Assembly (NCBI GenBank): GCA_020773975.1 | Contig: GCA_020773975.1_3638.1 | Source of the DNA: a phage | Length of the DNA: 64,000 nt | Direction: 5' to 3' (one strand) | Shown: positions 1 through 64,000 of the stretch, piece after piece | Layout of the letters: every line of letters starts with the position of its first letter | Position numbering within the stretch: position 1 is the stretch's first letter | Program-made: the position numbers and the translations under genes | The notes under the pieces: model-generated | Seen by the model: only the letters and a program-made list of their open reading frames with translations | Database searches by the model: none | What the model was told of the DNA's origin: nothing

Positions 1-230
1 ACTCACAAGACCCTCCACATTTCGCCATTCAAGGCTACTCTACTCACTTCTTCACATCAGGTGAGGCTGATGCTATGCTTTCGATAGTCGTTAGAGACAA
101 TTTCTTGCCTACGGGGTTAGCTCTGCCCCAACAGGGTTTAGCCTTTCTTACCAGCTTATTGTTTATTCAGCTATGCCCGTTTAGTGGAGTTATTCGACAA
201 CCATCACTGGTTGAAGGCCCAATTGTGTCT
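1..230 (-). mobile_element. Group I intron (intron A, partial, continues past window start) interrupting nrdD
   Basis: nrdD reading frame is lost after ...SLYGTP (exon ends ~231). The region carries the rc R-like motif (tcgatagtcgttag at ~91-104) and the same family motifs as introns B-D. Confidence 0.5.
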
Positions 231-692
231 AGGCGTGCCATATAGGCTAAATGCTAAACCACTTCGCTCTTTAAAATCAGCACAAATATCCTTCATGTAT
301 TTCAAGATATTCATTGCCATCTCTTTACGAACTGGCTCACCATACAAAATTTCAACTGCTTCATAAAGACCCACGTAACCAATACTGATTGATGCGTAGC
401 CATTAAAGAAGAGTTTACTGATCTTCTCATCAGGTCCGAGCCGTGCAATAGCCCCCTCCATAAACATTGTAGGGTTCTGGGATGCTTTTACATCCATCAG
501 TCTACCGACTCTAACCATATGCGCTTTATATGCCATTTCCATGTGCTTTTCAAGCAATTCGGTAAACAGAGTTTTCTTAGATTTTGCTTCTGCTGCAATC
601 ATAGGTAAGTTTAGAGAGACAACACCAAGATTGAATCTACCATCATATTTCTCACCATGTTCTGTTACATAATAAGATAAGAAACTTCTACA
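231..692 (-). CDS. nrdD: Anaerobic ribonucleotide reductase NrdD, exon 4 (CRSFLS...AFSLYGTP)
   Basis: ORF 204..722 translation matches the NrdD C-terminal half (GVVSLNLP, SISIGYVGL, AFSLYGTP). The first 10 codons and last 8 codons of the ORF are intron read-through. Confidence 0.7.
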
Positions 693-942
693 CATTATGT
701 TCAGAGTGGTTCGCAAGTCCACCCCCGCACCACTACGTGCTGCTGCATGTCACCATGCAGATCAGACTATATCTTCACACTTGGTGTGTCTACCATTTCG
801 AGTGTCATCGGCTTACACCCTACTCCGCTACATTCATCACGGTTAGTCGTTAGGCATTTACGGTTGATACCGATTTAGCACGGGATTCCCTCCATAGAGG
901 ATTTCCCCGTTTAGGCAGATTTTACATGAGCAGCTATAGTTT
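693..942 (-). mobile_element. Group I intron B (250 nt, ORF-less, T4-like IA2 type core)
   Basis: On the minus strand: P cuaaacggggaaaucc, Q gggaaucccgug, R gccuaacgacuaacc, S gaagauauagucu. Exon ends with U and intron ends with G. Joining the exons gives ...VTSMG|CRSFLS..., as in T4 NrdD. Confidence 0.65.
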
Positions 943-1242
943 ACCCATACTTGTAACACGCCCGTCTGAAGAACCTGTTACCTTTTTATTCAACGGTACA
1001 GATATGAAATCTGGATAAATCCTTTCAACACAACACTCCATAGCTAATTGCTTTAAGTCGTAGTTTGGATCGCCAGGCTTCATGTTTACACCATCTTCCA
1101 AGAAGAAGATAACTTTTGGAAAAACAGGTGTGACTTTATCTTTGCCAAGTCCGTTTTTGTGAACAAGAAGATAATTCTTTGTAATCATTCTCCCAAAATA
1201 AGAAGTATCAAGCCCAAGACTCAAGGTAATAAATGGGCATTG
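943..1242 (-). CDS. nrdD: NrdD exon 3 (QCPFITL...VTSMG)
   Basis: ORF 934..1245 matches the NrdD central region (GLGKDKVTPVFPK, DPNYDLKQLAMEC). Confidence 0.7.
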
Positions 1243-1521
1243 CATTGCCCACTTTATGTTTCCATAAAGACAGACTATCTCTTAGCATCTCCTAGATGCC
1301 CTCTCCGTTTCGGAGTTGGTATTTCAACCAACCACTACACTACTGGGTTGTGCTTCACAAAATCCATTTCGCACCTTTTCGTTAGTCGTTACAACCGTCA
1401 AGCCAGATGCCTGACTGGTCACGGGATTAGCATAGCTCTATGCCTTAGCGTTCCCCGTTAGCCAGAATATATCTGACCCCACTTGTGTGGTTAGGAGAGT
1501 TTTATAACGGCCATTGTGTTA
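1243..1521 (-). mobile_element. Group I intron C (279 nt, ORF-less)
   Basis: In-frame stop directly after ...NTLMSANG; S-like gagauagucu and R-like aacgacuaacg on the minus strand; splice restores SANG|QCPF. Confidence 0.6.
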
Positions 1522-1890
1522 ACCGTTAGCACTCATCAAGGTATTTACCTGATAAAGCAATGTCTGCATAGCATCGTAAACATCTTTTTCCGTCATCTGC
1601 ATAGCTACACCTTCTGGGTCTGGCAGCCATTGCTCCTGACAAAATTTTAGATTTTTATCGTAGCTTGCCTTGGCATATTGTTTTAATCCTTCATCGATAT
1701 GGGTGTATGACTGCCCCCCGTACTGAGATGAAGAAACTGATTGCGATATTTGGCTAATAATTGTACAGGCAACGCCAATTGATTTGGGTTTTTCTATTTT
1801 TGCGTTGCCAATTTTAAAGCCGTTCTCCAACATATCTCTGTAATCTACAAGACTACAGTTGAAGTGCGGACTTATTAAGTAATCTAAATC
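1522..1890 (-). CDS. nrdD: NrdD exon 2 (DLDYLISPHFNCSLVDYRDMLENGF...SANG)
   Basis: ORF 1519..1833 plus its upstream in-frame extension matches NrdD (MLENGFKIGNA, KPKSIGVA, QYGGQS). Confidence 0.7.
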
Positions 1891-2220
1891 CTTGATTTTC
1901 CTACATTTTTATAGGCAATGACTATATCATAATCTCAAAAGAGATTCTCTGCTTTTCAACTGGTAGCGTCTCCAGCTTACTCCCGAAGGATAGTCGATAC
2001 ACATAACGAAGTCTCACTCAGAATTATTATCTTCACGGAGTGATACTTCGTCTTAGCACGGTATTACCTTGCCCCTTAGCCGAGGGGTTTAGGCTCCCTT
2101 ACTCATAATGCAGTCACCTGCTTCTGAACCGTTAGCACAGTTTTTACTGCACACCGCTTTGCAATCAGCGTTAACAGAGTTATTCAATACTGATCACTCA
2201 GTAAGGCCACGATGTTATTC
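1891..2220 (-). mobile_element. Group I intron D (330 nt, ORF-less)
   Basis: Frame breaks after GYGHVH. Minus strand carries R-like aucgacuaucc and S-like gauauaguc. Exon ends in U, intron ends in G. Splice restores HVH|DLDY. Confidence 0.6.
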
Positions 2221-2718
2221 ATGGACATGACCATACCCGTTTGTATGCCATTCAGCTAATTCTTTTGGTAGAATTTGAGTTAGTGAGACGTGCTTGCTAA
2301 GGATACCAGCAAGAAGATCACGATGGCTACTAACCACCCCACTTGGTTTATTAGCGTTTTCTTTAGTAAATTCATCGGCAGTTTGTTCTAAGAATCCCGT
2401 AATATCTGCAAACAGCTTTCCTTTACCTTCCCTAACGTTATCACGCGTTTTACGATATTCAATATAAGCCCGTGCAGCATTCTTGAGGTCAAGATCCATT
2501 AGTGAATCTTCCACAATGCGGTGAATATCACAAACAGCCACTTTCTCTTGTGGTGGTTCTGATTTTTCCAGAGTCCCATAGACTTGCTCGCCAACTGCAC
2601 ACGCCAGAGGATATGATTTCTCACCATAACCAGCAGCAATCAGAGCAGCTTCTGCCGCTCTAATAACTTTCACACCATCATAATCTTCTTCACGCCCATC
2701 ACGTTTAACAACTTTCAT
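2221..2718 (-). CDS. nrdD: NrdD exon 1 (N-terminal ATP-cone region)
   Basis: MKVVKRDGREE... ATP-cone-like N-terminus, then RDLLAGILSKH...GYGHVH matching the NrdD N-terminal domain. Confidence 0.7.
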
Positions 2719-2721
2719 TGT

Positions 2722-2991
2722 TTATTCCCCCAGTTCAGTATTAATAAACGCAATAAATTCATCTGCCGTACCAACATACACAGTATCGACACCGCACTCA
2801 TAGAAAATCCGTGGGACTGTTTTTGGGATAACAGGGGAACATTTTAAGACCAATTCCTCTTTGGTGAAGTCTTCTCCTAATTTCTTATAGATAAAGTTAA
2901 GTCCTTTTTGTTTTGCAAACTCTTTTGCTCTTACACAATGAGGGCAATTATCTTTTCCATAAATTAAAAACGTGCATTCTTTAAAGTTCAT
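2722..2991 (-). CDS. Glutaredoxin/thioredoxin-like redoxin (NrdH/NrdC-like)
   Basis: CPHC active-site motif in a ~90 aa protein between nrdD and nrdB. Start probably the internal Met (MNFKECTF) rather than 3024. Confidence 0.6.
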   Translation of the reverse strand: MNFKECTFLIYGKDNCPHCVRAKEFAKQKGLNFIYKKLGEDFTKEELVLKCSPVIPKTVPRIFYECGVDTVYVGTADEFIAFINTELGE

Positions 2992-2992
2992 C

Positions 2993-4081
2993 TTAAAAAT
3001 CCCAGATTTCTTCTTCTGCATCATTCACTGTGGTGTTAACACGATAATCTGTGTTAGACATTTCTTGGTTAGCCGTCTGCTGTAGCGCAGGATTCATCCA
3101 TACTTGCATAAACGGCAAAGGGTCTTTGGAAGGAGGGTTGAAGTCTCTATCAAATCCAAAATGATCATAGATAGGAGAACAATTATAGTCAACCCACTCT
3201 TTCAACAATGGTTCGTTAAGGCCAATGATTGCTCTACCATCACTGAAGATATAGTGACTCCAACTATACTCTTTTAGTCTAACTTCGTCAAGAATTTCTT
3301 TCAATTCATGTTTGATGGCATTAAAGCTGTTCAACCATACAGGGTCTTCTAACAGAATTTCAATAATTGCCAAGTCGTTCTTTGTGTGGAGAATCTCATC
3401 AAGCATTATTTTTTGCACAAGTTGTGCCACTTGAACAAAGATCCCTTGTTCAGCCAAGGCAAATGTGCACGCAAAACTGGATATGAACTCTATAGCTTCT
3501 AGGCCAAGCAGGGCAAACATAGCTCTCAGAATGCCTCTACGGGCTTCTTCTTTATCTATAGAAGCAGGATCCAGTCTGTATTTAGCACCAAGAACTTCCA
3601 GTTCGCGCATATATTTGACAATGACACCAGATCTGTTTAAAACTTCTTGGTTGTTTTGTACTTCCTCAATAATTTCTCGTGCATTTGGCAAACACTGTCT
3701 GACAATTTCTGAGTATGTCAAAGCATGAAGCACTTCGATTTCTGCCTGTTTCATCATCAAAGCGTATAATTCACTGTTTGTGATGAATGGGGCAAATAAA
3801 CAGATAATTGATTGCGCTGCAACACTATCAGCTTCCCATTGCCACATCAAAGTTTGCACCATAACATCATAGGTTGATTTACTGCATGTGGTAAAATCTG
3901 AAATTGATTGTACTAAATCAACTTCGTCTTCTGACCAGTCTTGCTCTTTTTGTTTTTTATATAAATCGAAAAGTTTTGGGTATTTTTTATTAATGGAGTC
4001 ATACATCCCCATCTGCTGACCAAGAAACAGAGGGTAATCCCCAGTTTTATGTGCTGTGTTTTCTGTATTGAATAATGCCAT
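2993..4081 (-). CDS. nrdB: Ribonucleotide reductase small subunit NrdB
   Basis: 362 aa; ferritin-like R2 motifs (EAIEFISSFACTFALAEQG, C-terminal tail ending EEEIWDF). Confidence 0.75.
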   Translation of the reverse strand: MALFNTENTAHKTGDYPLFLGQQMGMYDSINKKYPKLFDLYKKQKEQDWSEDEVDLVQSISDFTTCSKSTYDVMVQTLMWQWEADSVAAQSIICLFAPFITNSELYALMMKQAEIEVLHALTYSEIVRQCLPNAREIIEEVQNNQEVLNRSGVIVKYMRELEVLGAKYRLDPASIDKEEARRGILRAMFALLGLEAIEFISSFACTFALAEQGIFVQVAQLVQKIMLDEILHTKNDLAIIEILLEDPVWLNSFNAIKHELKEILDEVRLKEYSWSHYIFSDGRAIIGLNEPLLKEWVDYNCSPIYDHFGFDRDFNPPSKDPLPFMQVWMNPALQQTANQEMSNTDYRVNTTVNDAEEEIWDF

Positions 4082-4094
4082 TTAGACCTCGATG

Positions 4095-4118
4095 AAAAAG
4101 GGGCTTTCGCCCCTTAAT
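4095..4118 (-). terminator. Putative hairpin terminator/attenuator between nrdA and nrdB
   Basis: Minus strand aaggggc-gaaa-gcccc followed by a U-run. Confidence 0.35.
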
Positions 4119-4121
4119 AAA

Positions 4122-7100
4122 TTACAATGCACAACTCTCGCAGTACGGATCTTCAACTGAACTGTCTGCAATCAAAGGATAGTTCTTTTTAGTTTCTTCC
4201 TCAGCTTGTTTCTTCGCGTGAAGTTCCGCTGTCAAAGAATCACCAGCACCAACCTTAGAGTTTAGATAGTACCATGTTTTCATACCCACTTTTGTTGCCT
4301 TGATAAGATATCCTAGCTGTTCTTTCATAGAAATCTTACCATCTTTGTGTTTGGTGTAATCAAGATAGAGATCTGCACTGATCGCCTGTCCAGTAAATTT
4401 CTGGAACAGGGCATAAATATCTATCAGATCATTTGTTGGTGTATCCCAAGCAGATGTGTAGTAATCTTTTAATTTTTCATAATCAGGAACGATAAAAAGA
4501 ACCTGACCTTGAGGTGATTTTTTAAAGATCACATGATCACGAACAGGGTATATACCATTTGTGGTGTTTGTTGCCAAAGACGAACTCTCGTTCGGCATGT
4601 AGGCTTCCAGAACACTGTTCCTGATCCCACCAAAATCAACAATCTCCTTGCGCAAGGACTCCCAATCCTGTTTGAGTGTAGGATCCTTCACCACACTATC
4701 AATCGCTTTGTTGTAAGTATCAATCGGTAGCCAGCCAGATGGGTATTTTGTTTTACCAATCCACTCACAAACACCACGTTCTTTAGCTAACCGCAGACTT
4801 GCCTTATGAAGGCTGTAGCTGTGCAATTCAGCTAAATCATGTACCAACTGTTTGCTCTCAGGAGAACCATAAGGAACTCTATGTGTCGCAATATAATGTG
4901 CCACGTTTGTGATGCCAACACCAATAGACCTACGTTTTTTAACTGTGCTCTCCATATTTTCATACGGATAGGTCATGATATCCATCACGTTGTCAATCAT
5001 GAGCACAGTATAGTATGCCACATCTTCATACTCTTCTGGTTTAACCCTGCCAGCAACCAACGAGGCCAAGAAGCATAAAGCAACTTCACCATCTTCAGCA
5101 TCATACTTGAAGAGGTTACGCATATCTGAATAACCTTTTGTTGGGAGTGATATTTCTTGGCATTGCCCAGTTAGCAAGCCATTAAACACTCCCATATGAC
5201 GTTTTGGCTCAGAAAAACAGTAGGTGTCATCTCTGCGACCATCATCCTTAATACCAACTATTCTTACAAAATGCCCAGCATTCCTGTTAGGTTTGTGTTT
5301 TACCAACACCAGACGGTATAACTTCAAGCCCATTTCTAACAATTTTTGTGTTTCGGTACTTGAGATAAGTAATCTGAAAGCGTCTTTAGTGTTAAAAACC
5401 CCGTAATCTCCAGAGCCATTGTTCAAAGGAAGTAGCTGCGGTCCAGATTTGCTTGCTAAAACAATTTTGCTGTGTACCCCCACCTCTTGAAGAAGGCGTT
5501 GTATCTTAACGAGGAAATTTTTATTTACAGATGCACATGTAAGTTGTTGATTATCACCATTACGGTAAACGCACCCATCAGCATCTAAATAACCAGCAAG
5601 CCATTCAAGTCTGGAATCTAGAGTGTATTCACTGCTAGGCACAAAAAATTTTGTTTTTAAATTATCTTTATAAACCAGAGTGTGTCTATCTTGGAGTTCT
5701 TGGGTTGAAATCTTAAACTCCCCACGAAAACGGCTCAATAAATGTTTTTTACCACCATAGAGATACACTAGCTTTCTATTTTCGCTAACTTCACAACCAT
5801 CACCACTGTAAAATCCGTTTTCATAGGCTAAATCAAGTACCTTAGAACCATGTACCACTTGAGATAATGTGAATTTTACCAATTTATCCCCTGGTTGAAG
5901 ATCTATTGCACGTTTTTCAATCACCCTACCTTTCCCTACAAAACCTTCTTGGATGTAGAATTTATGGTAAGGAGTACATACAAGTTCCTGCCCAGAGTCT
6001 GTTGTCACAGTGATTAGTTTTTGGTCACTACCTGTTTTTCTGACAACAACCTCTGACCACTCTTCACCATTCCACACCTCAACACTACGATCTTTAAGGT
6101 CAGAAATGGTTTGATACCCATCCTTAGTAAGAATTTCCGTTTCTGGTGCAACACACAAATTGCTTGAATAAATAATTTCCTTAAATGGGGTGTGTCTATT
6201 CATCTCGTCAGTCCAGTAAACATAAAGTCTACCCGTTTCTGTACGCTGGGTAAGTATCTCTATTGCCAAATCTCTTGCCTTAATCCAAGTTTTTGGAATA
6301 GAAGCATCCTTGGCAATCTTATCAACTTCAGAGTCAAACTCCTCCATTGTCATAGTGAACATCCCATCATGGAGTTGTGGGGCATCTTTATAAGATACCA
6401 GCATCCAATCCAGGTTTTTCGCAACACGATTGACAAAAGATTTGTTAATACCAACGGAATAATCCATTGTGTTAATCCGCTTAGATGTCACAGTCATAGG
6501 GTTACGTAAGCGAATTAATTCATCAATTTGTGGATCAAGAGCTAAGAAAGAAACTGTTGCTGAACCACCTCTGGACTGTTGCCTATTTTCTTTTACCCCA
6601 GCATCAATACCACGATAATAAGGTAGTTTACCCATATGCTTGATTGTGTTTCCTCTAACACCATCACCAATAGAGCGAGATGCTAGATAATAACCGATAC
6701 CAGCTTGATTAACAGTCATCGTATATGCAACTTCTCGTGCAACACCGATAGATTTAGCTGTATCGTCTGCCTTAATTACACAACACGAAGCATATCCTGT
6801 TTTTCCGGTACGAAGCCCGTTAAGGTATGGTGTCGGGGCGTTGATTTTAAGATCAGACAAATATGTGTACAATTTTGTCACATCTTTAATACGACGATCC
6901 TTAGGCATATTCTTCATAACTGCCATCGCCATCCCCATAAACATCATCTGTGGGGATTCAAAAAGGATGTCATTAACAGCGTCCTTAATACCGTACTTAT
7001 CACGGAACTGTTTCAATACAGCATACCCATAAGACAGATCTTTACTATGGTCGATGACAGCTTCTAATGCTGTTAACTCCAAGCCTGTGTATTTCATATC

Positions 7101-7430
7101 TTCCCAATAGCCTGAATCAACCATACGGTGATAGAAATTTGGCAAACTTGGAATTTTTGTGAACCCACCAAAGGCTTCTTTATAAATCTGCCCGACTAAA
7201 ACTCTACCAGCCATCCGTGCATGTGCTTCATCTTTACGGCTAATACATGCATCTATAATAGCTTGGTTTACTTCTTTTGTTGTGCAACCATCATATAGTC
7301 TTTTATATGCGTCAAGAGCAATGTGTGACCAGTTGCCGTTGCCATCATCACCAAAAATGGCAGCTTTGTTAAGGCGTTCAGGGTCGAATACTACCTCTGA
7401 CCCATCGCTTTTAATAACTTTAGTAATCAA
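4122..7430 (-). CDS. nrdA: Ribonucleotide reductase large subunit NrdA, containing an intein
   Basis: 1102 aa, far longer than a normal NrdA. N-terminal ATP cone; active-site SSNL / CQEISLPT split by a ~331 aa insertion. Confidence 0.8.
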   Translation of the reverse strand: MITKVIKSDGSEVVFDPERLNKAAIFGDDGNGNWSHIALDAYKRLYDGCTTKEVNQAIIDACISRKDEAHARMAGRVLVGQIYKEAFGGFTKIPSLPNFYHRMVDSGYWEDMKYTGLELTALEAVIDHSKDLSYGYAVLKQFRDKYGIKDAVNDILFESPQMMFMGMAMAVMKNMPKDRRIKDVTKLYTYLSDLKINAPTPYLNGLRTGKTGYASCCVIKADDTAKSIGVAREVAYTMTVNQAGIGYYLASRSIGDGVRGNTIKHMGKLPYYRGIDAGVKENRQQSRGGSATVSFLALDPQIDELIRLRNPMTVTSKRINTMDYSVGINKSFVNRVAKNLDWMLVSYKDAPQLHDGMFTMTMEEFDSEVDKIAKDASIPKTWIKARDLAIEILTQRTETGRLYVYWTDEMNRHTPFKEIIYSSNLCVAPETEILTKDGYQTISDLKDRSVEVWNGEEWSEVVVRKTGSDQKLITVTTDSGQELVCTPYHKFYIQEGFVGKGRVIEKRAIDLQPGDKLVKFTLSQVVHGSKVLDLAYENGFYSGDGCEVSENRKLVYLYGGKKHLLSRFRGEFKISTQELQDRHTLVYKDNLKTKFFVPSSEYTLDSRLEWLAGYLDADGCVYRNGDNQQLTCASVNKNFLVKIQRLLQEVGVHSKIVLASKSGPQLLPLNNGSGDYGVFNTKDAFRLLISSTETQKLLEMGLKLYRLVLVKHKPNRNAGHFVRIVGIKDDGRRDDTYCFSEPKRHMGVFNGLLTGQCQEISLPTKGYSDMRNLFKYDAEDGEVALCFLASLVAGRVKPEEYEDVAYYTVLMIDNVMDIMTYPYENMESTVKKRRSIGVGITNVAHYIATHRVPYGSPESKQLVHDLAELHSYSLHKASLRLAKERGVCEWIGKTKYPSGWLPIDTYNKAIDSVVKDPTLKQDWESLRKEIVDFGGIRNSVLEAYMPNESSSLATNTTNGIYPVRDHVIFKKSPQGQVLFIVPDYEKLKDYYTSAWDTPTNDLIDIYALFQKFTGQAISADLYLDYTKHKDGKISMKEQLGYLIKATKVGMKTWYYLNSKVGAGDSLTAELHAKKQAEEETKKNYPLIADSSVEDPYCESCAL
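5163..6155 (-). mobile_element. Intein in NrdA (LAGLIDADG-type homing endonuclease domain)
   Basis: Starts with Cys (CVAPETEIL) directly after SSNL and ends ...HMGVFNGLLTGQ before the +1 Cys of CQEISLPT. LAGYLDADG motif present. Terminal GQ instead of the usual HN. Confidence 0.65.
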
Positions 7431-7705
7431 ACATTCTCCTTCTCTTCTACATCATATTTAGCCAAAAATAAAGCAGCTTCATCATTAAGATCCTCTTTTA
7501 AAGAGTCTCTATCATCTGCAAGGATATTAATTACTTTTCCTGTGTATGCGTCATAATAAACATCATCATACATCTTGCTATCATCTATAAGATCATTAAA
7601 ATATAACCACCCAGCATAATGATATTTATCATCAAAACCGCGATCTTTCCATTTGGTCTTTTCTCGCGCCATTATGCCCCCAGACCAAACATATCGCCAA
7701 GCCAT
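7427..7705 (-). CDS. Hypothetical protein
   Basis: ORF in operon context; no recognisable motif. Confidence 0.35.
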   Translation of the reverse strand: MAWRYVWSGGIMAREKTKWKDRGFDDKYHYAGWLYFNDLIDDSKMYDDVYYDAYTGKVINILADDRDSLKEDLNDEAALFLAKYDVEEKENV

Positions 7706-8148
7706 GATTCATCTTTAGAATCAAAGTTAATATCTAAACTTTGCTTTCTTTCTCCACGCTTTGTGTATTTTCTGACATTGACTTTTTCTGCCACAGGAAG
7801 ATCGTATGGAAGATCAATAACAAATTCCATATCCTTTTCTGAATACATCTCTACATCAAGAATATCTATACCATTATAGATTCCTGCGTATGGATAATCA
7901 TTCCGCATATCACCTACAAAAATTGTTGTTTTTCTATAGGTTGATGGGAAATTGGCACAACGAACATTCTTGTCGTGTAGCATTGTAATATGCTTAGGAA
8001 GTCCATCAGCATCACTGACCTGGAATCCAATAGCATACAACGCAGCACGAAGTTGATTTTCTTCTTTAATATTAAAACCGGGGATTGTGCGAAGAAAGTC
8101 CAGCGTCACAGAAATATGCTGTGTAGGTTTACGTTTTGTTTTTTTCAT
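7672..8148 (-). CDS. Hypothetical protein
   Basis: ORF with upstream promoter-like element; no recognisable motif. Confidence 0.35.
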   Translation of the reverse strand: MKKTKRKPTQHISVTLDFLRTIPGFNIKEENQLRAALYAIGFQVSDADGLPKHITMLHDKNVRCANFPSTYRKTTIFVGDMRNDYPYAGIYNGIDILDVEMYSEKDMEFVIDLPYDLPVAEKVNVRKYTKRGERKQSLDINFDSKDESWLGDMFGLGA

Positions 8149-8206
8149 ATATTCTCCACCACATTTGCAAACTAGGGGACAAATAGCCCCTATACATCAT
8201 GCAAAC

Positions 8207-8235
8207 ATAATATGTATTTTTATTAAATTTGTCAA
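8207..8235 (-). promoter_or_regulatory. Sigma70-like promoter (TTGACA-17-TATTAT) for the leftward genes
   Basis: Consensus -35 and near-consensus -10 with 17 bp spacing on the minus strand. Confidence 0.4.
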
Positions 8236-10118
8236 CCTGCCACAACATTGTTGGGAACTAGTTGGCGGTATTGTACCCACCCACGTAGATTTCCTGACCA
8301 CATATTTCCTTTTCTATCCATATGCGTCACACCGTCACTTGCCTGTCCATCCCACCACAATGAAGCCTCATTCTCCAACATAGGTGTTGCAACATGCTCA
8401 AAAGGAGATGCGTGTACCTTATCACCACTTGTTAGCTTTTTATAGATATCAAGGGCTTTATCCTTAGTGTTGTTAAGCACGCGATAAGATACTTGTGCAC
8501 AACAAGACACAGAAATAGCAATTGCCTCATCAACACGTAGCATCACAGGCTCGTTGTTTTCGTCTAAAACACAATACCCATGAAATTCTCCAACACCATC
8601 ATCAACATCAATTGTGTAGAGGTGCTCTACATATGGGGTGTGCCACTGACCAGGTTCTAATGGCTCAGGTACAGACTCATCCACAGCTTGTTTCATGAGA
8701 GATGCTAGTTTATGGATCGTCGGGTCTGCATCTCCATCTGCACGAAGATGGAAAAAATTATTCCAATCCGTAGCAGTAACAACAGTTTTCATCCTCTGGA
8801 ACGGTTCCAGTAAGCGATTTGCCACCTGCTTGTGGTATCCAGCTTGTGAGTATGCTTCGGCAAAACGTGATGCACTTAAAGCCGCCAATTTCCACCAATC
8901 CTCTGGGGAATATCCAGCATCTATTTCAGCATTGTGATTGCCATCATCTTGCATACCAGGTTTATTCTTACCAAATTGAACAGGCATGGCAGGATTTTTT
9001 CGTACTTGCTCAATCATCTTAGAGATTGGAATTGCTCTGCTGCTCATAGCATTCCTGCTAAACAGTCTATGCGTCATAAGTTCACAGTTCCCACTGATAA
9101 ATACGACACCTTCCCTTCGAACAACCACGTAGGAGGTGTCTACACTTACACAATACACCTTCCCTACATAGTCTTGGTACTCGAAGATATCTTTATCCTT
9201 CCTTAAACTGATGTAGTTCGTAACCTTAAATGAGCATTTATACAGAGAGCCATACTTACGAATATTCACAGAGTCACCATTCAGGTGAGCTAACACCTGA
9301 ATTTGGTTAATCAGTGTTTTGGATGTGGTGTTATACTCCATGTTGTCAATATTGCCGTCTGAGAGTAGCAATGCTCTCTTAAATAAGCGGTACTGCTCAA
9401 TATTTAACCCTCTGATATATTCTGGTAATTTCTTCTCCCCTTCTTCAGTGTAACATGCTTCTGTTAATGGGTTTTTATTAAAACGGATAACTATATCGTC
9501 CCCATATGTAGAGGTGCTATATTCGTATCCACACTCTTCAAGGATACGTGTAACTTCCTGTGCCTTCCGGGGCTTTTTAAAGTGGAAGTTTACCTTATCC
9601 CCCTTTTCTGGAGTATGTCCATCAGCAGCAAACCAAACACAAAATTCAATCTCTGCATCAGAAAGGTCACACTTTACATCCATTACTCCAGATTGCTCAA
9701 TACGTAATGTCCCGTAGTCTTTTACAAGTTCCTCGGCAAGAATCGTCTTACTCACAAATTTACCCCCAGTAGTCCTTTTTTTCGTGAGGACTCGATGCTT
9801 GTCTGTAACAAGCATGGGGAACTTCTTCTTGTTCAGAGATACCATCCGATGATGGCCTTCGTTCTCTATGTGTGCTGAGGGGGTTACAAAGCTAATAGTC
9901 CCTGTTGTATCATCATACTGTGCTACCTTGGCATTGAGTGCAAATACTTCCTTGAAAGACCTGAACTCTGGTAATTCAGAGTTAATCTGACTGAGTATCT
10001 CTGTCTTCTCGTCAAAGCAGTGAATAATGCGGGGGTATTCCAGCTCAAAAGTGGTAATTCTGATACCTTGTGGGGAAATACTGTCAGCTACGATACGCAC
10101 AGAAATCTGATTATTCAT
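8232..10118 (-). CDS. ThyX-like (flavin-dependent thymidylate synthase family) protein containing an intein
   Basis: Extein sequence TTFELEYPRIIH / CELMTHRLFSRNAMSSR resembles the ThyX core (RHR-type motif, here THR) and FHLRADGDA resembles the ThyX LRAD motif. Family assignment is from memory of motifs. Confidence 0.45.
   Translation of the reverse strand: MNNQISVRIVADSISPQGIRITTFELEYPRIIHCFDEKTEILSQINSELPEFRSFKEVFALNAKVAQYDDTTGTISFVTPSAHIENEGHHRMVSLNKKKFPMLVTDKHRVLTKKRTTGGKFVSKTILAEELVKDYGTLRIEQSGVMDVKCDLSDAEIEFCVWFAADGHTPEKGDKVNFHFKKPRKAQEVTRILEECGYEYSTSTYGDDIVIRFNKNPLTEACYTEEGEKKLPEYIRGLNIEQYRLFKRALLLSDGNIDNMEYNTTSKTLINQIQVLAHLNGDSVNIRKYGSLYKCSFKVTNYISLRKDKDIFEYQDYVGKVYCVSVDTSYVVVRREGVVFISGNCELMTHRLFSRNAMSSRAIPISKMIEQVRKNPAMPVQFGKNKPGMQDDGNHNAEIDAGYSPEDWWKLAALSASRFAEAYSQAGYHKQVANRLLEPFQRMKTVVTATDWNNFFHLRADGDADPTIHKLASLMKQAVDESVPEPLEPGQWHTPYVEHLYTIDVDDGVGEFHGYCVLDENNEPVMLRVDEAIAISVSCCAQVSYRVLNNTKDKALDIYKKLTSGDKVHASPFEHVATPMLENEASLWWDGQASDGVTHMDRKGNMWSGNLRGWVQYRQLVPNNVVAG
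9087..10019 (-). mobile_element. Intein in ThyX-like gene (~311 aa, endonuclease-like domain)
   Basis: Begins CFDEKTEIL, ends ...VVFISGN followed by +1 Cys; degenerate LAGLIDADG-like segments (FCVWFAADGH, LLLSDGNID). Confidence 0.55.
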
Positions 10119-10438
10119 TATAAAGCCCCTTCCAGTTTCTTTAGAAAGTCATCTTTAAAACTATCTACCAGTTTCATATATTCTTCTGCAATCATATCCT
10201 CAATAATCCCACGGCGTTCAGAATATTTTTTATCGAAGGAGATCATTTCTTCGATTTCTTCTGCGGTGAAGATTTTTAAGTGCATATCGTTAATAATTTT
10301 AGTAACAAATTCCTCTGTGATACCCAGATCTTCAATTGTGATCCCTGTTCCTTCAAGGCCAAGGATAGGGATGATTTTCCCTGCACGAGCAATCATTTCA
10401 TTCTTAAGGTATTCAAAAGATTCTTTTTTCAACATCAT
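10118..10438 (-). CDS. Hypothetical protein
   Basis: ORF only. Confidence 0.35.
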   Translation of the reverse strand: MMLKKESFEYLKNEMIARAGKIIPILGLEGTGITIEDLGITEEFVTKIINDMHLKIFTAEEIEEMISFDKKYSERRGIIEDMIAEEYMKLVDSFKDDFLKKLEGAL

Positions 10439-10632
10439 CTTCCTCTCTTTTTTATCTTAAACTTTGTTTGCGGATCCATACCCGCTTTAAAAACAAGATA
10501 TCTTGTAAGAATATCATTACACATATCACTGGTAGCTTTAAAAGAGATTAAGAAGTCCTCATCCTCTGTGAAAACTTCCACCCAATCCCCATATTTTACT
10601 ACAAAATCACCTTTTGTGCATCGTCTAATCAT
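10435..10632 (-). CDS. Hypothetical small protein
   Basis: ORF only; translationally coupled to neighbours. Confidence 0.3.
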   Translation of the reverse strand: MIRRCTKGDFVVKYGDWVEVFTEDEDFLISFKATSDMCNDILTRYLVFKAGMDPQTKFKIKKRGR

Positions 10633-11234
10633 GCTATGTCTAAAACAAAATCACGTATTGTATACCAATCATCTGTTTCAAGGTCTAGGGATGTTTTTAA
10701 TTCTTCAGACTGATCATAAGGTGTTTTAAATTTAATTTTAATAACCTCTGGACCAAACTGATTAAGGAACTCATTCCTATCATCAATAATAACATCAACA
10801 TCTACCCCAGCTTTATGCTTTGTTGCATAGAAAGCATGACCGGAACCAAGCTCTAAGCTGAAAAACTCTTCTGTTTCTCTTTTTAGAAAGCGCACTTTAG
10901 ATGAAAAATGACCTTTCATACAATAAGAAACAAAATGATTAAAATGACCAGCTTTAGCCCATGCAGCCACTGCTTCAACTGCACCGGGGAGAGGCTTCAA
11001 CTTATCGTAAAGATAGGGATCCTCCCAAAACTCATAAGGACTAAGCTGATGCACCTTCGCAGGTGGGAAATACTTAGAAACATTGTAATACAGCATACCT
11101 TGCTGGTTTGGTGGTGGTAATGATAAATCCATTTTAACACCATAAACCTTTTCCAACCACTCAATCCAAGGTGTCCCAGAATCAACAAATGTCAAATCCA
11201 CATCAATTCCGATCTTAAGCGTATTCACCTTCAA
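10629..11234 (-). CDS. HAD-superfamily 5'(3')-deoxyribonucleotidase-like protein
   Basis: N-terminal DxD-type motif (GIDVDLTF) typical of HAD phosphatases and nucleotidases. Confidence 0.45.
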   Translation of the reverse strand: MKVNTLKIGIDVDLTFVDSGTPWIEWLEKVYGVKMDLSLPPPNQQGMLYYNVSKYFPPAKVHQLSPYEFWEDPYLYDKLKPLPGAVEAVAAWAKAGHFNHFVSYCMKGHFSSKVRFLKRETEEFFSLELGSGHAFYATKHKAGVDVDVIIDDRNEFLNQFGPEVIKIKFKTPYDQSEELKTSLDLETDDWYTIRDFVLDIA

Positions 11235-11844
11235 ACACTCCCCCTGCTGCCAAAATGTTTTCTAAAACTTTAGCCTTATCCATACAATATTTGTGGATCC
11301 TTTCTTCCACGCAGATAGCATCCTCACTGTCCAAATCCATTTTGATCTTCTCTACTTGGCCTTTCAACCAAGCATGGTGTGCTTCCAGTTCTGTTTCAAA
11401 CGTACCTATGTGCTTAGGATAAGGTTTTGCTAAGACAACCGCTCGCCACTTTTCTTTATTTCTTACTTTAACTGTCCCTATGAGGCCACCACTCTTTGTT
11501 CTTGCTCGTATTGGAAAGTTCACAGCCAACCACTTTGGAACAAAAACCGCGTTTTCAGGATTAAAAATGGTTGTGCCTACCTCCAGGCTAATGTATCTTC
11601 CTGGGTATCCATATTCAAGGAAATATTTTTCAAAATTGCTAAATGTTAACCATTCATCGCAAACTGATTGGTTGGATTCTTCCTCTTGTCCATACACATG
11701 TTCGATAAGATATTTCCAAGCTGCATACGCTCCACGGGACTTACCTTTTAAAGCCTCTTGATCTGAATCGTCCACAGCAATACCGTACAATAAAATACCT
11801 TTCTTATTCATTGTGAAAGCTCCGCAGCGGTAAACACGAACCAC
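11215..11844 (-). CDS. AP2-domain DNA-binding protein (freestanding homing-endonuclease-like)
   Basis: GTVKVRNKEKWRAVV...IGTFETELEAHHAW matches the AP2/ERF-like fold common in phage homing endonucleases; no clear HNH motif. Confidence 0.4.
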   Translation of the reverse strand: MVRVYRCGAFTMNKKGILLYGIAVDDSDQEALKGKSRGAYAAWKYLIEHVYGQEEESNQSVCDEWLTFSNFEKYFLEYGYPGRYISLEVGTTIFNPENAVFVPKWLAVNFPIRARTKSGGLIGTVKVRNKEKWRAVVLAKPYPKHIGTFETELEAHHAWLKGQVEKIKMDLDSEDAICVEERIHKYCMDKAKVLENILAAGGVFEGEYA

Positions 11845-12410
11845 TTATGGATTGACTTGGCACAGTCTTCCATTTTACCATCAATATTCTCGAAATCTCT
11901 TTCGTACCCTCGGATCCCATCTAAATAGAGCCAATTACGACTATCATTTCCCCAGTCACAACCTTCTCTGTGAATACGTGCCAAGAAGAATTTACCACCA
12001 GTTTCATAAGCATAGTTGGAAAGCTCAAGGATCTCTTCCTTAAAACCACCATCTGAAAAAACAACCAACCATGCCTCTTGATGGTTTTTCTTTAAATTCT
12101 CTACAGCAGCTTTGCCAAAAGCATTCTGTCCGAAAATTGGTTTAATCACATTCTCTGAACAATGGATCATCCATTCTCGTGGGGAGACATGTTCTCCATC
12201 AATTTGCAGGTAAGGACAAGGTTTTTCTTTGTATCTACGGTCATAAAGACTGTTCCACAAATCTTTTGAGACTCCAGCAGATCTGATAGCAACTTCAAAA
12301 AGGAGTTTCTTCACTTCTTCATGAAACACACCAGAGATGTTCTCACTCAAATAAGAACAAATAGCGTCTTTTCCAGCACCTGCTGGTGCATTTAAAACAA
12401 GAATATGCAT
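11808..12410 (-). CDS. P-loop nucleotide kinase (dNMP kinase-like)
   Basis: Walker A-like NAPAGAGKD near the N-terminus; ~200 aa. Confidence 0.45.
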   Translation of the reverse strand: MHILVLNAPAGAGKDAICSYLSENISGVFHEEVKKLLFEVAIRSAGVSKDLWNSLYDRRYKEKPCPYLQIDGEHVSPREWMIHCSENVIKPIFGQNAFGKAAVENLKKNHQEAWLVVFSDGGFKEEILELSNYAYETGGKFFLARIHREGCDWGNDSRNWLYLDGIRGYERDFENIDGKMEDCAKSIHKWFVFTAAELSQ

Positions 12411-12424
12411 TCAATCTCCCACAA

Positions 12425-13399
12425 TCAGATGATATTAACAAGAGTATTAGCCATCTCTTCTTTGGTACGGATATTACGTCTATCACGCATAACAGATCCA
12501 CAACATTCGCAACGGTAAGCCTGGAATTTTGATAGATATGTTGTCCCTACCTTACCATCCATAACTGACAAATTATCAGAATTACATCTTACGCAACGAA
12601 GTTCAACACTATCATCCGGCTCATTAAAAAGTGTAACGTTAGGGTGTTTTTTCATAAAAGGTCTTACTTTAAGGTAAATACCTTCCAGTGTCGGAATATC
12701 ACCAATGTTATAATATTCCATTTCCTCAAACGCCTTAACATCTCCGTGGCAGCATCGTTTCCACAAAGAGATCCCTTCGTGGTGTCTTTTACGAGCCTCT
12801 AGTTGAAAGTAGTTACACGCAGCTTCTAAAGAGTTAGAAGGTAACGAAAAAGCATTCTTTAACTCTGCAAGAGTATCAATAACAATATATGGTGATGGGG
12901 GGTTCATACCATGAAAAGCAAATCTTTGGTTTGCCCATCCTTTATCAAATTTAGCATTGTGTGCAATGAAAATATCACACTCATCCAAAATGTGCCACAA
13001 ATCTTCCACAAGCTCTCTGTCATCATGGATATCTGTTTTAAATGTTTCGTAGTCAGGCAATTTACGACTTAATATTGCTGGGTTGTCTAACCACTTCCCT
13101 GCCCATGTCAACATATATGGTTCGCTCTCTACGTGAGACGGAGAGATGTTTTCTTTAATTCTTCTAAATACCCAAGCCAACGTTGGTGCTACTTCCACAT
13201 CACCCAGAAAAATCTTTGCCCCTGGCTTTTTAGTGAGGGTCTCCACAATCTGTTTTGATGCCTCTGTATTCTGAGCGTGAGCTTTAAGAACTAACCTGAT
13301 ATGTGACTCTTTACTTTCTTTTCCCAGATACCGACGAGCTATTTCTCTGTTGCTCAAACCTTTAGACTTTAACTCTAGAATTTCTTCTGCACTAAGCAT
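12425..13399 (-). CDS. DEDD-type 3'-5' exonuclease
   Basis: DnaQ-like Exo motifs (DECDIFIAHNAKFD, YH...D). Confidence 0.5.
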   Translation of the reverse strand: MLSAEEILELKSKGLSNREIARRYLGKESKESHIRLVLKAHAQNTEASKQIVETLTKKPGAKIFLGDVEVAPTLAWVFRRIKENISPSHVESEPYMLTWAGKWLDNPAILSRKLPDYETFKTDIHDDRELVEDLWHILDECDIFIAHNAKFDKGWANQRFAFHGMNPPSPYIVIDTLAELKNAFSLPSNSLEAACNYFQLEARKRHHEGISLWKRCCHGDVKAFEEMEYYNIGDIPTLEGIYLKVRPFMKKHPNVTLFNEPDDSVELRCVRCNSDNLSVMDGKVGTTYLSKFQAYRCECCGSVMRDRRNIRTKEEMANTLVNII

Positions 13400-13611
13400 T
13401 ACACCTCTCTAACAAACTCGATGATATCGTTAACAGCAAAATCACGGACATCACCCTTGTCGATATCGTATGCCCTCATTAGCCATTGAGGTTTTTTGTG
13501 ATAAGGGGTCGTTCCAAACCACATTTTTGGGTCTAAAACATTTCTGTAGCCACACTTACCTTTCCAGTTTTTATAATAAAAACGTAGAGGGTTATTCAAA
13601 TCTCCAGCCAA
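13399..13611 (-). CDS. Hypothetical small protein
   Basis: ORF only. Confidence 0.3.
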   Translation of the reverse strand: MAGDLNNPLRFYYKNWKGKCGYRNVLDPKMWFGTTPYHKKPQWLMRAYDIDKGDVRDFAVNDIIEFVREV

Positions 13612-13891
13612 AATTCTCCTCCGTCTGCCTCACAAATTCCTTCAAATACAAGATAATACTATCCTGTTTCTTAGTTGTTGAAGGAATGTCTAATCCAAGG
13701 TCTTGTTTTGCTCTTTCGATGATCTTTTCATTAGAGCATCTTCTTAAGAACTTTAGCATGTCATCCTTATATGAGGGATGTAAAGGGTAACTGCTAAAAT
13801 CCCTCTCAAGATAATCTGCAAGGTTTCTTAATGCTGTAGACAAAGATGTTTCTGTGTGAAGTGACACATACTTCATCCAAGCCTTCAACAC
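13592..13891 (-). CDS. Hypothetical protein
   Basis: ORF only. Confidence 0.3.
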   Translation of the reverse strand: MLKAWMKYVSLHTETSLSTALRNLADYLERDFSSYPLHPSYKDDMLKFLRRCSNEKIIERAKQDLGLDIPSTTKKQDSIILYLKEFVRQTEENFGWRFE

Positions 13892-14115
13892 GTACCCTTC
13901 GAAAGTGTTAACACACTGACTAAGGACTCCACGGCATTTCCCTTCAAAATGGTCATGATCAAGACAAGGGTTGCGAAGTGGCTCACCTAAAACAGGATCA
14001 AGACCATTCTGGTCTAAGATTAGATATTCTCTAAACTCAGCTATTTGCTTAGGATTTTTTAACCAGAGACTATTGTTGAGAGGGACGCTTACTGCTTTCT
14101 TCCTTGGTTTACGTT

Positions 14116-14745
14116 TTACTTTCTGTTGTTTTTGTCTCTTTCTTGGGATAATTCCTCCAAGAATTTTTTACCTATTAAGTAAGCATCAGCATAATCTGAT
14201 TTACCAGCAGCCAATGTAATACCATCTAACCAACCAGGACAAACACAATCAACAGCCCGTATCATGTGTGATTTTTCCATCTTTACTTTACGAGATGAGT
14301 ATACCTTTTTCCCAGTCTTTTTGTCAAGTCTTTCTTTAACTATTTCTCTATCTTTTTCTGGGAGTAAGTTTCTGGCAAAAGACTTTAGAGAAGTTGGTGG
14401 TATTTTATGTATATTATCAAGCCACTCAGGTGATTTATCACATAAGGCATAGACAATGCAATGGAACAAACCTGCCAAATCACGCGTCGCATTCCCTACA
14501 GATCCGAAACTCAAATCCTCCATCACATACTTATCTATCTTGTACTTATCAACTAATTCCAAGATCTTTTGAACTATGTGTCTGATTTGTTCGTAGACTG
14601 TATCGTAATAAACGACATCTTTATTTTTCTTAGACCTGCTGGAGTTAGATCCTGTTCTAATCATCTCTCTATATATGGGAACACCATGCTCCCATATAAC
14701 AACAGCGCAGTGGGAGATTGACTGGTCAACCGACATCAGTCGCAT
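14116..14745 (-). CDS. Putative RuvC-like Holliday-junction resolvase/nuclease
   Basis: N-terminal MRLMSVDQSISHCAVVIW resembles the RuvC/A22 resolvase first strand with catalytic Asp; weak. Confidence 0.3.
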   Translation of the reverse strand: MRLMSVDQSISHCAVVIWEHGVPIYREMIRTGSNSSRSKKNKDVVYYDTVYEQIRHIVQKILELVDKYKIDKYVMEDLSFGSVGNATRDLAGLFHCIVYALCDKSPEWLDNIHKIPPTSLKSFARNLLPEKDREIVKERLDKKTGKKVYSSRKVKMEKSHMIRAVDCVCPGWLDGITLAAGKSDYADAYLIGKKFLEELSQERDKNNRK

Positions 14746-15055
14746 CTAAACCCCCGCCAAAATCTTCAACAGCCTGATCTTTAAATAAAACTAAACCACA
14801 TTCTAAATCACCATGCAACACACTTGTCAGAAGAACTAGTCTTTCTCCTTCTACCAACTCACAATCTTCTAAAATCTGTGCAGCAAATATTTTATCCTTG
14901 TTTATAAAATCATCCTTAAAAAGGATATGATCACCATTCTCATCTTCTACTAATTTCCACTGCCCTGTACCAACCAAGAACTTCGGTTTCAAAGACGATA
15001 CAGAAAGTGCTTGGGAGTCCCTCATCACAGCTTCTATAATCATCACATCTATCAT
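14726..15055 (-). CDS. Hypothetical protein
   Basis: ORF only. Confidence 0.3.
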   Translation of the reverse strand: MIDVMIIEAVMRDSQALSVSSLKPKFLVGTGQWKLVEDENGDHILFKDDFINKDKIFAAQILEDCELVEGERLVLLTSVLHGDLECGLVLFKDQAVEDFGGGLDATDVG

Positions 15056-16185
15056 AGTACCCCTACCCTTTTCAATTCTGTTGCTAGTGTTGTTTTATCA
15101 TTGGGGTGTCTTTTCATGTAAACCATCTGGAAAATTACAGATGCCCATTGACCAGCACTCATCTTTTTAAGGCTTCCATCCCAAGATGTAAATTCAACCC
15201 CGTTTGGAAACCATGCCTTATACTGGTCAACAATTGCTTCCCACATCTCTTTTTCTGTTCCAAGATGCCCGATCAAATTGAAAGCCGCAGTATCCCCAAA
15301 TCTTCCGTTTATATCAAAGCACTGGTATGGTTTAATATTGTCAGAAATATCACCACAAAGCATCTGATAACCGAAGAACTTTTTGCCCCAGCCTTTAACC
15401 TTATTACCTTCCATCCATATTTCACCCATTGAGTCATCAATCAGCATTGGGGTTGGATGTTTCCACTGCTTCTCTCCGTTATCGCGCATCGTATCAAATA
15501 GCAGACCTGGTGTTCCTTTCTGATCCTTATCGAAGGATGCTATCAGGAAATTAAACTTACCTGTCTTCTTATAATTTTCCCACCCTGTGTACATTAGTAC
15601 GGATAAGTAATCATCTGCTTCAACACCATTGATGACTTTTGCATTGTACTTCTTCTTAACGTAATCTCGCGTTTCCTGTAAAAGCAACGGCCTGAGTAGA
15701 TCTTCCCTATTACCTTTATATCTCTCTGGGGCAGGAAGCATAAGACGGAAATTATTCTCGCCACCAAGAACACTAACACCTTGCTTGCTACTAATTTCAA
15801 GATGATCAAAAATAGCATTGATCTTCATTTTGAGAAGATGAAGGCAATTCTCAACAGGCTCCGGTGTTTGGATATCCTCAACAAGGAAGTCTTCCCTCGT
15901 CCAAGGTGTAAATGATTTTCCTGCGGCCTTTGCTTTCATTTCCATATTGGCATTTTGGTCTTTTAGCCAACCGCCTACAACTTTTTTGGTTGATCCCCAA
16001 AACTCTGTGCGATTACGAAACTCTTTAGATTTCCCAGATTTAATATGCGTCGCTCGGATGGTTCTTTTTTCAGAACCAGCAGCCGATACGTAACATGTTT
16101 GATCTAAATCTAAGACAATTACACAATCATTTGTGATTTTATCTTTCCAGTTTTTATCGTATGGATACCCCACAACACCTCTCAA
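15052..16185 (-). CDS. RNase H / 5'-3' exonuclease (FEN-like)
   Basis: VEADDYLSVLM and IASFDKDQ resemble the T4 RNase H/FEN catalytic motifs. Confidence 0.5.
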   Translation of the reverse strand: MRGVVGYPYDKNWKDKITNDCVIVLDLDQTCYVSAAGSEKRTIRATHIKSGKSKEFRNRTEFWGSTKKVVGGWLKDQNANMEMKAKAAGKSFTPWTREDFLVEDIQTPEPVENCLHLLKMKINAIFDHLEISSKQGVSVLGGENNFRLMLPAPERYKGNREDLLRPLLLQETRDYVKKKYNAKVINGVEADDYLSVLMYTGWENYKKTGKFNFLIASFDKDQKGTPGLLFDTMRDNGEKQWKHPTPMLIDDSMGEIWMEGNKVKGWGKKFFGYQMLCGDISDNIKPYQCFDINGRFGDTAAFNLIGHLGTEKEMWEAIVDQYKAWFPNGVEFTSWDGSLKKMSAGQWASVIFQMVYMKRHPNDKTTLATELKRVGVL

Positions 16186-16619
16186 GTATTACCTAAATAA
16201 TCTTTCAAATAGCTAACGTCAAGTTCCCATTCCTGACGCTTACTTCTCTCACGATACAGAGCAAACGCCTCTTCAACATATTTTTCGGCTACATGTTGAG
16301 GGATGTTGTTAACTTTCATGAAATGCTTCAAAGCTATATGCCCTCTACCTCGTAAACTAGCCAAACCAATATGTTTAACTTCGTGACACGATGGGCATAG
16401 TGCAATAAGACCTTTCAGGGTGATCTTACCATCTTCAAAATCCCATACCTCGTGGCATTCAACAGGGTGTTTATGTCCTTTGCCACCGCAGATTTCACAT
16501 TTATAACCTGCTTCTGCATAACATTTCTTTCTTACCTTGTCCCATTCTGATTTTGATAAGTAAGAACGTAAATTGTTGAACCATGCCGTTTTAGGTACTA
16601 GTTCAATAGTTAATCTCAT
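16182..16619 (-). CDS. HNH-type zinc-finger nuclease-like protein
   Basis: Cys/His-rich (CEICGGKGHKHPVECHEVWD...CPSCHEVKH). Confidence 0.4.
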   Translation of the reverse strand: MRLTIELVPKTAWFNNLRSYLSKSEWDKVRKKCYAEAGYKCEICGGKGHKHPVECHEVWDFEDGKITLKGLIALCPSCHEVKHIGLASLRGRGHIALKHFMKVNNIPQHVAEKYVEEAFALYRERSKRQEWELDVSYLKDYLGNT

Positions 16620-16817
16620 TCCGATTTCTCCCGAAGTACATATGCAAAATTCTCATCCAACTGGGCATTGGTAAAAGAGACAGCAGAGAACATATCATTA
16701 GTGCCTTCAAATCATAATCTTGACAAACAAGCCATCCAATGCTTACCAAACATAAAGACAGGATAAAACTTAACAACACTATTAACATATTTTTCATAAC
16801 AATCTATGTTCTATGTT

Positions 16818-17015
16818 TTAATGAAATATTCTTTTTGATGGGCAGCTTCCAGCACCTTCTTTAACCACTGTTTCTGTCCTATGCCCATCGCTATAAATAC
16901 AGACTTTGGAATCACCATCACGATATTCTGCCTCAAGGCTCAAGGTGTTTGTGGTAGAAATTGCTAGAGGACTAAACAGAAGTGAGGACAGGAGGATAAT
17001 GTTTTTAAATTTCAT
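16818..17015 (-). CDS. Small secreted/exported protein
   Basis: N-terminal signal-peptide-like segment (MKFKNIILLSSLLFSPLA). Confidence 0.3.
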   Translation of the reverse strand: MKFKNIILLSSLLFSPLAISTTNTLSLEAEYRDGDSKVCIYSDGHRTETVVKEGAGSCPSKRIFH

Positions 17016-17066
17016 TTTTACCACCTTTGAAAAAGCCCGATGAAAGCTCATCGGGCATACGGTATA

Positions 17067-17957
17067 TTATTTACCTGTAGGTAATGTTACAAACGGGGCT
17101 TGTGCTCCACTAGTCATATACACAGGTGTTACACCATTCCATTTATTAATGGCTTCAAGCTGCATAATCTCTGGATTTTTACGCAGGGCAGCACCACGTA
17201 GTTCAATAGACTCTGCATCACCTTTGGCAATCAAGATTTTAGCATCTGCTTCGCCTTGTGCCTGTAGGCGTTTAGACTCAGCCTCACCACGAGCAGCCTC
17301 GATACGTTTCTGAGCTTCAGCTTTCACTTGCTGAATTTCGTTTTCACGAAGCAGTGCTTTTTGTGTTGCTTCGATCTTAGCATTGATGGAAGCCGTTACC
17401 TGTGGAGGATACACCAGATCGTCAGTATAAGACAGCTTCACAAGCACAATACCAACAGGATCAAGTTTTTGTTTCAGATGCTTGGTTACACGCTCAAGCA
17501 GTTGTGTTTTTCCATCACCAGCCAGTGTACCGATATCCATTGAACCAGCTTCTTTGATCAAAGCATCAGAGATATTCTGGCGAATGTTTACCTCTGTAAT
17601 TTCTTGCACACCTTTACGGTACGTCTGGAAAATAGTCGTTACTTTAGAACGATCAACATAATACTCAACACCAATTTTCGCAGAAACTGTCATAGAGTCT
17701 TTTGTCTGGAAATTGAATAGTTGGTCATAGTTATGCAACTGGTTAAAAGTCGGGAACTGATAAATCTCTTCGTTCCAAGTCAGCCAGTACTTACCTACCC
17801 CAACCTCTTGTTGCTGGACACCTTTTTCATCACCGTACAGATCAACTTTAACGCCAACGTAACCTGCTGGAACGGTTGCACGCTCACAACCTGTGAGACC
17901 AATTGCAGAGACTGCAAGAATACCTGCAAAAATAACTCGTTTAATAGATTTAAACAT
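17067..17957 (-). CDS. SPFH/band-7 (stomatin/prohibitin/HflKC-like) lipoprotein
   Basis: Lipobox LTGC, band-7 core and coiled-coil AEAQKRIEAARGEAESKR tail. Confidence 0.55.
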   Translation of the reverse strand: MFKSIKRVIFAGILAVSAIGLTGCERATVPAGYVGVKVDLYGDEKGVQQQEVGVGKYWLTWNEEIYQFPTFNQLHNYDQLFNFQTKDSMTVSAKIGVEYYVDRSKVTTIFQTYRKGVQEITEVNIRQNISDALIKEAGSMDIGTLAGDGKTQLLERVTKHLKQKLDPVGIVLVKLSYTDDLVYPPQVTASINAKIEATQKALLRENEIQQVKAEAQKRIEAARGEAESKRLQAQGEADAKILIAKGDAESIELRGAALRKNPEIMQLEAINKWNGVTPVYMTSGAQAPFVTLPTGK

Positions 17958-17970
17958 TAAACCAATCTCC

Positions 17971-18183
17971 TTACTTTTTACGTTTTCCAGTTTTCTTCTT
18001 AGAAGACTTGCCTAAGAAGACCTTACGCCCCCATACAAAAACAATCATCGGAGACACAAACAACATTGCAAAACCACACATTACCATCAGTGTGTCTTTT
18101 GCAGAAAGCATTGTTGGTACTACAAATCCAATGATGACACAGATAAAAACAAGAATACCAACGCAATTTAAATACGTCTTCAC
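17971..18183 (-). CDS. Small membrane protein (possible NfeD-like partner of the SPFH protein)
   Basis: Two hydrophobic helices plus a basic tail; adjacent to the SPFH gene. Confidence 0.35.
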   Translation of the reverse strand: MKTYLNCVGILVFICVIIGFVVPTMLSAKDTLMVMCGFAMLFVSPMIVFVWGRKVFLGKSSKKKTGKRKK

Positions 18184-18185
18184 AA

Positions 18186-18503
18186 TTATCCCTCACGACC
18201 AAACAGAATATCCACCTCAGCCATTTGCTCAACCTTTTCCTCAAGGTCTTTTCGCTTCTTACCAGCTTGGTATTGTCGGTCAAATTCTGCATTTATCATT
18301 GCATTGATAAATTTAGGGTCGTATCCGTGGCTTTCTTTTTCTACGGATACAATATCTTTAAGCATGTCACTTGCGTCTTTTTTCATGATGCGAGCTTCAA
18401 CACCTTCCAAGATGACTTTTTTCAGTCGATCGCGCTCAACAGGATCAGAAGGTAAAGTATTTTTCAGTTCAATTTTTGTTTTAGGCATACGTGGCATTTT
18501 CAT
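18186..18503 (-). CDS. Hypothetical protein
   Basis: ORF only. Confidence 0.35.
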   Translation of the reverse strand: MKMPRMPKTKIELKNTLPSDPVERDRLKKVILEGVEARIMKKDASDMLKDIVSVEKESHGYDPKFINAMINAEFDRQYQAGKKRKDLEEKVEQMAEVDILFGREG

Positions 18504-18561
18504 CTCCTCTGTCTACGTATAAATTTAATTATAAAAATTTTATATGGTTTGTCAAGGGGTA

Positions 18562-18768
18562 TTAAATAAAATCTACACCAATTAAATCACCATCACAACG
18601 AGCAATATTATCTGCCACACTGCTAAGTTCATAGACATAGCAAGTATGAGCATATTTCTTAGCGCCACCCCAACGGCGCTTTACAACAAAGCGTACAACA
18701 CACTTCTGAAACAGTGTTTCTGTACCACCGCGTTGTTCGATCTTCTTGATAAGGTCTTCGATATTCAC
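18562..18768 (-). CDS. Hypothetical small protein
   Basis: ORF only. Confidence 0.3.
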   Translation of the reverse strand: MNIEDLIKKIEQRGGTETLFQKCVVRFVVKRRWGGAKKYAHTCYVYELSSVADNIARCDGDLIGVDFI

Positions 18769-18823
18769 TTTTTACCACACTTCCAAAACAAGCCTCTTAT
18801 AAGGGGCTATTGTTATATATTGA

Positions 18824-19513
18824 TTACACTTTAATAATCGGTTCAACAAAGGTAATTGGTTTCATAATTTTACCATTACCATCCATAAAGGCAACACGTT
18901 CACCTACCTGAACATGGATTACAGAATTATAACGTCCTTTTGAACGCCGTTCAATCTCTTTGCATTCAAACTCCAACATCTCCAGTTCTTTATCCTTGTA
19001 GTCAGGATATTTAACAAGTAGTTGTGTGATTGTTGGGAACTTAGAGTCGTTAGAATTAAGAACCTCTTCCATATTATACCCAAGATTGATATCCAATTTA
19101 TAGCATAAAGCCACAACTTGTTTCAAAATCTCAGCATAATCAGAGATTTTCAACTTATCTTTATGTACCAAGTCAAGCAAACTACCGATTTGCAACTCAA
19201 CCGTGTCTGAGGGAACCATGCATGACTCCCATTTTTCAGTGTCCCACTGCACCAAACGCAAAGCGTAAGAGCTTACGACAAAAAGATCACAGGCTGCATC
19301 AATAACCGCTGCCTTGTCGGATGATGATAAGGCTTCAATAAGCTCAGAAAGCTCCTCTTTAATAAGATTTGTTTGTAGTTTAATATCTGTTGACATCCCA
19401 CCACGACCAATTCTTGCCACCTCATTCCATTTGGCAACACGATGACCATATGCAATCATGTTATCAGGCTTGCTCATGGTTTCAAGTGTGGAATACATAT
19501 TTTTTAAATTCAT
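18824..19513 (-). CDS. Putative MazG-like nucleotide pyrophosphohydrolase
   Basis: EExxE...D pattern (LIKEELSELIEAL ... DAACDLF); weak. Confidence 0.3.
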   Translation of the reverse strand: MNLKNMYSTLETMSKPDNMIAYGHRVAKWNEVARIGRGGMSTDIKLQTNLIKEELSELIEALSSSDKAAVIDAACDLFVVSSYALRLVQWDTEKWESCMVPSDTVELQIGSLLDLVHKDKLKISDYAEILKQVVALCYKLDINLGYNMEEVLNSNDSKFPTITQLLVKYPDYKDKELEMLEFECKEIERRSKGRYNSVIHVQVGERVAFMDGNGKIMKPITFVEPIIKV

Positions 19514-19522
19514 CTCTTCTCC

Positions 19523-19894
19523 TTAATTTACTGCATCTGGTATATGATCACCATCTGGTTGATCACGAATTATTCTTAGAGGTAACAAAGCACCATTTTT
19601 TCCTGTGAACAGACATTTATCTGCATAGCTACCATTCTTGTACCAAGAGTATGATGTATTAACTTTATAAGTCATACCATCAAACTGGCAAGCAACAGTG
19701 TTAATTATTGGCCTAATAAGACAAAATGTAAGGATACCAATAACAACAAACCATGCGATAATAATCTTGCGAATATTTGGTTTTACCCAATCAATAAAAT
19801 CATCTAATTTATCCCGTCTGAACCTATATGCCAGATACACACATACAGAGAACAGTATAGTAGTCAGTAGAACGAACACCCAATACCAAATCAT
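19523..19894 (-). CDS. Membrane protein
   Basis: Two or three predicted transmembrane helices. Confidence 0.35.
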   Translation of the reverse strand: MIWYWVFVLLTTILFSVCVYLAYRFRRDKLDDFIDWVKPNIRKIIIAWFVVIGILTFCLIRPIINTVACQFDGMTYKVNTSYSWYKNGSYADKCLFTGKNGALLPLRIIRDQPDGDHIPDAVN

Positions 19895-19906
19895 AATTAT
19901 TAACCT

Positions 19907-21232
19907 TTAATATATAGGATCCCACGTCAAAGAATCTACCTCACGAACACATTTGCCAACAGGAAATTGCGGAACACCGTCATCGGTCCTTGCTTGGTAT
20001 GTAAAAGTTATATACTTGCCGATAAGTTTTTTCATATTCTCTTGTGAGCGTTCTTCGTGTGTGCCTCTCATCTTACAGTTAAATTGTGTACCATCCTTCT
20101 CAGCACACAACAGGACACCTTCTCCATTCTTATCCTCAAAGGAATCAAGAACTCTGGCCTCACCATCCTGAAACAATTTCCACTTTTGAAGATCAGACGA
20201 TCTTTGTCCAAACTCATACTTTCCGTGAAAGTTCCTTATTACAACACCCTCATAACCTGCTTCCATGAACTCACTGATAAGCATCTTAACACGATCCTCA
20301 CCAGATACAATTGTTCCGTGTACCACTTTAATTAGGTGATGAGGCCACGCATATTCAGATACTTTCTGTAAATTATTAAACCTACACTTGTTTGTGTCAG
20401 AAGACATCCATGGTGTGTCATCTTCCGAAGGGATATCGAAAATATGATATTCTAAGTCTAAACTTGAATAACCACAATACTTATTAATATTTTTCTCTGG
20501 TTTCTTTGTGATAGGATGTTCTAACCCTTCGGAGTCTTTCCAAAATTCATCACCATTGTTAATTGCTTTTTCAAATCGCTTTATGTCTGATTGATAGTCT
20601 TTTTCTATCTCACACTCTATCTCTTCTGGTGTTCTCCATTTCTTAGCCAAAGAGACTATTTTCTGGAGACTTAACCCATGAATATACAACTCACCATCAA
20701 ACATTTTCAACCCTGTCTTTTTGGCTAGCTTAGACATCTGATCAAGCAATTGGCCTTGTACAGGATATGTTTTATTGCCACGACTATTAAACACAGGTAC
20801 ACCATCATCACCAACAAGAACAAGTGCTCTGACACCATCGAGTTTTGGTTGAACATGCACAGGGTACACTAAAGAGCTTTTCCTTTTAATAGCATCATGT
20901 GCAAGCATTGGTGAGAAATCTTGTGTTTTTGTAAGATCATCCTTTGATACACGATACCCAAGGCGTACTTGTTTTTCCCACTTAGATTTTGCCTCCAAAA
21001 CAGCTTGTTCTGTATCAGTTGTCTCATTTTTCTTACCGATGTTTTTGGCAAAGCATTTTGTGCGTTTATACTGCATTTTACCGTTTTCTTTACCAAACTC
21101 AACAACAGTTTCTGATCCATCTACCCACACATTCCACACTTGATATGTACCATCCCTGTTTATGGCGTACAGTGTTGGGAGGTTATTTTCAAGCATTAAA
21201 TACCTCGCTTGTGACAACAGATTTTCCTTCAA
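19907..21232 (-). CDS. ATP-dependent DNA ligase
   Basis: Motif I KLDGVRAL (KxDG) and nucleotidyltransferase architecture; 441 aa. Confidence 0.65.
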   Translation of the reverse strand: MKENLLSQARYLMLENNLPTLYAINRDGTYQVWNVWVDGSETVVEFGKENGKMQYKRTKCFAKNIGKKNETTDTEQAVLEAKSKWEKQVRLGYRVSKDDLTKTQDFSPMLAHDAIKRKSSLVYPVHVQPKLDGVRALVLVGDDGVPVFNSRGNKTYPVQGQLLDQMSKLAKKTGLKMFDGELYIHGLSLQKIVSLAKKWRTPEEIECEIEKDYQSDIKRFEKAINNGDEFWKDSEGLEHPITKKPEKNINKYCGYSSLDLEYHIFDIPSEDDTPWMSSDTNKCRFNNLQKVSEYAWPHHLIKVVHGTIVSGEDRVKMLISEFMEAGYEGVVIRNFHGKYEFGQRSSDLQKWKLFQDGEARVLDSFEDKNGEGVLLCAEKDGTQFNCKMRGTHEERSQENMKKLIGKYITFTYQARTDDGVPQFPVGKCVREVDSLTWDPIY

Positions 21233-21974
21233 GGTGATTCTCTACCAACTCGATAAGTTTTTGGTTGCTGAATGCTTCAACTGCTCCACAGCGCATTTGG
21301 TACACACCATATTTATCATACTGCTCTTGTTCAAAGTAATTGATCGCTGGGTTTATTACAACCAGTTTAATACCTCGTTTTGCGATTGCATGCAGCAATT
21401 CCCAGTTAAAGTCGATAACCTGATTAGAGCAGCCAACCAGAAGTACAAGATCTTGAGTATTCAAGTCATCAAGCATGGTAAACATGTCCTGATAAAGTGG
21501 TGCATTCTCACCGAAAAATACCACATTTGGCTTGCACCACCAGTAATCATCAGGGTCAACAACCGCATATCCGACATCAATCACACGTTTAGGAAACTCT
21601 TCACCATTCTGTACAACAAGCTCTTTGAGAAAACCATGTACATGGAGAATATCCTTCTTTTCAATGCCAGCACGTTCAAGCAGATCGTCAACGTTTGTCG
21701 TAAGATTACGTACTTGTCCAGGATAACGGTTATACCATTCTGCTACACGAAGATGTGCCATGTTGGGATGAACAGTCTTCAATTCTTCACGGCGTTTGTT
21801 ATAAAATTCGTGTGTTTTGTGATAGAAATTGCCACGAAATGCATGGATATTGCACACCTCTTCAAGATCATATTCGTCCCAGAGGGCTTTACCTGACGAA
21901 GTATCTGTACGGAATGTACGAATACCGCTTTCTGTTGACATACCTGCACCACTAATCACAAGTAATCGACGCAT
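21189..21974 (-). CDS. Sir2-family (sirtuin-like) NAD-dependent protein
   Basis: Canonical Sir2 NAD-binding motif GAGMSTESGIRTFR near the N-terminus; 261 aa. Confidence 0.7.
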   Translation of the reverse strand: MRRLLVISGAGMSTESGIRTFRTDTSSGKALWDEYDLEEVCNIHAFRGNFYHKTHEFYNKRREELKTVHPNMAHLRVAEWYNRYPGQVRNLTTNVDDLLERAGIEKKDILHVHGFLKELVVQNGEEFPKRVIDVGYAVVDPDDYWWCKPNVVFFGENAPLYQDMFTMLDDLNTQDLVLLVGCSNQVIDFNWELLHAIAKRGIKLVVINPAINYFEQEQYDKYGVYQMRCGAVEAFSNQKLIELVENHLEGKSVVTSEVFNA

Positions 21975-21982
21975 ATAACCAC

Positions 21983-22390
21983 CTATTGTAATTTTAAAGA
22001 GTTACGTAAACGTGCTTCTTGACGATCACGAATAAACTGCGGGACATCATGAATGCTTTCGTTACCATGATAATTTTCCACAACTACAGATGTTACATCA
22101 TAGCAGTACCTTTCTGCTAAGTCAAGATAAGGTTTTAACTCTTTTACAGAAGTTGTTGTGTTTGAAACAATAACCTTTTCAACTTCATTCTGCATGTGGA
22201 GTTCTACTTTGTCACGACACCATTGATGAGCTTTGTGGACATTTTCTTCCTTCCACTCATACACACCTTCTTCGGTGTAATGAAATTGGTCAGCTTCGCA
22301 TACAGGCCAACGACCACCATCAGCCAACTCTTTAGCCAAAGTTGACTTTCCTGACCCAGAAACACCACGTAAAATAAATAACTTTTTCAT
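21983..22390 (-). CDS. P-loop kinase (polynucleotide-kinase-like)
   Basis: Walker A GVSGSGKST; 135 aa. Confidence 0.45.
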   Translation of the reverse strand: MKKLFILRGVSGSGKSTLAKELADGGRWPVCEADQFHYTEEGVYEWKEENVHKAHQWCRDKVELHMQNEVEKVIVSNTTTSVKELKPYLDLAERYCYDVTSVVVENYHGNESIHDVPQFIRDRQEARLRNSLKLQ

Positions 22391-22400
22391 TAGTTTCCCT

Positions 22401-22733
22401 TTAGTATTGGTGGCGGTAGAATTTTATACCTAGAGTATTTTCAAAATATTCTCTCGCCAACATGAATTTGTTCACAGCAGATGGATTAGAGCTATGTACG
22501 TGAATCTCCTTAAGATTCATAAACTTACCATCATGAAGCTCACGTTCAATATAGATGAAAGCATCGTAACCTTCCTCATCACCACCCAAGTCATTATCAA
22601 AATGGATGGAATCAATGTCACTATCACTCATAAATTTTAGTAATGAGTAGAAGCTAGAGAGATTCTTACACCATAAGGCATTAGGGTATCCATAATCTAC
22701 TGGATTTCGCAGATCATCCAACCACAGTTTCAA
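22401..22733 (-). CDS. Hypothetical protein
   Basis: ORF only. Confidence 0.3.
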   Translation of the reverse strand: MKLWLDDLRNPVDYGYPNALWCKNLSSFYSLLKFMSDSDIDSIHFDNDLGGDEEGYDAFIYIERELHDGKFMNLKEIHVHSSNPSAVNKFMLAREYFENTLGIKFYRHQY

Positions 22734-23662
22734 ATTGTACCTCCGAAAAAATCCTCAATGATTTCACGACGGAATTGTTCATGCAAACATTCCCAATGTT
22801 CTTTAGAATAGTTATCACGCAAATAGTTTAGAAGTTTATAATACTCTTCGTCAACTTTCTTCTTAGCTTCTTCTGGATTTCCCCAAATCATATCCCACTT
22901 GTTCTTACCACCACGCATCAAGAATTTCTTCGCCAAATAGTGTGGAGATTTTATTTTCAATAGAAGATCTTGTTGCCCTGTGGCAGCACGTACAACAAAT
23001 CCCTCATGTTTGCATTCCTTAGACATTTTAAGGATGTCTGAAAAGTGCATATTTATGTAAATCTCCGGTCGTTTAAAACCGAACTCTTTTGCGATAAGAT
23101 CAAGAGCTTTTTCACTAAGCATAGAAGTTAATTTGTCTTTGTGAAAGCGAACACCAATCAAATACACACCAGATTTTTCAGGTACAATGTGTGGATCTGA
23201 AGGAGCACAAATCTCAAAGATAAATGTTGTCTTTGGTTCTTCCACACATGATAACAACATTGGCAAATTAGTACATTCAGCCATAATCATGCCTTTTGCA
23301 AGTTTTGCAAAATCTGAATCTAAAGTTCCTGTTGTTGAAACAATTAGCTCACCATTGTATGAGCTTACTGCTGCCATAAAGCCATTAACTTTACGTGCTG
23401 CATTTACAGCCATATCTTTTGGCAGGTCAGTACCGTTCTCTAAATGATTGAAAATCTTTGTAAAAGGCCAAACAATAATGTTGTCATCACTGTCCACAAC
23501 CATACCACGGCAATCAAGTAAGCGACTGTCTTGATCCCACAAGTTTTCCCAGAAAACTTTGTTACTGTATTTCAAAACAGACAAACCTTTAAACTCACCA
23601 CTGGTATAAGTCTTCTTTTTAACAAGACCTTTTGCCACTAAATCTTCAACATTAAATTTCAT
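22730..23662 (-). CDS. Putative RNA ligase (nucleotidyltransferase superfamily)
   Basis: KVNG (KxNG-type motif I lysine); sits with the kinase and phosphatase genes. Confidence 0.4.
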   Translation of the reverse strand: MKFNVEDLVAKGLVKKKTYTSGEFKGLSVLKYSNKVFWENLWDQDSRLLDCRGMVVDSDDNIIVWPFTKIFNHLENGTDLPKDMAVNAARKVNGFMAAVSSYNGELIVSTTGTLDSDFAKLAKGMIMAECTNLPMLLSCVEEPKTTFIFEICAPSDPHIVPEKSGVYLIGVRFHKDKLTSMLSEKALDLIAKEFGFKRPEIYINMHFSDILKMSKECKHEGFVVRAATGQQDLLLKIKSPHYLAKKFLMRGGKNKWDMIWGNPEEAKKKVDEEYYKLLNYLRDNYSKEHWECLHEQFRREIIEDFFGGTI

Positions 23663-23859
23663 AAGTCTTCACCACCACTATTGTAGGTTTGTTTATTCAA
23701 TAACTCAATTATACATAGCGATCGTCTTGCGTCAACAGATTGGCTTGTTGAGTTTTTAGCAACAACCAGCTTGTCCACATCTTCTTTCTTGATGGATCCG
23801 TAAGCACCAGAATCCATCATGAAGAATATTTTATCGTCTGTTATCTTGTATATTTTCAT
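23659..23859 (-). CDS. Hypothetical small protein
   Basis: ORF only. Confidence 0.3.
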   Translation of the reverse strand: MKIYKITDDKIFFMMDSGAYGSIKKEDVDKLVVAKNSTSQSVDARRSLCIIELLNKQTYNSGGEDL

Positions 23860-23880
23860 TCATAAACTCTGAATAATTAT

Positions 23881-24459
23881 TCAATGACCATCAGCGGTGA
23901 AAACGTCTTTTTCCATGCACATTTGGTATGCTTCTGGTAGATCCAAAATTCTCCCATGTACATCCCAACCCACATCAAGGATCCGTCCTTTCGCACTGTA
24001 AGAGCCGTGGCAATGACCGTGCAAGAACACAGACCCAAAGTGGGATTTATTCCATGCGGCAAACGGATAATGACTCATACAAATTTTTTGTTCATAATCG
24101 TTAAATTCGTAATAATCGCACACATCATGACCACGTTTTTTGAATGTTTTAATCGCATCAAAATTGTCATGATTACCTTTGACAAGGACGATATGCCCAA
24201 CAAGTTCATCAAGAATTTCTTCAAGTCTTTTAATAACTTGCTTGCCATGACCGAAACAGAAATCACCAAGCACAAAAGTCACAGTGTCAGCATCTGCACC
24301 ATGGTTAAATTTCACTGTGAGGTCTTGGTTCATTTGTTCAACTGTTTTGTACAAATCACCACGAAAACGTTTTGAACTCTCAAAGTTAAGGATGTTTTTA
24401 TGCCAGTAATGTAAATCAGATGTTACACGGTATTTGGTTCCCATTTCTCTCTCCCACAC
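23881..24459 (-). CDS. Calcineurin-like metallophosphoesterase
   Basis: Motifs GD...G, GNHD and GHCHG. Confidence 0.6.
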   Translation of the reverse strand: MWEREMGTKYRVTSDLHYWHKNILNFESSKRFRGDLYKTVEQMNQDLTVKFNHGADADTVTFVLGDFCFGHGKQVIKRLEEILDELVGHIVLVKGNHDNFDAIKTFKKRGHDVCDYYEFNDYEQKICMSHYPFAAWNKSHFGSVFLHGHCHGSYSAKGRILDVGWDVHGRILDLPEAYQMCMEKDVFTADGH

Positions 24460-24469
24460 ACAACAAAAA

Positions 24470-24748
24470 TCACTGTCGCTCTAACAAATCTTCTGCTGGA
24501 TAAGCATACAGCATGTATTCCCAACCACGATGATAGTGTCTGTGCTGCCAGTTGATTAATTTTAGGCACACAATGTTCACCACGTTCCTGTCCCCATGGA
24601 TAAAAACACAAGTCTCAAGGATTGACTTTCCAAACTCAACATGACTGTCAAGATACAGTTTTGTGTTGTATCTTTTTTCAGCATCTAGCATGATCTGTTT
24701 CAGAGCCAGAAATGCCTCACGACACACAGATTTTTCATCAGAAATCAT
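24470..24748 (-). CDS. Hypothetical protein (first gene of the leftward unit; start trimmed to internal Met)
   Basis: C-terminal 92 aa of ORF 24470..25060. The N-terminal part of the ORF runs through the repeat-rich non-coding region and is Cys-rich junk. Confidence 0.3.
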   Translation of the reverse strand: MISDEKSVCREAFLALKQIMLDAEKRYNTKLYLDSHVEFGKSILETCVFIHGDRNVVNIVCLKLINWQHRHYHRGWEYMLYAYPAEDLLERQ

Positions 24749-25188
24749 TTTGATATTCAAGCATTTCCCCCACACAGGCAACCACGTAAATCGTGTCTGA
24801 TCACCACAACACAATCGGTTTGAAACAAACCTGTTTGACACACAACTGAATCGTCGTAGTGTCATGCCAAAACACAGACAGACATGATACGACGAAGATC
24901 CCCACACAGAGTCACATAGTGACTTGTGACAACCCGAATCCATGATTGAGATCAACACACAGAGACAAACCTGTAGGGTTTGTTGATGTGGGTTTATCTC
25001 AGAATGGCTCATGAGGGTTAGATGGTCACAAGCTATCAGCGCAGTGAGCATCTTACACACTCACGTATTGCCTGAAGAGTCTCATCGACTCACACTTTCA
25101 GGCAAAACACTATGAACTCTATGATTCGAAATCATCGAACCATACGATTCGACTCAATCGAATCATATCAACAAAAATATTTAAAATC

Positions 25189-25222
25189 AAGTCTTGACAT
25201 TCTTCAAGACTTAGTGTATTTT
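25189..25222 (+). promoter_or_regulatory. Sigma70-like promoter (TTGACA-17-TATTTT) overlapped by a 9-6-9 palindrome
   Basis: TTGACA at 25194-25199; palindrome AAGTCTTGA-cattct-TCAAGACTT spans 25189-25211. Confidence 0.45.
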
Positions 25223-25253
25223 AAATAAATTTTATATAATATATTATTATATA

Positions 25254-25384
25254 TATAATACGTAGTATTATATTAAATTATATTATATAATTTATATTAT
25301 ATTAGATCATATTAAATTATATTATACGTAGTATAATATATTATATTAAATAGATCATAGTATTATAATACGTAGTATTATATT
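25254..25384. repeat. AT tract with three copies of an ~20 bp repeat containing palindromic TACGTA, and clustered GATC sites
   Basis: ataatacgtagtattatatt at ~25255 and ~25365 (exact) and a variant at ~25322. GATC at 25305, 25353, 25390 and 25413. Confidence 0.55.
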
Positions 25385-25427
25385 TAATAGATCTTATATG
25401 TTAGTTTAATTTGATCAGTTAGTATTG

Positions 25428-25471
25428 TGTCCCTGAAACGGGGACATACCCATGTCCCTGAAACGGGGACA
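25428..25471. repeat. Two tandem 19 bp hairpin repeats (tgtccc-tgaaacg-gggaca), 25 bp period
   Basis: Exact direct repeat at 25428-25446 and 25453-25471; each is an inverted repeat GTCCC/GGGAC. Confidence 0.6.
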
Positions 25472-25481
25472 TATGGGAGGG

Positions 25482-25510
25482 TTGACATTGTGTGGGGTTA
25501 TGGGTAGCAT
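25482..25510 (+). promoter_or_regulatory. Sigma70-like promoter (TTGACA-17-TAGCAT) for the rightward gene block
   Basis: Consensus -35, weaker -10, immediately downstream of the hairpin repeats. Confidence 0.4.
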
Positions 25511-25917
25511 TCTCGGTGTTGGATTACACACCGGAGTTTGCCTTGAAATCTATTGTTGGGGGTTTCCATGTAAATCCGAAACCTGGGTCGTACATCGCTG
25601 TCCCGACAGAGTGGGTTTTTGATGAACGCTTATCACCAAGCGATCTGCAAAGACTGATACGCTTGTTGTGGAGGTACGAGTATTTCAAGAATCTGAACCC
25701 TCTGGGTGGGGAACTGGTATTCTTTCCGTCACAACAATCCTTGTGTGGCCTGTTGGGGTGGAATGAAAACTCACGAACCAAAGTGTCTGAATTTCTGTCC
25801 CGGATGGAGAGCTTTGGTTATATCAGGCGTGTTAGATCAGGATTTCAGGATTCTGATGGTAACGTGAAACCAAGAAATTATATTATCGTCAATCGTATCA
25901 GAGGGGATAAATCATGA
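25492..25917 (+). CDS. Hypothetical protein (true start probably TTG ~25543 after GGAG)
   Basis: The ORF-track start lies inside the promoter spacer. Stop overlaps the start of the next gene. Confidence 0.35.
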   Translation: MGLWVAFSVLDYTPEFALKSIVGGFHVNPKPGSYIAVPTEWVFDERLSPSDLQRLIRLLWRYEYFKNLNPLGGELVFFPSQQSLCGLLGWNENSRTKVSEFLSRMESFGYIRRVRSGFQDSDGNVKPRNYIIVNRIRGDKS

Positions 25918-26723
25918 ATATTCGTTTGAGTTTGAACAAGCTACATGTGCCAGTTGACCATTTCACATTTAGTGGTGGTGAGGAGCAGATTAAGATCGAT
26001 ATGCGTCATGTTCCGCATGGTTCGATAGGTTTTGTTGATATCTTCGCTAGACTCAAGAACTCACAGGATGTGATGTGTTTGGCACTGCTTGTTGATGCAG
26101 TTAATCGTCTTGGCAATTTGGATGTTGGTGTGGAAAAGGTTTTACACCTGCCGTACATTCCGTATGCTCGACAAGACCGAGTTATGAACCCTGGAGAATC
26201 TCTGTCGGTGAAAGTCTTTGCCACAATGATTAACTCGCTTGGTTTCCACAAAGTCATCGTCGATGATCCACACAGTGACGTATCCGCAGCACTGATTGAT
26301 AACGTGAAAATTCGTTCTCAGACTGATTTGTTCTTGAACATGAATTTTGATTTTGATCTGCTTACGGACGAATCGCTTGTGTTGGTTGCTCCAGATGCAG
26401 GTGCACGCAAGAAGACCCAGAAGGTTGCTGATACCTTGGAACTATCTGTGGTTGAAGCAGGTAAAGTCCGTGATGTTTCGACAGGGGCAATCACAGGTAC
26501 AACAGTGTTTGGTGATGTCGATGGGAAGACATGCCTGGTTGTCGATGATATCTGCGATGGTGGGTTTACGTTTACAAACTTAGCTCAAGCCTTGAAAGCT
26601 GCTGGTGCAAAACGTGTTATTTTGTATGTTACGCATGGAATTTTCTCTCGTGGGAAAGAATTTATTCTCGACGGTGGTGTTGACGAAATTTATGCGTATT
26701 ACGACTGGACAGAAAATTTTTAA
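25914..26723 (+). CDS. Ribose-phosphate pyrophosphokinase (PRPP synthetase) family protein; candidate ADP-ribose pyrophosphate synthetase
   Basis: Prs motifs PYARQDR and PRPP-binding VDDICDGG; 269 aa. Confidence 0.65.
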   Translation: MNIRLSLNKLHVPVDHFTFSGGEEQIKIDMRHVPHGSIGFVDIFARLKNSQDVMCLALLVDAVNRLGNLDVGVEKVLHLPYIPYARQDRVMNPGESLSVKVFATMINSLGFHKVIVDDPHSDVSAALIDNVKIRSQTDLFLNMNFDFDLLTDESLVLVAPDAGARKKTQKVADTLELSVVEAGKVRDVSTGAITGTTVFGDVDGKTCLVVDDICDGGFTFTNLAQALKAAGAKRVILYVTHGIFSRGKEFILDGGVDEIYAYYDWTENF

Positions 26724-26788
26724 GTAGGTATTGACAAAGATACGTTTTAGTGAAAAAATACGCTTTTTAGGATTGGAGGGTTGAGACC

Positions 26789-28504
26789 ATGCTTCACAAA
26801 GAAAGTCCATTGCTGTTTGCAGATTTTTATAAACCAAGTCACATCTCGATGTACGACAAACGTTCACAGTTTGTTCAAGACAACATGACACCACGCAATG
26901 CGAAACACTTTGTACACTTTGCAGATGATGACCATCGTGTGATGTTTGCTGGTCTTCAGGGATTTATCAAGTGGTTCCTGATTGACATGTTTAATAATAA
27001 TTTCTTTGCTTTACCGAAAGAAAAGGCGATTCAGGATTACAAAGAGATTTGTGATTTGAGCATTGGGAAGGATGCTGTTGAAACTTGGGGTTTTGAGAGA
27101 TTGCATGATCTTGGCTATCTCCCAATTGAAATTAGAGCCTTGCCTGAAGGAACTCTTGTTCCTGTTCAGGTTCCTATGTTCACGATTCAGAATACGCACC
27201 CTGATTTTTACTGGCTGCCAAACTTCCTTGAGAGCGTGATCTCCTCGGAGACTTGGAAGACAATTACCACGGCAACGACTTTCTGGCAATACCGTAAACT
27301 ATCAGAACTGTGGGCAAAGAAAACATGTGATAACAACGATCACGTTCCTTTCCAGAACCATTGTTTTGCATACCGTGGTGAAGCTGGAACACATGACGCA
27401 GCACAGAGCGAATTTGGGCAACTGATTAGCTCAATGGGCACAGATACAATTCCAGCGATTGTTTACGCAAATCGCTATTACAACATGAAAGGTCGCTTTG
27501 TTGCTGGGTCTATTCCCGCATCTGAGCATAGCGTAGCGACAACGAACATTGGTTTTATTGTTGAGCGTATCCAGCAGGAAAATCCTGATATGTCGCTTGC
27601 TGAAGTACGTTTTCGTGCTGAAGTTGAGTTCTTAAAGCGTTATGCAACAGAGATTTTTCCGTCAGGCTATGCTTCATACGTCGCAGACAGCTATGATTTT
27701 TGGGCAATCATTACACAGGCAGCCAAAATCCTGAAAGATGAGATTATGTCTCGTGATGGCAAGCTGGTCTTTCGACCGGACAGTGGGATCCCAGAGCACA
27801 TTATTGCTGGCTATCGTGTGTGCTCCCAGGAAGAATGGGCAACTGGTCAGTGCTGTGATATGGATGCTGTGCTGTTTAAAAATGGCAAATATGTCACTCT
27901 GCACGAGATGTCCAGAGACACTTCCTGGATGCGAGATTCGGAAGGAAACCTCGTAGATTGGAAATCTTTGACAGGTGATGAGTTTACAAATTATCTGACC
28001 AAAGAGGAGGTTAAGGGTGCTGTACAATGCTTGTGGGAAATCTTTGGTGGTAGTGTAAACTCTTTGGGTTACAAAGTTCTTGATAGCCATGTTGGTTTAA
28101 TCTACGGAGACTCTATCACAATCTCTCGTGCTAAAGAGATCTTTGAGCGCCTTGAAGAACGAGGCTTTGCTTCCAGCAACATTGTGTTTGGTGTAGGATC
28201 TTATACAACGCAATATACAACTCGTGATTCTCTTGGGATGGCTGTAAAAGCTACTGGTGCTGTGATTGATGGCAGACAAGTAATGGTTGTAAAAGAGCCT
28301 AAGACTGATCTTGGGAAGAAATCTGCGAAAGGTTTTGTTAAAGTTATTCGTGGTGATGATGGTGAGTTGAAGCTGGTAGATAATCTTGGTATTAATCAGG
28401 TATCTGACCCTGATAACGAGCTTAGAACAGTTTTTGTTAATGGTAAGCTGCTTGTGGATGAGGATCTTGAAGAAATTCGCCAAAGAGCTTTGTCACAGCT
28501 TTAA
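26789..28504 (+). CDS. Nicotinamide phosphoribosyltransferase (NAMPT) family protein; candidate nicotinamide ADP-ribose transferase
   Basis: 571 aa with type II phosphoribosyltransferase features; directly downstream of the Prs-like gene. Confidence 0.6.
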   Translation: MLHKESPLLFADFYKPSHISMYDKRSQFVQDNMTPRNAKHFVHFADDDHRVMFAGLQGFIKWFLIDMFNNNFFALPKEKAIQDYKEICDLSIGKDAVETWGFERLHDLGYLPIEIRALPEGTLVPVQVPMFTIQNTHPDFYWLPNFLESVISSETWKTITTATTFWQYRKLSELWAKKTCDNNDHVPFQNHCFAYRGEAGTHDAAQSEFGQLISSMGTDTIPAIVYANRYYNMKGRFVAGSIPASEHSVATTNIGFIVERIQQENPDMSLAEVRFRAEVEFLKRYATEIFPSGYASYVADSYDFWAIITQAAKILKDEIMSRDGKLVFRPDSGIPEHIIAGYRVCSQEEWATGQCCDMDAVLFKNGKYVTLHEMSRDTSWMRDSEGNLVDWKSLTGDEFTNYLTKEEVKGAVQCLWEIFGGSVNSLGYKVLDSHVGLIYGDSITISRAKEIFERLEERGFASSNIVFGVGSYTTQYTTRDSLGMAVKATGAVIDGRQVMVVKEPKTDLGKKSAKGFVKVIRGDDGELKLVDNLGINQVSDPDNELRTVFVNGKLLVDEDLEEIRQRALSQL

Positions 28505-28517
28505 CAGCATAATCATT

Positions 28518-28541
28518 CCCCTCCGTGCGGAGGGGTTTTTC
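28518..28541 (+). terminator. Rho-independent terminator
   Basis: ccctccg-tg-cggaggg hairpin followed by ttttt. Confidence 0.55.
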
Positions 28542-28558
28542 ATCTCTAGGAGAGCGTT

Positions 28559-28765
28559 TTGAGAAATTTCGTAGTGAAGCACGACAGAAACCGTGCATCA
28601 GTCCACACGGACATGAAAAAAGCGTGGGAGCCAGATATCCTTGACGGGCTAGAAGAACATTACATCGAAGTCGGTCTTTGCAAGGATGCATCCTGTGACC
28701 TTTCCCCTCATGAGATTGCAGTAGCAGAATACGAGCGTGGTGTCAAGGCTTCTGGAATAGTTTAA
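28559..28765 (+). CDS. Hypothetical small protein
   Basis: ORF only. Confidence 0.3.
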   Translation: MRNFVVKHDRNRASVHTDMKKAWEPDILDGLEEHYIEVGLCKDASCDLSPHEIAVAEYERGVKASGIV

Positions 28766-28833
28766 TTGACAAAAATAAACACCACTGATAAGATCTAATA
28801 ACAAGATAAAAATAAAGTTAGTGGTGATTTGTT

Positions 28834-29082
28834 ATGTTTAAATTAAAAATGGTTCTTAAGTCTGATAACGGGGAGTACGTAGAACATGAGTCTTTTCATA
28901 AAACACATGATGATGCGCTTGAAGAAGCGGATGATGTCGCTTTTTCTACAACTGGTTTTGGAATTGAATCCTGGAAATATATTGCATCGTTCGGTGAAGA
29001 AGGCGGGTTATATTATTTCTACCCCATCGAAGGGATTAGTACAACAAAGTACGTTATCAGGATCCTTAGAACAACCGTATAA
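28834..29082 (+). CDS. Hypothetical small protein
   Basis: ORF; an alternative overlapping frame exists at 28886..29143. Confidence 0.25.
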   Translation: MFKLKMVLKSDNGEYVEHESFHKTHDDALEEADDVAFSTTGFGIESWKYIASFGEEGGLYYFYPIEGISTTKYVIRILRTTV

Positions 29083-29415
29083 AAATCGTAAACAAAGACG
29101 TGCAGAAGCTGCAATGAAAAGATCGCGGAGAAAAGCAAGATGACCAAAACGTATACTGAAGAGACGCATAGACAAGTTGAGTTGTTGCTTTGTAGATTAC
29201 AACAATGCATTGACAGAGTTCGTATTTTACGTTTTGAGTTTGAAAATAATATCTCTTAATGTGAGGAATGTATGAAAAAAGGTATTGATTTTGAAAAAGA
29301 AGTTGGTTTCGGGGAAGGGTGTCATCAAGAAGAAAACTGGGATGTATGAAATTTTAAAATATCTCTTGACAATGTAGATCATACAGGATAACATCATCTC
29401 ATACCAAAGAGATAC

Positions 29416-29488
29416 GGCCCCTTAGCTCAGTGGTTAGAGCAGGTGACTCATAATCGCTTGGTCGCTGGTTCAAGTCCAGCAGGGGCCA
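29416..29488 (+). tRNA. tRNA-Met (anticodon CAT; could be initiator, elongator or lysidine-modified Ile2)
   Basis: Cloverleaf by eye: acceptor ggcccct/aggggcc, anticodon loop cuCAUaa, T-loop ttcaagt, 3' CCA encoded. Confidence 0.75.
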
Positions 29489-29543
29489 CCAAATGTGGCA
29501 CACGAAATAAACTAGGTTTATTGTTTTCGGAGGAGAAAACTTA

Positions 29544-29867
29544 ATGGCTAAGAAACAGTCTGCTAAAAAGGTATCAGCTATCGAGGCGATCAAGCAACCT
29601 TTTCAGTTTGAATCAAAATCCACGCAGACACATTCTGCACCGCACGATGTGCGTCTTGGTGGCAAAACGCAAACTGTAGCAGTTCTGAAAAAACGCAAAG
29701 ATGAAGACGGTAATACTGAAATGTATTATGAATCTGTGTCTCGTGTCATTGGTGGTGAAGTGATTTCTGCTTCCTATCGTATCCGTACTGGGAAAACAAA
29801 GCGTGAACGAGAAGTGAAACAGAAAACAAGCACTCCTGTAGAAAACGTTAAGAAAACTAAAAAATAA
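29544..29867 (+). CDS. Hypothetical basic protein
   Basis: ORF with RBS; lysine-rich. Confidence 0.35.
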   Translation: MAKKQSAKKVSAIEAIKQPFQFESKSTQTHSAPHDVRLGGKTQTVAVLKKRKDEDGNTEMYYESVSRVIGGEVISASYRIRTGKTKREREVKQKTSTPVENVKKTKK

Positions 29868-29943
29868 TTTACTGACGAGAGTGCCACCGTGAGCCAGCGT
29901 CATTAAACAAAGGGAATCACGGACATTCAGGAGGGTTGAGATT

Positions 29944-30138
29944 ATGATAGGATCTTTGCTTAAGATTGCAAGCGATGTAACAACAACGGCTGTTGAAGTG
30001 ACTGCTGCGGTAACAACTCCGTTTGTTGATTTAGCATCAGATGCTATAGCAGCAGCAGCAGACGAGATGATTTTGTCACCGACATCTGATCTTGTCCAAG
30101 ATCTTTGTGATTCTATAAAAGATGCTGTAAAAGATTAA
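29944..30138 (+). CDS. Hypothetical small protein
   Basis: ORF only. Confidence 0.3.
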   Translation: MIGSLLKIASDVTTTAVEVTAAVTTPFVDLASDAIAAAADEMILSPTSDLVQDLCDSIKDAVKD

Positions 30139-30211
30139 AATTTTTCTTGACATAGTTTTTGTTTTTCTGTATAGTTACTTTATCAAAGCTAATTTACATA
30201 TGAGAGATTGA

Positions 30212-30859
30212 ATGTCTACTAAGATTTCCGTAACTCGTGCACTTGCTTCTATCTCTAAGATTGAAGATAAGATCAATAAGCGTATTTATAACCTTGAATG
30301 TATTAAGATTGCAAAAGGAACTGAGAATAATTGTAAGATTCCTGGTTATATCGGCTCTGTTGATGATTTTAAGAAATCTGCGATCAACGACTATCAAAGT
30401 CTGCAAGACCTCTTGGCAGTTCGCGATGAACTGAAGGCAAAAATTGTCAAGTCTAATGCTGAGACAATTGTCAAAATTGGTAAGGTGTCTATGACAGTTG
30501 CTGAGGCAATCGAACGCAAACGGACGATTTGCTTTAAACAAGAGTTGTTAAACAAACTTTGTGCACAGCGTGCTTCTGCACAGCTTCTTCTGGCAAAAGA
30601 AGAAAAATCTCTGGAAGATAAACTTGAAAATGCCAGAGCGCCATATATCCAACGTGATAAAGCGCCAGATGCAGAGCAGATTAAGACTGTGGAAGCTCCC
30701 ATTCGAATGATGAACACACCATCGGTTGTGGATCCTCTTGAACTGGCTTCTAAGATTCGTTCTCTTGAAGAAGAGATTGAAGATTTCTTGTCTAACGTTG
30801 ATTTTGCGTTGTCTGAGTCAAACGCTAAGACAGAAATTGAGATTGAGCACTCTCTCTAA
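30212..30859 (+). CDS. Hypothetical protein (coiled-coil)
   Basis: ORF only. Confidence 0.35.
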   Translation: MSTKISVTRALASISKIEDKINKRIYNLECIKIAKGTENNCKIPGYIGSVDDFKKSAINDYQSLQDLLAVRDELKAKIVKSNAETIVKIGKVSMTVAEAIERKRTICFKQELLNKLCAQRASAQLLLAKEEKSLEDKLENARAPYIQRDKAPDAEQIKTVEAPIRMMNTPSVVDPLELASKIRSLEEEIEDFLSNVDFALSESNAKTEIEIEHSL

Positions 30860-31224
30860 AAGGCTCTGATAATATCATTATCGTTCCTTTGTTTTGAAAT
30901 TTAAAACATTGCTTTTGATTAACGAAGTTTACATCATCTTGCCTCCTGGGGATTGGAGGTTAAATATTCCCCACCATGTATCGTATATGTATGAGGATAA
31001 TACAGGACATAGATGCAGCGAGGCACACTAAGATGCCTTGTTGTTTCTACTAAGTAAAAGTTCATACAATAAAGGTCAATGGTCAAATGTAAAAGATGAA
31101 ACTTGAAAGTTAATTCTTGAAAGATAAAATTTCGTTTATCATCTGAAATCCTTGGCACAGGTTATGGCTCACAAGATATGGTCTGTAAAGCCTCAAGGCT
31201 GTTAATCGGAAGCAATGTCTTATT

Positions 31225-31296
31225 GCTCGTATAGCTCAACGGTAGAGCACCTGCCTTGTAAGCAGGGGGTTGCAGGTTCGAAACCTGCTGCGAGCA
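31225..31296 (+). tRNA. tRNA-Thr (anticodon TGT)
   Basis: Anticodon loop cuUGUaa, T-loop ttcgaaa, CCA encoded. Confidence 0.7.
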
Positions 31297-31301
31297 CCAA
31301 T

Positions 31302-31398
31302 GCTGGGTAAGCCCCTTGGCAAGGGCGAGGATTTATAATCCTGAAAATAGACGGGCTAGCCGTTGAATACATAGGTGGTTCGATTCCATCGCCCAGCT
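31302..31398 (+). tRNA. Atypical tRNA-like gene (~97 nt; canonical acceptor and T-arm, anticodon not confidently assignable)
   Basis: Acceptor gctgggt/gcccagc and T-arm ggtgg-ttcgatt-ccatc are canonical; the central region holds the palindrome aggatt-TAT-aatcct and a hairpin acgg-gctag-ccgt. Confidence 0.35.
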
Positions 31399-31598
31399 AC
31401 AAGTTTGTTTTATAGTGTATTAGCTTATATTATTCGATATAAATGCCTGATCAGCATTTGTTGGGAATGAGGCATACAATGCGTGAGAAAGCTATCGGTG
31501 CGCAACGTTGATTTCAAACGTATTCATGCTCGTAGAGCACCAACTGTGGAAGTTGGGGTGAGGTTGAGTAACCATACACTATAAAGCATTCTTATTCT

Positions 31599-31672
31599 CG
31601 GGGTGTAGCTCAGTTGGATAGAGCAGCGGCCTTCTAAGCCGTAGGTCACAGGTTCGAATCCTGTCTCCTCGA
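31599..31672 (+). tRNA. tRNA-Arg (anticodon TCT)
   Basis: D-arm tagctcagttggatagagca, anticodon loop cuUCUaa, T-loop ttcgaat, CCA encoded. Confidence 0.7.
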
Positions 31673-31751
31673 CCAGATTAACCCCAACTTGAGAATCGTC
31701 AGCGCGGCTCGTAAGACCCACTCTATAGGTTCTCTACTCGGGGTACTTATT

Positions 31752-31825
31752 GCACGGTTGCCGGAATTTGGTTACGGGTCTGTCTGCAAAACGGATATAT
31801 GTCGGTTCAAGTCCGACACCGTGCT
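31752..31825 (+). tRNA. tRNA-Cys (anticodon GCA)
   Basis: Acceptor gcacggt/accgtgc, anticodon loop cuGCAaa, T-loop ttcaagt, CCA encoded. Confidence 0.6.
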
Positions 31826-31865
31826 CCAAACTTTCAATTTCTTGGTAAATATGTTAAAATACCAC

Positions 31866-31894
31866 TTGACAGATATGTTTTTATTTGATAATAT
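31866..31894 (+). promoter_or_regulatory. Sigma70-like promoter (TTGACA-17-TAATAT)
   Basis: Near-consensus hexamers with 17 bp spacer ~20 nt upstream of the RBS/ATG at 31914. Confidence 0.55.
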
Positions 31895-31913
31895 CATTAA
31901 GTGGGGTTTTAAA

Positions 31914-32261
31914 ATGGCTACCAAGCAGCTTACAAAACGTAGAAGAGGAAAAGGTCGTCCTCTGAAAGAGGAATCTAATGCAATTCAGTTAGAGAAAAAT
32001 ATCCTAGATTTGAAAACGAATCTGATTGCAATGATTCCTGAAGCTCATCAGGTTCTTAGGGATTTGATGAAGAATGTGAATACAAAAGACAATATCAGAG
32101 AAAATATCGCTCGTTATGTTATTGAGAAAGGTGAGCAGATGCTTTCTGATTACTTTGATGAGGAAAACGAAGAGTTACTCGAAAAAGATAACTCAGAAAA
32201 AGCTCCTATTAAGGCAGCTAAACCATTCTCGACGGATATTGTTCAATTCAAACAAGGTTAA
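31914..32261 (+). CDS. Hypothetical basic protein (115 aa) inside the tRNA array
   Basis: ATG with upstream promoter; the longer ORF-track start at 31689 overlaps tRNA-Cys and is rejected. Confidence 0.4.
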   Translation: MATKQLTKRRRGKGRPLKEESNAIQLEKNILDLKTNLIAMIPEAHQVLRDLMKNVNTKDNIRENIARYVIEKGEQMLSDYFDEENEELLEKDNSEKAPIKAAKPFSTDIVQFKQG

Positions 32262-32262
32262 T

Positions 32263-32349
32263 GTGTCGTTAGACCGTAGGGGTAGCTGGGGAGACTGTAA
32301 ATCTCCTGTCTCGAAAGGGACTCGGGTAGTTCGACTCTATCACGGCACA
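32263..32349 (+). tRNA. tRNA-Tyr (anticodon GTA), class II with long variable arm
   Basis: Anticodon arm ggaga-cuGUAaa-tctcc, variable arm, T-loop ttcgact, CCA encoded. Confidence 0.65.
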
Positions 32350-32420
32350 CCAACTGAATCTGTACTGGCTTTGATGTGTGACGATACCCTCCAATCGTGG
32401 TTGTTGGGCCAGTACAGTTT

Positions 32421-32493
32421 GGGAGTGTAGATCAGTTAGTAGATCGCTCGACCGATAATCGAGAGGACGTAGGGGCAGAGCCTACCACTCCCA
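32421..32493 (+). tRNA. tRNA-like, apparent anticodon GAT (Ile), with non-canonical T-loop (possible pseudo-tRNA)
   Basis: Acceptor gggagtg/cactccc, anticodon arm ctcga-ccGAUaa-tcgag (C33), T-arm gtagg-GGCAGAG-cctac lacks the TTCRA consensus. Confidence 0.4.
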
Positions 32494-32501
32494 CCAAATA
32501 T

Positions 32502-32573
32502 GCATCCATAGTTTAATTGGGAAAACTACAGCCTTCCAAGCTGAAGTCGAGGGTTCGATACCCTCTGGATGCT
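32502..32573 (+). tRNA. tRNA-Gly (anticodon TCC)
   Basis: Acceptor gcatcca/tggatgc, anticodon loop cuUCCaa, T-loop ttcgata, CCA encoded. Confidence 0.65.
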
Positions 32574-32687
32574 CCAGTTAAAAGATGTCAATGAAATCCG
32601 CTTGGGTCAACTGAAGACCGTAACAAATTCCATGGTGTTGTGTTTGCGGTCCAACACCAGACATCTTCTATCTATGTACAGGCTTGA

Positions 32688-33251
32688 GTGCGTATGAGAT
32701 ACTTGAAATATTTATCGTGGATTCTGTTAGCACCTCTTGACCCAATTATGTCGGTTCTATGTGTTATTCTGGCTCCTTTTGTTGTTCCGTTCTATAATGA
32801 GAAGACAGGGCATCTACCTTATATTTTCAGGTGGATGGAAACATATGATAATCCTATAGATGGTGACAGAGGACACATAGAGAGATGGGAAGAAGTCCGT
32901 AAAATAGGAAGTTTTGGTGTTTACCTACAACGAGTTGCTTGGTTGTGGAGAAATAAAGCCTACAATTTTTCCTATCACGTACTTGGACGTGAAATCACAT
33001 CTGTGACAAAGTGGAAAGGAAACATCCATGTAAGCTCTGATGTGGAGGATAATCAACAAGGCTATTTGTTGATGTGGAATGACAATGCGTGGGGTGTATT
33101 CGCGTTTGTCCCGTCTTTTAGATTGTTTGGAAAACAATTTTACTGGCGAATTTATGTCGGTTGGAAACTGAAGAGTGTGGTTCCTGAAGACAGAGCTTTT
33201 TCAAGAGAGAGAGTGATGTTGGCATTTTTCATAAGTCCTTTCCGAAAATAG
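32688..33251 (+). CDS. Hypothetical membrane protein inside the tRNA array
   Basis: N-terminal hydrophobic helices (LSWILLAPLDPIMSVLCVILAPFVVPF); 187 aa. Confidence 0.4.
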   Translation: MRMRYLKYLSWILLAPLDPIMSVLCVILAPFVVPFYNEKTGHLPYIFRWMETYDNPIDGDRGHIERWEEVRKIGSFGVYLQRVAWLWRNKAYNFSYHVLGREITSVTKWKGNIHVSSDVEDNQQGYLLMWNDNAWGVFAFVPSFRLFGKQFYWRIYVGWKLKSVVPEDRAFSRERVMLAFFISPFRK

Positions 33252-33256
33252 TTTTT

Positions 33257-33336
33257 AATGAGAGTAGCGTAACTTCACTGGGTGAAGGCTGGCCTCCAAA
33301 ACCAGTGACTAAGAGGTTCGATTCCTCACTCTCGTG
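33257..33336 (+). tRNA. Non-canonical tRNA-like gene with apparent 8-bp acceptor / 4-bp T-stem, 6-bp D-stem; possible anticodon CCA
   Basis: Hand fold: acceptor atgagagt/actctcgt, D hairpin cttcac-tgg-gtgaag, anticodon arm gctgg(c)-cuCCAaa-(a)ccagt, T-arm gagg-ttcgatt-cctc. No CCA encoded. Confidence 0.35.
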
Positions 33337-33340
33337 CAAA

Positions 33341-33413
33341 AGGGGATTAGCATAGTGGCCTAATGCAACGGGCTTTGACCCCGTGATCGGTTGTTCGAAT
33401 CAACCATCCCCTG
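33341..33413 (+). tRNA. tRNA-Gln (anticodon TTG)
   Basis: Acceptor aggggat/atcccct, anticodon arm acggg-cuUUGac-cccgt, T-loop ttcgaat, CCA encoded. Confidence 0.7.
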
Positions 33414-33425
33414 CCAAGTTAAAAC

Positions 33426-33512
33426 GGAGAAGCAAATCGATTGGCGACGAAAACACATTGGAAATGTGCTGACTGGTAAAACGGATTGAGAGTTCGATTC
33501 TCTCCTTCTCCG
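33426..33512 (+). tRNA. tRNA-Ser (anticodon GGA), class II
   Basis: Acceptor ggagaag/cttctcc, anticodon loop uuGGAaa, long variable region, T-arm gagag-ttcgatt-ctctc, G73, CCA encoded. Confidence 0.6.
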
Positions 33513-33549
33513 CCAGTTTTTAATTACTAAGGTATTGGAAGATTAACCC

Positions 33550-33627
33550 TAATTTGGTAAGGGGTCTCCCTGCTGAGGAGATAGTAACCCAGAAATGGGT
33601 GTGACAGTTCGATTCTGTCAGCCTCCT
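33550..33627 (+). tRNA. tRNA-like element with canonical T-arm, acceptor 3' strand and CCA but non-canonical 5' half (GNRA hairpin where the anticodon arm should be)
   Basis: T-arm gacag-ttcgatt-ctgtc, then agcctcc-t-cca; upstream hairpin accca-GAAA-tgggt. The 5' boundary is uncertain. Confidence 0.3.
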
Positions 33628-33857
33628 CCAAGTTATCTTTAATGTAGCTTGTTATTCTTACTTTAGCAGAGTAAATCTTCGGCAAGTGGCGGTAACCACT
33701 TTACCGATACCCCAGAGCAGTCCGCTCTTTACTGGCGTAAGTCAAACACTCATGATGGTCATGTAATCGTAATCTATCATTAGTGTGCCCTCCCTAGAGG
33801 GCTGTTGCGTATAGCTAATTATGTGCGAGTAATTAGCTATTTTAAAGATAATTTAAA

Positions 33858-33931
33858 GGATCTGTAGCCAAATGGTTTAAGGCACTCGACTTTTAATCGA
33901 GGGATTGTTAGTTCGAATCTAACCAGATCCA
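33858..33931 (+). tRNA. tRNA-Lys (anticodon TTT)
   Basis: Acceptor ggatctg/cagatcc, anticodon arm ctcga-cuUUUaa-tcgag, T-loop ttcgaat, CCA encoded. Confidence 0.75.
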
Positions 33932-33953
33932 CCAAAATATTCTGGTTCTTTGA

Positions 33954-34041
33954 CCGAGTGGTCGATGGTGACGGCCTGTTAAGCCGTTGGGAGGAATCTC
34001 CCCACCGAAGGTTCGAATCCTTCAGGAACCGCCAATTCTTG
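33954..34041 (+). tRNA. Class II (Ser-like, long variable arm, G73) tRNA carrying apparent anticodon GTT (Asn codons)
   Basis: Acceptor ggttctt/aggaacc, D-arm acc-gagtggtcgat-ggt, anticodon arm acggc-cuGUUaa-gccgt, variable hairpin gggag-gaat-ctccc, T-arm gaagg-ttcgaat-ccttc, G73, CCA encoded. Confidence 0.5.
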
Positions 34042-34120
34042 ACTTAATCAAGTCACAGATATCACCTAGCCAGCGATACCAGTTAGTAGATTCTGGGACA
34101 ATTAAAATCTACATCTCTCT

Positions 34121-34195
34121 CTGTCCGTAGCGCAGCTTGGGTAGCGCGGGTCACTTGGGATGATCAGGTCGTTGGTTCAAATCCAACCGGACAGA
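34121..34195 (+). tRNA. tRNA-Pro (anticodon TGG)
   Basis: D-arm gcgc-agcttgggta-gcgc, anticodon arm ggtca-cuUGGga-tgatc, T-loop ttcaaat, CCA encoded. Confidence 0.7.
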
Positions 34196-34240
34196 CCAAC
34201 AAACATATACATATCAAAGCAGAAATGTACAGAGGATACC

Positions 34241-34432
34241 ATGTTAACAGTTAAAGTCGTATCTCCAAATGATGAACAAATTTTTTGTGGCAAAATTGTT
34301 GGGTATTGTGCTCATCAAAAGTCTATAGCTATTTCAGGTATTGACCAAAAAGTGTTTTTGTCTGAGGATCAGACAGCTTATGTTATCAATGCCAATGGGA
34401 AAACTATTTCTGTGTATCGTGGAAAACCATAA
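34241..34432 (+). CDS. Hypothetical small protein (63 aa)
   Basis: ATG with SD agagga; the longer ORF-track start overlaps tRNA-Pro and is rejected. Confidence 0.35.
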   Translation: MLTVKVVSPNDEQIFCGKIVGYCAHQKSIAISGIDQKVFLSEDQTAYVINANGKTISVYRGKP

Positions 34433-34446
34433 CTGTTGATATAAAT

Positions 34447-34520
34447 GGGCGATTGATGGAATTGGTATACATGTCAGGCTTAGAACCTGAATTTTGGGGG
34501 TTCGAGTCCCTCATCGCCTA
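34447..34520 (+). tRNA. Class I tRNA with apparent anticodon TAG (Leu codon CUA) but no long variable arm; A73
   Basis: Acceptor gggcgat/atcgcct, anticodon arm tcagg-cuUAGaa-cctga, 5-nt variable loop, T-arm ggggg-ttcgagt-ccctc, CCA encoded. Confidence 0.5.
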
Positions 34521-34528
34521 CCAATCAT

Positions 34529-34601
34529 GTGACGGTAACTCAGTTGGTAGAGTGCCTTGCTGAAGACTAGGTGGTCACAGGTTCGAACCCTGTCCGTCAC
34601 A
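34529..34601 (+). tRNA. tRNA-Phe (anticodon GAA)
   Basis: Acceptor gtgacgg/ccgtcac, D-arm actc-agttggta-gagt, anticodon loop cuGAAga, T-loop ttcgaac, CCA encoded. Confidence 0.7.
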
Positions 34602-34610
34602 CCAAATTAT

Positions 34611-34686
34611 TGCAGAGTGGTGGAAATGGATTTACCATGTTAGGTTCATACCCTGAAGATTGCAGGTTCGACTCCTGCCTCTGCAT
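34611..34686 (+). tRNA. Second CAT-anticodon tRNA (Met or Ile2)
   Basis: Acceptor tgcagag/ctctgca, anticodon arm ttagg-uuCAUac-cctga, T-loop ttcgact, CCA encoded. Confidence 0.6.
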
Positions 34687-34707
34687 CCAAGAATAAGAGA
34701 GAGTATT

Positions 34708-35133
34708 TTGAAAATATGTGGTTGTTGTAATAAATTAAAGGATTTCTCTGAGTTTAGTAAAAAATCAGCAGCAAAAGACGGTTATGCAAGTAAATGTAAA
34801 GAGTGCCACAATAACTATGTTAGAACTAAATGGTATCCTAGGAATAAAAAGAAGCACATCTCTTCCGTAGCTAAATATAAGAAGCTAAACCCTTATAAAA
34901 TAATTTCACATAGGTATGGTATACCAGAAGATATTGTTGAAAATATAATGTCAAAAGGTGAATGCGAGATTTGTGGCTCAACAGAAAATCTTGTTTTTGA
35001 TCATATACATCTGACAAATACTGCTAGAGGATGTCTTTGTACTCTATGTAATATAATGATTGGAAGATTGGGTGATACGAACGAAGAGATTTTAGAAAAA
35101 CTCCCTAAAATTTTAGCCTATGTAAGTAAATAA
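34708..35133 (+). CDS. Endonuclease VII-like (HNH/His-Cys box) nuclease, possible freestanding homing endonuclease
   Basis: C-terminal VFDHIHLTNTARGCLCTLCNIMIG matches the T4 endonuclease VII family signature. Probable TTG start after the GAGAG RBS; the ORF-track start overlaps the tRNA. Confidence 0.5.
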   Translation: MKICGCCNKLKDFSEFSKKSAAKDGYASKCKECHNNYVRTKWYPRNKKKHISSVAKYKKLNPYKIISHRYGIPEDIVENIMSKGECEICGSTENLVFDHIHLTNTARGCLCTLCNIMIGRLGDTNEEILEKLPKILAYVSK

Positions 35134-35140
35134 AATTTTG

Positions 35141-35165
35141 ATTGGTTCGATTCCAATACTCGCAA
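35141..35165 (+). pseudogene. Orphan tRNA 3' fragment (T-arm plus acceptor 3' strand plus CCA) without a matching 5' half
   Basis: attgg-ttcgatt-ccaat-actcgca-a-cca directly after the endonuclease VII-like ORF. Confidence 0.4.
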
Positions 35166-35298
35166 CCAGAATTAAAGTGGACACTAAGGAAGGTCGTGGC
35201 TGAGTAAACGGTAAGACACTCTCGACATGTAAAGGTTCCTTCGCCACTTTTCTCAAATAACTATAATAATAATCCAATCAATCTCCTCTCCTATGCCT

Positions 35299-35326
35299 AA
35301 CCCCGCCTCTTGCGGGGTTTTTCTTT
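35299..35326 (+). terminator. Rho-independent terminator closing the tRNA array
   Basis: ccccgc-ctctt-gcgggg hairpin followed by tttttcttt. Confidence 0.6.
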
Positions 35327-35373
35327 ATGTGCTAGTCTTTACGCATCTTGTTTTGTACTCAAGGATAGCTAAG

Positions 35374-36711
35374 ATGTTGCATGTTTTCAAAAAAGAAGAT
35401 TTTCAAAGAGAGTACGACATTTTGTGCTCTTTTATACCAAAAGGTGTTTATGATTTATTGTCGAAGCTGGATGTTAAGATAGCTGGCGGTGCAATAACCT
35501 CTTTGTTCTCTAATAGTAAAGTCAACGATCTTGATTTGTATTTCCCATCTTGGGAAAGCCTTGAGATATTCATTGCGTACATGATGGATAAAAATCTCTT
35601 AGGTGGAAAGTATGATTTAGCCGCACAGACAAACGGATGGGGAAATCAAAAAAGAACTTTTAGGTATTTTTATAACCTTGATAATGGGCAGGGTTCTCAT
35701 TTAGGTTTCACAGATCCTTTGTCAAGATGTAAAAATCTTCATTTTGAAGATGAAGATCTTCCAAACCTTACCAGAGTTGGTGTAACCGATAAGAGTGTGA
35801 TGCTGTACTTTGGGAAAGACCCTGTATTACAGTGTGTTGCTGTGGATGTGTTCAAAACAACAGAAGATATCTTTAGCAAAGTTGATTTTACAATCAACAT
35901 GGGCGCTTTTAACTTCAAGGATGGTGTGTGGGAATTTGATAGCAATTTCTTAAAACATATTGCTCAAAGGGTTTTAGTTGTAAATCATAAGACTGAATAC
36001 CCGATTATATCACTTTTGAGATCTGAAAAATATAAATCTCGTGGTTATACAATTTCGAAAAAAGAGACAATGAAACTGGCTATGACCATTGCTAGCCTTC
36101 AGATACAAAGTTGGGAATCGGCAAAGTCACATCTTAGCGGGATGTACGGAATGAAACTGTCTGATATCTTTGATGAGACAAAGCCGTTTTCACTTGATTT
36201 TTTGGTTGAGTGTCTAGACAGATTAGAATCTGGTTGCCAGCAGATAGACAAAAATGTTACCCCTGTGCAACCGTTGCCGTTTAATGATGTGTCCCAAGTT
36301 AATATGTTCAGTATTTTCCAAAGATTAAGAAAAGCAACAGGCAGGAAATACTTTACAAAACTATATGGGGTTTGTCCTGCTGAAGTTTTCTATCTTATGA
36401 TGCCAACAAAAGATACACATTATGTTGGGCTTCACAAAGAAGATATAGCAAATAATTTTCCAACTCTCAGACTTTATGTTGATGAAACGGAGGCAAGAGG
36501 AGAGTACAAAATTCTGTGTGAGAACGGAGAGATAGATGGCTATGGGTTTACAATATATCGGCCAGGTGCAGTTCTGTTAAAGGTTTCTGTAAGCGATACG
36601 TCAAAGATCCAATACGATATAGGTTATTTTAATGATTTGTGTATTTCTGAAAACAGAAAAACAACACTGAAAATTGAAAACATTATTGAGTGTGATGGGG
36701 ATATATCATGA
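35374..36711 (+). CDS. Hypothetical protein with possible minimal nucleotidyltransferase-fold motif
   Basis: 445 aa from internal Met (MLHVFKKEDF). IAGGAITS...x12...DLDLYF resembles the [GS]-x(9-13)-Dh[DE] motif of Pol-beta-type NTases; weak. Confidence 0.35.
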   Translation: MLHVFKKEDFQREYDILCSFIPKGVYDLLSKLDVKIAGGAITSLFSNSKVNDLDLYFPSWESLEIFIAYMMDKNLLGGKYDLAAQTNGWGNQKRTFRYFYNLDNGQGSHLGFTDPLSRCKNLHFEDEDLPNLTRVGVTDKSVMLYFGKDPVLQCVAVDVFKTTEDIFSKVDFTINMGAFNFKDGVWEFDSNFLKHIAQRVLVVNHKTEYPIISLLRSEKYKSRGYTISKKETMKLAMTIASLQIQSWESAKSHLSGMYGMKLSDIFDETKPFSLDFLVECLDRLESGCQQIDKNVTPVQPLPFNDVSQVNMFSIFQRLRKATGRKYFTKLYGVCPAEVFYLMMPTKDTHYVGLHKEDIANNFPTLRLYVDETEARGEYKILCENGEIDGYGFTIYRPGAVLLKVSVSDTSKIQYDIGYFNDLCISENRKTTLKIENIIECDGDIS

Positions 36712-37109
36712 TATGGTTTAAAACGCTGTTAACTTTCTTTTCTAAGAACATAAAACAGATAGGTGTTGTTTTGTGTTGTGTGATGCTCGTTTGGGGTGTT
36801 GTGGAGATAAAGCATTGGTATAATGACCAGTTAACATCGTCATACAACGCAGGTGTCAGCGACACTGATCTTAAATGGGAGAGGATTAACCAGCAAGTTC
36901 GGGATCATAATAACGCTTTTAAAAAACAACAGCAGGATAAGATCGATGAGTTGTCAACCATGTTGGTGAAAGAGAGAGAAATTAATAACCAACTGAAAGA
37001 AGACCTTGATAAAAAGGTTAAAAGTTATAGCAAAACACAAGCAGGAAAACAGGTTTGCCTAGATAACCAGTTTGTTGATATTTATAACGATAGTCTGGGG
37101 GTGAAATGA
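36708..37109 (+). CDS. Putative i-spanin (Rz-like)
   Basis: N-terminal TM helix plus coiled-coil periplasmic domain; immediately upstream of a lipoprotein gene. Confidence 0.45.
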   Translation: MIWFKTLLTFFSKNIKQIGVVLCCVMLVWGVVEIKHWYNDQLTSSYNAGVSDTDLKWERINQQVRDHNNAFKKQQQDKIDELSTMLVKEREINNQLKEDLDKKVKSYSKTQAGKQVCLDNQFVDIYNDSLGVK

Positions 37110-37399
37110 AAAAGTGTGTCATCATGGTTCCTTTTCTATTATTGATGTTAATAGGGTGCACTTCACCACCTGAGAGAGTTGTTCCTGTTGCAAAAGAGAT
37201 CATAATAAGCGATATCTTAGCAAGACCACCCGCTGAGGCTATGATACCACCGAAAGAACCTGAAAAATTGCCAGGTGGTCTTAGTAATGCAGATGCTATC
37301 GAGGTGATTAAGAAAAACAACATTAAGGCTGCTGAAGATCGTATGAGATTAAGAACGTTACAGCAGTATGTGAAGACAATATTTTCTTCAGATAAGTAG
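37106..37399 (+). CDS. Putative o-spanin (Rz1-like outer-membrane lipoprotein)
   Basis: Lipobox LIGC after the signal peptide, proline-rich, 97 aa. Confidence 0.5.
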   Translation: MKKCVIMVPFLLLMLIGCTSPPERVVPVAKEIIISDILARPPAEAMIPPKEPEKLPGGLSNADAIEVIKKNNIKAAEDRMRLRTLQQYVKTIFSSDK

Positions 37400-37494
37400 T
37401 TGACAATGCCCTTATTTAATGATAAGGGCTTTATTTTTATCGTTATTCGTGGTAAACTACCTTCTATGGTAGGAATAGAAAATATGGAGGTCTT

Positions 37495-38823
37495 TTGAGT
37501 AAAGTATTTGGACCTGCCAGTCCTAAACAAAAAATGATTTTGGAGAGTAAAGCCCAAATTCTAATAATTGGCGGGGCCGCCGGGTGTTTGTCTAAAGACC
37601 ACGAGGTGTTGACACCATCTGGCTGGATTAAGATATCAGAATGGTCAGGGCAGGACATTCTGCAATATGATAAAGCCACTGGGGAGGCTAAATTTATCCC
37701 TCCTTTAGAGTTTGTTAAACTCCCTTGCGACAAACTTACAAGAATAGAAGGTAATGGCATTTGTCAAGAGCTATCTGACGAACATACTGTGATTTATAAA
37801 CCAGACTATAAATCACAGCCAAGAACACTTTCTTTTTCTGAAGTGGCAGAAAGACATAACAACTCTGTTAAAAAAGGTTGGACAGGTAAGTTCATAACTA
37901 CATTTAACTATGATGGGCCTGGGATAGACATGACAGAAGGGGAATTAAGGCTTCAGGTTGCTGTCATGGCTGATGGGAGAGTTGTTAAAGAAGGGAAAGA
38001 TAATTATACACAGATGCGCTTTGCTAAAAAGCGTAAATATGACCGCTTAATCGAACTTTGTAAAAAGTTTGGATTAAGATATGAAGACAGAGGATCAAAA
38101 CCCAGTGAAAGATATACCACTGGGGAACAGTACGAGGTCATTGTATGGCCTAAATATCCTGATAAAAAATTTACAGAGAAATACTATCAGTGTTCAAATG
38201 AACAACTGGAGATAATACTTGATGAGATTTTTCATTGGGATGGTTCTTTTTGTAAGCCATATGGCGGTAAAACACATAACAGCTTTACAGGTAGATATTT
38301 TACTGCTCATAAGACGAACGCTGATTTTATTCAGTTTGTAGGATCTTCTCTTGGTTATAATACCACCATAAGCCATGACACAAGAAGTGGAAAGGACAGT
38401 TATACTGTTAATATTATGGCTAGAGGAAAAGGATTAAGGTCACTGGCTAATAAAGACAGAAAAGCTGAGTTTAAAGCGTTTACACCTACGGATGGGTTTA
38501 AATACTGCTTTGTAACACAAACAGGTTTCTTTGTTACCAGACTGGAAGATTGTGTGGTTGTCACTGGGAATAGTGGAAAATCATATCTCCTACAATTGAT
38601 GCCGCTTGCTTATGTCGATGACCCGCAGACAGCATGTATAATGTTTCGTAGGACAACACCTCAATTGACAGGTGCAGGTGGACTTTTTGATACAGCGAAA
38701 AGTATTTATTTGCAACTCGATAAGGAATGGAAGCCGAAGTTCAGGGAGAAAGCTCTGGAAGCAATTTTCCCATCTGGGGCAAAGGTGTTGTGGAGACACA
38801 TGGAGTATGAGAATAACAAATTA
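37495..38823 (+). CDS. terL: Terminase large subunit, exon 1 (contains an in-frame intein; 3' boundary ~38806-38823)
   Basis: Walker A GAAG|SGKSY restored across the intein; then ...AIFPSGAKVLWRHMEY. TTG start after GGAGG. ORF continues as intron read-through to 38841. Confidence 0.65.
37585..38571 (+). mobile_element. Intein in terminase Walker A motif (329 aa, LAGLIDADG-like domain)
   Basis: Starts Cys (CLSKDHEVLTPSGW), ends ...CVVVTGN followed by Ser. Removal gives a perfect P-loop GAAGSGKS. Confidence 0.7.
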
Positions 38824-39081
38824 GATCATCAGGGTGAATAGCTTGCCCTTCGTGCCTATAACGGTGGAACTCCCTATGGGAAAATACCGTGCCACAGAAT
38901 ATGGAAATATAAACTCTGGGTGTAACGACTATCTCCGATGAGTGTAGGAGAGTAGAATCACAAGCGATTGGTGATCCAAACGGCACGCCAAGGATGGAAG
39001 ATATAGTCTGTTCCACATGGAAACATGTGGCGGGTGTTTTAGCACACCGCCTCAGTGTAGCGAACTGAGGGGACAATAAGT
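38824..39081 (+). mobile_element. Group I intron 1 in terL (~260 nt, ORF-less; boundaries +/-17 nt)
   Basis: R-like guguaacgacuaucu (~38918) and S gaagauauagucu (~38998). The frame resumes in ...QYTFIGFDEG (Walker B-like). Confidence 0.55.
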
Positions 39082-39111
39082 TGCAATATACCTTTATAGG
39101 TTTCGATGAGG
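39082..39111 (+). CDS. terL: Terminase large subunit, micro-exon 2a (Walker B region ...QYTFIGFDEG)
   Basis: In-frame segment between two intron cores encoding a hhhhDE Walker B-like motif; stop follows within 6 codons unless spliced. Confidence 0.45.
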
Positions 39112-39462
39112 GTAGAACAGTGTGCTCTCTATAAACCCCTTTAATTGACGGGTAACTCTTTATACATATCACCACTAAGTAGGTATGGTAACATATTTAT
39201 GGTCAACGGTAATGACGTTGAGTATAGTAACAGTGTGAATGTTTAGACAATCCGCAGCGAAGCATCCCTACGGGATGAACGTTCAACGACTATCGCTTAC
39301 GGGCGTTAGGGCCAAGCGGTGAGGGAAACCTCCGGTTGATTATCAACCGCCGAAACAGGGGGGTGTGTAATAACACACAAGATATAGTCTGATCTGCATG
39401 GTGACATGCAGCAGCACGTAGTGGTGCGGGATAAGAGTAGCGATCTTATCTGAACAAAAACG
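39112..39462 (+). mobile_element. Group I intron 2 in terL (~351 nt, ORF-less)
   Basis: Q aauccgcagc (39246), R guucaacgacuaucg, S aagauauagucu (39381), then the shared block cugcauggugacaugcagcagcacguaguggugcggg. Ends in G before ACA CAA TTC... Confidence 0.6.
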
Positions 39463-39752
39463 ACACAATTCACATGGTCACAGATAGATTATCTGATATC
39501 TCGTCTACGTTCAAACTCTAAATATCCGAGCAGGATGGTTATCTCTTGTAACCCTGATCCAGATCATAAGATCAAGGAGTTGATTTCTTGGTATTTAGAT
39601 GATGAGGGATATCCTATACCTGAACGCGATGGGGTGATTAGATGGTTTATAAGACGTGACGGGGAGTTTATCTGGGGTGAATCAGAGCAAGAATTAATTG
39701 AAAAGTATTGGGATGGCAAGGATGAGAAAAGAAAGCCTAAACCACTTTCATT
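39463..39752 (+). CDS. terL: Terminase large subunit, exon 2b (TQFTWSQIDYLISRL...VISCNPDPDH...)
   Basis: Spacing and residues between Walker B and the SCNP motif mirror T4 gp17 (DE-x28-TTTPNG). ORF 39535..39846 is the tail of this exon plus intron read-through; 3' boundary +/-6 nt. Confidence 0.5.
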
Positions 39753-40755
39753 TTCCTTCATTTCCGCAACCATTAAAAGAATAGTGGCTTCATGCAGTAA
39801 TGCATGTCGAATAACTTCGTTAATTGCTGGGAAACCCTTTGTATAAGGGCAATCAGCAGCTATAATTACTTTTCCGAAACTGTAGTAGGGAGAATGTTTG
39901 AGATGAAAAATTTAGGATTTTTAGGGTATTCCCATTATTGTGCGACGTATGATGGAAGAATTTATAGTTTGTATTCCCACAAATTTTTACATCCTAATGT
40001 CCATAAGAAAACTGGCTATGCAATGTTAACGTTGTGTGAGGATGGTAAAAAGTTTCAAGTTCTTGTCCATAGGGTTATTGCTTTTGCTTTTGTCGAGAAT
40101 GATAGCCCTGATACAAAAACTCAAGTGAACCATTTAGATGGAAACAAACTTAATAACGCAGCGTGGAATCTTGAGTGGACAACTGCAAAGGAAAACACAC
40201 ATCACGCACATGAAATAGGGCTTAAGAAGTCTTATGTAAACAGTTACAGGCCTCTTGATGATAACACTGCCCTTGAGATATGCAGATTACTTGAGCAGGG
40301 TGCTAGAGTAAAGGATATCAGTGAGATGTTTGGTATTGGGCAGACTGTGGTTAGTAGTATCAAAGCTGGGAGAGTCTACCCAGACATTTCTAAAGAGTTT
40401 AATTTCAGGATGGTTCCTTCTTCCAACAGAATTAGTGAATCCAAAGTTATAGGGATATGTGAAGATCTGAGAGACGGTATCCTAAGCATTAATAAGATAT
40501 CTAAAAAATGGGGTGTTAGTTTTAATCTTGTTAGAAGAATAAAAGATAGAAAAACTTACATCTATATCTCAAACAACTATGAATGGTAATGTAGTTCAAC
40601 GACTATCCCGCAAGGGAGTAGATCGCAAGCTAATGGCGTTCGAAAAGCGAAGCACCCATTATGTGTGGGTGGTGATATAGTCTACTCTGCATGGTGACAT
40701 GCAGCAGCACGTAGTGGTGCGGGGGTTGGCGTTGCGTCCAACCTTGAATACAAGG
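39753..40755 (+). mobile_element. Group I intron 3 in terL (~1 kb) carrying an HNH homing endonuclease ORF
   Basis: P aauugcugggaaaccc (39822), Q aaucagcagc (39851), ORF in a peripheral loop, R guucaacgacuaucc (~40596), S gauauagucu (~40674), shared P9 block, ends in G. Confidence 0.6.
39894..40589 (+). CDS. Intron-encoded HNH homing endonuclease
   Basis: HNH motif QVNHLDGNKLNNAAWNLEWTTAKENTHHA plus C-terminal helix-turn-helix-like repeats; lies inside intron 3. Confidence 0.65.
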   Translation: MFEMKNLGFLGYSHYCATYDGRIYSLYSHKFLHPNVHKKTGYAMLTLCEDGKKFQVLVHRVIAFAFVENDSPDTKTQVNHLDGNKLNNAAWNLEWTTAKENTHHAHEIGLKKSYVNSYRPLDDNTALEICRLLEQGARVKDISEMFGIGQTVVSSIKAGRVYPDISKEFNFRMVPSSNRISESKVIGICEDLRDGILSINKISKKWGVSFNLVRRIKDRKTYIYISNNYEW

Positions 40756-41557
40756 ATTCGATAATCCTCCCATGCTGGAGAATAACCCAGATTATCTAGC
40801 ATTCCTTGAAGGTCTTCCAGAGGTAGAAAAAGCCCAGTTGTTGCATGGGAACTGGAACGCAAGACCTGAAGGGGCAAACTATTTCCAGAGATCTTATTTA
40901 AAAGAGGTTCCCTGCTTACCTCTCGGTGTTGTATCTGTTCGCCCGTATGATAAAGCAGGTACAGAAAGAACATCTGGAAACAGATATCCTGACTTTACAG
41001 CATCTGTTAAGGTAAGTAAAGACAATGATGGCTTTTACTACTTGTCTGGTGATTATTGTCCTGAATTTTTTGATGATGGTAGATATTCGACTCAAACGCA
41101 GGGAAGATTCTGTAAAAAAGCTGGGGAACGTGATGTTATCATTAAGAAACAGGCTTATTTTGATGGTGATGATGTCACTATAATTTTCAGTGTTGACCCA
41201 GGACAAGCAGGAATAAGTGAATTTTTAACAAGCTCTCGTGAACTAATAGCGGAAGGGTTTACAGTAGAAAAAGATCCTACACCAAGCAATAAATCAAAAT
41301 TAACACGATTCACACCGTTTGCAAAACTTGCTCAAGCAGGTATGGTGAGAATAGTTCGTGATAGTTTTGATCCTAAAACTTATGAAGCCCTTATGACAGA
41401 GCTTGAAAAGTTCAATGGGGAAAGGAGTACGACGACAAGAAAAGACGATTGGGTCGACGCCATTTCTTCTGGGATAAATTATCTTGAAAAAGAAGAAATA
41501 GTCAAACCTGTTGTTATTCCAAAAATTGTAGCTCCTACCTTGTATAAAAGAATATAA
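40756..41557 (+). CDS. terL: Terminase large subunit, exon 3 (C-terminal nuclease domain)
   Basis: ...FDNPPMLENNPDYLAFL..., IIFSVDPGQAG and RKDDWVDAISSGINY are typical RNase H-fold terminase nuclease motifs. Confidence 0.6.
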
Positions 41558-41572
41558 CAGAGGGGATAATTC

Positions 41573-43114
41573 GTGTCAACAAGATTTGCACAACAAGAAG
41601 AGATTTCTAAAGCAGGTAATGAGAGACTTGCTGTTAGTCGTCTTCGCACCGGAGAGTTAGGCTCTGGTGCTCTTTCTCAACTTAGGGCTGAATCAGAGAT
41701 TATGAAAGTTAAGGAGTTGAGATGGCCTAATTTCATCGCCACTGTTGAAGCCATGAAGCAAGACCATACAGTTTCCACAGCCCTTGATACAAAGTATGTC
41801 TTTGTAACTAAAGCATTCAATGATTTTAAAATCTTGTATAACAGAGATAGCAGAAAATCTAAGAAAGCTGCTGAGTTTGTGGAGTATGCGCTGAAGAATC
41901 TTGCTAACCAACAAACTCTACGTGACATAGCCCGAAGCGCAGCAACGTTCAATGAGTATGGGTTTTCGATATTTGAAAAAGTTTATCGTACTGAGCCAGA
42001 GACTTCAAGGTATGCTGGGTATATTACGATTGATAAAATTGCATTCAGGCCACAGTGCAGTCTTTCTAGATCAAAGCCTTGGGTATTTGATGCCGATGGT
42101 AAGACGCTGAAGGGCATTAACCAAAGCAGTTTGGCTTTCTCCAATTTACAAAACGGAATGCTGGGGGATACTTTAAACATTATCCGTAAATTGACTAATG
42201 GTGATGATGTTTTTATTCCAGTTAATAAGTTGATGATAATGAGTTTGGGGGGTACGGAATCCAACCCTGCTGGGTTATCACCTTTGGTTGGTTGTTATAG
42301 GGCATTCCGAGAGAAGATCCTTATAGAAAATTTGGAGACTATCGGAGCATCTAAAGATCTTGGTGGTATCATAGAACTTAAGATACCCTCCCAGATCCTT
42401 AATAAAGCAGCAATAGACCCAACATCACCAGAAGCTGCTATGGTGCAAGGACTAATGGCAGATGCTGCAAACGCACACGCTGGGGAACAAGCCTATTTTA
42501 TCTTACCATCTGACCTCAATAATCAAGGTGGTAAACAATATGAAATGTCCCTTAAAGGGATCGATGGCGCAGGTAAACAATACAGCACACAAGAGCTTGT
42601 TAACTCTCGCAAGAAGGCTATTCTTGATCGTTTTGGTGCGGGGTTTATTAACTTAGGTAACGATGGGCAAGGATCTTATAATCTTTCAGAATCAAAACAA
42701 ACTATTCATGGTCATTTTGTCCAGAGAGATATTGATATTATTGTTGAGGCGTTCAATAAGAACTTAATACCTCAACTTCTTGCTTTGAACGATATAAGAT
42801 TGTCTGACGAAGATATGCCAAGACTGAAACCTGGGCTTATTCAAGAAGTCGATATGGAAGGCTTCTCTAAATTTGTTCAGCGTATTGGTGCTGTTGGGTA
42901 TTTGCCTAAAACACCTACAGTTATTAATAAAATTCTTGAGGTTGGTGGCTTTGACGAAGAAATCCCTGAAGATATGGAGCTTGATGAATTGTTGCAAATT
43001 CTTGGTCAGGATGTAAGCCGTTCTGGAGATGGTATGACACCAGGATCAACAGGTAACGGAACATCAAAAATATCTACTGTCAGGGATAATTCTGTTTCTA
43101 ATTTAGAGAATTAA
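41573..43114 (+). CDS. Putative portal protein
   Basis: 513 aa ORF immediately downstream of terL; position and size only. Confidence 0.45.
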   Translation: MSTRFAQQEEISKAGNERLAVSRLRTGELGSGALSQLRAESEIMKVKELRWPNFIATVEAMKQDHTVSTALDTKYVFVTKAFNDFKILYNRDSRKSKKAAEFVEYALKNLANQQTLRDIARSAATFNEYGFSIFEKVYRTEPETSRYAGYITIDKIAFRPQCSLSRSKPWVFDADGKTLKGINQSSLAFSNLQNGMLGDTLNIIRKLTNGDDVFIPVNKLMIMSLGGTESNPAGLSPLVGCYRAFREKILIENLETIGASKDLGGIIELKIPSQILNKAAIDPTSPEAAMVQGLMADAANAHAGEQAYFILPSDLNNQGGKQYEMSLKGIDGAGKQYSTQELVNSRKKAILDRFGAGFINLGNDGQGSYNLSESKQTIHGHFVQRDIDIIVEAFNKNLIPQLLALNDIRLSDEDMPRLKPGLIQEVDMEGFSKFVQRIGAVGYLPKTPTVINKILEVGGFDEEIPEDMELDELLQILGQDVSRSGDGMTPGSTGNGTSKISTVRDNSVSNLEN

Positions 43115-43182
43115 CACTCAACCTTCTGAAATAACTTGCAAAAGAAAAAGAACGATGTTAAAATAACTGTTATGGGGAAATA

Positions 43183-43824
43183 ATGAAATTTAAAAGCATT
43201 AAAGACCTTCCTTCATCAGTATCTGATCTGTCTCTTGTTCAAAAGAGCAAGATACTGAATATCGCTAATGGCCTGATTGCTTCAGGCCATTCTCCAGAAA
43301 TTTCTGTAGAAAAGGCTTCTGAGAGAGTTTTATCTCTAAATCTTAAAAAGAGTCTTAATAAAGAAACATCTGTAGTTAATATCCAAAAAGATGCGGAACA
43401 AATGATCTCTTATGAGGTTATTTATGAGCCAAACACCAAGGATGCCCATGGAGAGTGGATGTCTCCTGAAACGATAGTAAAGGCAAAAGAATCTTACGAT
43501 AAGGCACTCGCTGCTGGTTTGGTGAAAGAAAATTTATTCCATCTTAGCGAGACTGATGCATTCACTATTGAAAAAACTTGGATTCAAGAAGAACTGGATG
43601 TTGTGGTCATTGGGACGGAACAGATAATTAAAGCAGGAACATGGGTAGCCAAGGTTAAGTATAATGATCCTGATTTGTGGAATTTGAAAAAAGCAAATGT
43701 TGTTGGTGGTTTAAGCATCCAGTGCTCTGGGCGTGTGGACACAGCAACAGGAGAAATAACAGATGTTGATTTCGGTATCGAATGTCTGGGTTATCTAGAT
43801 GAAACAGAGGAAGAGGACGAATGA
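43183..43824 (+). CDS. Head morphogenesis protein (possible prohead protease/core)
   Basis: Position between portal and scaffold-like gene; acidic C-terminus. Confidence 0.3.
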   Translation: MKFKSIKDLPSSVSDLSLVQKSKILNIANGLIASGHSPEISVEKASERVLSLNLKKSLNKETSVVNIQKDAEQMISYEVIYEPNTKDAHGEWMSPETIVKAKESYDKALAAGLVKENLFHLSETDAFTIEKTWIQEELDVVVIGTEQIIKAGTWVAKVKYNDPDLWNLKKANVVGGLSIQCSGRVDTATGEITDVDFGIECLGYLDETEEEDE

Positions 43825-44822
43825 CAATTGTAAAGGCCAAAGCCATTAAGGAGAAGGGTATTGCACTGTGTCATGAGCTTCAAGGGTATTCTGCTAATTT
43901 AAGACCAGTATCACTTCTTATGAAGTCTGATCTTAAACCTGAGCAGCTTACTAAAGACGTTATCAAAGCCCTCCAGCAAGTAACTGTTACAATGAGCTTT
44001 GAAGAATTTCTGCGTAGATTCTTCTACATGTGGCATGATGATGCAGAACTGCTGGCAAAACTTCTTGGTTTTGAAACTGAACTTGAATACGATGCGGCGC
44101 AAAACCCTGATGATGAATTTATTGTGGCGTGGAATGCACAACATCAAGAATTTCTTGAAGAACGCGTGCAAGCAATAACAATTGCTAAAGCTGCTCACGA
44201 AGGTAAAGAATTAGATCTCGCTAAACAATATGAGTTGCTAAAATTACAACAATTGTTTGAAAAAGGTGTTGCAGAATTAGGAGTCACTTTCGTAGAGGGT
44301 GATGATAAAGATCTCCAGGTGACTGGGGTCGTCAAAGAAGCAGGTTCAAAACCTGTAGTTGATAAATCCAAGAAAAAAGAGGAGACCTCAGTGTCTAATA
44401 ATGTTGATGTGACCAAATCTCAGGAATATCTGGATCTGGTTAAAAAATTAGAAGAAGCTGAAGCCAAAGCTGCTAAAGCTGATGAAATTATCAAAGCTGC
44501 CGTTGAAGTGGAAAAGAAAGAAGCTCTGAATAAAGCAAAAACTTTCACTTTCGCTGCTGACTCTGATCATGAAGCACTGGCTAACTTTATTATCGAGAAA
44601 GCTAATGCTCCTGTGGTGACTATTCTGGAAAAAGCACAAGCTCGTATTAAGGAGCTTGAAGAAGAAGTTAAGACTGTGAAAAAAGAATTTGCTACCGCTG
44701 AACATGGTTCCGGTGCTGAAGCTACTACAGACGACATTAATAAGTCTGCTGAAGATATTCTGAAAGCCAACGTAGAAAAAGCTCGCGCCCGTGCACGCGA
44801 AGCGGCTGCAATGAACGCGTAA
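43821..44822 (+). CDS. Putative scaffolding protein
   Basis: Highly charged, alpha-helical/coiled-coil (EEAEAKAAKADEIIKAAVEVEKKEALNKAK); upstream of the capsid gene. Confidence 0.4.
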   Translation: MTIVKAKAIKEKGIALCHELQGYSANLRPVSLLMKSDLKPEQLTKDVIKALQQVTVTMSFEEFLRRFFYMWHDDAELLAKLLGFETELEYDAAQNPDDEFIVAWNAQHQEFLEERVQAITIAKAAHEGKELDLAKQYELLKLQQLFEKGVAELGVTFVEGDDKDLQVTGVVKEAGSKPVVDKSKKKEETSVSNNVDVTKSQEYLDLVKKLEEAEAKAAKADEIIKAAVEVEKKEALNKAKTFTFAADSDHEALANFIIEKANAPVVTILEKAQARIKELEEEVKTVKKEFATAEHGSGAEATTDDINKSAEDILKANVEKARARAREAAAMNA

Positions 44823-44840
44823 TTCGAGGAGATTAAATAA

Positions 44841-45263
44841 ATGGCTAATCCAATTCAAGGTTTCTACTCTGACATTGTACTGGGTAAAGTTGATTCTTCT
44901 GACCAAGGCTATAGCTTCAAGGAAATGGAGATTCAGTACGCAGCAGGTATGAAAGCAGGTATGATCGTTAAAGAAGATGGTACTCTAGCTGCATCTGGTG
45001 ATGCTGCGCAGGCTTATGGTGTTCTGGTTGACCATGACCTTGTACCTGCATACGAACCTGTTACCCCGTTCAAAGTAGGAACTAAATATAATTTTGTTGT
45101 TGCTGTTCGTGGCCTTACTCTGAATAAGTCCAAGATTGTGTTCTCTGATGGTTCTACTGGAATTGACGAGACTGCTATTAAAGCTCTTGAGGCAAGAGGT
45201 CTGAAAATCACCGATAAATATTACGATGGTTCTGAAGATATTAAAGTAACGGCTATCAGCTAA
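44841..45263 (+). CDS. Putative head decoration/auxiliary capsid protein
   Basis: 140 aa ORF directly upstream of the major capsid gene with strong RBS. Confidence 0.3.
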   Translation: MANPIQGFYSDIVLGKVDSSDQGYSFKEMEIQYAAGMKAGMIVKEDGTLAASGDAAQAYGVLVDHDLVPAYEPVTPFKVGTKYNFVVAVRGLTLNKSKIVFSDGSTGIDETAIKALEARGLKITDKYYDGSEDIKVTAIS

Positions 45264-45286
45264 TTTGCATCAAGGAGAATTTATAA

Positions 45287-46300
45287 ATGGCAGCAGTACA
45301 GACTAACGACTTTCAAATCGTAAACCTTGGCGCAGCACTGGAACTTGTTCCACGTCAGTATCGCCTGATTACCAACATGGATCTGTTCACCGCTTACCAT
45401 GGTGAAACCACAATTGCTCGTGTTGAGCGTGTTGACGAAATTGTTGCGGATATTCCTGCACGTCGTCGTGGTGGAGAACGTAACTATGTGGGTAGTGAAA
45501 AAGCCCAAATCAAGAACTTCAACATTCCGTTCTTCCCTCTGGATCGTCAGATCACTGCGGCAGATGTTCAGAACTTCCGTAAATACTTCACTACGGACGC
45601 TCCGAGAACTGTTGAAGACGTAGTTGCTCGCGTAGTTAAGCGTATTCGCGTTTCTCATGAACAACTGAAAGAAAAAGCAATGGTTCAGGCAATCATGGGT
45701 AAATCATGGTCTCCACAAGATCCGACCGCACAGTACAACTACTTTACTGAGTGGGGAGTTACCCAGCATACTGCCAATATCAACTTCACAGATGTTGCAG
45801 TTGACCCGTCTGACCTGATTGAGAAAGACGCTCGTGCATACATTATCGACAATGCAGGTGATAACGGCAATAACTACAATATCATTGTTCTGGCTTCTCG
45901 TAAATGGTTCTCTGCTCTGATCGCCCATCCGCTGATCATGAACGCTTACCAGTATTACTCTTCTACCCAAGAGCCGCTGCGTCGTCGTCTGGGTATGGGT
46001 TCTGAGAATGCCAACAACCGTATGTTTGTTCATAAGAACGTAACCTACATTGAAGACATCTCTGGATATATCCCAGATGGTGAGGCGTACATCCTGCCGC
46101 AAGGTATTGATGATATGTTCCAGATCCATTACGCTCCGGCAGACGATGTTCGTGAAGCGAACACTGTAGCTGAAGAACTGTACCTGTGGTACAAATCTTC
46201 TGCATATCTGCGTGAAGAGAAAGTTGAATCTGAGACTTCCTTCTTGACGGTTAACACCCGTCCTGAACTGGTTGTACGTTCTACAGGTACTTTCGCATAA
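45287..46300 (+). CDS. Putative major capsid protein
   Basis: 337 aa, strong RBS, biased codon usage, followed by a strong terminator. Confidence 0.5.
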   Translation: MAAVQTNDFQIVNLGAALELVPRQYRLITNMDLFTAYHGETTIARVERVDEIVADIPARRRGGERNYVGSEKAQIKNFNIPFFPLDRQITAADVQNFRKYFTTDAPRTVEDVVARVVKRIRVSHEQLKEKAMVQAIMGKSWSPQDPTAQYNYFTEWGVTQHTANINFTDVAVDPSDLIEKDARAYIIDNAGDNGNNYNIIVLASRKWFSALIAHPLIMNAYQYYSSTQEPLRRRLGMGSENANNRMFVHKNVTYIEDISGYIPDGEAYILPQGIDDMFQIHYAPADDVREANTVAEELYLWYKSSAYLREEKVESETSFLTVNTRPELVVRSTGTFA

Positions 46301-46324
46301 GATAGCTTAAATGCTACCTCTAAT

Positions 46325-46356
46325 GAGGGGAGGTGATAATTCACCTCCCCTTTTTC
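46325..46356 (+). terminator. Strong rho-independent terminator after the capsid gene
   Basis: 10 bp stem ggggaggtga/tcacctcccc with taat loop, followed by ttttt. Confidence 0.65.
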
Positions 46357-46431
46357 ACATTCTGACTTTAATAATAACCACTTATCCTGTATTGTAAAGT
46401 GGTTTTTACTAAGGAATAAAAAGGAGAATTT

Positions 46432-46938
46432 ATGGCGAATCAAAATTATCGTATTTTCCCTAACAAAGTTGAGCTGTTTAAATTTTTCGGAGCATATGCA
46501 CCACAATTGAATGCAGCAGTATCTGCAAGACTGCCTTTGAACGGTTTGTGTGTGGGGACACAACACAAGGCATTCCGAAATACGGTTGAATTTTTCACTG
46601 CTCTTGCTGAGATGTCTGGTCTGGATGTTGATGCGCAGCATTCTACCATTCGTATGGGTTCTTATATCGTATTCTTTAATAAAGATATTCCTAATCCAAA
46701 CAGTATGGGTAAGATAGTTGATGCTAAGATTGTTACAGCACAAGAGAAGAAAGATGGAGAGCCACTTTCAGTTGAAGAGATTTTGGCTGAAGCAGAGAAG
46801 TTGAATGACGAAACTGATAAGAAAGGTAGTAAGGATAAACTGGCTGAGTTTGCACTCTCTAAAGGTGTTACATTGGCTAAGAATAAATCTTTTGAGAAGA
46901 TGATTGCTGATTTAAAATCTGAATTAGAAGTATCCTAA
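46432..46938 (+). CDS. Hypothetical structural protein
   Basis: ORF with RBS aaggag. Confidence 0.35.
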   Translation: MANQNYRIFPNKVELFKFFGAYAPQLNAAVSARLPLNGLCVGTQHKAFRNTVEFFTALAEMSGLDVDAQHSTIRMGSYIVFFNKDIPNPNSMGKIVDAKIVTAQEKKDGEPLSVEEILAEAEKLNDETDKKGSKDKLAEFALSKGVTLAKNKSFEKMIADLKSELEVS

Positions 46939-46956
46939 TTTTTAAGGAGTTAAGCC

Positions 46957-48234
46957 ATGACAGCAACTACAGGTGTTGGCGGGTTAATTTATGGTCGTGC
47001 ATTAGTTGACCAGAAAACAGGAAAGAAAATAAATTTTGATGAGTTGGGTGGTGGGAATATCCCAGAAGATATAACAGAACTTATTGCATCTAAAGCCCCA
47101 ATAGAAAGCCCTTCATTTACAGGGAAACCTCAAGCACCAACACCATCGGATGATGCGGTAGGGAAGGAAATAACTAATGTAGAGTATGTTAAAAATCTAA
47201 TTGCAAAACTAGTTAACTCAGCACCTGAGACATTGGACACTCTCAATGAGTTGGCAAAAGCATTAGGTGATGACCCCAATTTTGCGACAACGGTCACTAA
47301 TGAACTGGCAGGTAAACAGCCGCTGAACGACGTGCTGACGGCAATCAGTGAACTGAAGCAACGGGCAGATAATCTTCTGTGCTTTAATCAGGACGGGAAT
47401 GCTTCACTGTCCCCGCTGTCAGAAAAAGCCCGGTCACTGCTGGCACTGGACACGACAGAAGCCATGCGCACGGAGCTTGAACTGAAGGCTGCCGCGACAA
47501 TGGATGTTCAGAGCGATATCCGTGACCGCACAGAAGGGCGTCTGGCCCTGCCGGGAGCATATGGTTACGGGCGTCTGTTCGCGTACGATGAGCACCTTTA
47601 CGTGAACGACGAACCCCAGGGCAGGAACTGGATAAAGAGTGCCACGCCGGGACGGTATGCGCTTACTTTTCGCGATGTCTCCTGGCTGCTTCCCGGCGTG
47701 AAAACATTTTCCGGCATTATTGATGTACTCCAGTCACCATTCACCATCAGTGATGATGAGCGTGGTGCCAAAAACATGACACTGGTCTGTTATAACCAGC
47801 GTGGTGATGGTGAAAACAGCATTCATATAGTCAGCTACAGTGTTTCCGGTGATGAGCTGAGCTTCACATCGTCCACTGTTGTCTCAGACGGTCTTTCACT
47901 GGCCCGGTTGATGTCGGTGACGACAGGAGAGGGGCCGTCATCCTGGTACAGGTATCCGGATGTTGGCGCGCCAGTTCTGGCTGTGTATCAGGGAACAGCG
48001 GCCGGAGATAACTCAGTCAAAATAGGCCTGGGAGATACGGTGCCGGGGTCACGACTTGGTCCGGTGAGTATTACCTGTACATTCAGTCAGTCTGGCATAT
48101 CGGAGTCCACACCGTCTGTAAACACAGGAGGTGCAGGTGCATACAGTTTTCCGGGGCGTTATCAGGCGCTGTCCGGGTGGAAGCAGGGAGGGTCAGCCCG
48201 TGGCTGTATCTGCCTGTTCGTGCGCATTGAGTAA
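46957..48234 (+). CDS. Tail fibre protein (chimeric: AT-rich N-terminal part, GC-rich C-terminal part from ~47330)
   Basis: N-terminal SPSFTGKPQAPTP...NELAGKQPLNDVLTAISEL resembles the conserved joint of T4 gp37/lambda Stf-type fibres; abrupt rise in GC after ~47330. Confidence 0.55.
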   Translation: MTATTGVGGLIYGRALVDQKTGKKINFDELGGGNIPEDITELIASKAPIESPSFTGKPQAPTPSDDAVGKEITNVEYVKNLIAKLVNSAPETLDTLNELAKALGDDPNFATTVTNELAGKQPLNDVLTAISELKQRADNLLCFNQDGNASLSPLSEKARSLLALDTTEAMRTELELKAAATMDVQSDIRDRTEGRLALPGAYGYGRLFAYDEHLYVNDEPQGRNWIKSATPGRYALTFRDVSWLLPGVKTFSGIIDVLQSPFTISDDERGAKNMTLVCYNQRGDGENSIHIVSYSVSGDELSFTSSTVVSDGLSLARLMSVTTGEGPSSWYRYPDVGAPVLAVYQGTAAGDNSVKIGLGDTVPGSRLGPVSITCTFSQSGISESTPSVNTGGAGAYSFPGRYQALSGWKQGGSARGCICLFVRIE

Positions 48235-48249
48235 CGGGGTAAATAAGGC

Positions 48250-48825
48250 ATGAAAATCAGAGCGGTAAAAGGCATCAGAAACGCACATTATCTTGAAAAT
48301 GGTGCGGTTGACTGCGAGGTGTTATTTGAAGGCGAAACGGAATTCGTTCCGTATACCGCCATGCGTGACGACAGCGCCCGGACAGGGCGGTATATCTGGC
48401 GGGAGCTGCAAAGCGGCAAATGGGGTGAAGTCGCGCCGTTTACCGTCACGCCTGAACGTATCGCTGCGGCAAAAGCAGCCAAAAAACAGGAAATCGAGGC
48501 ATGGCAAACAGAGCAGGAAGCGCTGGCGTTCACGTTCGAATGGAACGGTCGAACGTGGAATGGAGGTGCGTCCTCAGTATCCCGTCTCACGCCAGCGGTG
48601 ATGACGGCAAAGTCAGAGAGTCGCGAGGAGACAGAGTGGAGTGATGCGGAAAACAGGCGGGTGAAGCTGTCGTTGCAGAAACTGGAAGAGTTGCTTACAG
48701 CGATGGTGCAGGAGCAGGTTATTCGCAACGATGAGATTTATCGCCGGCAGCGGGAGATGAAGGATGAACTGAATAACCTGGAGGATTTAAGCTCAATCAG
48801 AGCGATGACGATTAGCAGCAGTTAG
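48250..48825 (+). CDS. Tail fibre assembly protein (Tfa-like chaperone)
   Basis: C-terminal ...NDEIYRRQREMKDELNNLEDLSSIRAMT typical of lambda/Mu-type Tfa; GC-rich like the fibre 3' end. Confidence 0.55.
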   Translation: MKIRAVKGIRNAHYLENGAVDCEVLFEGETEFVPYTAMRDDSARTGRYIWRELQSGKWGEVAPFTVTPERIAAAKAAKKQEIEAWQTEQEALAFTFEWNGRTWNGGASSVSRLTPAVMTAKSESREETEWSDAENRRVKLSLQKLEELLTAMVQEQVIRNDEIYRRQREMKDELNNLEDLSSIRAMTISSS

Positions 48826-49192
48826 CGGTCAATTAGCCCAGAAAAAAAAACGCGAAGTTACAAAAGAGTGGAGAAAACGGGAAGAAAGCTCTACAACTAT
48901 TGTTTCCTATAATGGTGCAAGGTATGATGTTGATAATGCAACTCTTGATCGTATTTATCCAGTATTATTAGCACAAAAAGCATCCTCGGCTAGGCAAGCT
49001 GTGATTTGGAGAGATGTTGATAACAGACCTGTTGAGATGAGTAGCTCTGAATTTGAAAATCTTGTTGTAGCTATGTCTTCCGAGTTGGCAACCAAGAATG
49101 ATACAATATACACTAGGCAACGAGAGATGAAAGACCAAGTGCTTTCAGCCTCTACAGTTGAGGAATTGCAAAGTATAACAATTGGGTGGTAG
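48809..49192 (+). pseudogene. Remnant of a second, AT-rich tfa paralogue (C-terminal part, no start codon, different frame)
   Basis: Frame translation ...DVDNRPVEMSSSEFENLVVAMSSELATKNDTIYTRQREMKDQVLSASTVEELQSI parallels the Tfa C-terminus; only a GTG at 49001 is available as start. Confidence 0.4.
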
Positions 49193-49494
49193 CTACGGAT
49201 TATAAGGATAAAGTTGTCAATGCTGAAGTTATACTTCCAGATGGGCATAGTATTGGAGGATCAGGACTCCCAAACCAATCTTTTAAATTATACACAGAAG
49301 ACACCGCGACCATAAAACTTTCAGGTAATGGTGAAAAAGCAACACCACTTAAAGGTGTTGTTGTGGTGGCAGAAGATGAAAATAATGCTCTCCAAGCTGG
49401 AGATAATGGGTTAGCTGGAGTAATACCCGAAGCAGGTGCTGATGAAGCCTCACATGAATTTAATTATGTTGTTCAATATAGTTACACAAGTTAA
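49186..49494 (+). CDS. Hypothetical protein
   Basis: ORF only. Confidence 0.3.
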   Translation: MVATDYKDKVVNAEVILPDGHSIGGSGLPNQSFKLYTEDTATIKLSGNGEKATPLKGVVVVAEDENNALQAGDNGLAGVIPEAGADEASHEFNYVVQYSYTS

Positions 49495-49505
49495 AAGGAG
49501 AAAAT

Positions 49506-49763
49506 ATGGCAACAAATGGCGTAGCAGGTAAAGTATATGCATCAAGCCTTATTGATATAAAAACTGGAAAATCTGTGAAAATCGAAGATATTGTTGCTGG
49601 AGGCTCAGATAGCTATGTTCTTCCAGCGGCTACGGAATCAGTATTAGGAGGTGTTAAGAAAGCACAAACACAAGCAGATTCTGTGGCTTCAGATGTCTCT
49701 ACGTTGGTCAACGATTTTAATGCTTTGCTTGCCAAATTGAAAGCCGCTGGTATTATGTCGTGA
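49506..49763 (+). CDS. Small protein similar to the tail-fibre N-terminus
   Basis: MATNGVAGKVYASSLIDIKTGKSVKIEDIVAGG parallels MTATTGVGGLIYGRALVDQKTGKKINFDELGGG of the 46957 fibre. Confidence 0.35.
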   Translation: MATNGVAGKVYASSLIDIKTGKSVKIEDIVAGGSDSYVLPAATESVLGGVKKAQTQADSVASDVSTLVNDFNALLAKLKAAGIMS

Positions 49764-49765
49764 TA

Positions 49766-49792
49766 AAAAGACCCTTCGGGGTCTTTTATTTT
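49766..49792. terminator. Bidirectional rho-independent terminator
   Basis: gaccc-ttcg-gggtc hairpin flanked by A-run and T-run; between convergent genes. Confidence 0.6.
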
Positions 49793-50190
49793 AGGATTCC
49801 TTGCACTCCTTTATCCAAGTTTGCATTAATATACACTTCCCGCCCATCTTTGTAAAAAGTGCAGATGTATTTTCCAGTGTAAGATTGTTTTCCTGAGATA
49901 ATTGCGACATCATCAAAATATTGATATGCTTCCGCCTGTTCTGCTATCCTACCCTCGAAACCTGATGACACAACAATAACGCCTGGTTTAAATGCTTCTC
50001 TAAATCTCTTATCGCAAGATAATTGTACAATACGGCTAATTGCCTCATCTTTTTCTTCTGGCGACAACCAACTTGCCTCGACAGATTTATAATCATTAAT
50101 ATCTGGGTTCTTTTTCACATATTGGAAAGTTCCCGCTGCAATAACAGCACAGACGCACAGACCAATTGTAATTTTTAAAATATTTTTCAT
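49786..50190 (-). CDS. Reverse-oriented lipoprotein (moron-like insertion in the structural module)
   Basis: Signal peptide with lipobox-like LCVCAV; own promoter-like element at ~50200-50260 (rc TTGACA); opposite strand to all neighbours. Confidence 0.45.
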   Translation of the reverse strand: MKNILKITIGLCVCAVIAAGTFQYVKKNPDINDYKSVEASWLSPEEKDEAISRIVQLSCDKRFREAFKPGVIVVSSGFEGRIAEQAEAYQYFDDVAIISGKQSYTGKYICTFYKDGREVYINANLDKGVQGILK

Positions 50191-50317
50191 AAATCCTCCA
50201 TAGCAATTGTTGTGTTTATCTTACCTACGGAATTTTTCGTGTCAAGCGTTTTTAATGACAAAAATTGTATTTTGTGATAATATAGTTACTGACAAGTAAC
50301 ATAAAATGGAGAGTTAG

Positions 50318-50836
50318 ATGACAGACCAAGAAATTGTTGATTACATCAGGCTCCTGCTTGGGTCAATATCCCCAGAGGCACTACCTGATGAAGTTATCAT
50401 GGCATTCCTTGAGATGGAGAAAAAAAGAGCAAACTGGCCTAACCCATCATCCACGCCTTGCGACATGTGGAAAGTGGTCTATAACACAATGGTGGCTGTA
50501 TTAAGATGGTTAATTCTTCAAGAGATAAATTCTGGCGAGGCATCCATCACAGAAAGATTGGAAAAGATAGGTGATGAGACAATACAGGTGAAAGGCGGCT
50601 CATCATACCAGAACTGGAAAGATTTTCTGGACTGGCTACTGCAAAACCCTGATTACGTCAATAGTTGTCTGAATGGTGTCTCTGGTTTGATTATTGTAGG
50701 TGGTGTGCGGCAGGATGAGTTTTGGCGTGTCAAGAACAATCCAAACTCCAGAAGCCCGTTTGATGTTTCTGGTATAGTTCCTCAAACAGGAGTCCCCGGT
50801 ATTCCTCGGAGATACCCAAAACACAGGTATTATTGA
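50318..50836 (+). CDS. Hypothetical structural protein
   Basis: ORF in the late operon. Confidence 0.3.
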   Translation: MTDQEIVDYIRLLLGSISPEALPDEVIMAFLEMEKKRANWPNPSSTPCDMWKVVYNTMVAVLRWLILQEINSGEASITERLEKIGDETIQVKGGSSYQNWKDFLDWLLQNPDYVNSCLNGVSGLIIVGGVRQDEFWRVKNNPNSRSPFDVSGIVPQTGVPGIPRRYPKHRYY

Positions 50837-50901
50837 CAATCGTATTCCTAATTATTGATTTTGCTTGGATAATGTGGTAAAATACCTTAACGGGAGTTCT
50901 T

Positions 50902-51378
50902 ATGAGAACAAAATTTAAATCTCATCAAGATTTAAGTGCTTTGGAGAATTTTTATAACTCTGTACAGCAACTTGATAAAAAACAAGTCTCCTATGGTTAT
51001 TATGATGACCCACACTATTCAGGACTAAATACTGCAACTCTGGCAGCTATCCATGAACAAGGCTGGAATAATCTTCCAGCCCGTACATTCATAACTAGCG
51101 CGGCTGTGTCCTTTCAAAAGGATTTGGAGAAATTACAGAAGGAGTTATTCGGCACGTTAGCATCTGGAAGTAATAATCCAACCCCAATGCTGAAAAAAAT
51201 TGGTAAAGCAGGTGCTGAAAAAATTAAGTTTGTAATAGACTCTGGTCTTTTCCCTCATAATACTGTATCAGATGCATGGGCAGATGTCAAAGGTTTTAGC
51301 GCAGCTATGTATCATTATGGGGATTTAAGAGATTCCACAACTTATAAAATTTCGAACAGAAGAGGTTCAGGGGCGTAA
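50902..51378 (+). CDS. Hypothetical structural protein
   Basis: ORF in the late operon. Confidence 0.3.
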   Translation: MRTKFKSHQDLSALENFYNSVQQLDKKQVSYGYYDDPHYSGLNTATLAAIHEQGWNNLPARTFITSAAVSFQKDLEKLQKELFGTLASGSNNPTPMLKKIGKAGAEKIKFVIDSGLFPHNTVSDAWADVKGFSAAMYHYGDLRDSTTYKISNRRGSGA

Positions 51379-51381
51379 ATT

Positions 51382-51816
51382 ATGGCGGGATACAAACTTA
51401 TAGGCAAGAACAAATTGATACCCAGAGTCACCATGAAAGGTAGACACAGACAGTTCAAAAAGACAGACTTAGATAATCCATTTGAAAATGGTGGGTTGGA
51501 TATTGAGTATGTTGAATTTGATGTACCTGAATGTGTCGTTCAACCTATTAGTGGTAAAGCAGCTAGGGATTATACGTCCCAATTAGTTCCTGAAGGTGGT
51601 AGGCAGTATGATTCCTTTACTGTGTATTCATCTGTGATGTTGAAAGGCCCAGTTGAAGGGTCTGATAACATGGCTGATCAGATCCTATTAATGAACTCTC
51701 GTGGTGAGATGGAGTGGTTCACAGTTATTAAATCTGATTTGTATCAGACCACAGGTGTCTCTAGGTTCAGAGCTTATGTGGTGGCAATACCAGAAGGGAC
51801 AAACGGAGGTATTTAA
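51382..51816 (+). CDS. Hypothetical structural protein
   Basis: ORF in the late operon. Confidence 0.3.
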   Translation: MAGYKLIGKNKLIPRVTMKGRHRQFKKTDLDNPFENGGLDIEYVEFDVPECVVQPISGKAARDYTSQLVPEGGRQYDSFTVYSSVMLKGPVEGSDNMADQILLMNSRGEMEWFTVIKSDLYQTTGVSRFRAYVVAIPEGTNGGI

Positions 51817-52346
51817 TGACTGATTTTATCAGTACAGATGAAATCTTCGATGCTTTGACGAAAACAATAGGTTCTTTTTGTAAAGAAGTTACTGGTAGGA
51901 AAGTCGTGCTGGCAGGGGAAGATGAAATACCTAAAGTTGATGGTGAGTTTATTCTAGTGGATCTTACTGCTGTAGATCAGCTTGACTGGCAATCAGACGA
52001 TGGATTTACTGATGATGGTCGAGCGATGACAGTTCATAACTATGAAATTGTATATACATTGACTGCTTATCGTGGTAAAGCACCAAATGCCCTAAGTCGT
52101 ATTTTACAAGCTATGAACTTACCTTTTATATACGATAAGTATTTCCCAACTAATTCACCTTTTGCATATTCCTCCTCTTCAACAATATCTCGGTTGAGAG
52201 TTCCTTTGAATGTCCAAAAATATGAAACTCGGGCTGTAGTGCTGATAACTTTTAATGTTTGCTTTGCAGAAACAGACACTGGAGTTTTCGAAGATTTGGA
52301 AACCCTCAATGCGCAACTTTCATATCATTTTCCGAAAGAGGATTAA
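51816..52346 (+). CDS. Hypothetical structural protein
   Basis: ORF in the late operon. Confidence 0.3.
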   Translation: MTDFISTDEIFDALTKTIGSFCKEVTGRKVVLAGEDEIPKVDGEFILVDLTAVDQLDWQSDDGFTDDGRAMTVHNYEIVYTLTAYRGKAPNALSRILQAMNLPFIYDKYFPTNSPFAYSSSSTISRLRVPLNVQKYETRAVVLITFNVCFAETDTGVFEDLETLNAQLSYHFPKED

Positions 52347-52472
52347 AAGAAATATTTTGGTTATTGATAAGCACTGGCTTATTGGTGATCACGATGTGGA
52401 GAAATAACCCACAACACAGCACAAATAAGTGCTGGTCAATAACTGTACGTACAGAAATAAAAGAGGAAATCG

Positions 52473-53885
52473 ATGGCTTATAATGACAAGGTGGTTGATG
52501 TAACAGTCACACTTGGTACTCAACCAATCGACACAAAAGGGTTTGAAACCCCACTGTTCCTTGCGATCCATAATGTCTTCCCAGAAAGAGTTCGTGCTTA
52601 TACCGAACTTAGTCAATTAGTTGATGATGGATTTGCTGTTGGAACACCTGCATATAATTATGCATCTAAGGCATTTTCTGGAACATTCCGTCCACAATAT
52701 CTGATGATTGGTCGCCAAGGCTTCACCAATACGATTGTGGATTTTACAGACCAGACAAACACAGACCCAGAAACACCTGTAGCTCTAAACTTTGTGACAG
52801 GGGCTTATCAAAAGAGCATACTTGTCAATGTAAATGCATCTTCAGAGCCTTCTACAATTGCTACATCTCTGGCTAACGCTATTAATGCGGATACAACGCT
52901 GAAGACTGTACTTACGGCAACAGCAAGCAAGGCTAAAGTAACAATTGCCCCAAAAGATAGTGGCAAGTTTAGTGTTGGTAAAGACAGCGGAAATATGGTC
53001 ATCACCAATACCTCCGATGAGACAGTTTCTTCTGTTCTTCCGCAGGTTATGACCGCAAATGAGAACTGGTATTTTGTCAGCACTGAGTCACACACAAAAA
53101 CATCTATCTTAAGTGCCGCCGCATTCGCCGCTGCAAATTACAAGATGCATGTCTACTCAACTGCGGATGAAAAATCTAAAACTGCTGATAGTGATTCCAT
53201 CGCAGATGAACTGAAAGCTCTGCAATACGACACCTCTATTGGTATGTACGATCCGCTGGCAGACAGTGCCTATCCAGAAGGAGGAATTATCGGGGCGATG
53301 GCCTCAAATGATCCTTCCTATGGGGATTCTATCCACCTGAAGACTATGGACGGGGTTGTTGCTCCAACCTTGAGTGCAACGGAACGTATGACTATCTGGG
53401 GTAAGAATCTGAACTTCTACCGCATGATTAATGGTGTAGGATCCTTCTATGAAGGCAAATGTGCTTCCGGCAATTATGTAGATGTTGTGAGATTTGGTCA
53501 CTGGCTTAAGTTCCGCACCGAAGAAAGTGTTTTCGGATATATGTCCCGCAGATCCAACATGGGACTGTCTGTTAAAATGAGTGATGATGACCTCCCTAAC
53601 CTGAAGTCTGTCATCATGAATAACCCTATCAACGTAGGTATTTCTAACGGAGCTATTTTAACAGGTTATGATGAGGTTAACAAGGTCTTCTTCGACCCTG
53701 TAATCACAATCCCTCTGCGTGGAAGCATACCTACTAACGATCTGGCAGCACGTACACTTAACAACGTGAAAGTGGAACTGGTATACAACACACCACTACA
53801 TTTTGTCAAGATCCGTATGACTGTCATGCTGGACAAAACAGGTTCAAATTCTGGTAACGCACAGACAGTAACAGCAGGAGTGTAA
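52473..53885 (+). CDS. Putative tail sheath protein
   Basis: 470 aa ORF followed by a ~157 aa ORF, chaperone-like ORFs and a tape measure gene (myovirus order). Confidence 0.45.
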   Translation: MAYNDKVVDVTVTLGTQPIDTKGFETPLFLAIHNVFPERVRAYTELSQLVDDGFAVGTPAYNYASKAFSGTFRPQYLMIGRQGFTNTIVDFTDQTNTDPETPVALNFVTGAYQKSILVNVNASSEPSTIATSLANAINADTTLKTVLTATASKAKVTIAPKDSGKFSVGKDSGNMVITNTSDETVSSVLPQVMTANENWYFVSTESHTKTSILSAAAFAAANYKMHVYSTADEKSKTADSDSIADELKALQYDTSIGMYDPLADSAYPEGGIIGAMASNDPSYGDSIHLKTMDGVVAPTLSATERMTIWGKNLNFYRMINGVGSFYEGKCASGNYVDVVRFGHWLKFRTEESVFGYMSRRSNMGLSVKMSDDDLPNLKSVIMNNPINVGISNGAILTGYDEVNKVFFDPVITIPLRGSIPTNDLAARTLNNVKVELVYNTPLHFVKIRMTVMLDKTGSNSGNAQTVTAGV

Positions 53886-53888
53886 TAA

Positions 53889-54362
53889 ATGAATACAGCT
53901 ATTCTAACGCCGTATGCATATGACCCTAAAAAAGTAAAATTGTATCTGATGACTCAAAGAGTAACAGGATTCGCAGCGGACACGAAAATTGTTGTGTCCC
54001 GTAATGAAGACAATATCATCCCCCACATGGGGGTTGATGGTGAGCTATCTGCTGCACTGTCCCGTAACCAATCTGGTGTTATGACGGTTTCTCTTCAGAA
54101 TACAGCATCATGGAATGGTAATTTAGCAAACTGGCAAAAACAAGCATCCGTAACTGGCCTTATTTTCTTCCCTGTTCTTCTGGAAGGTTCTCAAGGTATG
54201 GGCTTGAGTACAATTGGATGGATTCAGAAACAGCCTGACCTTACTTACGGAACGGAAGTTGGTCAGATGGACTGGGAAATTGGTATTCTGGATGCTTGGT
54301 TGAGTCCTGATACTCTGTCCTCTGTTGGCTTCGGCCTCGCTGGACTTTCCGGTATTATTTAA
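53889..54362 (+). CDS. Putative tail tube protein
   Basis: 157 aa ORF immediately after the sheath candidate. Confidence 0.4.
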   Translation: MNTAILTPYAYDPKKVKLYLMTQRVTGFAADTKIVVSRNEDNIIPHMGVDGELSAALSRNQSGVMTVSLQNTASWNGNLANWQKQASVTGLIFFPVLLEGSQGMGLSTIGWIQKQPDLTYGTEVGQMDWEIGILDAWLSPDTLSSVGFGLAGLSGII

Positions 54363-54371
54363 TAATTTCGT

Positions 54372-54905
54372 GTGCCACATGGATGTGGCCTTTATACACG
54401 TAAGGATAGTTCAACTTCTAAAGACGCAGGAGCGTGCATGAAAATCAGACAAACAACTGAAATTGACCTAGCGGGTCACAACTTTGTTATTACACATTGG
54501 TCCCCAACAAAAGCATTTAAAAATATTCCTAAGATAGGACGTTATATTGCTGTTCCAATGGCATCCATTTCTGGAGCACTTATGTCTGGTGGGCAGAATC
54601 TTTCGGATGCTATTCCAACAGCAGTATTATACCTATTTGACCAGATGGAGCAAGATAATATTGAAGAACTTTTTGCCTTAATTCTGGACGATGTATCTGT
54701 TGATGGTATGGCAGGTAAGGTAGACATTGATGATATTTTCCAAGGGAAGATGATGGACCTTATCAAACTCGTGGCAAAAGTGCTGGAGGTTAACTACGGC
54801 TGTTTTTTCACGAAAGACGGTTTCGCAAGCCTTCAGGATCTTCTGGGACGCCTGGGTCAGACCCATCAACTGAACACGATGGATCAGGCAGAGGAAGCGG
54901 AGTAA
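54372..54905 (+). CDS. Putative tail assembly chaperone (start probably internal Met ~54438)
   Basis: Acidic ~155 aa ORF upstream of the tape measure gene. Confidence 0.3.
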   Translation: MPHGCGLYTRKDSSTSKDAGACMKIRQTTEIDLAGHNFVITHWSPTKAFKNIPKIGRYIAVPMASISGALMSGGQNLSDAIPTAVLYLFDQMEQDNIEELFALILDDVSVDGMAGKVDIDDIFQGKMMDLIKLVAKVLEVNYGCFFTKDGFASLQDLLGRLGQTHQLNTMDQAEEAE

Positions 54906-54940
54906 CACCGTCTAATATTTCGAAAGTTGTCCTGAGAGCT

Positions 54941-55183
54941 ATGAACTATGCAAGAAAAAATAGCTCATTGACTTGGTTCGATTATTTGTGGTGTCGTGCT
55001 CTGAAGAGTTTTAAAGGTGAGTCTTATTCCTCACTTGAGTCTGCTGACATGGCCTACCTGCTTAAACTGAACGAATATCTTGATATCGAAGAGTTTATCC
55101 AAGACGTACAGGAGAGAGAGGAACAAAGTGCAGCCAATGCTGCCGCCGCTGCAAATAGGTCGCGCCGAGGTAGAAGAGGTTAA
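54941..55183 (+). CDS. Small protein upstream of tape measure (possible chaperone partner)
   Basis: Position only. Confidence 0.25.
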   Translation: MNYARKNSSLTWFDYLWCRALKSFKGESYSSLESADMAYLLKLNEYLDIEEFIQDVQEREEQSAANAAAAANRSRRGRRG

Positions 55184-55234
55184 TCTCAAGCCAGGTTCCT
55201 TCTCGGAACCTGGCTTTTTTATTGAGGAAAATCT

Positions 55235-57619
55235 ATGGCGAATATCATAGTAACTAAAACCGTAAATGCTGTCGAGTGGTCTGTAGATCGCACCAGTTAC
55301 GGTCGTGCAATGAAAGCTATAAAATCCCTGAAGAAGGAATGGGAAAAGACTAACAGAGCTTTCACTTCTAATAAAAGTAATCCGGCAGCAATTTATAAAC
55401 GTTCTGCGCAAGAGGCTCGTCTTGTAGCTAAAAGATTACACCAAACTGAACGTGCAGAGCAAGCAAAATCTACGGCACATGCTATTGCAATGGCAAAAAA
55501 GGAAGCTCGTGCTCGTGAACAAATAGCCAAAGTTGAGAGCGCGAGAAGAAAGCAAGCAGTAGCCAGACTAACAAACAGAAGAACACCTGAAGAACAAAAA
55601 GAATATAATGCATTAAAATCAAAGTTGAAGCAGATGGAAAAAACAGGTTCTGGATATGGAACAAATCCAGAAATATCTGCTGCCCGTCAAGCAAGATTGC
55701 AGCAAGAACTTGCAGCAAGAAAGTCTTCAGGGTCTGCCTCTGGTATTGTTGGGGATCCTAATAGTCGTCACGATCCAAGTCTTGTGGCTGCCCAGAACTC
55801 TGCTATGGAACGCTATCATAAATCTATTCCGAAAGAAAAAACAGCGGATGAGATTAAGGCAGAAAAAGATGCTAATAAGAAGAAAGAAAGAGAAGCGTTA
55901 AGAGCAGAAAGGATAAAGGCTGCAAAACAATCAACAATTGCTAATGCTGCTGTAAGACTTCGTGCTAAGTATGGTGATGATTTCAGGTCTAAAATTAAAG
56001 GTTATGATGATCTGGAAAAGAGATTTATGCAAAGCCAGACTATGAGAGCTTCTAATTTCCGTGCTGAATTGGCAGCAATGGAAACAGGACTCCGCAAAGC
56101 TAAGGCAAATACACTATCTCTTGATCAAGGATTGAAAAACCTTCGTAGCACATTAATTAGTGTTTCTGCTGCATACGGAGCTTTTAATGCTGCCGCAAGT
56201 GTTGTGAAAACAGGACAATTCTTTCAAGGCATGGAAGCTACCATGTTAATGGTTTCTGATGACTCAGAAGAAGCAGCGAAAAGAATACAGTTTGTTCGGG
56301 AGCAATCTTACAGATTGGGTTTGGATTTAAAAACCGCCGCCCAAGGTTATACCCAAATGTCCATATCTGCCAAAGGTGTTTTGAGCAAGGCGCAAAATGA
56401 CGAACTGTTCAAAGGTTTCTCAGAATATGCTACTGCACTTCAGGTTGATCCTGTAAAATACCAGCGTGGTATTACCGCTATCCAACAAATGATGGGTAAA
56501 GGTCAGATCATGGCTGAAGAATTAAAACAGCAGTTAGCCGAGGGTATTCCTGGTTCTCTTGATGTATTCCTTAAAGCCACACAAGAAGCATTCAATGATT
56601 CATCTATAGACATTGCAAAATTAATGGATATGATGAAGAATGGAGAGCTAAAGGCTTCAAAAATTCTTCCTTTGGTCGCTAAGTATTATGCCGAGGCTGC
56701 AAGAAAAGGTGGTGCACTTACCAAGGCACAACAAAGCAACCGTGTTGCTATGCAGCGTTTACAACAAACATGGATGAACTTTCAAAATAAGATATTCGAG
56801 AGTGGATTCGGGGATGAATTAACTAAAACGTTTAATACTCTAGCTGACGTATTGGATACCAATGGAGAGTTAGCCACTAATCTAGGGGAATTTGTTGCAG
56901 GATTTATACAGGGGTTTAAGGATATATCCCTAACGGTGGTAGATACACTTCTGTTTATCAACTTGGCAATAAAAAATTCTATACCACAGTGGGTAAAAGA
57001 GAGTGAGACATTCCAAAAAGCGACTAACTGGGTAGGTTGGGGTCTCGGTGCTCTATTCTTCGCGACTTCCTTGGTTAGAGTATTCAGAATCTTGGCTAAA
57101 ATTGCTGGAATAACGGGAACATTGAAAGTATTGAAGGATATCTTTGGTGATGGTGACGGCTCTGGAGGTGATAAACCTAAAAATCCAAGAAAACCAAGAA
57201 TACCAAAATTCCTGAGACGCGGGAAAGGTTGGCTCGGTTTAATAGCAACAGCCGCTATAGCAGCAACAGGTTTGGATGTTGATGACTCCGAAGAACCAAG
57301 TTCTGACCAAATACCTACAAAATCAATGCAGGAAGATTTTGTTAAGAATAGGAGTGTTTCAGGCGGCCTTTCTCAATGGTGGGATAGTTTATGGGCTGGG
57401 CATATGCAGGATAAAGCCAACTATCTTCAATCCCATAATCTAATGCCCGGCGGATCTGCTACAGGTCAAACTGTAGCTCCTATGGTTATTCCTACCGAAC
57501 CTGTCAGTGGTGAAATAACAATTAAAATAGATGCTGGAGAATTACGTAATATGATTGATCAGCAAATAGAGACAGCTAACATGGATAACATTAATCTTAT
57601 TCTCGCTGTCCCTCAATAA
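55235..57619 (+). CDS. Tail tape measure protein
   Basis: 794 aa, alpha-helical, Ala/Lys/Gln-rich with hydrophobic segments. Confidence 0.55.
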   Translation: MANIIVTKTVNAVEWSVDRTSYGRAMKAIKSLKKEWEKTNRAFTSNKSNPAAIYKRSAQEARLVAKRLHQTERAEQAKSTAHAIAMAKKEARAREQIAKVESARRKQAVARLTNRRTPEEQKEYNALKSKLKQMEKTGSGYGTNPEISAARQARLQQELAARKSSGSASGIVGDPNSRHDPSLVAAQNSAMERYHKSIPKEKTADEIKAEKDANKKKEREALRAERIKAAKQSTIANAAVRLRAKYGDDFRSKIKGYDDLEKRFMQSQTMRASNFRAELAAMETGLRKAKANTLSLDQGLKNLRSTLISVSAAYGAFNAAASVVKTGQFFQGMEATMLMVSDDSEEAAKRIQFVREQSYRLGLDLKTAAQGYTQMSISAKGVLSKAQNDELFKGFSEYATALQVDPVKYQRGITAIQQMMGKGQIMAEELKQQLAEGIPGSLDVFLKATQEAFNDSSIDIAKLMDMMKNGELKASKILPLVAKYYAEAARKGGALTKAQQSNRVAMQRLQQTWMNFQNKIFESGFGDELTKTFNTLADVLDTNGELATNLGEFVAGFIQGFKDISLTVVDTLLFINLAIKNSIPQWVKESETFQKATNWVGWGLGALFFATSLVRVFRILAKIAGITGTLKVLKDIFGDGDGSGGDKPKNPRKPRIPKFLRRGKGWLGLIATAAIAATGLDVDDSEEPSSDQIPTKSMQEDFVKNRSVSGGLSQWWDSLWAGHMQDKANYLQSHNLMPGGSATGQTVAPMVIPTEPVSGEITIKIDAGELRNMIDQQIETANMDNINLILAVPQ

Positions 57620-57622
57620 TTT

Positions 57623-57646
57623 GAAGGGGCTTTTGCCCCTTTTTGT
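57623..57646 (+). terminator. Rho-independent terminator
   Basis: aggggc-tttt-gcccct followed by a T-run. Confidence 0.55.
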
Positions 57647-57698
57647 TGTTTTAATAAAATATTTATGATAAAATCATACAATAACAAGTGAGGTTTTT

Positions 57699-58550
57699 AT
57701 GGCTTCAGTTTCCAATAACCAGTCAAAACCACAGCAAGGGAAAGCTACAGCAAATGTCGAAAGAAAGGTGAGTAGTGCACAGGAAACAAGTTCCGGCATT
57801 AAGTATACACTTTTCGCAAGTGGCTTGAATTATGGTGGGCGTAATATTGAACTGAAAGATAAAAATTATACAGATGATTTAGCTATAATTTTTGATGTTG
57901 TTGAAGAACACTCCTATACAAGAACTGTGGATAAAACTTCGTATGCAGTTGAAGATAGGGTTAAGTTCAGTGACCACGGTGTAATAGGAGATGGGAAATT
58001 CTCTTTTAGTGCAAGGGTTAGCTCATCACCACTTTCAATTATTCAGTTTAATTATATAGATAAAGATACCGATAATCAGAACCCCGCTGCCTCAAAAAGA
58101 CCAGAAAAAGCTCTGGAAGTGCTTGAGCGTCTCATAGACCAACGACAAATTGTAACCCTTGTGACAGAGGATAGAATCTTAGATAATTATATCCTTACTT
58201 CAATGGAGGCATCTCGTAGCAATTCAGATGGTGCGGCATTAGTTTTTCAATTAGAGTTTACAGAGTTCCGTACATTCACATTAGGAAAGACTGTTTTAGC
58301 TACTATCTACACAGATCCTAAAAAATCAGGTAAAACAAAACAAAAAGGCGCTGTCCAGTCATCTGCTACACAACAAGAAGTTGATATCATGGTGCATAAA
58401 AGTATTTTTAATGGTCCTTGGACAAAAGATGCGTATGCACAAATGGCTAAAGATATGCATTGGGATGGTGCGACAGTATTACGCAAAGCAGGTACATACA
58501 ATCCTACAACAGGCCAATGGAAGGATTTGGATGGTAATCCTATGAAATAA
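57699..58550 (+). CDS. Tail/baseplate protein
   Basis: Position downstream of the tape measure gene. Confidence 0.3.
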   Translation: MASVSNNQSKPQQGKATANVERKVSSAQETSSGIKYTLFASGLNYGGRNIELKDKNYTDDLAIIFDVVEEHSYTRTVDKTSYAVEDRVKFSDHGVIGDGKFSFSARVSSSPLSIIQFNYIDKDTDNQNPAASKRPEKALEVLERLIDQRQIVTLVTEDRILDNYILTSMEASRSNSDGAALVFQLEFTEFRTFTLGKTVLATIYTDPKKSGKTKQKGAVQSSATQQEVDIMVHKSIFNGPWTKDAYAQMAKDMHWDGATVLRKAGTYNPTTGQWKDLDGNPMK

Positions 58551-58572
58551 TTTTGCAAACAGGAGAATACAT

Positions 58573-58923
58573 ATGTCCAAAATAACTTTTGTGTGGGATA
58601 TAGATGGTTTTGCTGATCAAACAATGAGAGTTGTCTTGGACAGCCAAACATACGAGATGAGATTTCAATGGAATGAGAGAGATGAATCTTGGTTGGTATA
58701 TTTTGGTGATGTTGGAGCAACACCAACAATTTCTTTTAAGTTGACAACTATATTTGATATCTTCGAGCCTTTCAAGTATCTTGAAAATATTCCGTCTGGG
58801 CAATTAAGGGTCTTTTCTTTTAAACAGTCTACAAAACGTGTCGGAAGATACAATATCGGATTTCTTGCAGATCTCCAACTTCTTTATTCATCTCCTGACG
58901 AGGAGTTAACAGGTGAGGAGTAA
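58573..58923 (+). CDS. Tail/baseplate protein
   Basis: Position only. Confidence 0.3.
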   Translation: MSKITFVWDIDGFADQTMRVVLDSQTYEMRFQWNERDESWLVYFGDVGATPTISFKLTTIFDIFEPFKYLENIPSGQLRVFSFKQSTKRVGRYNIGFLADLQLLYSSPDEELTGEE

Positions 58924-58928
58924 TAATT

Positions 58929-59927
58929 ATGCCATCTTACAGAACAAGAACATATAAACTAACAATAGGTAAACCAATATACATTGGAGAGAAGCCAACG
59001 AATATTTCAGATTATACAAATCAGAATAATAAGGATGCTTATGTTGTAAGTAACGAGTACGGTTCTGCAAATATAGAATTTGAAGTTAAAAAAGACAACT
59101 CAAAAGACCCCAACAAAGGTTACGTAACAATTTACAATTTAAGTGATGAGACCGTTAGCTATCTAGATGCTAATCAGAGAGAATCTCTAGCCATAGTGTT
59201 GGAGGCTGGGTTTGATGGTGAAAACCAAATGTTATTCTCTGGGACAGTAGAGTTTGTTCAGGATAAATGGGATGGAAATACTCGCCAAACAAAAATGATC
59301 CTTGGTGATGCAACCACAAATATTATGACTGCTAAAACAGCAAGATCATATAAAAAAGGAACACCTTTAGATACTGTTCTTAATGATTTAATTTCTGATT
59401 TAAAATTACCTATCGGAAAAGTTGTTAAATTCGGGAATAAGACTCTTCAACAATCAATGGCATTCACAGGGAATGCTGCTAATAATCTTGAGAGGTTAGC
59501 TAGAAATACAGGTTCCACATTTAGTGTCCAAGACGGTGCTGTGTACTGGACAACCCAAGGTAAAAGATTTAAGAACGCTGTTTTTGAAATAAGCGCAGAA
59601 TCTGGGATGCATGATTCTCCAACCCCACAAAATCCAGAACCTGCTAAAAGAAGACTTGAGAAAGAAAGCAAAAAGAAAAAAAGGAAACCTAAACCTGGCA
59701 CGGATACAAGACCAAGTAGAGCAAGAATAAAAGAAGACGCTGGGTTGGTTGTAACCACAGAGCTTAATGGGGCAATTATTCCTGAGAGCACAATTTATTT
59801 GAAGAGTCATAAATATACAGGTTTTTATAAAGTAGTATATTTGACACACAAAGGGCAACTTGAAGGTGGAGATTGGATTTCCGAAATTGGCCTTGCTGAA
59901 GCCCGTGGTGGTGTTGTGGAGGAATAA
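58929..59927 (+). CDS. Tail/baseplate protein
   Basis: Position only; lysine-rich internal linker. Confidence 0.3.
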   Translation: MPSYRTRTYKLTIGKPIYIGEKPTNISDYTNQNNKDAYVVSNEYGSANIEFEVKKDNSKDPNKGYVTIYNLSDETVSYLDANQRESLAIVLEAGFDGENQMLFSGTVEFVQDKWDGNTRQTKMILGDATTNIMTAKTARSYKKGTPLDTVLNDLISDLKLPIGKVVKFGNKTLQQSMAFTGNAANNLERLARNTGSTFSVQDGAVYWTTQGKRFKNAVFEISAESGMHDSPTPQNPEPAKRRLEKESKKKKRKPKPGTDTRPSRARIKEDAGLVVTTELNGAIIPESTIYLKSHKYTGFYKVVYLTHKGQLEGGDWISEIGLAEARGGVVEE

Positions 59928-60628
59928 TGGCAGCAATTCAAAGAATGGACGCAGCATTGAATCAGTGGTTTGCGAGACAAGCTAGAGACATCCACACAGG
60001 ATTAAGGGCGAAGGTTGTTGAGGTTGATTATAGCATACCCTCAGCAACTGTACAACCTTTAGCATCCACTAATTTCGATGACGGAACAGTAGATGCATAT
60101 CCTGCTGTTTTCGATGTGCCGCTTTCGATGCCAAGCGCAAACGGCGGTAAGGCAAGACTTACATTGCCTGTTAAACCAGGTGATATTGTCGGGTTATCTT
60201 TTTCAGAGAGAAATGAGTCAGATGCTAATGACTTAACGACACACGGTTTATTTCCTGGGTGGTCAATCATTGGTGTTCACAGTGATGGGAATGCAATGGT
60301 TATCGACCCAAACAATGTGGAATTATGGAACGACCAAGTTCATTTCTCTCTTGCCCCTGAAGGAGATTTTGTATTAAAAGGCCCAGTGGGAACATTTACT
60401 GTTGATAAAGATGGTAAAATGTCTTTTACCAACGGGTCTGCGACATTGACAGCGAAGCCTGATGGGAATATAGAGATGAATGGGGCGAAGGTTACACCAG
60501 ATGGGAATATCGTGACAGCTAGAGGTGTGAATCTAAATGATTTCTACGACTGGTTTACAAGACACACACATCACTATGTTTGGACAGACCCATCTGGTGA
60601 AAGTGACACAAATGCCCCTAACAAATGA
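59927..60628 (+). CDS. Putative baseplate spike/hub protein (gpV-like)
   Basis: Gly-rich beta-strand repeats; weak. Confidence 0.3.
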   Translation: MAAIQRMDAALNQWFARQARDIHTGLRAKVVEVDYSIPSATVQPLASTNFDDGTVDAYPAVFDVPLSMPSANGGKARLTLPVKPGDIVGLSFSERNESDANDLTTHGLFPGWSIIGVHSDGNAMVIDPNNVELWNDQVHFSLAPEGDFVLKGPVGTFTVDKDGKMSFTNGSATLTAKPDGNIEMNGAKVTPDGNIVTARGVNLNDFYDWFTRHTHHYVWTDPSGESDTNAPNK

Positions 60629-60637
60629 GGAGTGTAA

Positions 60638-61165
60638 ATGGCAACTCTCTATTCTGATTTATTAATGGATCCTGTTACTGGGGATCTCGATGTCTCAGAA
60701 GGTCTTAAACTGATAGAATCAAACCAAGTTAGTCTTCGTCAACGTTTGTGGCTAAGGTTTAATGTCTGGCAAGGAGACTGGTATTTCGATGAGACATTCG
60801 GATTTCCATATCGAACATATATTAGCAAGAAGGTTATGAAGACTGTACTTGATAATAAGATAAAAGAGGTAACAAGGCAGGAACCGGACGTTTTGGAAAT
60901 AACTTATTTTCATTCCACAATGGATTCAGGGACAAGAAGCTATCAAGCATATTTTGAAGTGACAACCAAAGAACAAGAGGTTGTTAGGATTGCCTTTATA
61001 GGGCAGGATGAGTATTATTATCCAGAAGCTGATGCAGGGACAACAATCCTTTGCGATGATGATGGCTGGATACTTTGGGCTAACAAACTCTATTACCTCA
61101 TTAATTTCCGTTTACCTCGTACAGGTGACGCAACTTGGTGGAATAAGTGGGCAACTAATGAATAA
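60638..61165 (+). CDS. Putative baseplate protein
   Basis: Position only. Confidence 0.3.
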   Translation: MATLYSDLLMDPVTGDLDVSEGLKLIESNQVSLRQRLWLRFNVWQGDWYFDETFGFPYRTYISKKVMKTVLDNKIKEVTRQEPDVLEITYFHSTMDSGTRSYQAYFEVTTKEQEVVRIAFIGQDEYYYPEADAGTTILCDDDGWILWANKLYYLINFRLPRTGDATWWNKWATNE

Positions 61166-61168
61166 TGG

Positions 61169-61192
61169 AAAGGGGCTTATGCCCCTTTATTT
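61169..61192 (+). terminator. Rho-independent terminator
   Basis: aggggc-ttat-gcccct followed by tttatttg. Confidence 0.5.
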
Positions 61193-61270
61193 GTGTTTAC
61201 TATTTATAATTAAGACATATTGTGGTAAAATAACCACATCTTATAATAATTTACAAGAGGAGGCATAATC

Positions 61271-62764
61271 GTGGCTGCTCAATTTGGATTAAATGACTAC
61301 GGTTTTTCAATTCCGTCCCTTGATGACTTGATAACAGACACTAAGCAATCCCTTATTAGAGCTTTTGGTGAAAACTTTAACACCCAAACTAACTCTGTTG
61401 TTGATAAGATCACTACTATTTTCAACGAAAGGGAATATCAATTAATTCTTTTGGCTGCATCTATTTATGCAGCACAAACGCTAGCAGGGGCAGAAGGTAT
61501 ATATCTTGACGAGATTCTTGGTCGTCGTGGCATATTCCGTAGAGGAAAAGCCAAAGGGTCCGGTACTGTTCAAATGGTAATTAATAACACAGTGCCGTAT
61601 AACATGATTTATGATACCGCAACATACAGTATTGACGGTGGAAATTTTGTGTTAACAGAAGATACCGCCGTTGCTGGCAATATCATAGCGCAGCAAATAA
61701 CCAATCAAGATTGGGTTCTTGGTAACTACACCATCCAGATAGTTAACCAGAATGATGAGACAACAAAGACACTGAACCTATCTCTGAAAAACAAAACTCC
61801 AAACAGTACCGAATTAAACTCTTTTATGATGGCTATGAAAAAGTTTATAGTCGATAATACAACTTATCTGAACGAAGATAAGATCTTTATCGAATCTTCT
61901 TCAGGAAGTATGTTTATAGGTTATGATCAAAATAAGAAAATGATTGGTCTTAATGCTCCTGTGGACTTTAGAACATCACCCCTACTTGGTCAAAGAACAA
62001 TAACCATGGATGTTATTGCTGTTGAAGCAGGAGAAATATCTAGAGAAGCAGAGACAGTTACTAACATAAGCCCGACACCAAGTGGTTTTGTTAGCTTGAC
62101 GAACAGGGAAGCATTTAGTGATGGTACAGATGTTGAGACGGATACAGAATATAAGCTGAGGGCTTCGAACACCACATCAGCGGGCGCTGCCGCAACACGA
62201 CCTGCTATTGTTTCTGCTGTTTTAAATGTGCCTGGTGTAAGTAAGGTTAAAATTTTCTCCAACAATACTGGTGTGACAAACGAGTACGGTGTTCCAGCGT
62301 ATAAGTTTGAGACAGTAGTCCATGGTGGGGCCACAGAAGATATCAGTAAGGCACTTTATAATACTATAGCACTCTCTAATGCTACTTATGGTGATGTATT
62401 CTATGATGTGACTACAGAAGATGACCAAGTAGAAAGAATTTATCATAGCAAGGCAAAAGTAAGGCAACTTGAAATTCGTGTCAGATATAAAGGTAAATTA
62501 CTATCCCTTACAGAACAGAACACGATCAGGGATTCCCTTAAAGCTGTTGTTGATCCTCTTAACATTGCAGATACGTTGTACAATATCCAACTTGTTTCTG
62601 CTGTGGGGTCATCCATCTCATCAGGCAGATTTACTCAACTTTTAGTAGATGTCAAAAACAAAGGTGAGCCAGACAGTACGTACACTAATGATGATATTGT
62701 TGCTACTATGACAGAAGTTTTCGCTGTAGAGTTAAATGACATAACTTTCCAGCAAGTTCTTTAA
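61271..62764 (+). CDS. Putative baseplate J-like protein
   Basis: 497 aa ORF (GTG start) in the baseplate cluster. Confidence 0.3.
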   Translation: MAAQFGLNDYGFSIPSLDDLITDTKQSLIRAFGENFNTQTNSVVDKITTIFNEREYQLILLAASIYAAQTLAGAEGIYLDEILGRRGIFRRGKAKGSGTVQMVINNTVPYNMIYDTATYSIDGGNFVLTEDTAVAGNIIAQQITNQDWVLGNYTIQIVNQNDETTKTLNLSLKNKTPNSTELNSFMMAMKKFIVDNTTYLNEDKIFIESSSGSMFIGYDQNKKMIGLNAPVDFRTSPLLGQRTITMDVIAVEAGEISREAETVTNISPTPSGFVSLTNREAFSDGTDVETDTEYKLRASNTTSAGAAATRPAIVSAVLNVPGVSKVKIFSNNTGVTNEYGVPAYKFETVVHGGATEDISKALYNTIALSNATYGDVFYDVTTEDDQVERIYHSKAKVRQLEIRVRYKGKLLSLTEQNTIRDSLKAVVDPLNIADTLYNIQLVSAVGSSISSGRFTQLLVDVKNKGEPDSTYTNDDIVATMTEVFAVELNDITFQQVL

Positions 62765-62774
62765 GGATGTTATT

Positions 62775-63452
62775 ATGGCAGACTATTTAAAAGATGTAAA
62801 TCATATACACACACTGCCAGATTTCGTTGAGGGAGGTATTGATTATCTCCCTGGTGATTTTCTGAAAGAGAAAAAGAATCTTGTAAAATTTCTGACAATA
62901 TACCTTGAAAGATTGAAAGCTATTGATGAGATGCTTGTAAAGCTATCAGAAGGTAGATTATTAAGGAATGCCGCAGGGCTGAATCTTGATGAGATAGGTA
63001 ATCAGGTTGGTATTGAGAGAAACGGGCTTGATGATGCCACCTATAGGGCAATAATAATGATCTTGGCTGCTGGATCTGCAAGACACGGTACAAGACCAGA
63101 GTTTATTGAAACATTAGATCAACTGTTTGGTGTTGGAAATTTTACAACTTACAAAGGGGATAATTACCGTTTTGACGTAAACGTATCGAAAAGCTGTTTC
63201 GACTTAGCAGCAGCGATAGATGAGATACTTGACCTATTACCGTTACCAACTCACCTTAGACTAACAGAGTCTGTGGGTTTGGCGTTTGGTTTTAAGAATG
63301 ACAAACATGCACTTGGATTAGGATCTGTGGCAGAGAAATCAAGAACTGGGGATGGTGGTTTAGCCCATCTAGTTTACGTACCGGATCCACCAAGAACATC
63401 GGATGACATCCTTATTTATGTTGACAATATTTCTGTAGATGCAACAGAGTAG
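62775..63452 (+). CDS. Putative baseplate/tail fibre-associated protein
   Basis: Position only. Confidence 0.3.
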   Translation: MADYLKDVNHIHTLPDFVEGGIDYLPGDFLKEKKNLVKFLTIYLERLKAIDEMLVKLSEGRLLRNAAGLNLDEIGNQVGIERNGLDDATYRAIIMILAAGSARHGTRPEFIETLDQLFGVGNFTTYKGDNYRFDVNVSKSCFDLAAAIDEILDLLPLPTHLRLTESVGLAFGFKNDKHALGLGSVAEKSRTGDGGLAHLVYVPDPPRTSDDILIYVDNISVDATE

Positions 63453-63464
63453 AGGAGACCACAT

Positions 63465-64000
63465 ATGGCAGAGGCTATTTTCACAGCCAGAAGAGAAGAT
63501 GACTCTGTAGCTGTCAGCTTTGACTATGAAACAATATCAAACACAGCTATTGCTGGAAGAGATTATACACCCAAAGTAGGTACGGCAACAATTCCTAAAG
63601 GGGAAAAGTCTGTACAGATACCTGTGAAGATAAAACAACATCCTAAAAACTCATTACCAAGAGAATTTACCTTAAAAATGAGTAATCCGTCTTTTGGTGC
63701 AAGGCTAGACAGGCTGGCTTCCAGATGTGTTATTAGCACCAAGGAGGATATGTCTGAGTTGGGGTGGGGAACAAAAGAAGAGAAAATGTTTCTACCTAAA
63801 TATTGGACAATTGATTCTCAACCCACAGAAAGTTGCTCTATAATATCTAATGGTAATATACTTACAGCTTATATGACTAATAGAACTGTAAGCGGTTTAG
63901 CAGGGGTTATTTGGAGCACAAAAGATAAGTATGATCATAAAGGGATCTCTTTTCAAGATCACGCAGATCTTCGAAACGCTAAACTGTGGTTCGATATAGA
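63465..64000 (+). CDS. Structural protein with Calx-beta-like motif (partial, runs off window)
   Basis: AIAGRDYTPKVGTATIPKGEKSVQIPVKI resembles the Calx-beta/adhesion-domain motif; open to the window end. Confidence 0.3.
   Translation, partial: MAEAIFTARREDDSVAVSFDYETISNTAIAGRDYTPKVGTATIPKGEKSVQIPVKIKQHPKNSLPREFTLKMSNPSFGARLDRLASRCVISTKEDMSELGWGTKEEKMFLPKYWTIDSQPTESCSIISNGNILTAYMTNRTVSGLAGVIWSTKDKYDHKGISFQDHADLRNAKLWFDI

What the first reader, a model, noticed from the sequence alone, without database searches (positions are those of the whole stretch)
24760..25490. Repeat-rich divergent control region: candidate origin of replication or early regulatory hub
A ~730 bp non-coding interval separates the leftward and rightward gene blocks. 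It holds CA-rich and GATTCGA-type short repeats (24780-25180), a promoter whose -35 lies inside a 9-6-9 palindrome (25189-25211), a ~190 bp nearly pure AT tract with three copies of a 20 bp repeat around palindromic TACGTA, four GATC sites within ~110 bp, and two exact tandem 19 bp hairpin repeats just upstream of a second promoter. AT-rich unwinding element plus clustered GATC plus iterons plus flanking promoters is the classic signature of a replication origin, but could equally be a dense operator region.
Basis: seen in the sequence. Interest (0 to 1): 0.7.

Follow-up and report, generated by a model that had tools for sequence, protein, structure and literature searches.

The report
Origin-like control module beside winged-helix gene
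The non-coding stretch between the two big gene blocks of this rV5-related E. coli phage is a real, conserved DNA module that looks like a replication origin sitting next to the gene for its own small DNA-binding protein, though no experiment shows yet that replication starts there.

Summary
The window comes from an Avunavirus-like member of Vequintavirinae. The 794-bp gap (24749-25542) lies between a leftward gene block (RNA repair, nucleotide metabolism) and a rightward block that opens with a small winged-helix (wHTH) gene, a NARP1-like prs/NAMPT pair, tRNAs and structural genes.

The same layout recurs in 13 relatives from at least 5 genera: back-to-back promoters, an AT-rich tract with oriented AGATCW repeats, two GTTAGT repeats, two dyad sites, a TTGACA promoter and the wHTH gene. 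It stays with the wHTH gene even where prs/NAMPT is absent. The dyad sites occur nowhere else in 64 kb here or in the 146 kb of PVP-SE1. They change in step between genera, which fits protein-binding sites better than RNA hairpins.

The wHTH resembles the origin-binding N-terminal domain of phage and plasmid initiators (DnaD, lambda O, RepA_N types) but has no helicase-loading domain. No DnaA or IHF sites are present.

My best reading is an ori-rep-like cassette that also autoregulates its own promoter (0.45). A purely transcriptional hub is nearly as likely (0.35). In close relatives, 24893-25479 seems to be one copy of a 0.6-kb inverted repeat.

The parts
24470..24748 (-). First gene of the leftward block (92 aa, phrog_7684, function unknown; homologue of rV5 gp082 and PVP-SE1 gp100)
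24749..25155 (.). Hairpin-dense, CA-rich non-coding stretch with at least 7 inverted repeats (for example 24853-24895, 24947-25001, 25069-25106 and the GATTCGA repeats at 25123-25167). It is probably the 5' leader of the leftward operon. It is found only in Avunavirus; other genera carry a gp099-family gene at this position.
   Evidence: (z -5.2 and -5.6 on the two strands)
24893..25479 (.). The segment that appears a second time, in inverted orientation, in the closely related 18-1-2/19-1-2/24-2-1 genomes. This is inferred from scaffold ends and is not verifiable for the window's own genome.
25162..25190 (-). Candidate leftward promoter P_L (TTGATT, 17-nt spacer, TG-TATGAT)
   Evidence: equivalent leftward promoters read in PVP-SE1, Hena1, CR3 and A5-4
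25189..25212 (.). 9-6-9 palindrome AAGTCTTGA-CATTCT-TCAAGACTT, enclosing the -35 element of P_R1
25194..25222 (+). Candidate rightward promoter P_R1 (TTGACA, 17-nt spacer, TATTTT), firing into the AT tract
   Evidence: TTGACA at the equivalent place in PVP-SE1 and KB57
25213..25400 (.). AT tract (10% GC), the candidate DNA-unwinding element. It is hypervariable in unit number among relatives that are otherwise about 95% identical, and it breaks short-read assemblies.
25249..25389 (.). Three AT-rich palindromes centred on TACGTA (25259, 25325, 25369)
25304..25417 (+). Oriented AGATCW repeats (25304, 25352, 25389) plus TGATCA at 25412
   Evidence: (A at position -1 in 37 of 40 sites in 11 genomes)
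25396..25423 (+). Two copies of the (ATAA)GTTAGT direct repeat. This is the block best conserved between genera.
25428..25448 (.). Dyad site O1 (TGTCCC-N7-GGGACA, inside an exact 21-nt repeat)
25453..25473 (.). Dyad site O2, an exact copy of O1 placed 25 nt downstream
25482..25510 (+). Promoter P_R2 of the wHTH operon (TTGACA, 17-nt spacer, TAGCAT). The -35 element is invariant across genera.
25513..25534 (+). 5'-UTR stem-loop that ends in the Shine-Dalgarno sequence. It occupies the position of the third dyad site (O3) of Seunavirus, Mydovirus and Henunavirus.
25543..25917 (+). Small winged-helix protein (124 aa from TTG; phrog_8453) resembling the N-terminal domain of replication initiators. 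It is the presumed binder of O1 and O2.
25914..28504 (+). Downstream cargo: a prs-like gene (25914-26723) and a NAMPT-like gene (26789-28504). This is the NARP1 type of NAD+ reconstitution pair.

Best explanation
The interval is a conserved composite module. Its right half (about 25160-25545) works like an ori-rep cassette.

Shown here:
- Back-to-back sigma-70-type promoters (P_L, P_R1).
- A 188-bp tract of 10% GC that carries oriented AGATCW repeats and AT palindromes.
- Two GTTAGT repeats.
- Two identical dyad sites, O1 and O2.
- The promoter (P_R2), a 5'-UTR hairpin and the gene of a 124-aa winged-helix protein whose fold and remote homology match the origin-binding N-terminal domain of phage and plasmid initiators.

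Inferred:
- Dimers of the wHTH protein bind O1 and O2, and in other genera a third site over the 5' UTR.
- This binding sets the protein's own level by controlling P_R2.
- The same binding organises the neighbouring AT tract for melting. Host RNA polymerase firing from P_R1 through the tract (as at lambda, T7 or T4 origins) helps open it.
- The phage's T7 gp4-like primase-helicase then enters without DnaA.

The left half (24749-25155) is most likely the structured 5' leader of the leftward operon driven by P_L.
For: - The features are real and statistically exceptional.
- The order AGATCW repeats, AT/T-rich tract, GTTAGT x2, O1-O2, TTGACA, (O3), wHTH gene recurs in Av-05, two metagenomic Avunavirus contigs, PVP-SE1, KB57, Hena1, KP13-16, phiTE, CR3, F1M1E, SSBI34, A5-4 and ABPH49.
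- A block of about 45 bp is alignable between genera even though the neighbouring protein is only about 65% identical.
- The module stays with the wHTH gene where prs/NAMPT is absent (A5-4).
- The dyad motif is unique: 2 sites in the 64-kb window, and 3 sites, all at this locus, in the 146 kb of PVP-SE1.
- The arms differ between genera, but the copies within one genome are kept alike. All three Hena1 copies share the same asymmetric A/A position. This points to a genome-encoded protein ligand rather than an RNA hairpin.
- wHTH type: PHROG hits to replication initiation protein and DnaD-like loader N-termini. The Foldseek hits with the highest TM scores (0.45-0.51) include RepA_N initiator NTDs (4pql, 4pt7, 5kbj), DnaD-N (2v79) and the ORC2 winged helix. 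The named BFVD hits are mostly replication O or initiator proteins. The PVP-SE1 paralogue gp213 hits phrog_8102 'replication initiation protein' at 8e-30 and phrog_8453 at 5e-6.
- gp213 sits beside its own pair of palindromes and an 18%-GC tract carrying AAGATCT. So PVP-SE1 carries two modules of the same design.
- In 18-1-2-type genomes the cis part (24893-25479) recurs without P_R2 or the gene. O1 and O2 therefore do something besides autoregulation.
- Longer family members add a coiled coil and an acidic tail ending in ...VPF or ...PPF. From my own knowledge this resembles the SSB C-terminal tip.
- AGATCT is the single-strand ATP-DnaA box of the oriC unwinding element (PMC4285127).
- The origin of this subfamily is undefined in the literature (PMC3606486).
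Against: - No replication data of any kind exist.
- The protein is a bare wHTH with no helicase-recruiting domain.
- Dyad sites bracketing a promoter are the normal design of an autorepressor. Fold hits also include MarR, ArsR and TFIIE.
- No DnaA box or IHF consensus was found in any of the 13 regions.
- rV5-type Vequintavirus has only a simple 120-bp divergent region at the equivalent junction, and no rV5-type record was listed among the 74 tblastn matches at E <= 1e-5.
- GC skew follows gene orientation throughout PVP-SE1, so the skew minimum carries no independent weight.
- PVP-SE1 has other AT-rich candidates, at 131.7 kb and in a 2.2-kb ORF-free gap at 117.6 kb.
- The oriC 13-mer pattern is not enriched in the window.
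- The TACGTA units in the AT tract vary freely in number and may be neutral slippage.
Confidence: 0.45

Rival explanations
1. The region is a purely transcriptional control hub. The wHTH protein is an autorepressor (or activator) of P_R2 and so of the rightward early operon led by the NARP1-type anti-defence genes. P_L and P_R1 are divergent early promoters. The AT tract acts as UP-element-like, curved or nucleoid-protein-binding DNA. The GATC-containing repeats make promoter activity depend on Dam methylation state or SeqA, giving a switch between the injected genome and replicated genomes. No replication starts here.
For: - Promoter-like sites on both strands.
- Dyad sites at about -52 and -77, plus a third site over the 5' UTR in three genera, which is the usual autoregulatory layout.
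- Sub-threshold Pfam hits to HTH_Crp_2, and PDB sequence hits to ArsR and MarR-like proteins.
- The protein has no extra domain.
- The module heads an operon whose first cargo is the prs/NAMPT pair.
- rV5-type phages do without the module.
Against: - It does not explain why the cis part is duplicated without P_R2 or the gene in 18-1-2-type genomes.
- It does not explain why the AGATCW motif is oriented (A at -1 in 37 of 40 sites, while +4 is A or T equally) rather than symmetric as Dam/SeqA sites would be.
- It does not explain why the module keeps its form in A5-4, where the cargo differs.
- It does not explain why the wHTH family links to initiator N-termini rather than to repressor families.
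Confidence: 0.35
2. The region is a recombination-prone mosaic junction or inverted repeat, and its AT tract is a neutral minisatellite. The conserved parts are only promoters. The repeats, the copy-number variation and the assembly breaks reflect slippage and exchange between two copies, possibly flipping a roughly 54-kb segment.
For: - The number of AT-tract units differs among relatives that are about 95% identical.
- Scaffolds of three phages and 8 metagenome contigs end inside the region or at its edge.
- The left flank differs completely between the window and Av-05, starting exactly at 24893-24895.
- An O2 remnant lies at a second Av-05 junction.
Against: - Being a recombination hot spot does not exclude a function, and it does not explain the conservation between genera of AGATCW, GTTAGT and the dyad sites.
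- Isomers were not observed directly.
Confidence: 0.1
3. The region is a headful packaging (pac) site of the P1 type. Clustered GATC-containing hexamers in AT-rich DNA would be recognised by a small DNA-binding terminase subunit, here the wHTH protein, with Dam methylation controlling cleavage.
For: - Relatives are circularly permuted and terminally redundant, and a possible pac fragment was seen for phiTE (PMC3475682).
- No small terminase subunit appears in the annotations retrieved for these genomes.
- GATC hexamers are clustered.
- The P1 pac design is cited from my own knowledge.
Against: - The region lies about 10 kb from the large terminase gene.
- The wHTH protein gives no terminase hit in PHROGs or Pfam and lacks an oligomerisation core.
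- Its promoter is of the early sigma-70 type.
- The dyad sites bracket a promoter.
Confidence: 0.05

Closest known systems
Iteron-type ori-rep cassettes of plasmids (P1 oriR/RepA, pPS10 RepA, staphylococcal pSK41 RepA_N)
   Same: - An AT-rich tract with GATC-bearing short repeats lies next to repeated initiator-binding sites.
- The initiator gene follows immediately, and its promoter is flanked or overlapped by those sites, giving autoregulation.
- The binding domain is a winged helix. RepA_N NTD structures are among the fold matches with the highest TM scores.
   Different: - The sites are dyad-symmetric with a 25-bp period, not direct 19-22-bp iterons.
- The protein is a single 124-aa wHTH with no second domain.
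- There are no DnaA boxes.
- There is no sequence homologue in 72,556 plasmids.
Phage initiators with an N-terminal wHTH (lambda O, SPP1 G38P, DnaD-like 'replisome organiser' proteins) and their origins
   Same: - Remote sequence and fold similarity to their N-terminal origin-binding domain.
- The binding sites lie beside an AT-rich region.
- A promoter reads into the region, as pR does at ori-lambda.
   Different: - In those phages the origin lies inside the initiator gene, and the protein carries a C-terminal helicase or loader-recruiting domain. Here the sites are upstream and the protein stops after the wing.
- Longer family members instead add a coiled coil and an acidic ...VPF tail.
E. 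coli oriC DNA-unwinding element (13-mers GATCTnTTnTTTT; AGATCT single-strand ATP-DnaA boxes)
   Same: AGATCT/AGATCA repeats followed by T-rich runs in the most AT-rich DNA of the region. In PVP-SE1, KB57 and A5-4 the repeat reads AGATCTTATGTTTT or AGATCTTGTTTTT (PMC4285127).
   Different: - No 9-mer DnaA boxes lie nearby in any relative.
- In the window itself the best 13-mer match has 2 mismatches, which is common by chance.
Transcription-activated origins of virulent phages (T7 primary origin: promoters 1.1A/1.1B plus an AT-rich region; T4 oriF/oriG: promoter plus downstream unwinding element)
   Same: A strong promoter (P_R1) fires directly into an AT-rich, easily melted tract. The phage subfamily encodes a gp4-type primase-helicase (PVP-SE1 gp013) and needs no DnaA.
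   Different: - P_R1 is not conserved in every genus; it is absent or weak in Hena1 and Certrevirus.
- Those origins have no dedicated site-specific binding protein.
Autoregulated winged-helix repressors (MarR/ArsR type)
   Same: A small wHTH, palindromic sites with about 11 bp between half-site centres, and sites around its own promoter.
   Different: No family-level sequence match: all hits are sub-threshold. The wHTH family instead links to initiator N-termini. The sites are accompanied by a conserved AT/AGATCW tract.

Membership tests
Iteron/ori-rep cassette (plasmid theta origins such as P1 oriR and pPS10) | Repeated initiator-binding sites directly adjacent to an AT-rich unwinding region | tested here: met
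   O1 and O2 (25428-25473) abut the 10%-GC tract at 25213-25400. The same order is found in 13 relatives.
Iteron/ori-rep cassette (plasmid theta origins such as P1 oriR and pPS10) | The sites are direct repeats (iterons) bound by initiator monomers | tested here: not met
   Each unit is a dyad (TGTCCC-N7-GGGACA). The units are directly repeated with a 25-bp period, but their internal symmetry fits dimer binding.
Iteron/ori-rep cassette (plasmid theta origins such as P1 oriR and pPS10) | Adjacent gene encodes the initiator, and its promoter is controlled by the same sites | tested here: inconclusive
   The gene is adjacent and its promoter is bracketed by the sites. The protein resembles an initiator N-terminal domain. 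Neither binding nor initiator activity has been shown.
Iteron/ori-rep cassette (plasmid theta origins such as P1 oriR and pPS10) | The fragment supports autonomous or helper-dependent replication | not testable with these tools
   Needs cloning, marker-frequency analysis or 2D gels.
DnaA-dependent origin (oriC type) | Cluster of 9-mer DnaA boxes (TTATCCACA / TTWTNCACA) next to the unwinding element | tested here: not met
   There is no match with 1 mismatch or fewer to TTATCCACA, and no perfect TTWTNCACA, in the window's gap or in 12 relatives.
DnaA-dependent origin (oriC type) | 13-mer GATCTnTTnTTTT repeats or AGATCT boxes in the unwinding element | tested here: inconclusive
   AGATCW repeats are present and oriented. 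PVP-SE1 and KB57 have 10-of-11 matches to the 13-mer. The window's best match is 9 of 11, which is common by chance.
Transcription-activated phage origin (T7/T4 type) | Promoter immediately upstream of an AT-rich unwinding element, reading into it | tested here: met
   P_R1 (TTGACA 25194 / TATTTT 25217) is followed at once by the AT tract. TTGACA is conserved at the equivalent place in Av-05, PVP-SE1 and KB57, but is not clear in Hena1 or Certrevirus. Promoter activity has not been shown.
Initiator-type winged helix (DnaD-N / RepA_N / lambda O N-terminal domain) | Significant sequence or fold similarity to the N-terminal wHTH of known initiators | tested here: inconclusive
   - phrog_270 at 1.6e-4 and phrog_186 at 6.3e-4.
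- Foldseek TM 0.45-0.51 to 4pql, 4pt7, 5kbj and 2v79, but with E of 0.02-0.08 and MarR hits alongside.
- BFVD hits named as replication O or initiator proteins.
- A transitive link through PVP-SE1 gp213, which hits phrog_8102 at 8e-30 and phrog_8453 at 5e-6.
- No Pfam or NCBIfam match above threshold.
Initiator-type winged helix (DnaD-N / RepA_N / lambda O N-terminal domain) | A second domain that recruits the helicase, loader or primase | tested here: not met
   The protein is 124 aa and ends after the wing. Only the distant members P0012, P0014 and P0017 carry a C-terminal extension.
Autoregulated wHTH repressor with operator | Palindromic sites overlapping or flanking the regulator's own promoter and unique in the genome | tested here: met
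   O1 and O2 are centred about 52 and 77 bp upstream of the predicted start. O3 lies in the 5' UTR of PVP-SE1, KB57 and Hena1. The motif is found only at this locus.
Autoregulated wHTH repressor with operator | Membership of a recognised repressor family (MarR, ArsR, PadR, Crp) | tested here: not met
   All hits are below the family thresholds (HTH_Crp_2 at 18.3 bits against a cut-off of 27; PDB ArsR at E 0.7).
P1-type pac site | Clustered GATC hexamers near or inside the terminase genes, recognised by the small terminase | tested here: not met
   GATC hexamers are clustered. However, the site lies about 10 kb from the large terminase gene, and the wHTH protein gives no terminase hit.
Known RNA families (Rfam) or a type III antitoxin mimic (pseudo-ToxI) | Match to a covariance model, or identity with the phiTE escape locus | tested here: not met
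   No Rfam match at E <= 1 over 24000-26200. The phiTE pseudo-ToxI locus lies at 106.7 kb, 7 kb from the equivalent region.

The most novel reading that the evidence does not exclude
In this lineage the origin-like module (24893-25479) exists as two inverted copies of 0.6 kb, about 54 and 79 kb apart on the circular map. Both copies would be served by one stand-alone initiator-N-terminal-domain protein. A virulent myovirus would then have two protein-defined origins. Through recombination between the copies it could also exist as two genome isomers that swap which early or middle operon sits next to the wHTH/NARP1/structural block, in the manner of a chloroplast or herpesvirus inverted repeat.
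Probability: 0.2. Interest if true: 0.7.

Novelty: new variant of a known kind. Interest (0 to 1): 0.5.

Why it matters
- The replication origin of rV5-like phages (Vequintavirinae, widely used as therapeutic and biocontrol phages) is undefined. The rV5 genome paper tried skew analysis and found that it only tracks transcription (PMC3606486). This module gives a concrete, testable candidate: a fragment of about 400 bp plus one 124-aa protein.
- It assigns a likely role and a cognate DNA site to an orphan protein family, phrog_8453. That family has only 19 representatives at 50% identity among 1.84 billion proteins.
- It shows how the NARP1-type anti-defence operon is probably switched on and limited.
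- It explains why assemblies of these phages break at this locus, and why the TH18 record has an artificial version of it.
- If the inverted duplication is real, it bears on genome isomerism and mosaicism in large virulent phages.

Tried and rejected
- Rfam scan of 24000-26200 on both strands: nothing at E <= 1.
- DnaA box and IHF consensus scans in 13 genomes: none.
- oriC 13-mer scan of the window: the region's best match has 2 mismatches, which is background level.
- A protein-coding reading of 24749-25060. The ORF stays open on the minus strand, but the translation is Cys/Val/Leu-rich with no homologue, and tblastn with the gp099-family genes that occupy this spot in other genera finds nothing.
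- RNA-hairpin reading of O1/O2. Rejected because the arms are imperfectly paired in several genera, with the same asymmetry in every copy within a genome.
- Global-regulator reading of the wHTH protein. Rejected because the site is unique in 64 kb and in 146 kb.
- Pseudo-ToxI-type antitoxin mimic. That is a different locus in phiTE.
- wHTH homologues on plasmids: none.
- IMG/VR scan for more relatives: only 6 loci, mostly reference genomes.
- Pfam and NCBIfam naming of the wHTH protein: nothing above threshold.
- Treating Av-05 as the simple inversion isomer of the window. Rejected because Av-05 lacks the window's left block entirely and has unrelated genes at the second junction.
- A broad literature search for transcriptomes of the subfamily found nothing useful.
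Full report
**Identity of the window.** Megablast places the window in an Avunavirus-like member of Vequintavirinae. It is 94-96% identical to Escherichia phages Av-05, 18-1-2, 19-1-2, 24-2-1 and TH18, and 72-78% identical to Seunavirus and Mydovirus phages. All genes to the left of 24748 are on the minus strand. They include an unknown 92-aa protein, a phosphoesterase, an RNA ligase, a PNK-like ATPase and Sir2, followed by DNA ligase, thymidylate synthase and ribonucleotide reductases. All genes to the right of 25543 are on the plus strand: a small wHTH protein, a prs-like gene, a NAMPT-like gene, 15 tRNAs, then terminase and structural genes.

- The gap runs from 24749 to 25542 (794 bp). This takes TTG 25543 as the start of the right gene. 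Three things support that start: GGAG at 25533-25536, the start column shared by homologues and the start of the PHROG profile. The GTG 25492 start used in Av-05 and in cluster P0001 would put the promoter inside the gene.
- The CA-rich and GATTCGA repeats are present, as are the 9-6-9 palindrome at 25189-25212 and the promoter-like pair TTGACA 25194 / TATTTT 25217.
- Also present are the TACGTA palindromes (25259, 25325, 25369), the four GATC sites (25305, 25353, 25390, 25413) and the exact 21-nt repeat at 25428 and 25453.
- The second promoter, TTGACA 25482 / TAGCAT 25505, is there too.
- The AT tract 25213-25400 is 10% GC. It is by far the lowest 188-bp window in the 64 kb; the next lowest is 27%.
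- Only two places in the window hold 4 GATC within 120 bp.
- The palindromes fold far better than shuffled controls (z -3.7 to -5.3).
- The GC skew changes sign here. However, in the fully annotated relative PVP-SE1 the cumulative skew turns at every change of gene orientation, and the rV5 authors reached the same conclusion (PMC3606486). The skew therefore adds no independent evidence.

**Comparative anatomy.** tblastn with the wHTH protein finds 74 phage records. In every one of the thirteen I opened, the gene is the first of a rightward block and follows a divergent gap of 255-794 bp. These are Av-05, two metagenomic Avunavirus contigs, PVP-SE1, KB57, Hena1, a Hena1-like metagenomic contig, KP13-16, phiTE, CR3, F1M1E, SSBI34, A5-4 and ABPH49. 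Anchoring the sequences on the invariant -35 TTGACA shows a common order:
1. Three to five AGATC-containing sites in AT- or T-rich DNA, often with AT palindromes.
2. Two copies of ATAAGTTAGT.
3. One or two dyad sites of the form T[G/A]TNCC-N4-7-GGNA[C/T]A, usually followed by ATTAGG.
4. The promoter.
5. In Seunavirus, Mydovirus and Henunavirus, a third copy of the dyad in the 5' UTR, ending in the Shine-Dalgarno sequence.

In the window an unrelated stem-loop (25513-25534) takes the place of the third dyad.

The block from AGATCATAAGTTAGT to GTTAGTATTG is alignable by blastn between genera whose wHTH proteins are only about 65% identical. The base before GATC is A in 37 of 40 sites from 11 genomes (P about 3e-10 at 45% A). 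The base after GATC is A or T equally. The repeat is therefore an oriented AGATCW element, not just a symmetric Dam site.

In A5-4 the module and the wHTH gene are present but prs/NAMPT are not downstream. The module therefore goes with the wHTH gene and not with the cargo.

**The dyad sites are protein sites, most likely for the wHTH protein.**
- The motif occurs twice in the window's 64 kb, both times here.
- The PVP-SE1 version, GGAATAA[AT]TAG, occurs three times in 146 kb, all at this locus.
- The arms differ between genera: GGGACA here and in KP13-16, GGGAATA in PVP-SE1, KB57 and Hena1, GGGTATA in L019.
- Copies within a genome are kept alike. In Av-05 the two copies differ only in the spacer. 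All three Hena1 copies share the same unpaired A/A position.
- Several sites (KP13-16 O1, F1M1E, ABPH49) are imperfect palindromes at position 4.

This is the behaviour of sites read by a genome-encoded dimer, not of RNA hairpins. A distant family member (P0012, locus L023) again has GGGAACAATTAG-type dyads, this time on both sides of an AT tract with AGATC. So the co-occurrence of site and protein reaches well beyond the subfamily. The binding itself is inferred and has not been shown.

**What kind of protein it is.**
- The family is very small: 19 representatives at 50% identity among 1.84 billion proteins.
- The AlphaFold model (pLDDT 76) is a winged helix preceded by a short beta hairpin.
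- PHROGs gives phrog_8453 (function unknown). It also gives weak hits to the N-terminal 80-100 residues of 'replication initiation protein' (phrog_270) and 'DnaD-like helicase loader' (phrog_186).
- The PDB matches with the highest TM scores (0.45-0.51) include the RepA_N initiator N-terminal domains 4pql, 4pt7 and 5kbj, DnaD-N 2v79 and the ORC2 winged helix. MarR, TFIIE and others appear at similar E-values.
- In the viral structure library the named hits are dominated by replication protein O, replication initiator proteins and 250-310-aa HTH proteins.
- PVP-SE1 has a 92-aa paralogue, gp213. It hits phrog_8102 'replication initiation protein' at 8e-30 (N-terminal third of a 337-position profile) and phrog_8453 at 5e-6, and it aligns with the PVP-SE1 orthologue of the window's protein.
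- Against an initiator role, the window's protein ends right after the wing and has no domain that could recruit a helicase.
- Three longer family members add a coiled coil and an acidic tail ending in DWVPF, DTVPF or DPPF. From my own knowledge this resembles the SSB C-terminal tip (DDDIPF) that docks replication proteins. I could not test this.

**A second module.** gp213 of PVP-SE1 is followed by two TGCAAAATTTGCA palindromes. After them comes an 18%-GC tract, the lowest 100-bp window in that genome, containing AAGATCTTTTAT and TTATGTTTTTGTTAGT. PVP-SE1 thus has two modules of the same design, each with its own wHTH and its own dyads.

In the 18-1-2, 19-1-2 and 24-2-1 assemblies the syntenic second site instead carries a copy of the window's cis elements.
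- Scaffold 1 of 18-1-2 begins with the end of the AT tract, the GTTAGT repeats, O1, O2 and 'atatgggag', equal to window 25381-25479. It then continues into an unrelated convergent gene. The same scaffold ends, in reverse complement, inside O2 next to the wHTH gene.
- Scaffold 2 begins with the reverse complement of window 24893-25311, next to Av-05-type small genes. It ends with the window's left genes plus 24400-25016.
- This is the assembly graph of a 0.6-kb inverted repeat (A-IR-B-IR').
- An independent Logan contig ends at the same gene-to-O2 junction.
- One metagenome contig I read ends exactly at the 24895 boundary, and the look-up listed seven similar places without showing them.
- Av-05 keeps only a 30-nt O2 remnant at the second site and lacks the window's left block.
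- The TH18 record is simply the two 18-1-2 scaffolds joined end to end (79,447 + 54,435 = 133,882). Its single hairpin and short AT tract are therefore artefacts.

Whether the window's own genome has the second copy cannot be seen, because it would lie about 79 kb to the right of the region. The duplicated segment includes P_L, P_R1, the AT tract, AGATCW, GTTAGT, O1 and O2, but excludes P_R2 and the gene. O1 and O2 must therefore have a role beyond autoregulation.

**Mechanism.** I favour an ori-rep-like cassette (0.45).
- Shown: the cis anatomy, its conservation, the uniqueness of the sites, and the initiator-like fold class of the neighbouring protein.
- Inferred: the protein binds O1 and O2 as dimers. 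This both throttles P_R2 and positions a nucleoprotein complex at the edge of the AT tract. Transcription from P_R1 through the tract helps melt it. The phage's gp4-type primase-helicase (PVP-SE1 gp013) then enters without DnaA, which fits the absence of DnaA and IHF sites.
- The AGATCW repeats resemble the AGATCT single-strand boxes and 13-mers of the oriC unwinding element (PMC4285127). Their ligand here is unknown.

The nearly equal rival (0.35) is a purely transcriptional hub. In it, an autorepressor controls an early operon led by the NARP1-type pair (10.1101/2024.02.11.579819), and the GATC repeats act as a methylation-sensitive timing device. This rival is favoured by:
- the bare wHTH;
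- the dyad-around-promoter layout;
- the absence of the module from rV5-type Vequintavirus, which has only a 120-bp divergent gap with one TTGACA;
- the existence of other AT-rich candidates in PVP-SE1.

The lesser rivals are a recombination junction with a neutral minisatellite (0.1) and a P1-like pac site (0.05).

**The left half.** The stretch 24749-25155 holds at least seven inverted repeats and folds much better than shuffles on both strands (z -5.2 and -5.6). It has no Rfam match and no coding signal. It is specific to Avunavirus; other genera carry a conserved 93-124-aa gene at this position. It lies downstream of the best leftward promoter candidate (TTGATT 25190, TG-TATGAT 25162), so it is most simply a structured 5' leader. 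Its function is open.

**Novelty and verdict.** No paper I could find describes this module or an origin for the subfamily. The design belongs to a known kind: binding sites, an AT-rich element and an adjacent wHTH gene. It differs in four ways: a stand-alone homologue of the initiator N-terminal domain, dyad sites rather than direct iterons, oriented AGATCW repeats without DnaA boxes, and probable inverted duplication. I rate it a new variant of a known kind, with interest 0.5. It is a solid, testable lead on an open but specialised question, and its function has not been demonstrated.

Noticed in passing
window 24893-25479; L029 1-99; L001 4001-4417; L030 3960-3999; L021 1: In the 18-1-2, 19-1-2 and 24-2-1 genomes this segment appears twice in inverted orientation. 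It carries the promoters, the AT tract, AGATCW, GTTAGT, O1 and O2, but not P_R2 or the wHTH gene. Both scaffolds of each assembly end in it, and one metagenome contig read here (with 7 similar places listed but not shown) stops exactly at its outer edge. This implies an A-IR-B-IR' map and possibly two genome isomers.
   Followed up: partly
L028 31525-32076 (PVP-SE1 131,525-132,076): PVP-SE1 has a second module of the same design. It comprises gp213 (a 92-aa wHTH, phrog_8102 'replication initiation protein' N-terminus at E 8e-30), two TGCAAAATTTGCA palindromes and the genome's lowest-GC tract, which carries AAGATCTTTTAT. It is syntenic with the second repeat copy of 18-1-2.
   Followed up: partly
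window 25914-28504: The prs-like and NAMPT-like genes directly behind the wHTH gene are the gene pair described as NARP1 (Adps + Namat), a phage pathway that rebuilds NAD+ against NAD-depleting defences. Sir2 (21189-21974) lies in the opposite block.
   Followed up: partly
L001 (ON075799.1 79,447/79,448 join): The 'complete genome' of phage vB_EcoM_TH18 is the two scaffolds of phage 18-1-2 joined end to end (79,447 + 54,435 = 133,882 bp). The join falls inside this region and creates a false version with one hairpin and a short AT tract.
   Followed up: yes
window 25492-25543: Relatives annotate the wHTH gene from GTG 25492 (141 aa), which would contain its own -10 element and 5'-UTR hairpin. 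TTG 25543, behind GGAG, fits the homologue alignment and the PHROG profile better (124 aa).
   Followed up: yes
P0012, P0014, P0017; L023 840-1230: Longer members of the wHTH family add a coiled coil and an acidic tail ending in DWVPF, DTVPF or DPPF, reminiscent of the SSB C-terminal tip. In L023 the gene follows a small ribbon-helix-helix-like ORF, and GGGAACAA-type dyads flank an AT tract with AGATC.
   Followed up: partly
window 21983-24459: An RNA-repair-like cluster sits next to the region: a PNK-like ATPase (21983-22390), a T4 Rnl1-type RNA ligase (22730-23662) and a metallophosphoesterase (23881-24459).
   Followed up: no
window 29416-34689: A cluster of 15 tRNA genes lies on the plus strand, 4-9 kb downstream of the region.
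   Followed up: no
window 63934-63970: This is the only other place in the window with 4 GATC within 120 bp. It lies in ordinary-composition sequence without the AT tract or dyads and looks coding.
   Followed up: no
L026-L028 (PVP-SE1 116,551-118,793): PVP-SE1 has a 2.2-kb stretch without annotated ORFs and with a 19%-GC minimum at 117.6 kb. It is comparable to the 'non-coding' box drawn in the rV5 genome paper and is another unexplored candidate cis element.
   Followed up: no
L031 2163-2182 and 2491-2510 (Av-05): A 20-nt palindrome, GGACTACTATAACATAGTCC, occurs twice upstream of small genes in Av-05. The second copy is fused to the remnant of O2.
   Followed up: no

What the first reader, a model, noticed from the sequence alone, without database searches (positions are those of the whole stretch)
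25914..28504. PRPP-synthetase-like plus NAMPT-like gene pair: candidate phage NAD+ reconstitution (NARP1-type) counter-defence module
Adjacent genes encode a Prs-family enzyme and a NAMPT-family enzyme in one operon ending in a strong terminator. To my recollection, recent work described phage pairs of exactly these two families as an ADP-ribose pyrophosphate synthetase and a nicotinamide ADP-ribose transferase that rebuild NAD+ from ADPR and nicotinamide, countering NAD-depleting defences. Sequence alone cannot separate that from an ordinary PRPP/NMN salvage pair.
Basis: partly seen in the sequence, partly recalled or inferred. Interest (0 to 1): 0.6.

Follow-up and report, generated by a model that had tools for sequence, protein, structure and literature searches.

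The report
Known phage NAD+ rebuilding gene pair
These two adjacent phage genes are a textbook copy of NARP1, an already published two-enzyme pathway that rebuilds NAD+ from the fragments left by bacterial NAD-destroying defences, and the same genes in the nearly identical phage Av-05 are already listed in the discovery paper.

Summary
Two same-strand genes, 25914-26723 (269 aa, Prs-like) and 26789-28504 (571 aa, NAMPT-like), are 65 nt apart and are followed by a strong intrinsic terminator at 28518-28540.

The window is about 95% identical to Escherichia phage Av-05 (Vequintavirinae, Avunavirus). Osterman et al. already list the Av-05 orthologues as an Adps with a neighbouring Namat and as an "Adps-associated" Namat.

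My own tests agree:
- The NAMPT-like protein carries the published Namat signature (GSYTTQYTTRD, against GGGLLQ..RD in true Nampt). It scores 568 bits on a Namat HMM and 245 on a Nampt HMM.
- The Prs-like protein lacks the C-terminal alpha11-alpha12 module, has the Adps DDICDG loop and the catalytic Lys. It scores 279 bits on an Adps HMM and 111 on a cellular-Prs HMM, and sits inside the phage Adps clade (200/200 bootstraps).
- Both genes are under purifying selection.

No Nmnat, NadR/PnuC, Macro (Adpp) or RyR (RyDEP) partner was found in the window. This is therefore the minimal two-gene NARP1, predicted to be ineffective against aRES-type defence.

Enzyme activity and phenotype are inferred from homology, not shown. 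Novelty: already known. Interest is low.

The parts
25914..26723 (+). adps: ADP-ribose pyrophosphate synthetase (Prs-like), 269 aa
   Evidence: Family hits. Identity: 39% to Bas63 Adps, 41% to ICP1 Adps, 27% to E. coli Prs. K184 aligns with ICP1 K185 and SpbetaL1 K162; PP loop DDICDGGFTF at aa 211-220; no C-terminal alpha11-alpha12 module. Scores 279 bits on the Adps HMM and 111 on the Prs HMM; 200/200 bootstraps for the Adps/Prs split. dN/dS 0.16 against Av-05.
26789..28504 (+). namat: nicotinamide ADP-ribose transferase (NAMPT-like), 571 aa
   Evidence: 419 bits to the SpbetaL1 Namat structures 9W5X/9W5W, against 165-180 bits to canonical NAMPTs. SCH motif GSYTTQYTTRD at aa 470-480; catalytic F193, R196, D219, R329 and D331 conserved. 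Scores 568 bits on the Namat HMM and 245 on the Nampt HMM; dN/dS 0.05. Lineage-typical extra segments at aa 250-289 and 336-408.
28518..28540 (+). intrinsic terminator closing the unit
   Evidence: 7-bp stem with 6 G-C pairs, 4-nt loop and a T5 tract. Folds at -14.3 kcal/mol, z = -2.2.
26775..26779 (+). ribosome-binding site (GGAGG) of namat, 9 nt before the ATG
   Evidence: Read directly from the sequence.
25901..25906 (+). ribosome-binding site (GAGGGG) of adps, 7 nt before the ATG
   Evidence: Read directly from the sequence.
25492..25917 (+). upstream co-oriented 141-aa ORF (phrog_8453, weak winged-helix signal). It is probably the first gene of the same transcript and is not a NARP1 component.
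   Evidence: Its stop codon overlaps the adps ATG. phrog_8453 E=1e-52; weak HTH_Crp_2 hit. It is the first rightward gene at the strand switch in 74 Vequintavirinae-type phages, and is present in phage LTH01, which has no Adps/Namat at that locus.
25482..25510 (+). sigma-70-like promoter match (TTGACA-17-TAGCAT), a candidate promoter for the unit. Weak evidence.
   Evidence: Consensus scan only; the number of sites found is no more than shuffled sequence gives.

Best explanation
The pair is a minimal two-gene NARP1 (NAD+ reconstitution pathway 1) of an Av-05-like Avunavirus that infects E. coli.

Proposed mechanism, by homology with the characterised enzymes of SpbetaL1, ICP1 and Bas63:
1. When a host NADase defence (SIR2-HerA/Nezha, type I Thoeris, DSR1/2, SEFIR) splits NAD+ into ADP-ribose and nicotinamide, the Prs-like enzyme (Adps) uses ATP to put a pyrophosphate on the free ribose of ADPR, giving ADPR-PP.
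2. The NAMPT-like enzyme (Namat) then swaps that pyrophosphate for nicotinamide, which regenerates NAD+ directly without an NMN intermediate.

What is shown here: gene order, family and sub-family membership, the diagnostic motifs, conserved catalytic residues, purifying selection, and the absence of the accessory partners of the other pathways. What is inferred: the two enzyme activities and the counter-defence phenotype in this phage.

Because no Macro-domain Adpp is present, the pathway is predicted not to work against aRES, which produces ADPR-1''-phosphate.
For: 1. Published catalogue. Av-05 KM190144_00031 (Adps) is marked 'Namat within 10 genes: Yes', and KM190144_00030 (Namat) is marked 'Adps-associated', as are the genes of phages 18-1-2 and TH18. 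The window is 95% identical in DNA to Av-05 across this locus.

2. Namat.
- 419 bits to the SpbetaL1 Namat crystal structures, against at most 181 bits to any canonical NAMPT.
- 42-46% identity to Bas63, ICP1 and SpbetaL1 Namat, against 27-33% to the KVP40, KP27 and GAP32 Nampts.
- SCH signature GS-Y-T-T-Q-Y-T-TRD, with the adenine-stacking aromatics at positions 3 and 7.
- A long SCL loop with Lys at the third position, as in Bas63 and ICP1.
- R329 aligns with SpbetaL1 R306, whose mutation abolishes activity.
- 568 bits on the Namat HMM against 245 on the Nampt HMM.

3. Adps.
- Fails every NCBIfam Prs equivalog cutoff, for example 120 bits against 297.
- K184 aligns with K162 (SpbetaL1) and K185 (ICP1); DDICDG PP loop; F19, R86, H120, D161, D211 and D212 conserved; the alpha11-alpha12 module is absent.
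- 279 bits on the Adps HMM against 111 on the Prs HMM; 200/200 bootstraps.

4. dN/dS is 0.16 for Adps and 0.05 for Namat.

5. No Nmnat, NadR, PnuC, Macro, NUDIX or RyR domain in the 68 other ORFs of the window.

Against: - No assay exists for this phage or for any Avunavirus. The closest experimentally tested enzymes are only 39-46% identical.
- SCL stacking residue: after Lys39 comes His40 (then Phe41), where Bas63 has Trp and ICP1 has Tyr, so that clamp contact is not certain.
- Position 5 of the SCH motif is Thr rather than the usual aromatic residue.
- ICP1 F92, an adenine contact, is Met91 here, although the validated Bas63 enzyme also has Met at this position.
- Namat enzymes keep appreciable PRPP-to-NMN activity in vitro, so some NMN salvage is not excluded.
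- Only 64 kb of a genome of about 121 kb was visible, so an Nmnat elsewhere cannot be excluded from the window alone. The published table argues against one.
Confidence: 0.9

Rival explanations
1. This is an ordinary auxiliary salvage pair. The Prs-like enzyme makes PRPP and the NAMPT-like enzyme makes NMN, which host NadR or NadD converts to NAD+. That would boost nucleotide and NAD supply, much like NARP2 without its own Nmnat.
For: Database names say so. TIGR01251 and NF006629 are passed at their cutoffs. Namat enzymes retain PRPP-to-NMN activity in vitro at about half the level of human Nampt.
Against: - The protein fails all Prs equivalog cutoffs.
- The purified SpbetaL1 homologue gave no product in the assay for canonical Prs activity but made ADPR-PP from ADPR and ATP.
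- The window proteins fall in the Adps and Namat classes by HMM, tree and motifs.
- Bas63 counter-defence does not need host pncC or nadR.
- Phage Nampts of the NMN route carry GGGLLQ..RD and are 94% associated with an Nmnat gene. No Nmnat was found here.
Confidence: 0.05
2. The biochemistry is the same (ADPR plus nicotinamide gives NAD+), but in this phage the main benefit is housekeeping rather than counter-defence. The pair would recycle the by-products of the phage's own NAD-consuming enzymes, such as the CobB-like sirtuin at 21189-21974, or buffer NAD+ generally during infection.
For: A phage sirtuin-family gene lies 4 kb away. NARP1 is carried by whole lineages of large lytic phages whatever the host's defences.
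Against: - In Bas63, ADPR-PP appeared only when SIR2-HerA was present, and the deletion phenotype showed only on defended hosts.
- Sirtuins give O-acyl-ADPR, not ADPR, and no deacylase (Macro domain) was found.
- There is no evidence that the sirtuin and NARP1 are co-regulated; they lie on opposite strands.
Confidence: 0.04
3. The genes are decaying or non-functional remnants kept only through synteny.
For: None specific. The two extra segments in Namat could be read as disruptive insertions.
Against: Both reading frames are intact, all catalytic residues are conserved, and dN/dS is 0.05-0.16. The same insertions occur in Bas63 Namat, which is functional in vivo.
Confidence: 0.01

Closest known systems
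NARP1 of Escherichia phage Av-05 (KM190144_00031 / _00030; Av05_0017 / Av05_0016), with phages 18-1-2, 24-2-1 and TH18
   Same: Orthologous locus with the same gene order, the same upstream 141-aa gene and the same downstream genes. Identity is 95% in DNA, 93% (Adps) and 98% (Namat) in protein. It is already listed as Adps plus an Adps-associated Namat in Osterman et al., Tables S1 and S2.
   Different: Only point substitutions, mostly synonymous. GenBank still calls these genes ribose-phosphate pyrophosphokinase and nicotinamide phosphoribosyl transferase.
NARP1 of Escherichia phage Bas63 (JohannRWettstein), genes 79-80. Validated in vivo against SIR2-HerA.
   Same: E. coli phage with the order adps then namat and a short spacer. 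DDICDGG PP loop, Met at the ICP1-F92 position, SCH GSYT.QY.TRD, Lys at the third SCL position, and both Namat extra segments.
   Different: Different subfamily (Ounavirinae). Only 39% (Adps) and 42% (Namat) identical. The SCL stacking residue is Trp in Bas63 and His in the window. The Bas63 Adps has a longer C-terminal tail.
NARP1 of Bacillus phage SpbetaL1 (biochemistry; Namat crystal structures 9W5X and 9W5W)
   Same: Best PDB match for the window Namat (419 bits). Catalytic core and SCH motif are conserved, and K162 aligns with K184.
   Different: 32% (Adps) and 46% (Namat) identity. SpbetaL1 Namat has a short SCL with Arg40 as the stacking residue and lacks the insertions of about 20 and 57 aa. 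Its Adps PP loop is DDLSSFGG.
Vibrio phage ICP1 Adps (apo, ADPR/ATP-bound and ADPR-PP/AMP-bound structures; PMC13586617)
   Same: 41% identity. Conserved residues: F18, R87, H121, D161, K185, D212, D213, I214, C215, D216 and F221. The alpha11-alpha12 module is lost in both.
   Different: A218, A219 and S220 are G217, F218 and T219 in the window; F92 is M91; F223 is N222.
NARP2 (KVP40 NadV Nampt plus NatV Nmnat), and the variants NARP1-AP (with Macro-domain Adpp), NARP1 with RyDEP, and NARP3 (PnuC plus NadR)
   Same: All are phage NAD+-restoring counter-defences. The NARP2 Nampt belongs to the same superfamily as Namat.
   Different: KVP40-type Nampt has GGGLLQQLDRD and a short SCL, and is only 32% identical. 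No Nmnat, Macro, RyR, PnuC or NadR domain was found in the window.

Membership tests
NARP1 (Adps + Namat) | A Prs-like gene and a NAMPT-like gene adjacent on the same strand in a phage genome (a Namat within 10 genes of the Adps) | tested here: met
   65-nt spacer, same strand, one terminator after the pair. The phage identity comes from the 95% match to Av-05.
NARP1 (Adps + Namat) | The Prs-like protein falls in the phage Adps clade, separate from cellular Prs | tested here: met
   279 bits on the Adps HMM against 111 on the Prs HMM. NJ tree split supported 200/200, with the window sequence nested among Gram-negative-phage Adps between ICP1 and Bas63. The tree had only 4 cellular Prs as the contrast group. 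The protein fails all NCBIfam Prs equivalog cutoffs.
NARP1 (Adps + Namat) | Adps lacks the C-terminal alpha11-alpha12 module of PRPS (PMC13586617) | tested here: met
   The 269-aa protein ends about 45 residues before the E. coli Prs C-terminus in the alignment.
NARP1 (Adps + Namat) | Adps has a remodelled PP loop (ICP1 C215-S220, DDICDGAAS) and the catalytic Lys (ICP1 K185, SpbetaL1 K162) | tested here: met
   The window has DDICDGGFT with C214 and D215 identical, and K184 aligned. Residues 217-219 differ (GFT against AAS), in the same way as in the validated Bas63 enzyme (GRT).
NARP1 (Adps + Namat) | Adps residues that contact the ADPR adenine (ICP1 F18, R87, F92) | tested here: inconclusive
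   F19 and R86 are conserved. F92 is M91, and Bas63 also has Met there.
NARP1 (Adps + Namat) | [quoted passage not shown] | tested here: met
   GSYTTQYTTRD at aa 470-480, with Y472 and Y476. Nampt controls read GGGLLQQLDRD and GGGLLQEVTRD. Position 5 is Thr rather than an aromatic residue.
NARP1 (Adps + Namat) | Namat SCL loop supplies an adenine-stacking residue (third residue Arg, or Lys/Tyr followed by a stacking fourth residue) | tested here: inconclusive
   The loop is long (TPR-NAKHFVHFADDDH) and the third residue is Lys39, as in Bas63 and ICP1. The fourth residue is His40 (then Phe41), not Trp or Tyr. No structure was modelled.
NARP1 (Adps + Namat) | Conserved Nampt-like catalytic core in Namat (SpbetaL1 F189, R192, D215, R306, D308) | tested here: met
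   F193, R196, D219, R329 and D331.
NARP1 (Adps + Namat) | Enzyme activities: ADPR + ATP gives ADPR-PP; ADPR-PP + nicotinamide gives NAD+, with ADPR-PP preferred over PRPP | not testable with these tools
   Shown only for the SpbetaL1, ICP1, DyoEdafos and P. foliorum homologues.
NARP1 (Adps + Namat) | Protects the phage from NAD+-depleting defence systems | not testable with these tools
   Shown for Bas63, Fado and engineered SBSphiJ.
Canonical ribose-phosphate pyrophosphokinase (Prs) | Reaches an NCBIfam equivalog cutoff, and retains the C-terminal regulatory module and the DDM/IDTGGT loop | tested here: not met
   The best equivalog score is 104 bits against a cutoff of 296. Only the broad subfamily model TIGR01251 is passed. 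The loop reads DDICDGGFT and the C-terminus is absent.
NARP2 (Nampt + Nmnat) | PRPP-type Nampt (GGGLLQ motif, short SCL-equivalent loop) with an Nmnat gene in the same phage | tested here: not met
   The motif and the HMM place the protein with Namat. No CTP_transf_like or NadR domain was found in 68 other ORFs, but only 64 kb of the genome was seen. The published table labels Av-05 'Adps-associated'.
NARP1-AP / NARP1 + RyDEP (extended NARP1) | A Macro-domain ADPR-1''P phosphatase (Adpp) or a RyR-domain glycosidase inside or next to the operon | tested here: not met
   The flanking genes give no Macro or RyR hit. The only extra gene in the unit is a 141-aa protein with a weak winged-helix signal.
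NARP3 (PnuC + NadR-like) | A PnuC transporter and a NadR-like bifunctional enzyme | tested here: not met
   These are different protein families, and neither is present in the window.

The most novel reading that the evidence does not exclude
In this Vequintavirinae lineage NARP1 may do more than the published two-step counter-defence. There are two possibilities:
(a) The lineage-specific segment of about 57 extra residues in Namat (within aa 336-408), together with the segment of about 20 extra residues (within aa 250-289), could add a regulatory or partner-binding function that the crystallised SpbetaL1 enzyme lacks.
(b) The pathway could be coupled to the phage's own CobB-like sirtuin (21189-21974) and recycle self-generated nicotinamide and ADPR derivatives.
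Neither possibility is excluded by my data, and neither has positive support.
Probability: 0.06. Interest if true: 0.4.

Novelty: already known. Interest (0 to 1): 0.12.

Why it matters
For this window, the practical value is annotation. The genes should be named adps and namat (NARP1), not 'ribose-phosphate pyrophosphokinase' and 'nicotinamide phosphoribosyltransferase' as in GenBank.

It also gives a testable prediction about host range. An Av-05-like phage, a candidate biocontrol agent against E. coli O157:H7, should resist SIR2-HerA, Thoeris, DSR and SEFIR-type NAD+ depletion. Because it has no Adpp phosphatase, it should remain sensitive to aRES.

Nothing here changes what is understood about the pathway.

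Tried and rejected
- **The 141-aa upstream ORF as a third NARP1 component.** Rejected. It is the conserved first rightward gene at the strand switch in 74 related phages, and phage LTH01 has it without any Adps or Namat behind it.
- **The calcineurin-like phosphoesterase (23881-24459, minus strand) as the 'phage phosphatase' that extends NARP1.** Rejected. The published Adpp is a Macro-domain protein encoded inside the operon. This gene is on the opposite strand, next to a T4 Rnl1-type RNA ligase, which fits RNA repair better.
- **The extra gene found between the 141-aa homologue and Adps in PVP-SE1, ABPH49 and ChuuTotoro as Adpp.** It is not a Macro domain. It is a HAD phosphatase or a winged-helix protein, and the window has no gene in that position.
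- **NARP2 and NARP3 components elsewhere in the window.** None found.
- **A solved Adps structure by sequence search.** None found in the PDB copy. The ICP1 entries carry new-style identifiers, and the best hits were canonical Prs at 81 bits or less.
- **PDB entry 9KE8/9KEO as the ICP1 Namat.** It is not. Its origin was left unresolved.
- **PADLOC.** Only trivial PRTase-domain hits to ShosT and PsyrT.
- **Av-05's second 'phosphoribosylpyrophosphate synthetase' (Av05_0027, 70 aa, about window 19687-19899).** The corresponding window ORF gave no Prs-family hit, so this is probably a misannotation.
- **Structure prediction and the large homologue searches.** Not run, because the verdict did not depend on them.
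- **** were argument or file-path errors and produced no data.
Full report
**Observation.** The first matches the three Pfam domains of ribose-phosphate pyrophosphokinase, phrog_619 (E=4e-93) and TIGR01251. The second matches PF04095, phrog_448 (E=1e-194) and NF006629. The genes are 65 nt apart with no terminator-like site between them. Each has a good ribosome-binding site: GAGGGG at 25901-25906 and GGAGG at 26775-26779. The pair is followed 14 nt after the stop codon by a G+C-rich hairpin with a T5 tract (28518-28540, -14.3 kcal/mol). One refinement: a 141-aa ORF (25492..25917) overlaps the Adps start codon (ATGA), so it is probably the first cistron of the same transcript.

**Source of the sequence.** The locus is 95% identical in DNA to Escherichia phage Av-05 (Vequintavirinae, Avunavirus; host E. 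coli O157:H7), and 94-95% identical to phages 18-1-2, 24-2-1 and vB_EcoM_TH18. GenBank annotates the two genes as ribose-phosphate pyrophosphokinase and nicotinamide phosphoribosyl transferase.

**What the literature defines.**
- Osterman et al. (bioRxiv 10.1101/2024.02.11.579819) found this kind of operon in E. coli phage Bas63. Deleting it sensitised the phage to SIR2-HerA, and the rescue did not need host pncC or nadR.
- With the SpbetaL1 homologues they showed that the Prs-like enzyme (Adps) pyrophosphorylates ADPR to ADPR-PP. It gave no product in the assay for canonical Prs activity. The NAMPT-like enzyme (Namat) joins ADPR-PP to nicotinamide to give NAD+, and prefers ADPR-PP over PRPP.
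- NARP1 was found in 859 phages. 97% of Adps-clade genes have a Namat next to them.
- A separate clade of phage Nampts (KVP40 NadV) prefers PRPP and is 94% associated with an Nmnat gene. This is NARP2.
- Two structural papers add sequence rules. [quoted passage not shown] Adps has lost the C-terminal alpha11-alpha12 module, has a remodelled PP loop, and uses a mobile catalytic lysine (PMC13586617).
- Later variants are NARP1-AP (adds a Macro-domain ADPR-1''P phosphatase, Adpp, to beat aRES), RyDEP (a RyR-domain glycosidase) and NARP3 (PnuC plus NadR).

**Already catalogued.** Supplementary Tables 1 and 2 of the discovery paper list Av-05 KM190144_00031 (Prs/Adps homologue, 'Namat within 10 genes: Yes') and KM190144_00030 (Namat, 'Adps-associated'). 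They also list the genes of 18-1-2 and TH18. The window proteins are 93% and 98% identical to those entries. The finding is therefore a rediscovery of a published instance.

**Independent test, Namat.**
- Against the PDB, the 571-aa protein scores 419 bits to the SpbetaL1 Namat structures 9W5X and 9W5W, but only 165-181 bits to any canonical NAMPT.
- In an alignment with three characterised Namats and three Nampts from phages without an Adps partner (KVP40, whose PRPP preference was measured, plus KP27 and GAP32), it is 42-46% identical to the Namats and 27-33% identical to the Nampts.
- Its SCH motif is GSYTTQYTTRD (aa 470-480). The references read GSYTYQYMTRD (Bas63), GSYTYQYVTRD (ICP1) and GSFTYQYNTRD (SpbetaL1), against GGGLLQQLDRD (KVP40) and GGGLLQEVTRD (KP27).
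- The catalytic core is intact: F193, R196, D219, R329 (SpbetaL1 R306) and D331.
- An HMM built from the three characterised Namats scores it at 568 bits, and an HMM built from the three Nampts at 245 bits. Leave-one-out controls behaved as expected, except for the divergent GAP32.
- The SCL loop is long and has Lys at the third position, as in Bas63 and ICP1. The next residue is His40 (then Phe41) rather than Trp or Tyr, so I leave that single contact as inconclusive.

**Independent test, Adps.**
- The 269-aa protein passes only the broad TIGR01251 subfamily model. It fails every Prs equivalog model by a wide margin.
- It is 39-41% identical to Bas63 and ICP1 Adps and 27% identical to E. coli Prs.
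- It has K184 at the position of ICP1 K185 and SpbetaL1 K162, the DDICDG PP loop (E. coli Prs has DDMIDTGGT), and the conserved acceptor residues F19, R86, H120, D161, D211 and D212. It ends before the alpha11-alpha12 module.
- ICP1 F92 is Met here, as it is in Bas63.
- An Adps HMM built without the window's close relatives scores it at 279 bits, and a cellular-Prs HMM at 111. E. coli Prs gives the reverse, 134 and 550.
- A neighbour-joining tree separates the four cellular Prs from all phage Adps in 200 of 200 bootstraps, with the window sequence nested among the Adps of Gram-negative-host phages. The contrast group is small (four cellular Prs), but the published tree used thousands of sequences.

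**Functional state.** Against Av-05, dN/dS is 0.16 for adps and 0.05 for namat, so both genes are under purifying selection.

**Extra segments in Namat.** The window Namat is about 80 aa longer than the crystallised enzyme, because two inter-anchor segments are longer. Residues 250-289 span 40 aa, against 19-20 in SpbetaL1 and ICP1. Residues 336-408 span 73 aa, against 16-17 in SpbetaL1 and ICP1 and 6 in the Nampts. The same two expansions occur in PVP-SE1, ABPH49, ChuuTotoro and in the in-vivo-validated Bas63. They are a lineage trait, not an anomaly.

**Surroundings.**
- A Pfam sweep of the 68 other ORFs of at least 90 aa on the coding strands found no Nmnat, NadR, PnuC, Macro, NUDIX or RyR domain. 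The flanking genes gave no such hits either. This is therefore the minimal two-gene NARP1.
- The 141-aa upstream gene (phrog_8453, weak winged-helix signal) is conserved as the first rightward gene at the divergent strand switch in 74 related phages. Phage LTH01 has it without NARP1, so it is not part of the pathway.
- The phosphoesterase on the other strand sits next to a T4-type RNA ligase and is not the Macro-type Adpp.

[quoted passage not shown] This restores the pool that SIR2-HerA, Thoeris, DSR or SEFIR systems deplete. Sub-family membership is shown here. The activities and the phenotype are inferred. I put 0.9 on this explanation. The rivals are an ordinary PRPP/NMN salvage pair (0.05), housekeeping recycling linked to the phage's own sirtuin (0.04) and decaying genes (0.01). 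Since there is no Adpp, the phage is predicted to stay sensitive to aRES.

**Verdict.** The feature is already known, and its orthologues are listed in the discovery paper. Interest is low. The useful outputs are a corrected annotation and a host-range prediction.

Noticed in passing
window 25209-25473: Just upstream of the unit, at the divergent strand switch and the cumulative GC-skew minimum, lies an extremely AT-rich tract of about 200 nt. It contains degenerate 44-nt repeats and many palindromes built around 'ATACGTAGTAT'. Two perfect 21-nt direct repeats, TGTCCCTGAAACGGGGACATA (25428-25448 and 25453-25473), follow it, and each can form a GTCCC/GGGAC hairpin. This could be a replication origin or an operator and early-promoter region.
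   Followed up: partly
window 25492-25917 (+): A 141-aa protein (phrog_8453) with weak winged-helix, replication-initiator and DnaD-like signals. It is translationally coupled to adps, and is the conserved first gene after the AT-rich region in 74 Vequintavirinae-type phages, including one without NARP1. Its true start may be the TTG at 25543. Function unknown; it may bind the repeats upstream.
   Followed up: partly
window 21189-21974 (-): A phage-encoded SIR2-family protein (PF02146, E=6e-26). Its best PDB match is the E. coli CobB deacylase 1S5P. The GAGxS and HG motifs are present, the zinc-binding cysteines do not align to CobB's, and there is no PADLOC defence hit. This is an NAD+-consuming enzyme class encoded 4 kb from the NAD+-rebuilding pair.
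   Followed up: partly
L010:4405-4914 (Acinetobacter phage ABPH49) and L011:4351-4860 (Serratia phage ChuuTotoro): In these relatives a 169-aa HAD-family phosphatase (PF18143 HAD_SAK_2) lies immediately upstream of Adps and overlaps it. That is the operon position where published NARP1-AP operons carry the Macro-domain ADPR-1''P phosphatase Adpp. It could be a non-homologous analogue of Adpp. I did not find it described in the papers I read. PVP-SE1 has a winged-helix protein in the same position, with a faint hit to PF24409 'wHTH-PRTase associated'.
   Followed up: partly
Osterman Table S2 entries KY514263_00250/_00252 (CB7), JQ015307_00199/_00201 (phiTE) and MF979560_00261/_00263 (DU_PP_I); hit H9 (FBKp34): In several relatives the Namat gene is split into two ORFs with a gene in between. 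The break falls inside the first extra segment, equivalent to about aa 260-275 in the window protein. FBKp34 has an HNH homing endonuclease annotated under the Namat match. This suggests that an intron or homing-endonuclease insertion hotspot coincides with that segment. The window gene is uninterrupted, and Rfam finds no intron in it.
   Followed up: no
window 743-981 (-) and 39086-39411 (+): Two group I introns (Rfam RF00028, 74.7 and 67.9 bits). The left arm also has the anaerobic ribonucleotide reductase NrdD spread over four ORFs, two LAGLIDADG domains, and an intein-splicing domain hit among ORFs that also hit ribonucleotide reductase. The genome appears heavily invaded by self-splicing elements.
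   Followed up: no
window 29416-34689 (+): A tRNA cluster directly downstream of NARP1: 15 genes by ARAGORN, including two tRNA-Met and two tRNA-Ser. Rfam adds one more tRNA at 32421-32493 that ARAGORN did not call.
   Followed up: no
window 22730-24459 (-): A T4 Rnl1-type RNA ligase (22730-23662) and a calcineurin-like phosphoesterase (23881-24459). Elsewhere in the left arm are a cREC_REC 'cyclic-phosphate processing' domain and an AAA_33 kinase-like domain. Together these look like an RNA (tRNA) repair toolkit, which would be another counter-defence function.
   Followed up: no
window ~19687-19899 (-), equivalent to Av05_0027: RefSeq annotates a 70-aa Av-05 CDS here as 'phosphoribosylpyrophosphate synthetase'. 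The corresponding window ORF (19523-19894, 123 aa, a hydrophobic N-terminus) has no Prs-family hit. This is probably a misannotation in the public record.
   Followed up: partly

What the first reader, a model, noticed from the sequence alone, without database searches (positions are those of the whole stretch)
33257..33336. tRNA-like gene with apparent 8/4 architecture (8-bp acceptor stem, 4-bp T-stem, 6-bp D-stem)
Hand folding gives acceptor atgagagt/actctcgt (8 bp), a perfect 6-bp D hairpin with a 3-nt loop, an anticodon arm with a possible CCA anticodon and a 4-bp T-stem with a canonical TTCGATT loop. The 8/4 geometry is reminiscent of tRNA-Sec-like allo-tRNAs rather than canonical 7/5 tRNAs. 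The fold is not software-verified.
Basis: inference. Interest (0 to 1): 0.55.

Follow-up and report, generated by a model that had tools for sequence, protein, structure and literature searches.

The report
Hidden non-canonical phage tRNA-Trp gene
This is a real but oddly built tryptophan tRNA gene in a coliphage tRNA cluster, one of a phage-only family with a rebuilt core (8/4 acceptor/T arm, long D stem, extra mini-helix) that standard tRNA finders miss.

Summary
ARAGORN and Rfam's tRNA model do not call it, and Rfam tRNA-Sec scores below threshold.

It is not chance. The window is an Avunavirus-like coliphage, and the element sits just 5' of tRNA-Gln, where Salmonella phage PVP-SE1 has an annotated 81-nt tRNA-Trp. 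I collected 31 distinct homologues from Vequintavirinae, phi92-like Stephanstirmvirinae, Bacillus Bastillevirinae and uncultured phages. None was found in 185,579 bacterial and archaeal genomes. All stems covary (94% of cells paired, against 46-48% when the partners are slid).

A 7-10 nt connector follows the acceptor stem, and three of its bases pair with the variable loop. This fifth helix covaries strongly, but it is irregular in the window copy.

G73 is invariant, A1-U72 is common and CCA is usually encoded. Large phage tRNA arrays carrying this gene have no canonical tRNA-Trp.

Best reading: a functional tRNA-Trp with a non-canonical core. It is not a Sec or allo-tRNA. It is a new variant of the known 8/4 tRNAs. 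Expression and charging are untested.

The parts
33258..33265 (+). Acceptor stem 5' strand, AUGAGAGU (8 nt). The 8th base, U, pairs with A33328.
   Evidence: Sequence. In the family, 7 of the 8 acceptor pairs show compensatory changes. The 8th pair is U-A in 25 and G-C in 6 sequences of the model-fitted alignment, and U-A in 25, G-C in 1 and unpaired in 5 in the structure-blind alignment.
33266..33272 (+). Expanded connector AGCGUAA. It holds the invariant A9 and the 5' strand of the connector:variable 'E helix'. In this copy the pairing is irregular: either AG (33266-33267) or AGCG (33266-33269).
   Evidence: The family connector is 7-10 nt with consensus A-R-N-N-U-U-A-A-A. The E helix covaries. 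The window copy pairs only as A-U and G-C, optionally extended by C-G and G.U around a bulged A.
33273..33287 (+). D arm: a 6-bp stem CUUCAC/GUGAAG with a 3-nt loop UGG (the likely G18 G19 equivalents).
   Evidence: Sequence. All 6 pairs show compensatory changes in the family. RNAalifold recovers the hairpin on a structure-blind alignment.
33288..33288 (+). Single nucleotide (G) between the D stem and the anticodon stem, the position-26 equivalent.
   Evidence: parse.
33289..33305 (+). Anticodon arm: CUGGC / CUCCAAA / ACCAG. The anticodon CCA (Trp) is at 33296-33298, with U33 and A37 in place. C31.A39 is a mismatch, so only 4 pairs are standard.
   Evidence: Sequence. In the family, 4 of the 5 pairs covary, and 31:39 is C.A in 10 of 31 sequences.
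33306..33312 (+). Variable region UGACUAA (7 nt). It holds the 3' strand of the E helix.
33313..33327 (+). T arm: a 4-bp stem GAGG/CCUC with the canonical loop UUCGAUU. The flanking bases A33312 and A33328 cannot form a fifth pair.
   Evidence: Sequence. In Av-05 the second pair is G.U instead of A-U. RNAalifold predicts only 4 pairs.
33328..33336 (+). Acceptor stem 3' strand ACUCUCGU plus the discriminator G (33336).
   Evidence: G73 is present in 31 of 31 family members, and the search pattern did not force it.
33337..33339 (+). CAA where relatives encode CCA. tRNA-Gln starts at 33341.
   Evidence: Av-05 and the metagenome contigs L048 and L057 carry CCA on an otherwise identical or near-identical gene.

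Best explanation
[quoted passage not shown] - a 12-bp acceptor/T coaxial branch, arranged 8/4 instead of 7/5;
- a canonical T loop;
- a GG-containing D loop to form the elbow;
- an E. coli-like Trp anticodon stem-loop;
- the bacterial Trp identity set (CCA anticodon, G73, mostly A1-U72).

The core is rebuilt. A 6-bp D stem with a 3-4 nt loop resembles the tRNA-Sec D arm. A 7-10 nt connector has three bases that pair with the variable loop. This formally turns the four-way junction into two stacked three-way junctions.

Inferred mechanism: the gene is transcribed with the tRNA array, cut out by RNase P and 3' processing, given or repaired a CCA end, charged by host TrpRS, and used to read UGG during infection.

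Shown: the sequence, the fold, its conservation and covariation, its synteny, and its restriction to phages. Inferred: expression, charging and use in translation. Why the core is rebuilt is unknown; the candidate reasons are listed in the full report.
For: 1. The fold is present, and a model built without the window sequence scores it at 67.6 bits, E about 5e-18. It is the only strong match in the 64-kb window.
2. It is syntenic, directly 5' of tRNA-Gln, with the 81-nt tRNA-Trp annotated in PVP-SE1. The Bacillus phage Bc431v3 homologue is annotated tRNA-Trp, 'possible pseudogene', tRNAscan score 19.55.
3. Covariation across 31 distinct homologues, on the model-fitted alignment: 94.4% of cells paired against 46-48% with slid partners; covariation score 0.81 against 0.13 or less; 20 of 26 pairs with changes on both sides.
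4. The same holds on a structure-blind MAFFT alignment: 91.6% paired; the E helix is 81.7% paired and all 3 of its pairs covary. RNAalifold recovers the acceptor, D, anticodon and 4-bp T stems.
5. E-helix permutation test: 44 of 54 cells paired against 31.6 +/- 2.7 in shuffles, reached by 0 of 20,000 shuffles.
6. G73 is invariant and was not forced by the search pattern. A1-U72 occurs in 22 of 31. CCA is encoded in most. These are the bacterial Trp identity elements (PMC9976931).
7. ARAGORN was run on 19 loci that carry a family member (several have 20-32 tRNA genes, a few none or one). It called no canonical tRNA-Trp in any of them, so this gene fills the Trp slot. The window has no other Trp tRNA.
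8. The 3'-half signature gives 26 viral and 26 metagenome loci and none in 185,579 bacterial and archaeal genomes. One subtype is in 60 cultured phage genomes; none of the 25 listed rows has a tRNA annotated at the site.
Against: - There is no expression, processing or aminoacylation data.
- In this window copy the E helix is irregular: 1 of 3 pairs in the family register, or 2-4 pairs in a shifted or bulged register.
- C31.A39 weakens the anticodon stem.
- The 3' end reads CAA rather than CCA.
- Nearest-neighbour folding prefers an alternative central hairpin in the window RNA (-26.0 to -26.4 against -22.9 to -23.8 kcal/mol for the cloverleaf). It recovers the E helix in only 3 of 28 family members.
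- Homologues were collected with patterns that fixed CUCCAAA and the T arm. The constancy of the anticodon, of A49 and of position 65 is therefore partly built in.
- Pyrimidine-pyrimidine mismatches recur in the acceptor stems of several members.
Confidence: 0.78

Rival explanations
1. A decaying tRNA-Trp pseudogene. It would be a former canonical tRNA that picked up an insertion near position 8 and lost its T-stem closing pair, and is no longer functional.
For: tRNAscan-SE labelled the Bacillus phage homologue 'possible pseudogene'. ARAGORN and Rfam do not call the element. The window copy has CAA instead of CCA, C31.A39 and an irregular E helix. A neighbouring tRNA-Ile-like gene at 32421-32493 also looks aberrant.
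Against: The same odd architecture is kept, with compensatory changes in every variable stem, across phages of Gram-negative and Gram-positive hosts. G73 is invariant. It is the only Trp tRNA in the tRNA arrays examined. A pseudogene would not maintain 94% pairing with 20 covarying pairs.
Confidence: 0.07
2. A tRNA-like RNA that is made but not used for decoding. It could be a decoy or sponge for a host tRNA-directed nuclease, for TrpRS or for a toxin, or a regulatory or priming RNA. This would resemble the irregular 8/4 tRNAs of Mukai et al., which could be charged but not used, or not charged at all.
For: The core is strongly non-canonical. Mukai et al. 2017 (PMC5389517) found that irregular 8/4 tRNAs, including one with an extra loop between the acceptor and D arms, were not charged or not used in translation in E. 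coli. Acceptor-stem mismatches recur in the family.
Against: Every element needed for translation is conserved: the 12-bp branch, the T loop, the D-loop GG, U33 and A37, the Trp identity set and an encoded CCA. The gene occupies the Trp slot in phage tRNA arrays that otherwise lack Trp.
Confidence: 0.1
3. One reading: a tRNA-Sec-like or allo-tRNA-type recoding tRNA, charged with serine and used for missense or nonsense recoding.
For: It has the 8/4 branch and a 6-bp D stem with a tiny loop. Its best Rfam hit is tRNA-Sec, at 34.4 bits.
Against: That score is below the tRNA-Sec gathering score of 47, and the acceptor alignment is poor. There is no long variable arm, which is the SerRS determinant and a defining trait of Sec and allo-tRNAs (PMC5389517). 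The branch is 12 bp, not 13. The anticodon is CCA with G73 and A1-U72, which is Trp identity. The window shows no sign of UGA read-through: the 15 TGA-terminated ORFs have in-frame extensions of 19 codons or fewer.
Confidence: 0.02

Closest known systems
(8/4) tRNA-Ser and tRNA-His of bacteriophages, and (8/4) allo-tRNAs (Mukai et al. 2017, NAR 45:2776, PMC5389517)
   Same: A 12-bp acceptor/T branch split 8/4 instead of 7/5. A long D stem with a very small loop. Found in phage tRNA clusters. Missed or mis-scored by standard tRNA finders.
   Different: The identity is Trp (CCA, G73), which that paper does not report ('Trp' has 0 occurrences in its main text). The variable region is short, not a long arm. 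A 7-10 nt connector pairs with the variable loop.
'E-loop' (8/4) tRNA1 from acidobacterial soil metatranscriptomes (same paper; reviewed in PMC7609411)
   Same: An 8/4 structure with extra nucleotides, described as a fifth loop, between the acceptor stem and the D stem.
   Different: That RNA has a GCU anticodon and U73, comes from polycistrons that may be linked to toxin-antitoxin systems, and was not charged in vitro by the E. coli GlyRS or ThrRS tested. No pairing of its extra loop with the variable region is described in the text I could read; the figures are not held. Homology to the phage family was not tested.
tRNA-Sec (Rfam RF01852)
   Same: A 6-bp D stem with a 3-4 nt loop, a 4-bp T stem (as in the 9/4 form), and a potential 6-bp anticodon stem.
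   Different: tRNA-Sec has a 13-bp branch, a long variable arm, a UCA anticodon and a 2-nt connector. The window element scores 34.4 bits against a gathering score of 47.
Canonical bacterial tRNA-Trp (E. coli trpT), and its decoding variants: Hirsh G24A, A9C, and the 4-bp anticodon stem form (PMC13092985)
   Same: The anticodon loop CUCCAAA, G73, A1-U72 and the T loop. Changes around position 9, the D arm and the hinge are known to alter Trp-tRNA decoding of UGA.
   Different: The whole core is rebuilt rather than point-mutated. The unpaired anticodon-stem position here is 31:39, not 27:43. The window gives no evidence of UGA reading.

Membership tests
Canonical tRNA (Rfam RF00005 / ARAGORN cloverleaf) | 7-bp acceptor stem, 5-bp T stem, 2-nt connector (8-9), 3-4 bp D stem with a 7-11 nt loop; score at or above the gathering score of 29 bits | tested here: not met
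   The locus has no RF00005 match at gathering score, and ARAGORN makes no call at default settings. Nine of ten family members tested are also missed by RF00005, and the tenth gets a partial match at 29.5 bits. Relaxed ARAGORN gives only mismatched folds.
tRNA in the functional sense (adaptor with a 12-bp acceptor/T branch, T loop, elbow and 7-nt anticodon loop) | 12 stacked pairs in acceptor plus T; T loop UUCRAUY; GG in the D loop; U33 and a purine at 37 | tested here: met
   8 + 4 pairs, UUCGAUU, a UGG D loop, and the anticodon loop C-U-CCA-A-A. All are conserved in the family.
Bacterial tRNA-Trp identity | Anticodon C34 C35 A36, discriminator G73, first pair A1-U72 (PMC9976931) | tested here: met
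   CCA at 33296-33298, G at 33336, A33258-U33335. G73 in 31 of 31 and A1-U72 in 22 of 31 homologues. Actual charging by TrpRS cannot be tested with these tools.
tRNA-Sec (RF01852) | Score of 47 bits or more; 13-bp branch (8/5 or 9/4); long variable arm; UCA anticodon | tested here: not met
   34.4 bits. The branch is 12 bp, the variable region is 7 nt and the anticodon is CCA.
allo-tRNA (Mukai 2017) | 8/4 or 9/3 split of a 12-bp branch | tested here: met
   The split is 8/4. The 8th pair is U-A in 25 and G-C in 6 sequences of the model-fitted alignment, and U-A in 25, G-C in 1 and unpaired in 5 in the structure-blind alignment. No 49:65 pair is possible.
allo-tRNA (Mukai 2017) | Long variable arm and serine identity (tRNA-Sec-like body) | tested here: not met
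   The variable region is 6-7 nt in all members, and the Trp identity set is present.
Phage (8/4) tRNAs (Mukai 2017) | 8/4 tRNA encoded in a phage tRNA cluster | tested here: met
   The window is an Avunavirus-like phage with an array of 15-16 tRNA genes. The isoacceptor differs: Trp here, Ser and His there.
Phage E-helix tRNA family defined here (model R1) | 8/4 branch, connector of 7-10 nt beginning with A, long D stem, 6-7 nt variable loop ending in AA | tested here: met
   67.6 bits, E about 5e-18, full-length match to model positions 1-80.
Phage E-helix tRNA family defined here (model R1) | 3-bp Watson-Crick helix between connector nucleotides 2-4 and variable-loop nucleotides 2-4 | tested here: inconclusive
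   In the window only G-C forms in the family register (1 of 3). Alternative registers give A-U and G-C, or 4 pairs around a bulged A. Most other members form 3 of 3.

The most novel reading that the evidence does not exclude
The family is a genuinely different, translation-competent tRNA fold. A Watson-Crick helix between an expanded connector and the variable loop replaces the canonical tertiary core, giving two stacked three-way junctions. Phages would maintain this fold because it changes how the tRNA is seen by host systems, for example by giving immunity to tRNA-directed defence nucleases or toxins, or because it changes decoding dynamics in the way the Hirsh and A9C mutations do in tRNA-Trp.
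Probability: 0.2. Interest if true: 0.85.

Novelty: new variant of a known kind. Interest (0 to 1): 0.65.

Why it matters
If the RNA is functional, three things follow.

- **Annotation.** Common, well-studied coliphages (phi92-like Stephanstirmvirinae including BASEL-collection phages, PVP-SE1-like and Av-05-like Vequintavirinae) and Bacillus phages carry a tRNA-Trp that routine annotation does not report. Published phage tRNA repertoires and codon-supply analyses would then be missing Trp systematically.
- **Structure.** It would add a natural, E. coli-compatible example of a tRNA whose core is built differently: an 8/4 branch, a Sec-like D arm and a connector:variable helix. That bears on what RNase P, the CCA-adding enzyme, TrpRS, EF-Tu and the ribosome really require. 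It would also be a possible chassis for orthogonal tRNA engineering.
- **Phage-host conflict.** The family is restricted to phages and spans distant phage groups. This raises a testable question: does the rebuilt core protect phage tRNAs from host tRNA-targeting defences?

Tried and rejected
- **Canonical 7/5 fold.** ARAGORN at default finds nothing. At -ps80 and -ps60 it gives a 71-nt 'tRNA-Trp' with a badly mismatched acceptor stem. With introns allowed it gives a 'tRNA-Phe(gaa)' with a 13-nt intron. None is credible.
- **tRNA-Sec or allo-tRNA.** Rfam tRNA-Sec scores below threshold with a misaligned acceptor stem, and there is no long variable arm.
- **Thermodynamic support.** The MFE fold of the window RNA keeps the 8/4 acceptor and T arms but replaces the D and anticodon arms with one hairpin (z = -2.3). 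The cloverleaf is 2-3 kcal/mol less stable, and adding the E helix costs about 4 kcal/mol more. Only 3 of 28 members fold with the E helix. Energy alone neither supports nor excludes it; the case rests on covariation.
- **UGA read-through or recoding (Hirsh-like idea).** TGA-terminated ORFs in the window have short in-frame extensions (median 6, maximum 19 codons), and TGG usage is ordinary at 14.6 per 1000 codons. No support.
- **Cellular homologues.** The signature pattern has 0 matches in genome contigs.
- **Same scaffold with other anticodons.** An anticodon-free T-arm search and a structural descriptor found only rare cases: Gly-UCC once and Lys-UUU three times. The rest were canonical tRNAs or descriptor false positives.
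- **Literature.** Searches for a prior description found the 8/4 and E-loop work but nothing on Trp or on a connector:variable helix. The PVP-SE1 genome paper is not held.
- **Phage CCA-adding enzyme.** Av-05 encodes one, but there is no match in this window.

Full report
**Context.** The window is about 96% identical, over the 4-kb tRNA-array segment queried, to Escherichia phages Av-05, 18-1-2 and TH18 (Vequintavirinae, Avunavirus). A tRNA array lies at about 29.4-34.7 kb on the + strand. ARAGORN finds 15 tRNAs in it, and Rfam finds 14 tRNA matches plus two group I introns elsewhere in the window. Neither tool calls anything at 33257-33336.

**Observation.**
- Acceptor stem AUGAGAGU (33258-33265) pairs with ACUCUCGU (33328-33335): 8 pairs, one of them U.G.
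- D hairpin CUUCAC-UGG-GUGAAG (33273-33287).
- Anticodon arm CUGGC-CUCCAAA-ACCAG (33289-33305), with CCA at 33296-33298, U33 and A37 in place, and a C31.A39 mismatch.
- T arm GAGG-UUCGAUU-CCUC (33313-33327). Its flanking bases are A and A, so a fifth pair cannot form.
- Discriminator G at 33336.

Software gives no canonical alternative.
- Rfam's best hit is tRNA-Sec at 34.4 bits, below its gathering score of 47, with a misaligned acceptor stem.
- Relaxed ARAGORN returns only poor folds.
- The MFE fold keeps the 8/4 acceptor and T arms but merges the middle of the molecule into one hairpin.

**Homologues.** The element lies 4 nt upstream of tRNA-Gln. In Salmonella phage PVP-SE1 (Seunavirus) the same position holds an annotated 81-nt tRNA-Trp. 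That gene has a different D stem (UUGCAG/CUGCAA, against CUUCAC/GUGAAG in the window), which means three compensatory pair changes. Bacillus phage Bc431v3 has a related 82-nt gene annotated 'tRNA-Trp, tRNAscan 19.55, possible pseudogene'.

Pattern scans for the anticodon loop plus T arm gave 26 viral and 26 metagenomic loci. They gave none in one genome from each of 185,579 bacterial and archaeal species. BLAST places further members in Citrobacter phage Tr1, in Salmonella phage SSBI34, and in 60 phi92-like coliphage genomes. None of the 25 rows listed for those 60 has a tRNA annotated at the site.

**Architecture of the family.** Parsing 36 unique sequences shows a constant plan:
- an 8-bp acceptor stem;
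- an invariant A, then a connector of 7-10 nt (A-R-N-N-U-U-A-A-A);
- a 5-7 bp D stem with a 3-5 nt loop such as UGG or UGGU (a few members have 3-4 bp and a 9-nt loop);
- one nucleotide, then a 5-bp anticodon stem and the loop CUCCAAA;
- a 6-7 nt variable loop ending in AA;
- a 4-bp T stem, G73, and usually an encoded CCA.

The new feature is that connector nucleotides 2-4 are complementary to variable-loop nucleotides 2-4. The sequences change while the pairing is kept: GGU/ACC, GUC/GAC, GUC/GGC, GAU/AUC, AGU/ACU, ACC/GGU, ACU/AGU, GCU/AGC and ACG/CGU, plus AAC/GUU changing to AGC/GCU in the Bacillus phages. I call this the E helix.

**Statistics.**
- Permutation test on 18 distinct connector/variable combinations: 44 of 54 cells pair, against 31.6 +/- 2.7 when partners are swapped between sequences. 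None of 20,000 shuffles reached the observed value.
- A covariance model built from five non-window members, with this structure, scores the window element at 67.6 bits, E about 5e-18. Family members score 57-100 bits and ordinary tRNAs 49 or less.
- On the model-made alignment, 94.4% of cells pair, against 46-48% with slid partners. The covariation score is 0.81 against 0.13 or less. Twenty of 26 pairs have changes on both sides. All three E-helix pairs and all six D-stem pairs covary.
- That alignment is fitted to the model, so I repeated the count on a structure-blind MAFFT alignment. There 91.6% of cells pair, the E helix is 81.7% paired, and 3 of its 3 pairs covary.
- RNAalifold on the blind alignment recovers the acceptor, D and anticodon stems and a 4-bp T stem.
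- The 8th acceptor pair is U-A in 25 sequences. It is G-C in 6 of the model-fitted alignment (five Bacillus-phage sequences with a bulged A, plus L041) but in only 1 of the structure-blind alignment, where 5 are unpaired. A further member, L098, also has G-C.

**Caveats.**
- The collecting patterns fixed CUCCAAA and AAGRGG...CCTCMC. The constant anticodon, A49 and position 65 are therefore partly built in.
- The sequences are related, so the shuffle counts are not probabilities.
- Nearest-neighbour energy does not favour the 3-bp helix (3 of 28 MFE folds contain it).
- In the window copy the E helix is irregular: 1 of 3 pairs in the family register, or A-U and G-C, optionally extended by C-G and G.U around a bulged A.
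- The window alone reads CAA where near-identical copies read CCA.

**What it is.** The Trp identity set of bacteria is anticodon CCA, G73 and the first pair A1-U72 (PMC9976931). It is present here and conserved: G73 in 31 of 31 (not forced by the pattern) and A1-U72 in 22 of 31.

ARAGORN was run on 19 loci that carry a family member. Several hold 20-32 tRNA genes; a few hold none or one. It called no canonical tRNA-Trp in any of them, and its single Trp call was a family member with a shifted start. Rfam's tRNA model misses 9 of 10 members and gives the tenth only a partial match at 29.5 bits.

The simplest reading is that this gene is these phages' tRNA-Trp, and that it works in translation because everything the machinery measures is kept: the 12-bp branch, the T loop, the D-loop GG and the anticodon loop. 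The tertiary core is replaced by a longer D stem and the connector:variable helix. Expression, processing, charging and decoding are inferred, not shown.

**Why the core is rebuilt.** This is unknown. Candidates are escape from host tRNA-directed nucleases or toxins, altered decoding dynamics (by analogy with the Hirsh G24A and A9C variants and the 4-bp anticodon-stem tRNA-Trp, PMC13092985), or neutral drift. The window shows no UGA read-through signal.

**Comparison with known families.** The closest known are the 8/4 tRNAs of Mukai et al. 2017 (PMC5389517): phage tRNA-Ser and tRNA-His, allo-tRNAs, and an '(8/4) tRNA1 with an E-loop' between the acceptor and D arms. The 8/4 branch and the Sec-like D arm are shared. 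The differences are the Trp identity, the short variable loop and the connector:variable pairing, which the text I could read does not describe. The element fails the tRNA-Sec and allo-tRNA membership tests (score, long variable arm, 13-bp branch, serine identity).

The scaffold is not strictly Trp-specific. A Gly-UCC tRNA (L038:9828-9907) and three Lys-UUU tRNAs (L126, L137, L035) use it too.

**Verdict.** The Sec or allo-tRNA interpretation is only partly right. The element is best explained as a functional, non-canonical phage tRNA-Trp, a new variant of the known 8/4 class, and part of a widespread family that annotation largely misses.

Noticed in passing
window 33944-34034 (+): The tRNA-Asn(GUU) is 91 nt long, with a class-II-like variable arm (5-bp stem) and a 6-bp anticodon stem (ARAGORN fold). 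Asn tRNAs are normally class I. Long Asn genes also occur in PVP-SE1 (85 nt) and in L037.
   Followed up: partly
window 32421-32493 (+): Rfam calls a tRNA here at 53.4 bits, but ARAGORN finds nothing even at a relaxed threshold. The anticodon is GAU (Ile), with C at position 33 and an aberrant T loop, GGCAGAG. It may be a degenerate or unusual tRNA-Ile.
   Followed up: partly
window 32688-33251 (+): A 187-aa ORF matching Pfam DUF7338 (E = 3e-65) sits inside the tRNA array, between tRNA-Gly and the Trp gene. PVP-SE1 has tRNA-Glu at that position.
   Followed up: partly
window 743-981 (-) and 39086-39411 (+): Two group I introns: Rfam RF00028 at 74.7 and 67.9 bits. Their host genes were not examined.
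   Followed up: no
L038:9828-9907; L126:10524-10602; L137:7716-7798 (-); L035:518-599: The same scaffold (8/4 branch, long connector, connector:variable helix) carries other anticodons in uncultured phage contigs: Gly-UCC once and Lys-UUU three times. All have U at the discriminator position.
   Followed up: partly
L069:9756-9836, L070, L072, L073, L078, L071: A second odd phage tRNA-Trp(CCA) type has the same AAGGGG/CCUCA T arm, a near-canonical D arm, and a hairpin variable arm (GUC-GUUU-GAC). Its stem has the same sequence as the split E helix of L017 and L033. This may be an evolutionary link or a coincidence.
   Followed up: no
L098:4792-4870 (-), L172:974-1052: This Trp family member has G27.A43 and A31.C39, so only 3 standard pairs remain in its anticodon stem. 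It also has a G-C 8th acceptor pair. The unpaired 27:43 position is the one linked to UGA reading in the work on 4-bp anticodon-stem tRNA-Trp (PMC13092985).
   Followed up: no
family acceptor stems (e.g. L002, L017, L028, L032, L037, L041, L047): Pyrimidine-pyrimidine mismatches (C.U, U.U) recur at acceptor positions 2-5 in several independent lineages. At position 4, 7 of 31 sequences are unpaired.
   Followed up: no
L036, L066, L053, L028 (tRNA-Glu, 88-89 nt); L010, L033, L038 (tRNA-Ile UAU, 92-97 nt); L041, L047 (tRNA-Cys, 84-87 nt); L003:2783-2868: The related phage arrays hold many over-long versions of tRNAs that are normally class I. PVP-SE1's 86-nt 'tRNA-Lys' is read by ARAGORN with a 4-nt anticodon.
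   Followed up: no
L053:10093-10167 (-): A tRNA with a CUA anticodon (amber-suppressor type; ARAGORN labels it tRNA-Pyl) lies in a metagenomic phage contig that also carries a family member.
   Followed up: no
L194:37094-38338 (Av-05); not in the window: Av-05 and phage 18-1-2 encode a CCA tRNA nucleotidyltransferase. It could repair or add 3' ends such as the window's CAA. blastn finds no copy in this 64-kb window.
   Followed up: partly
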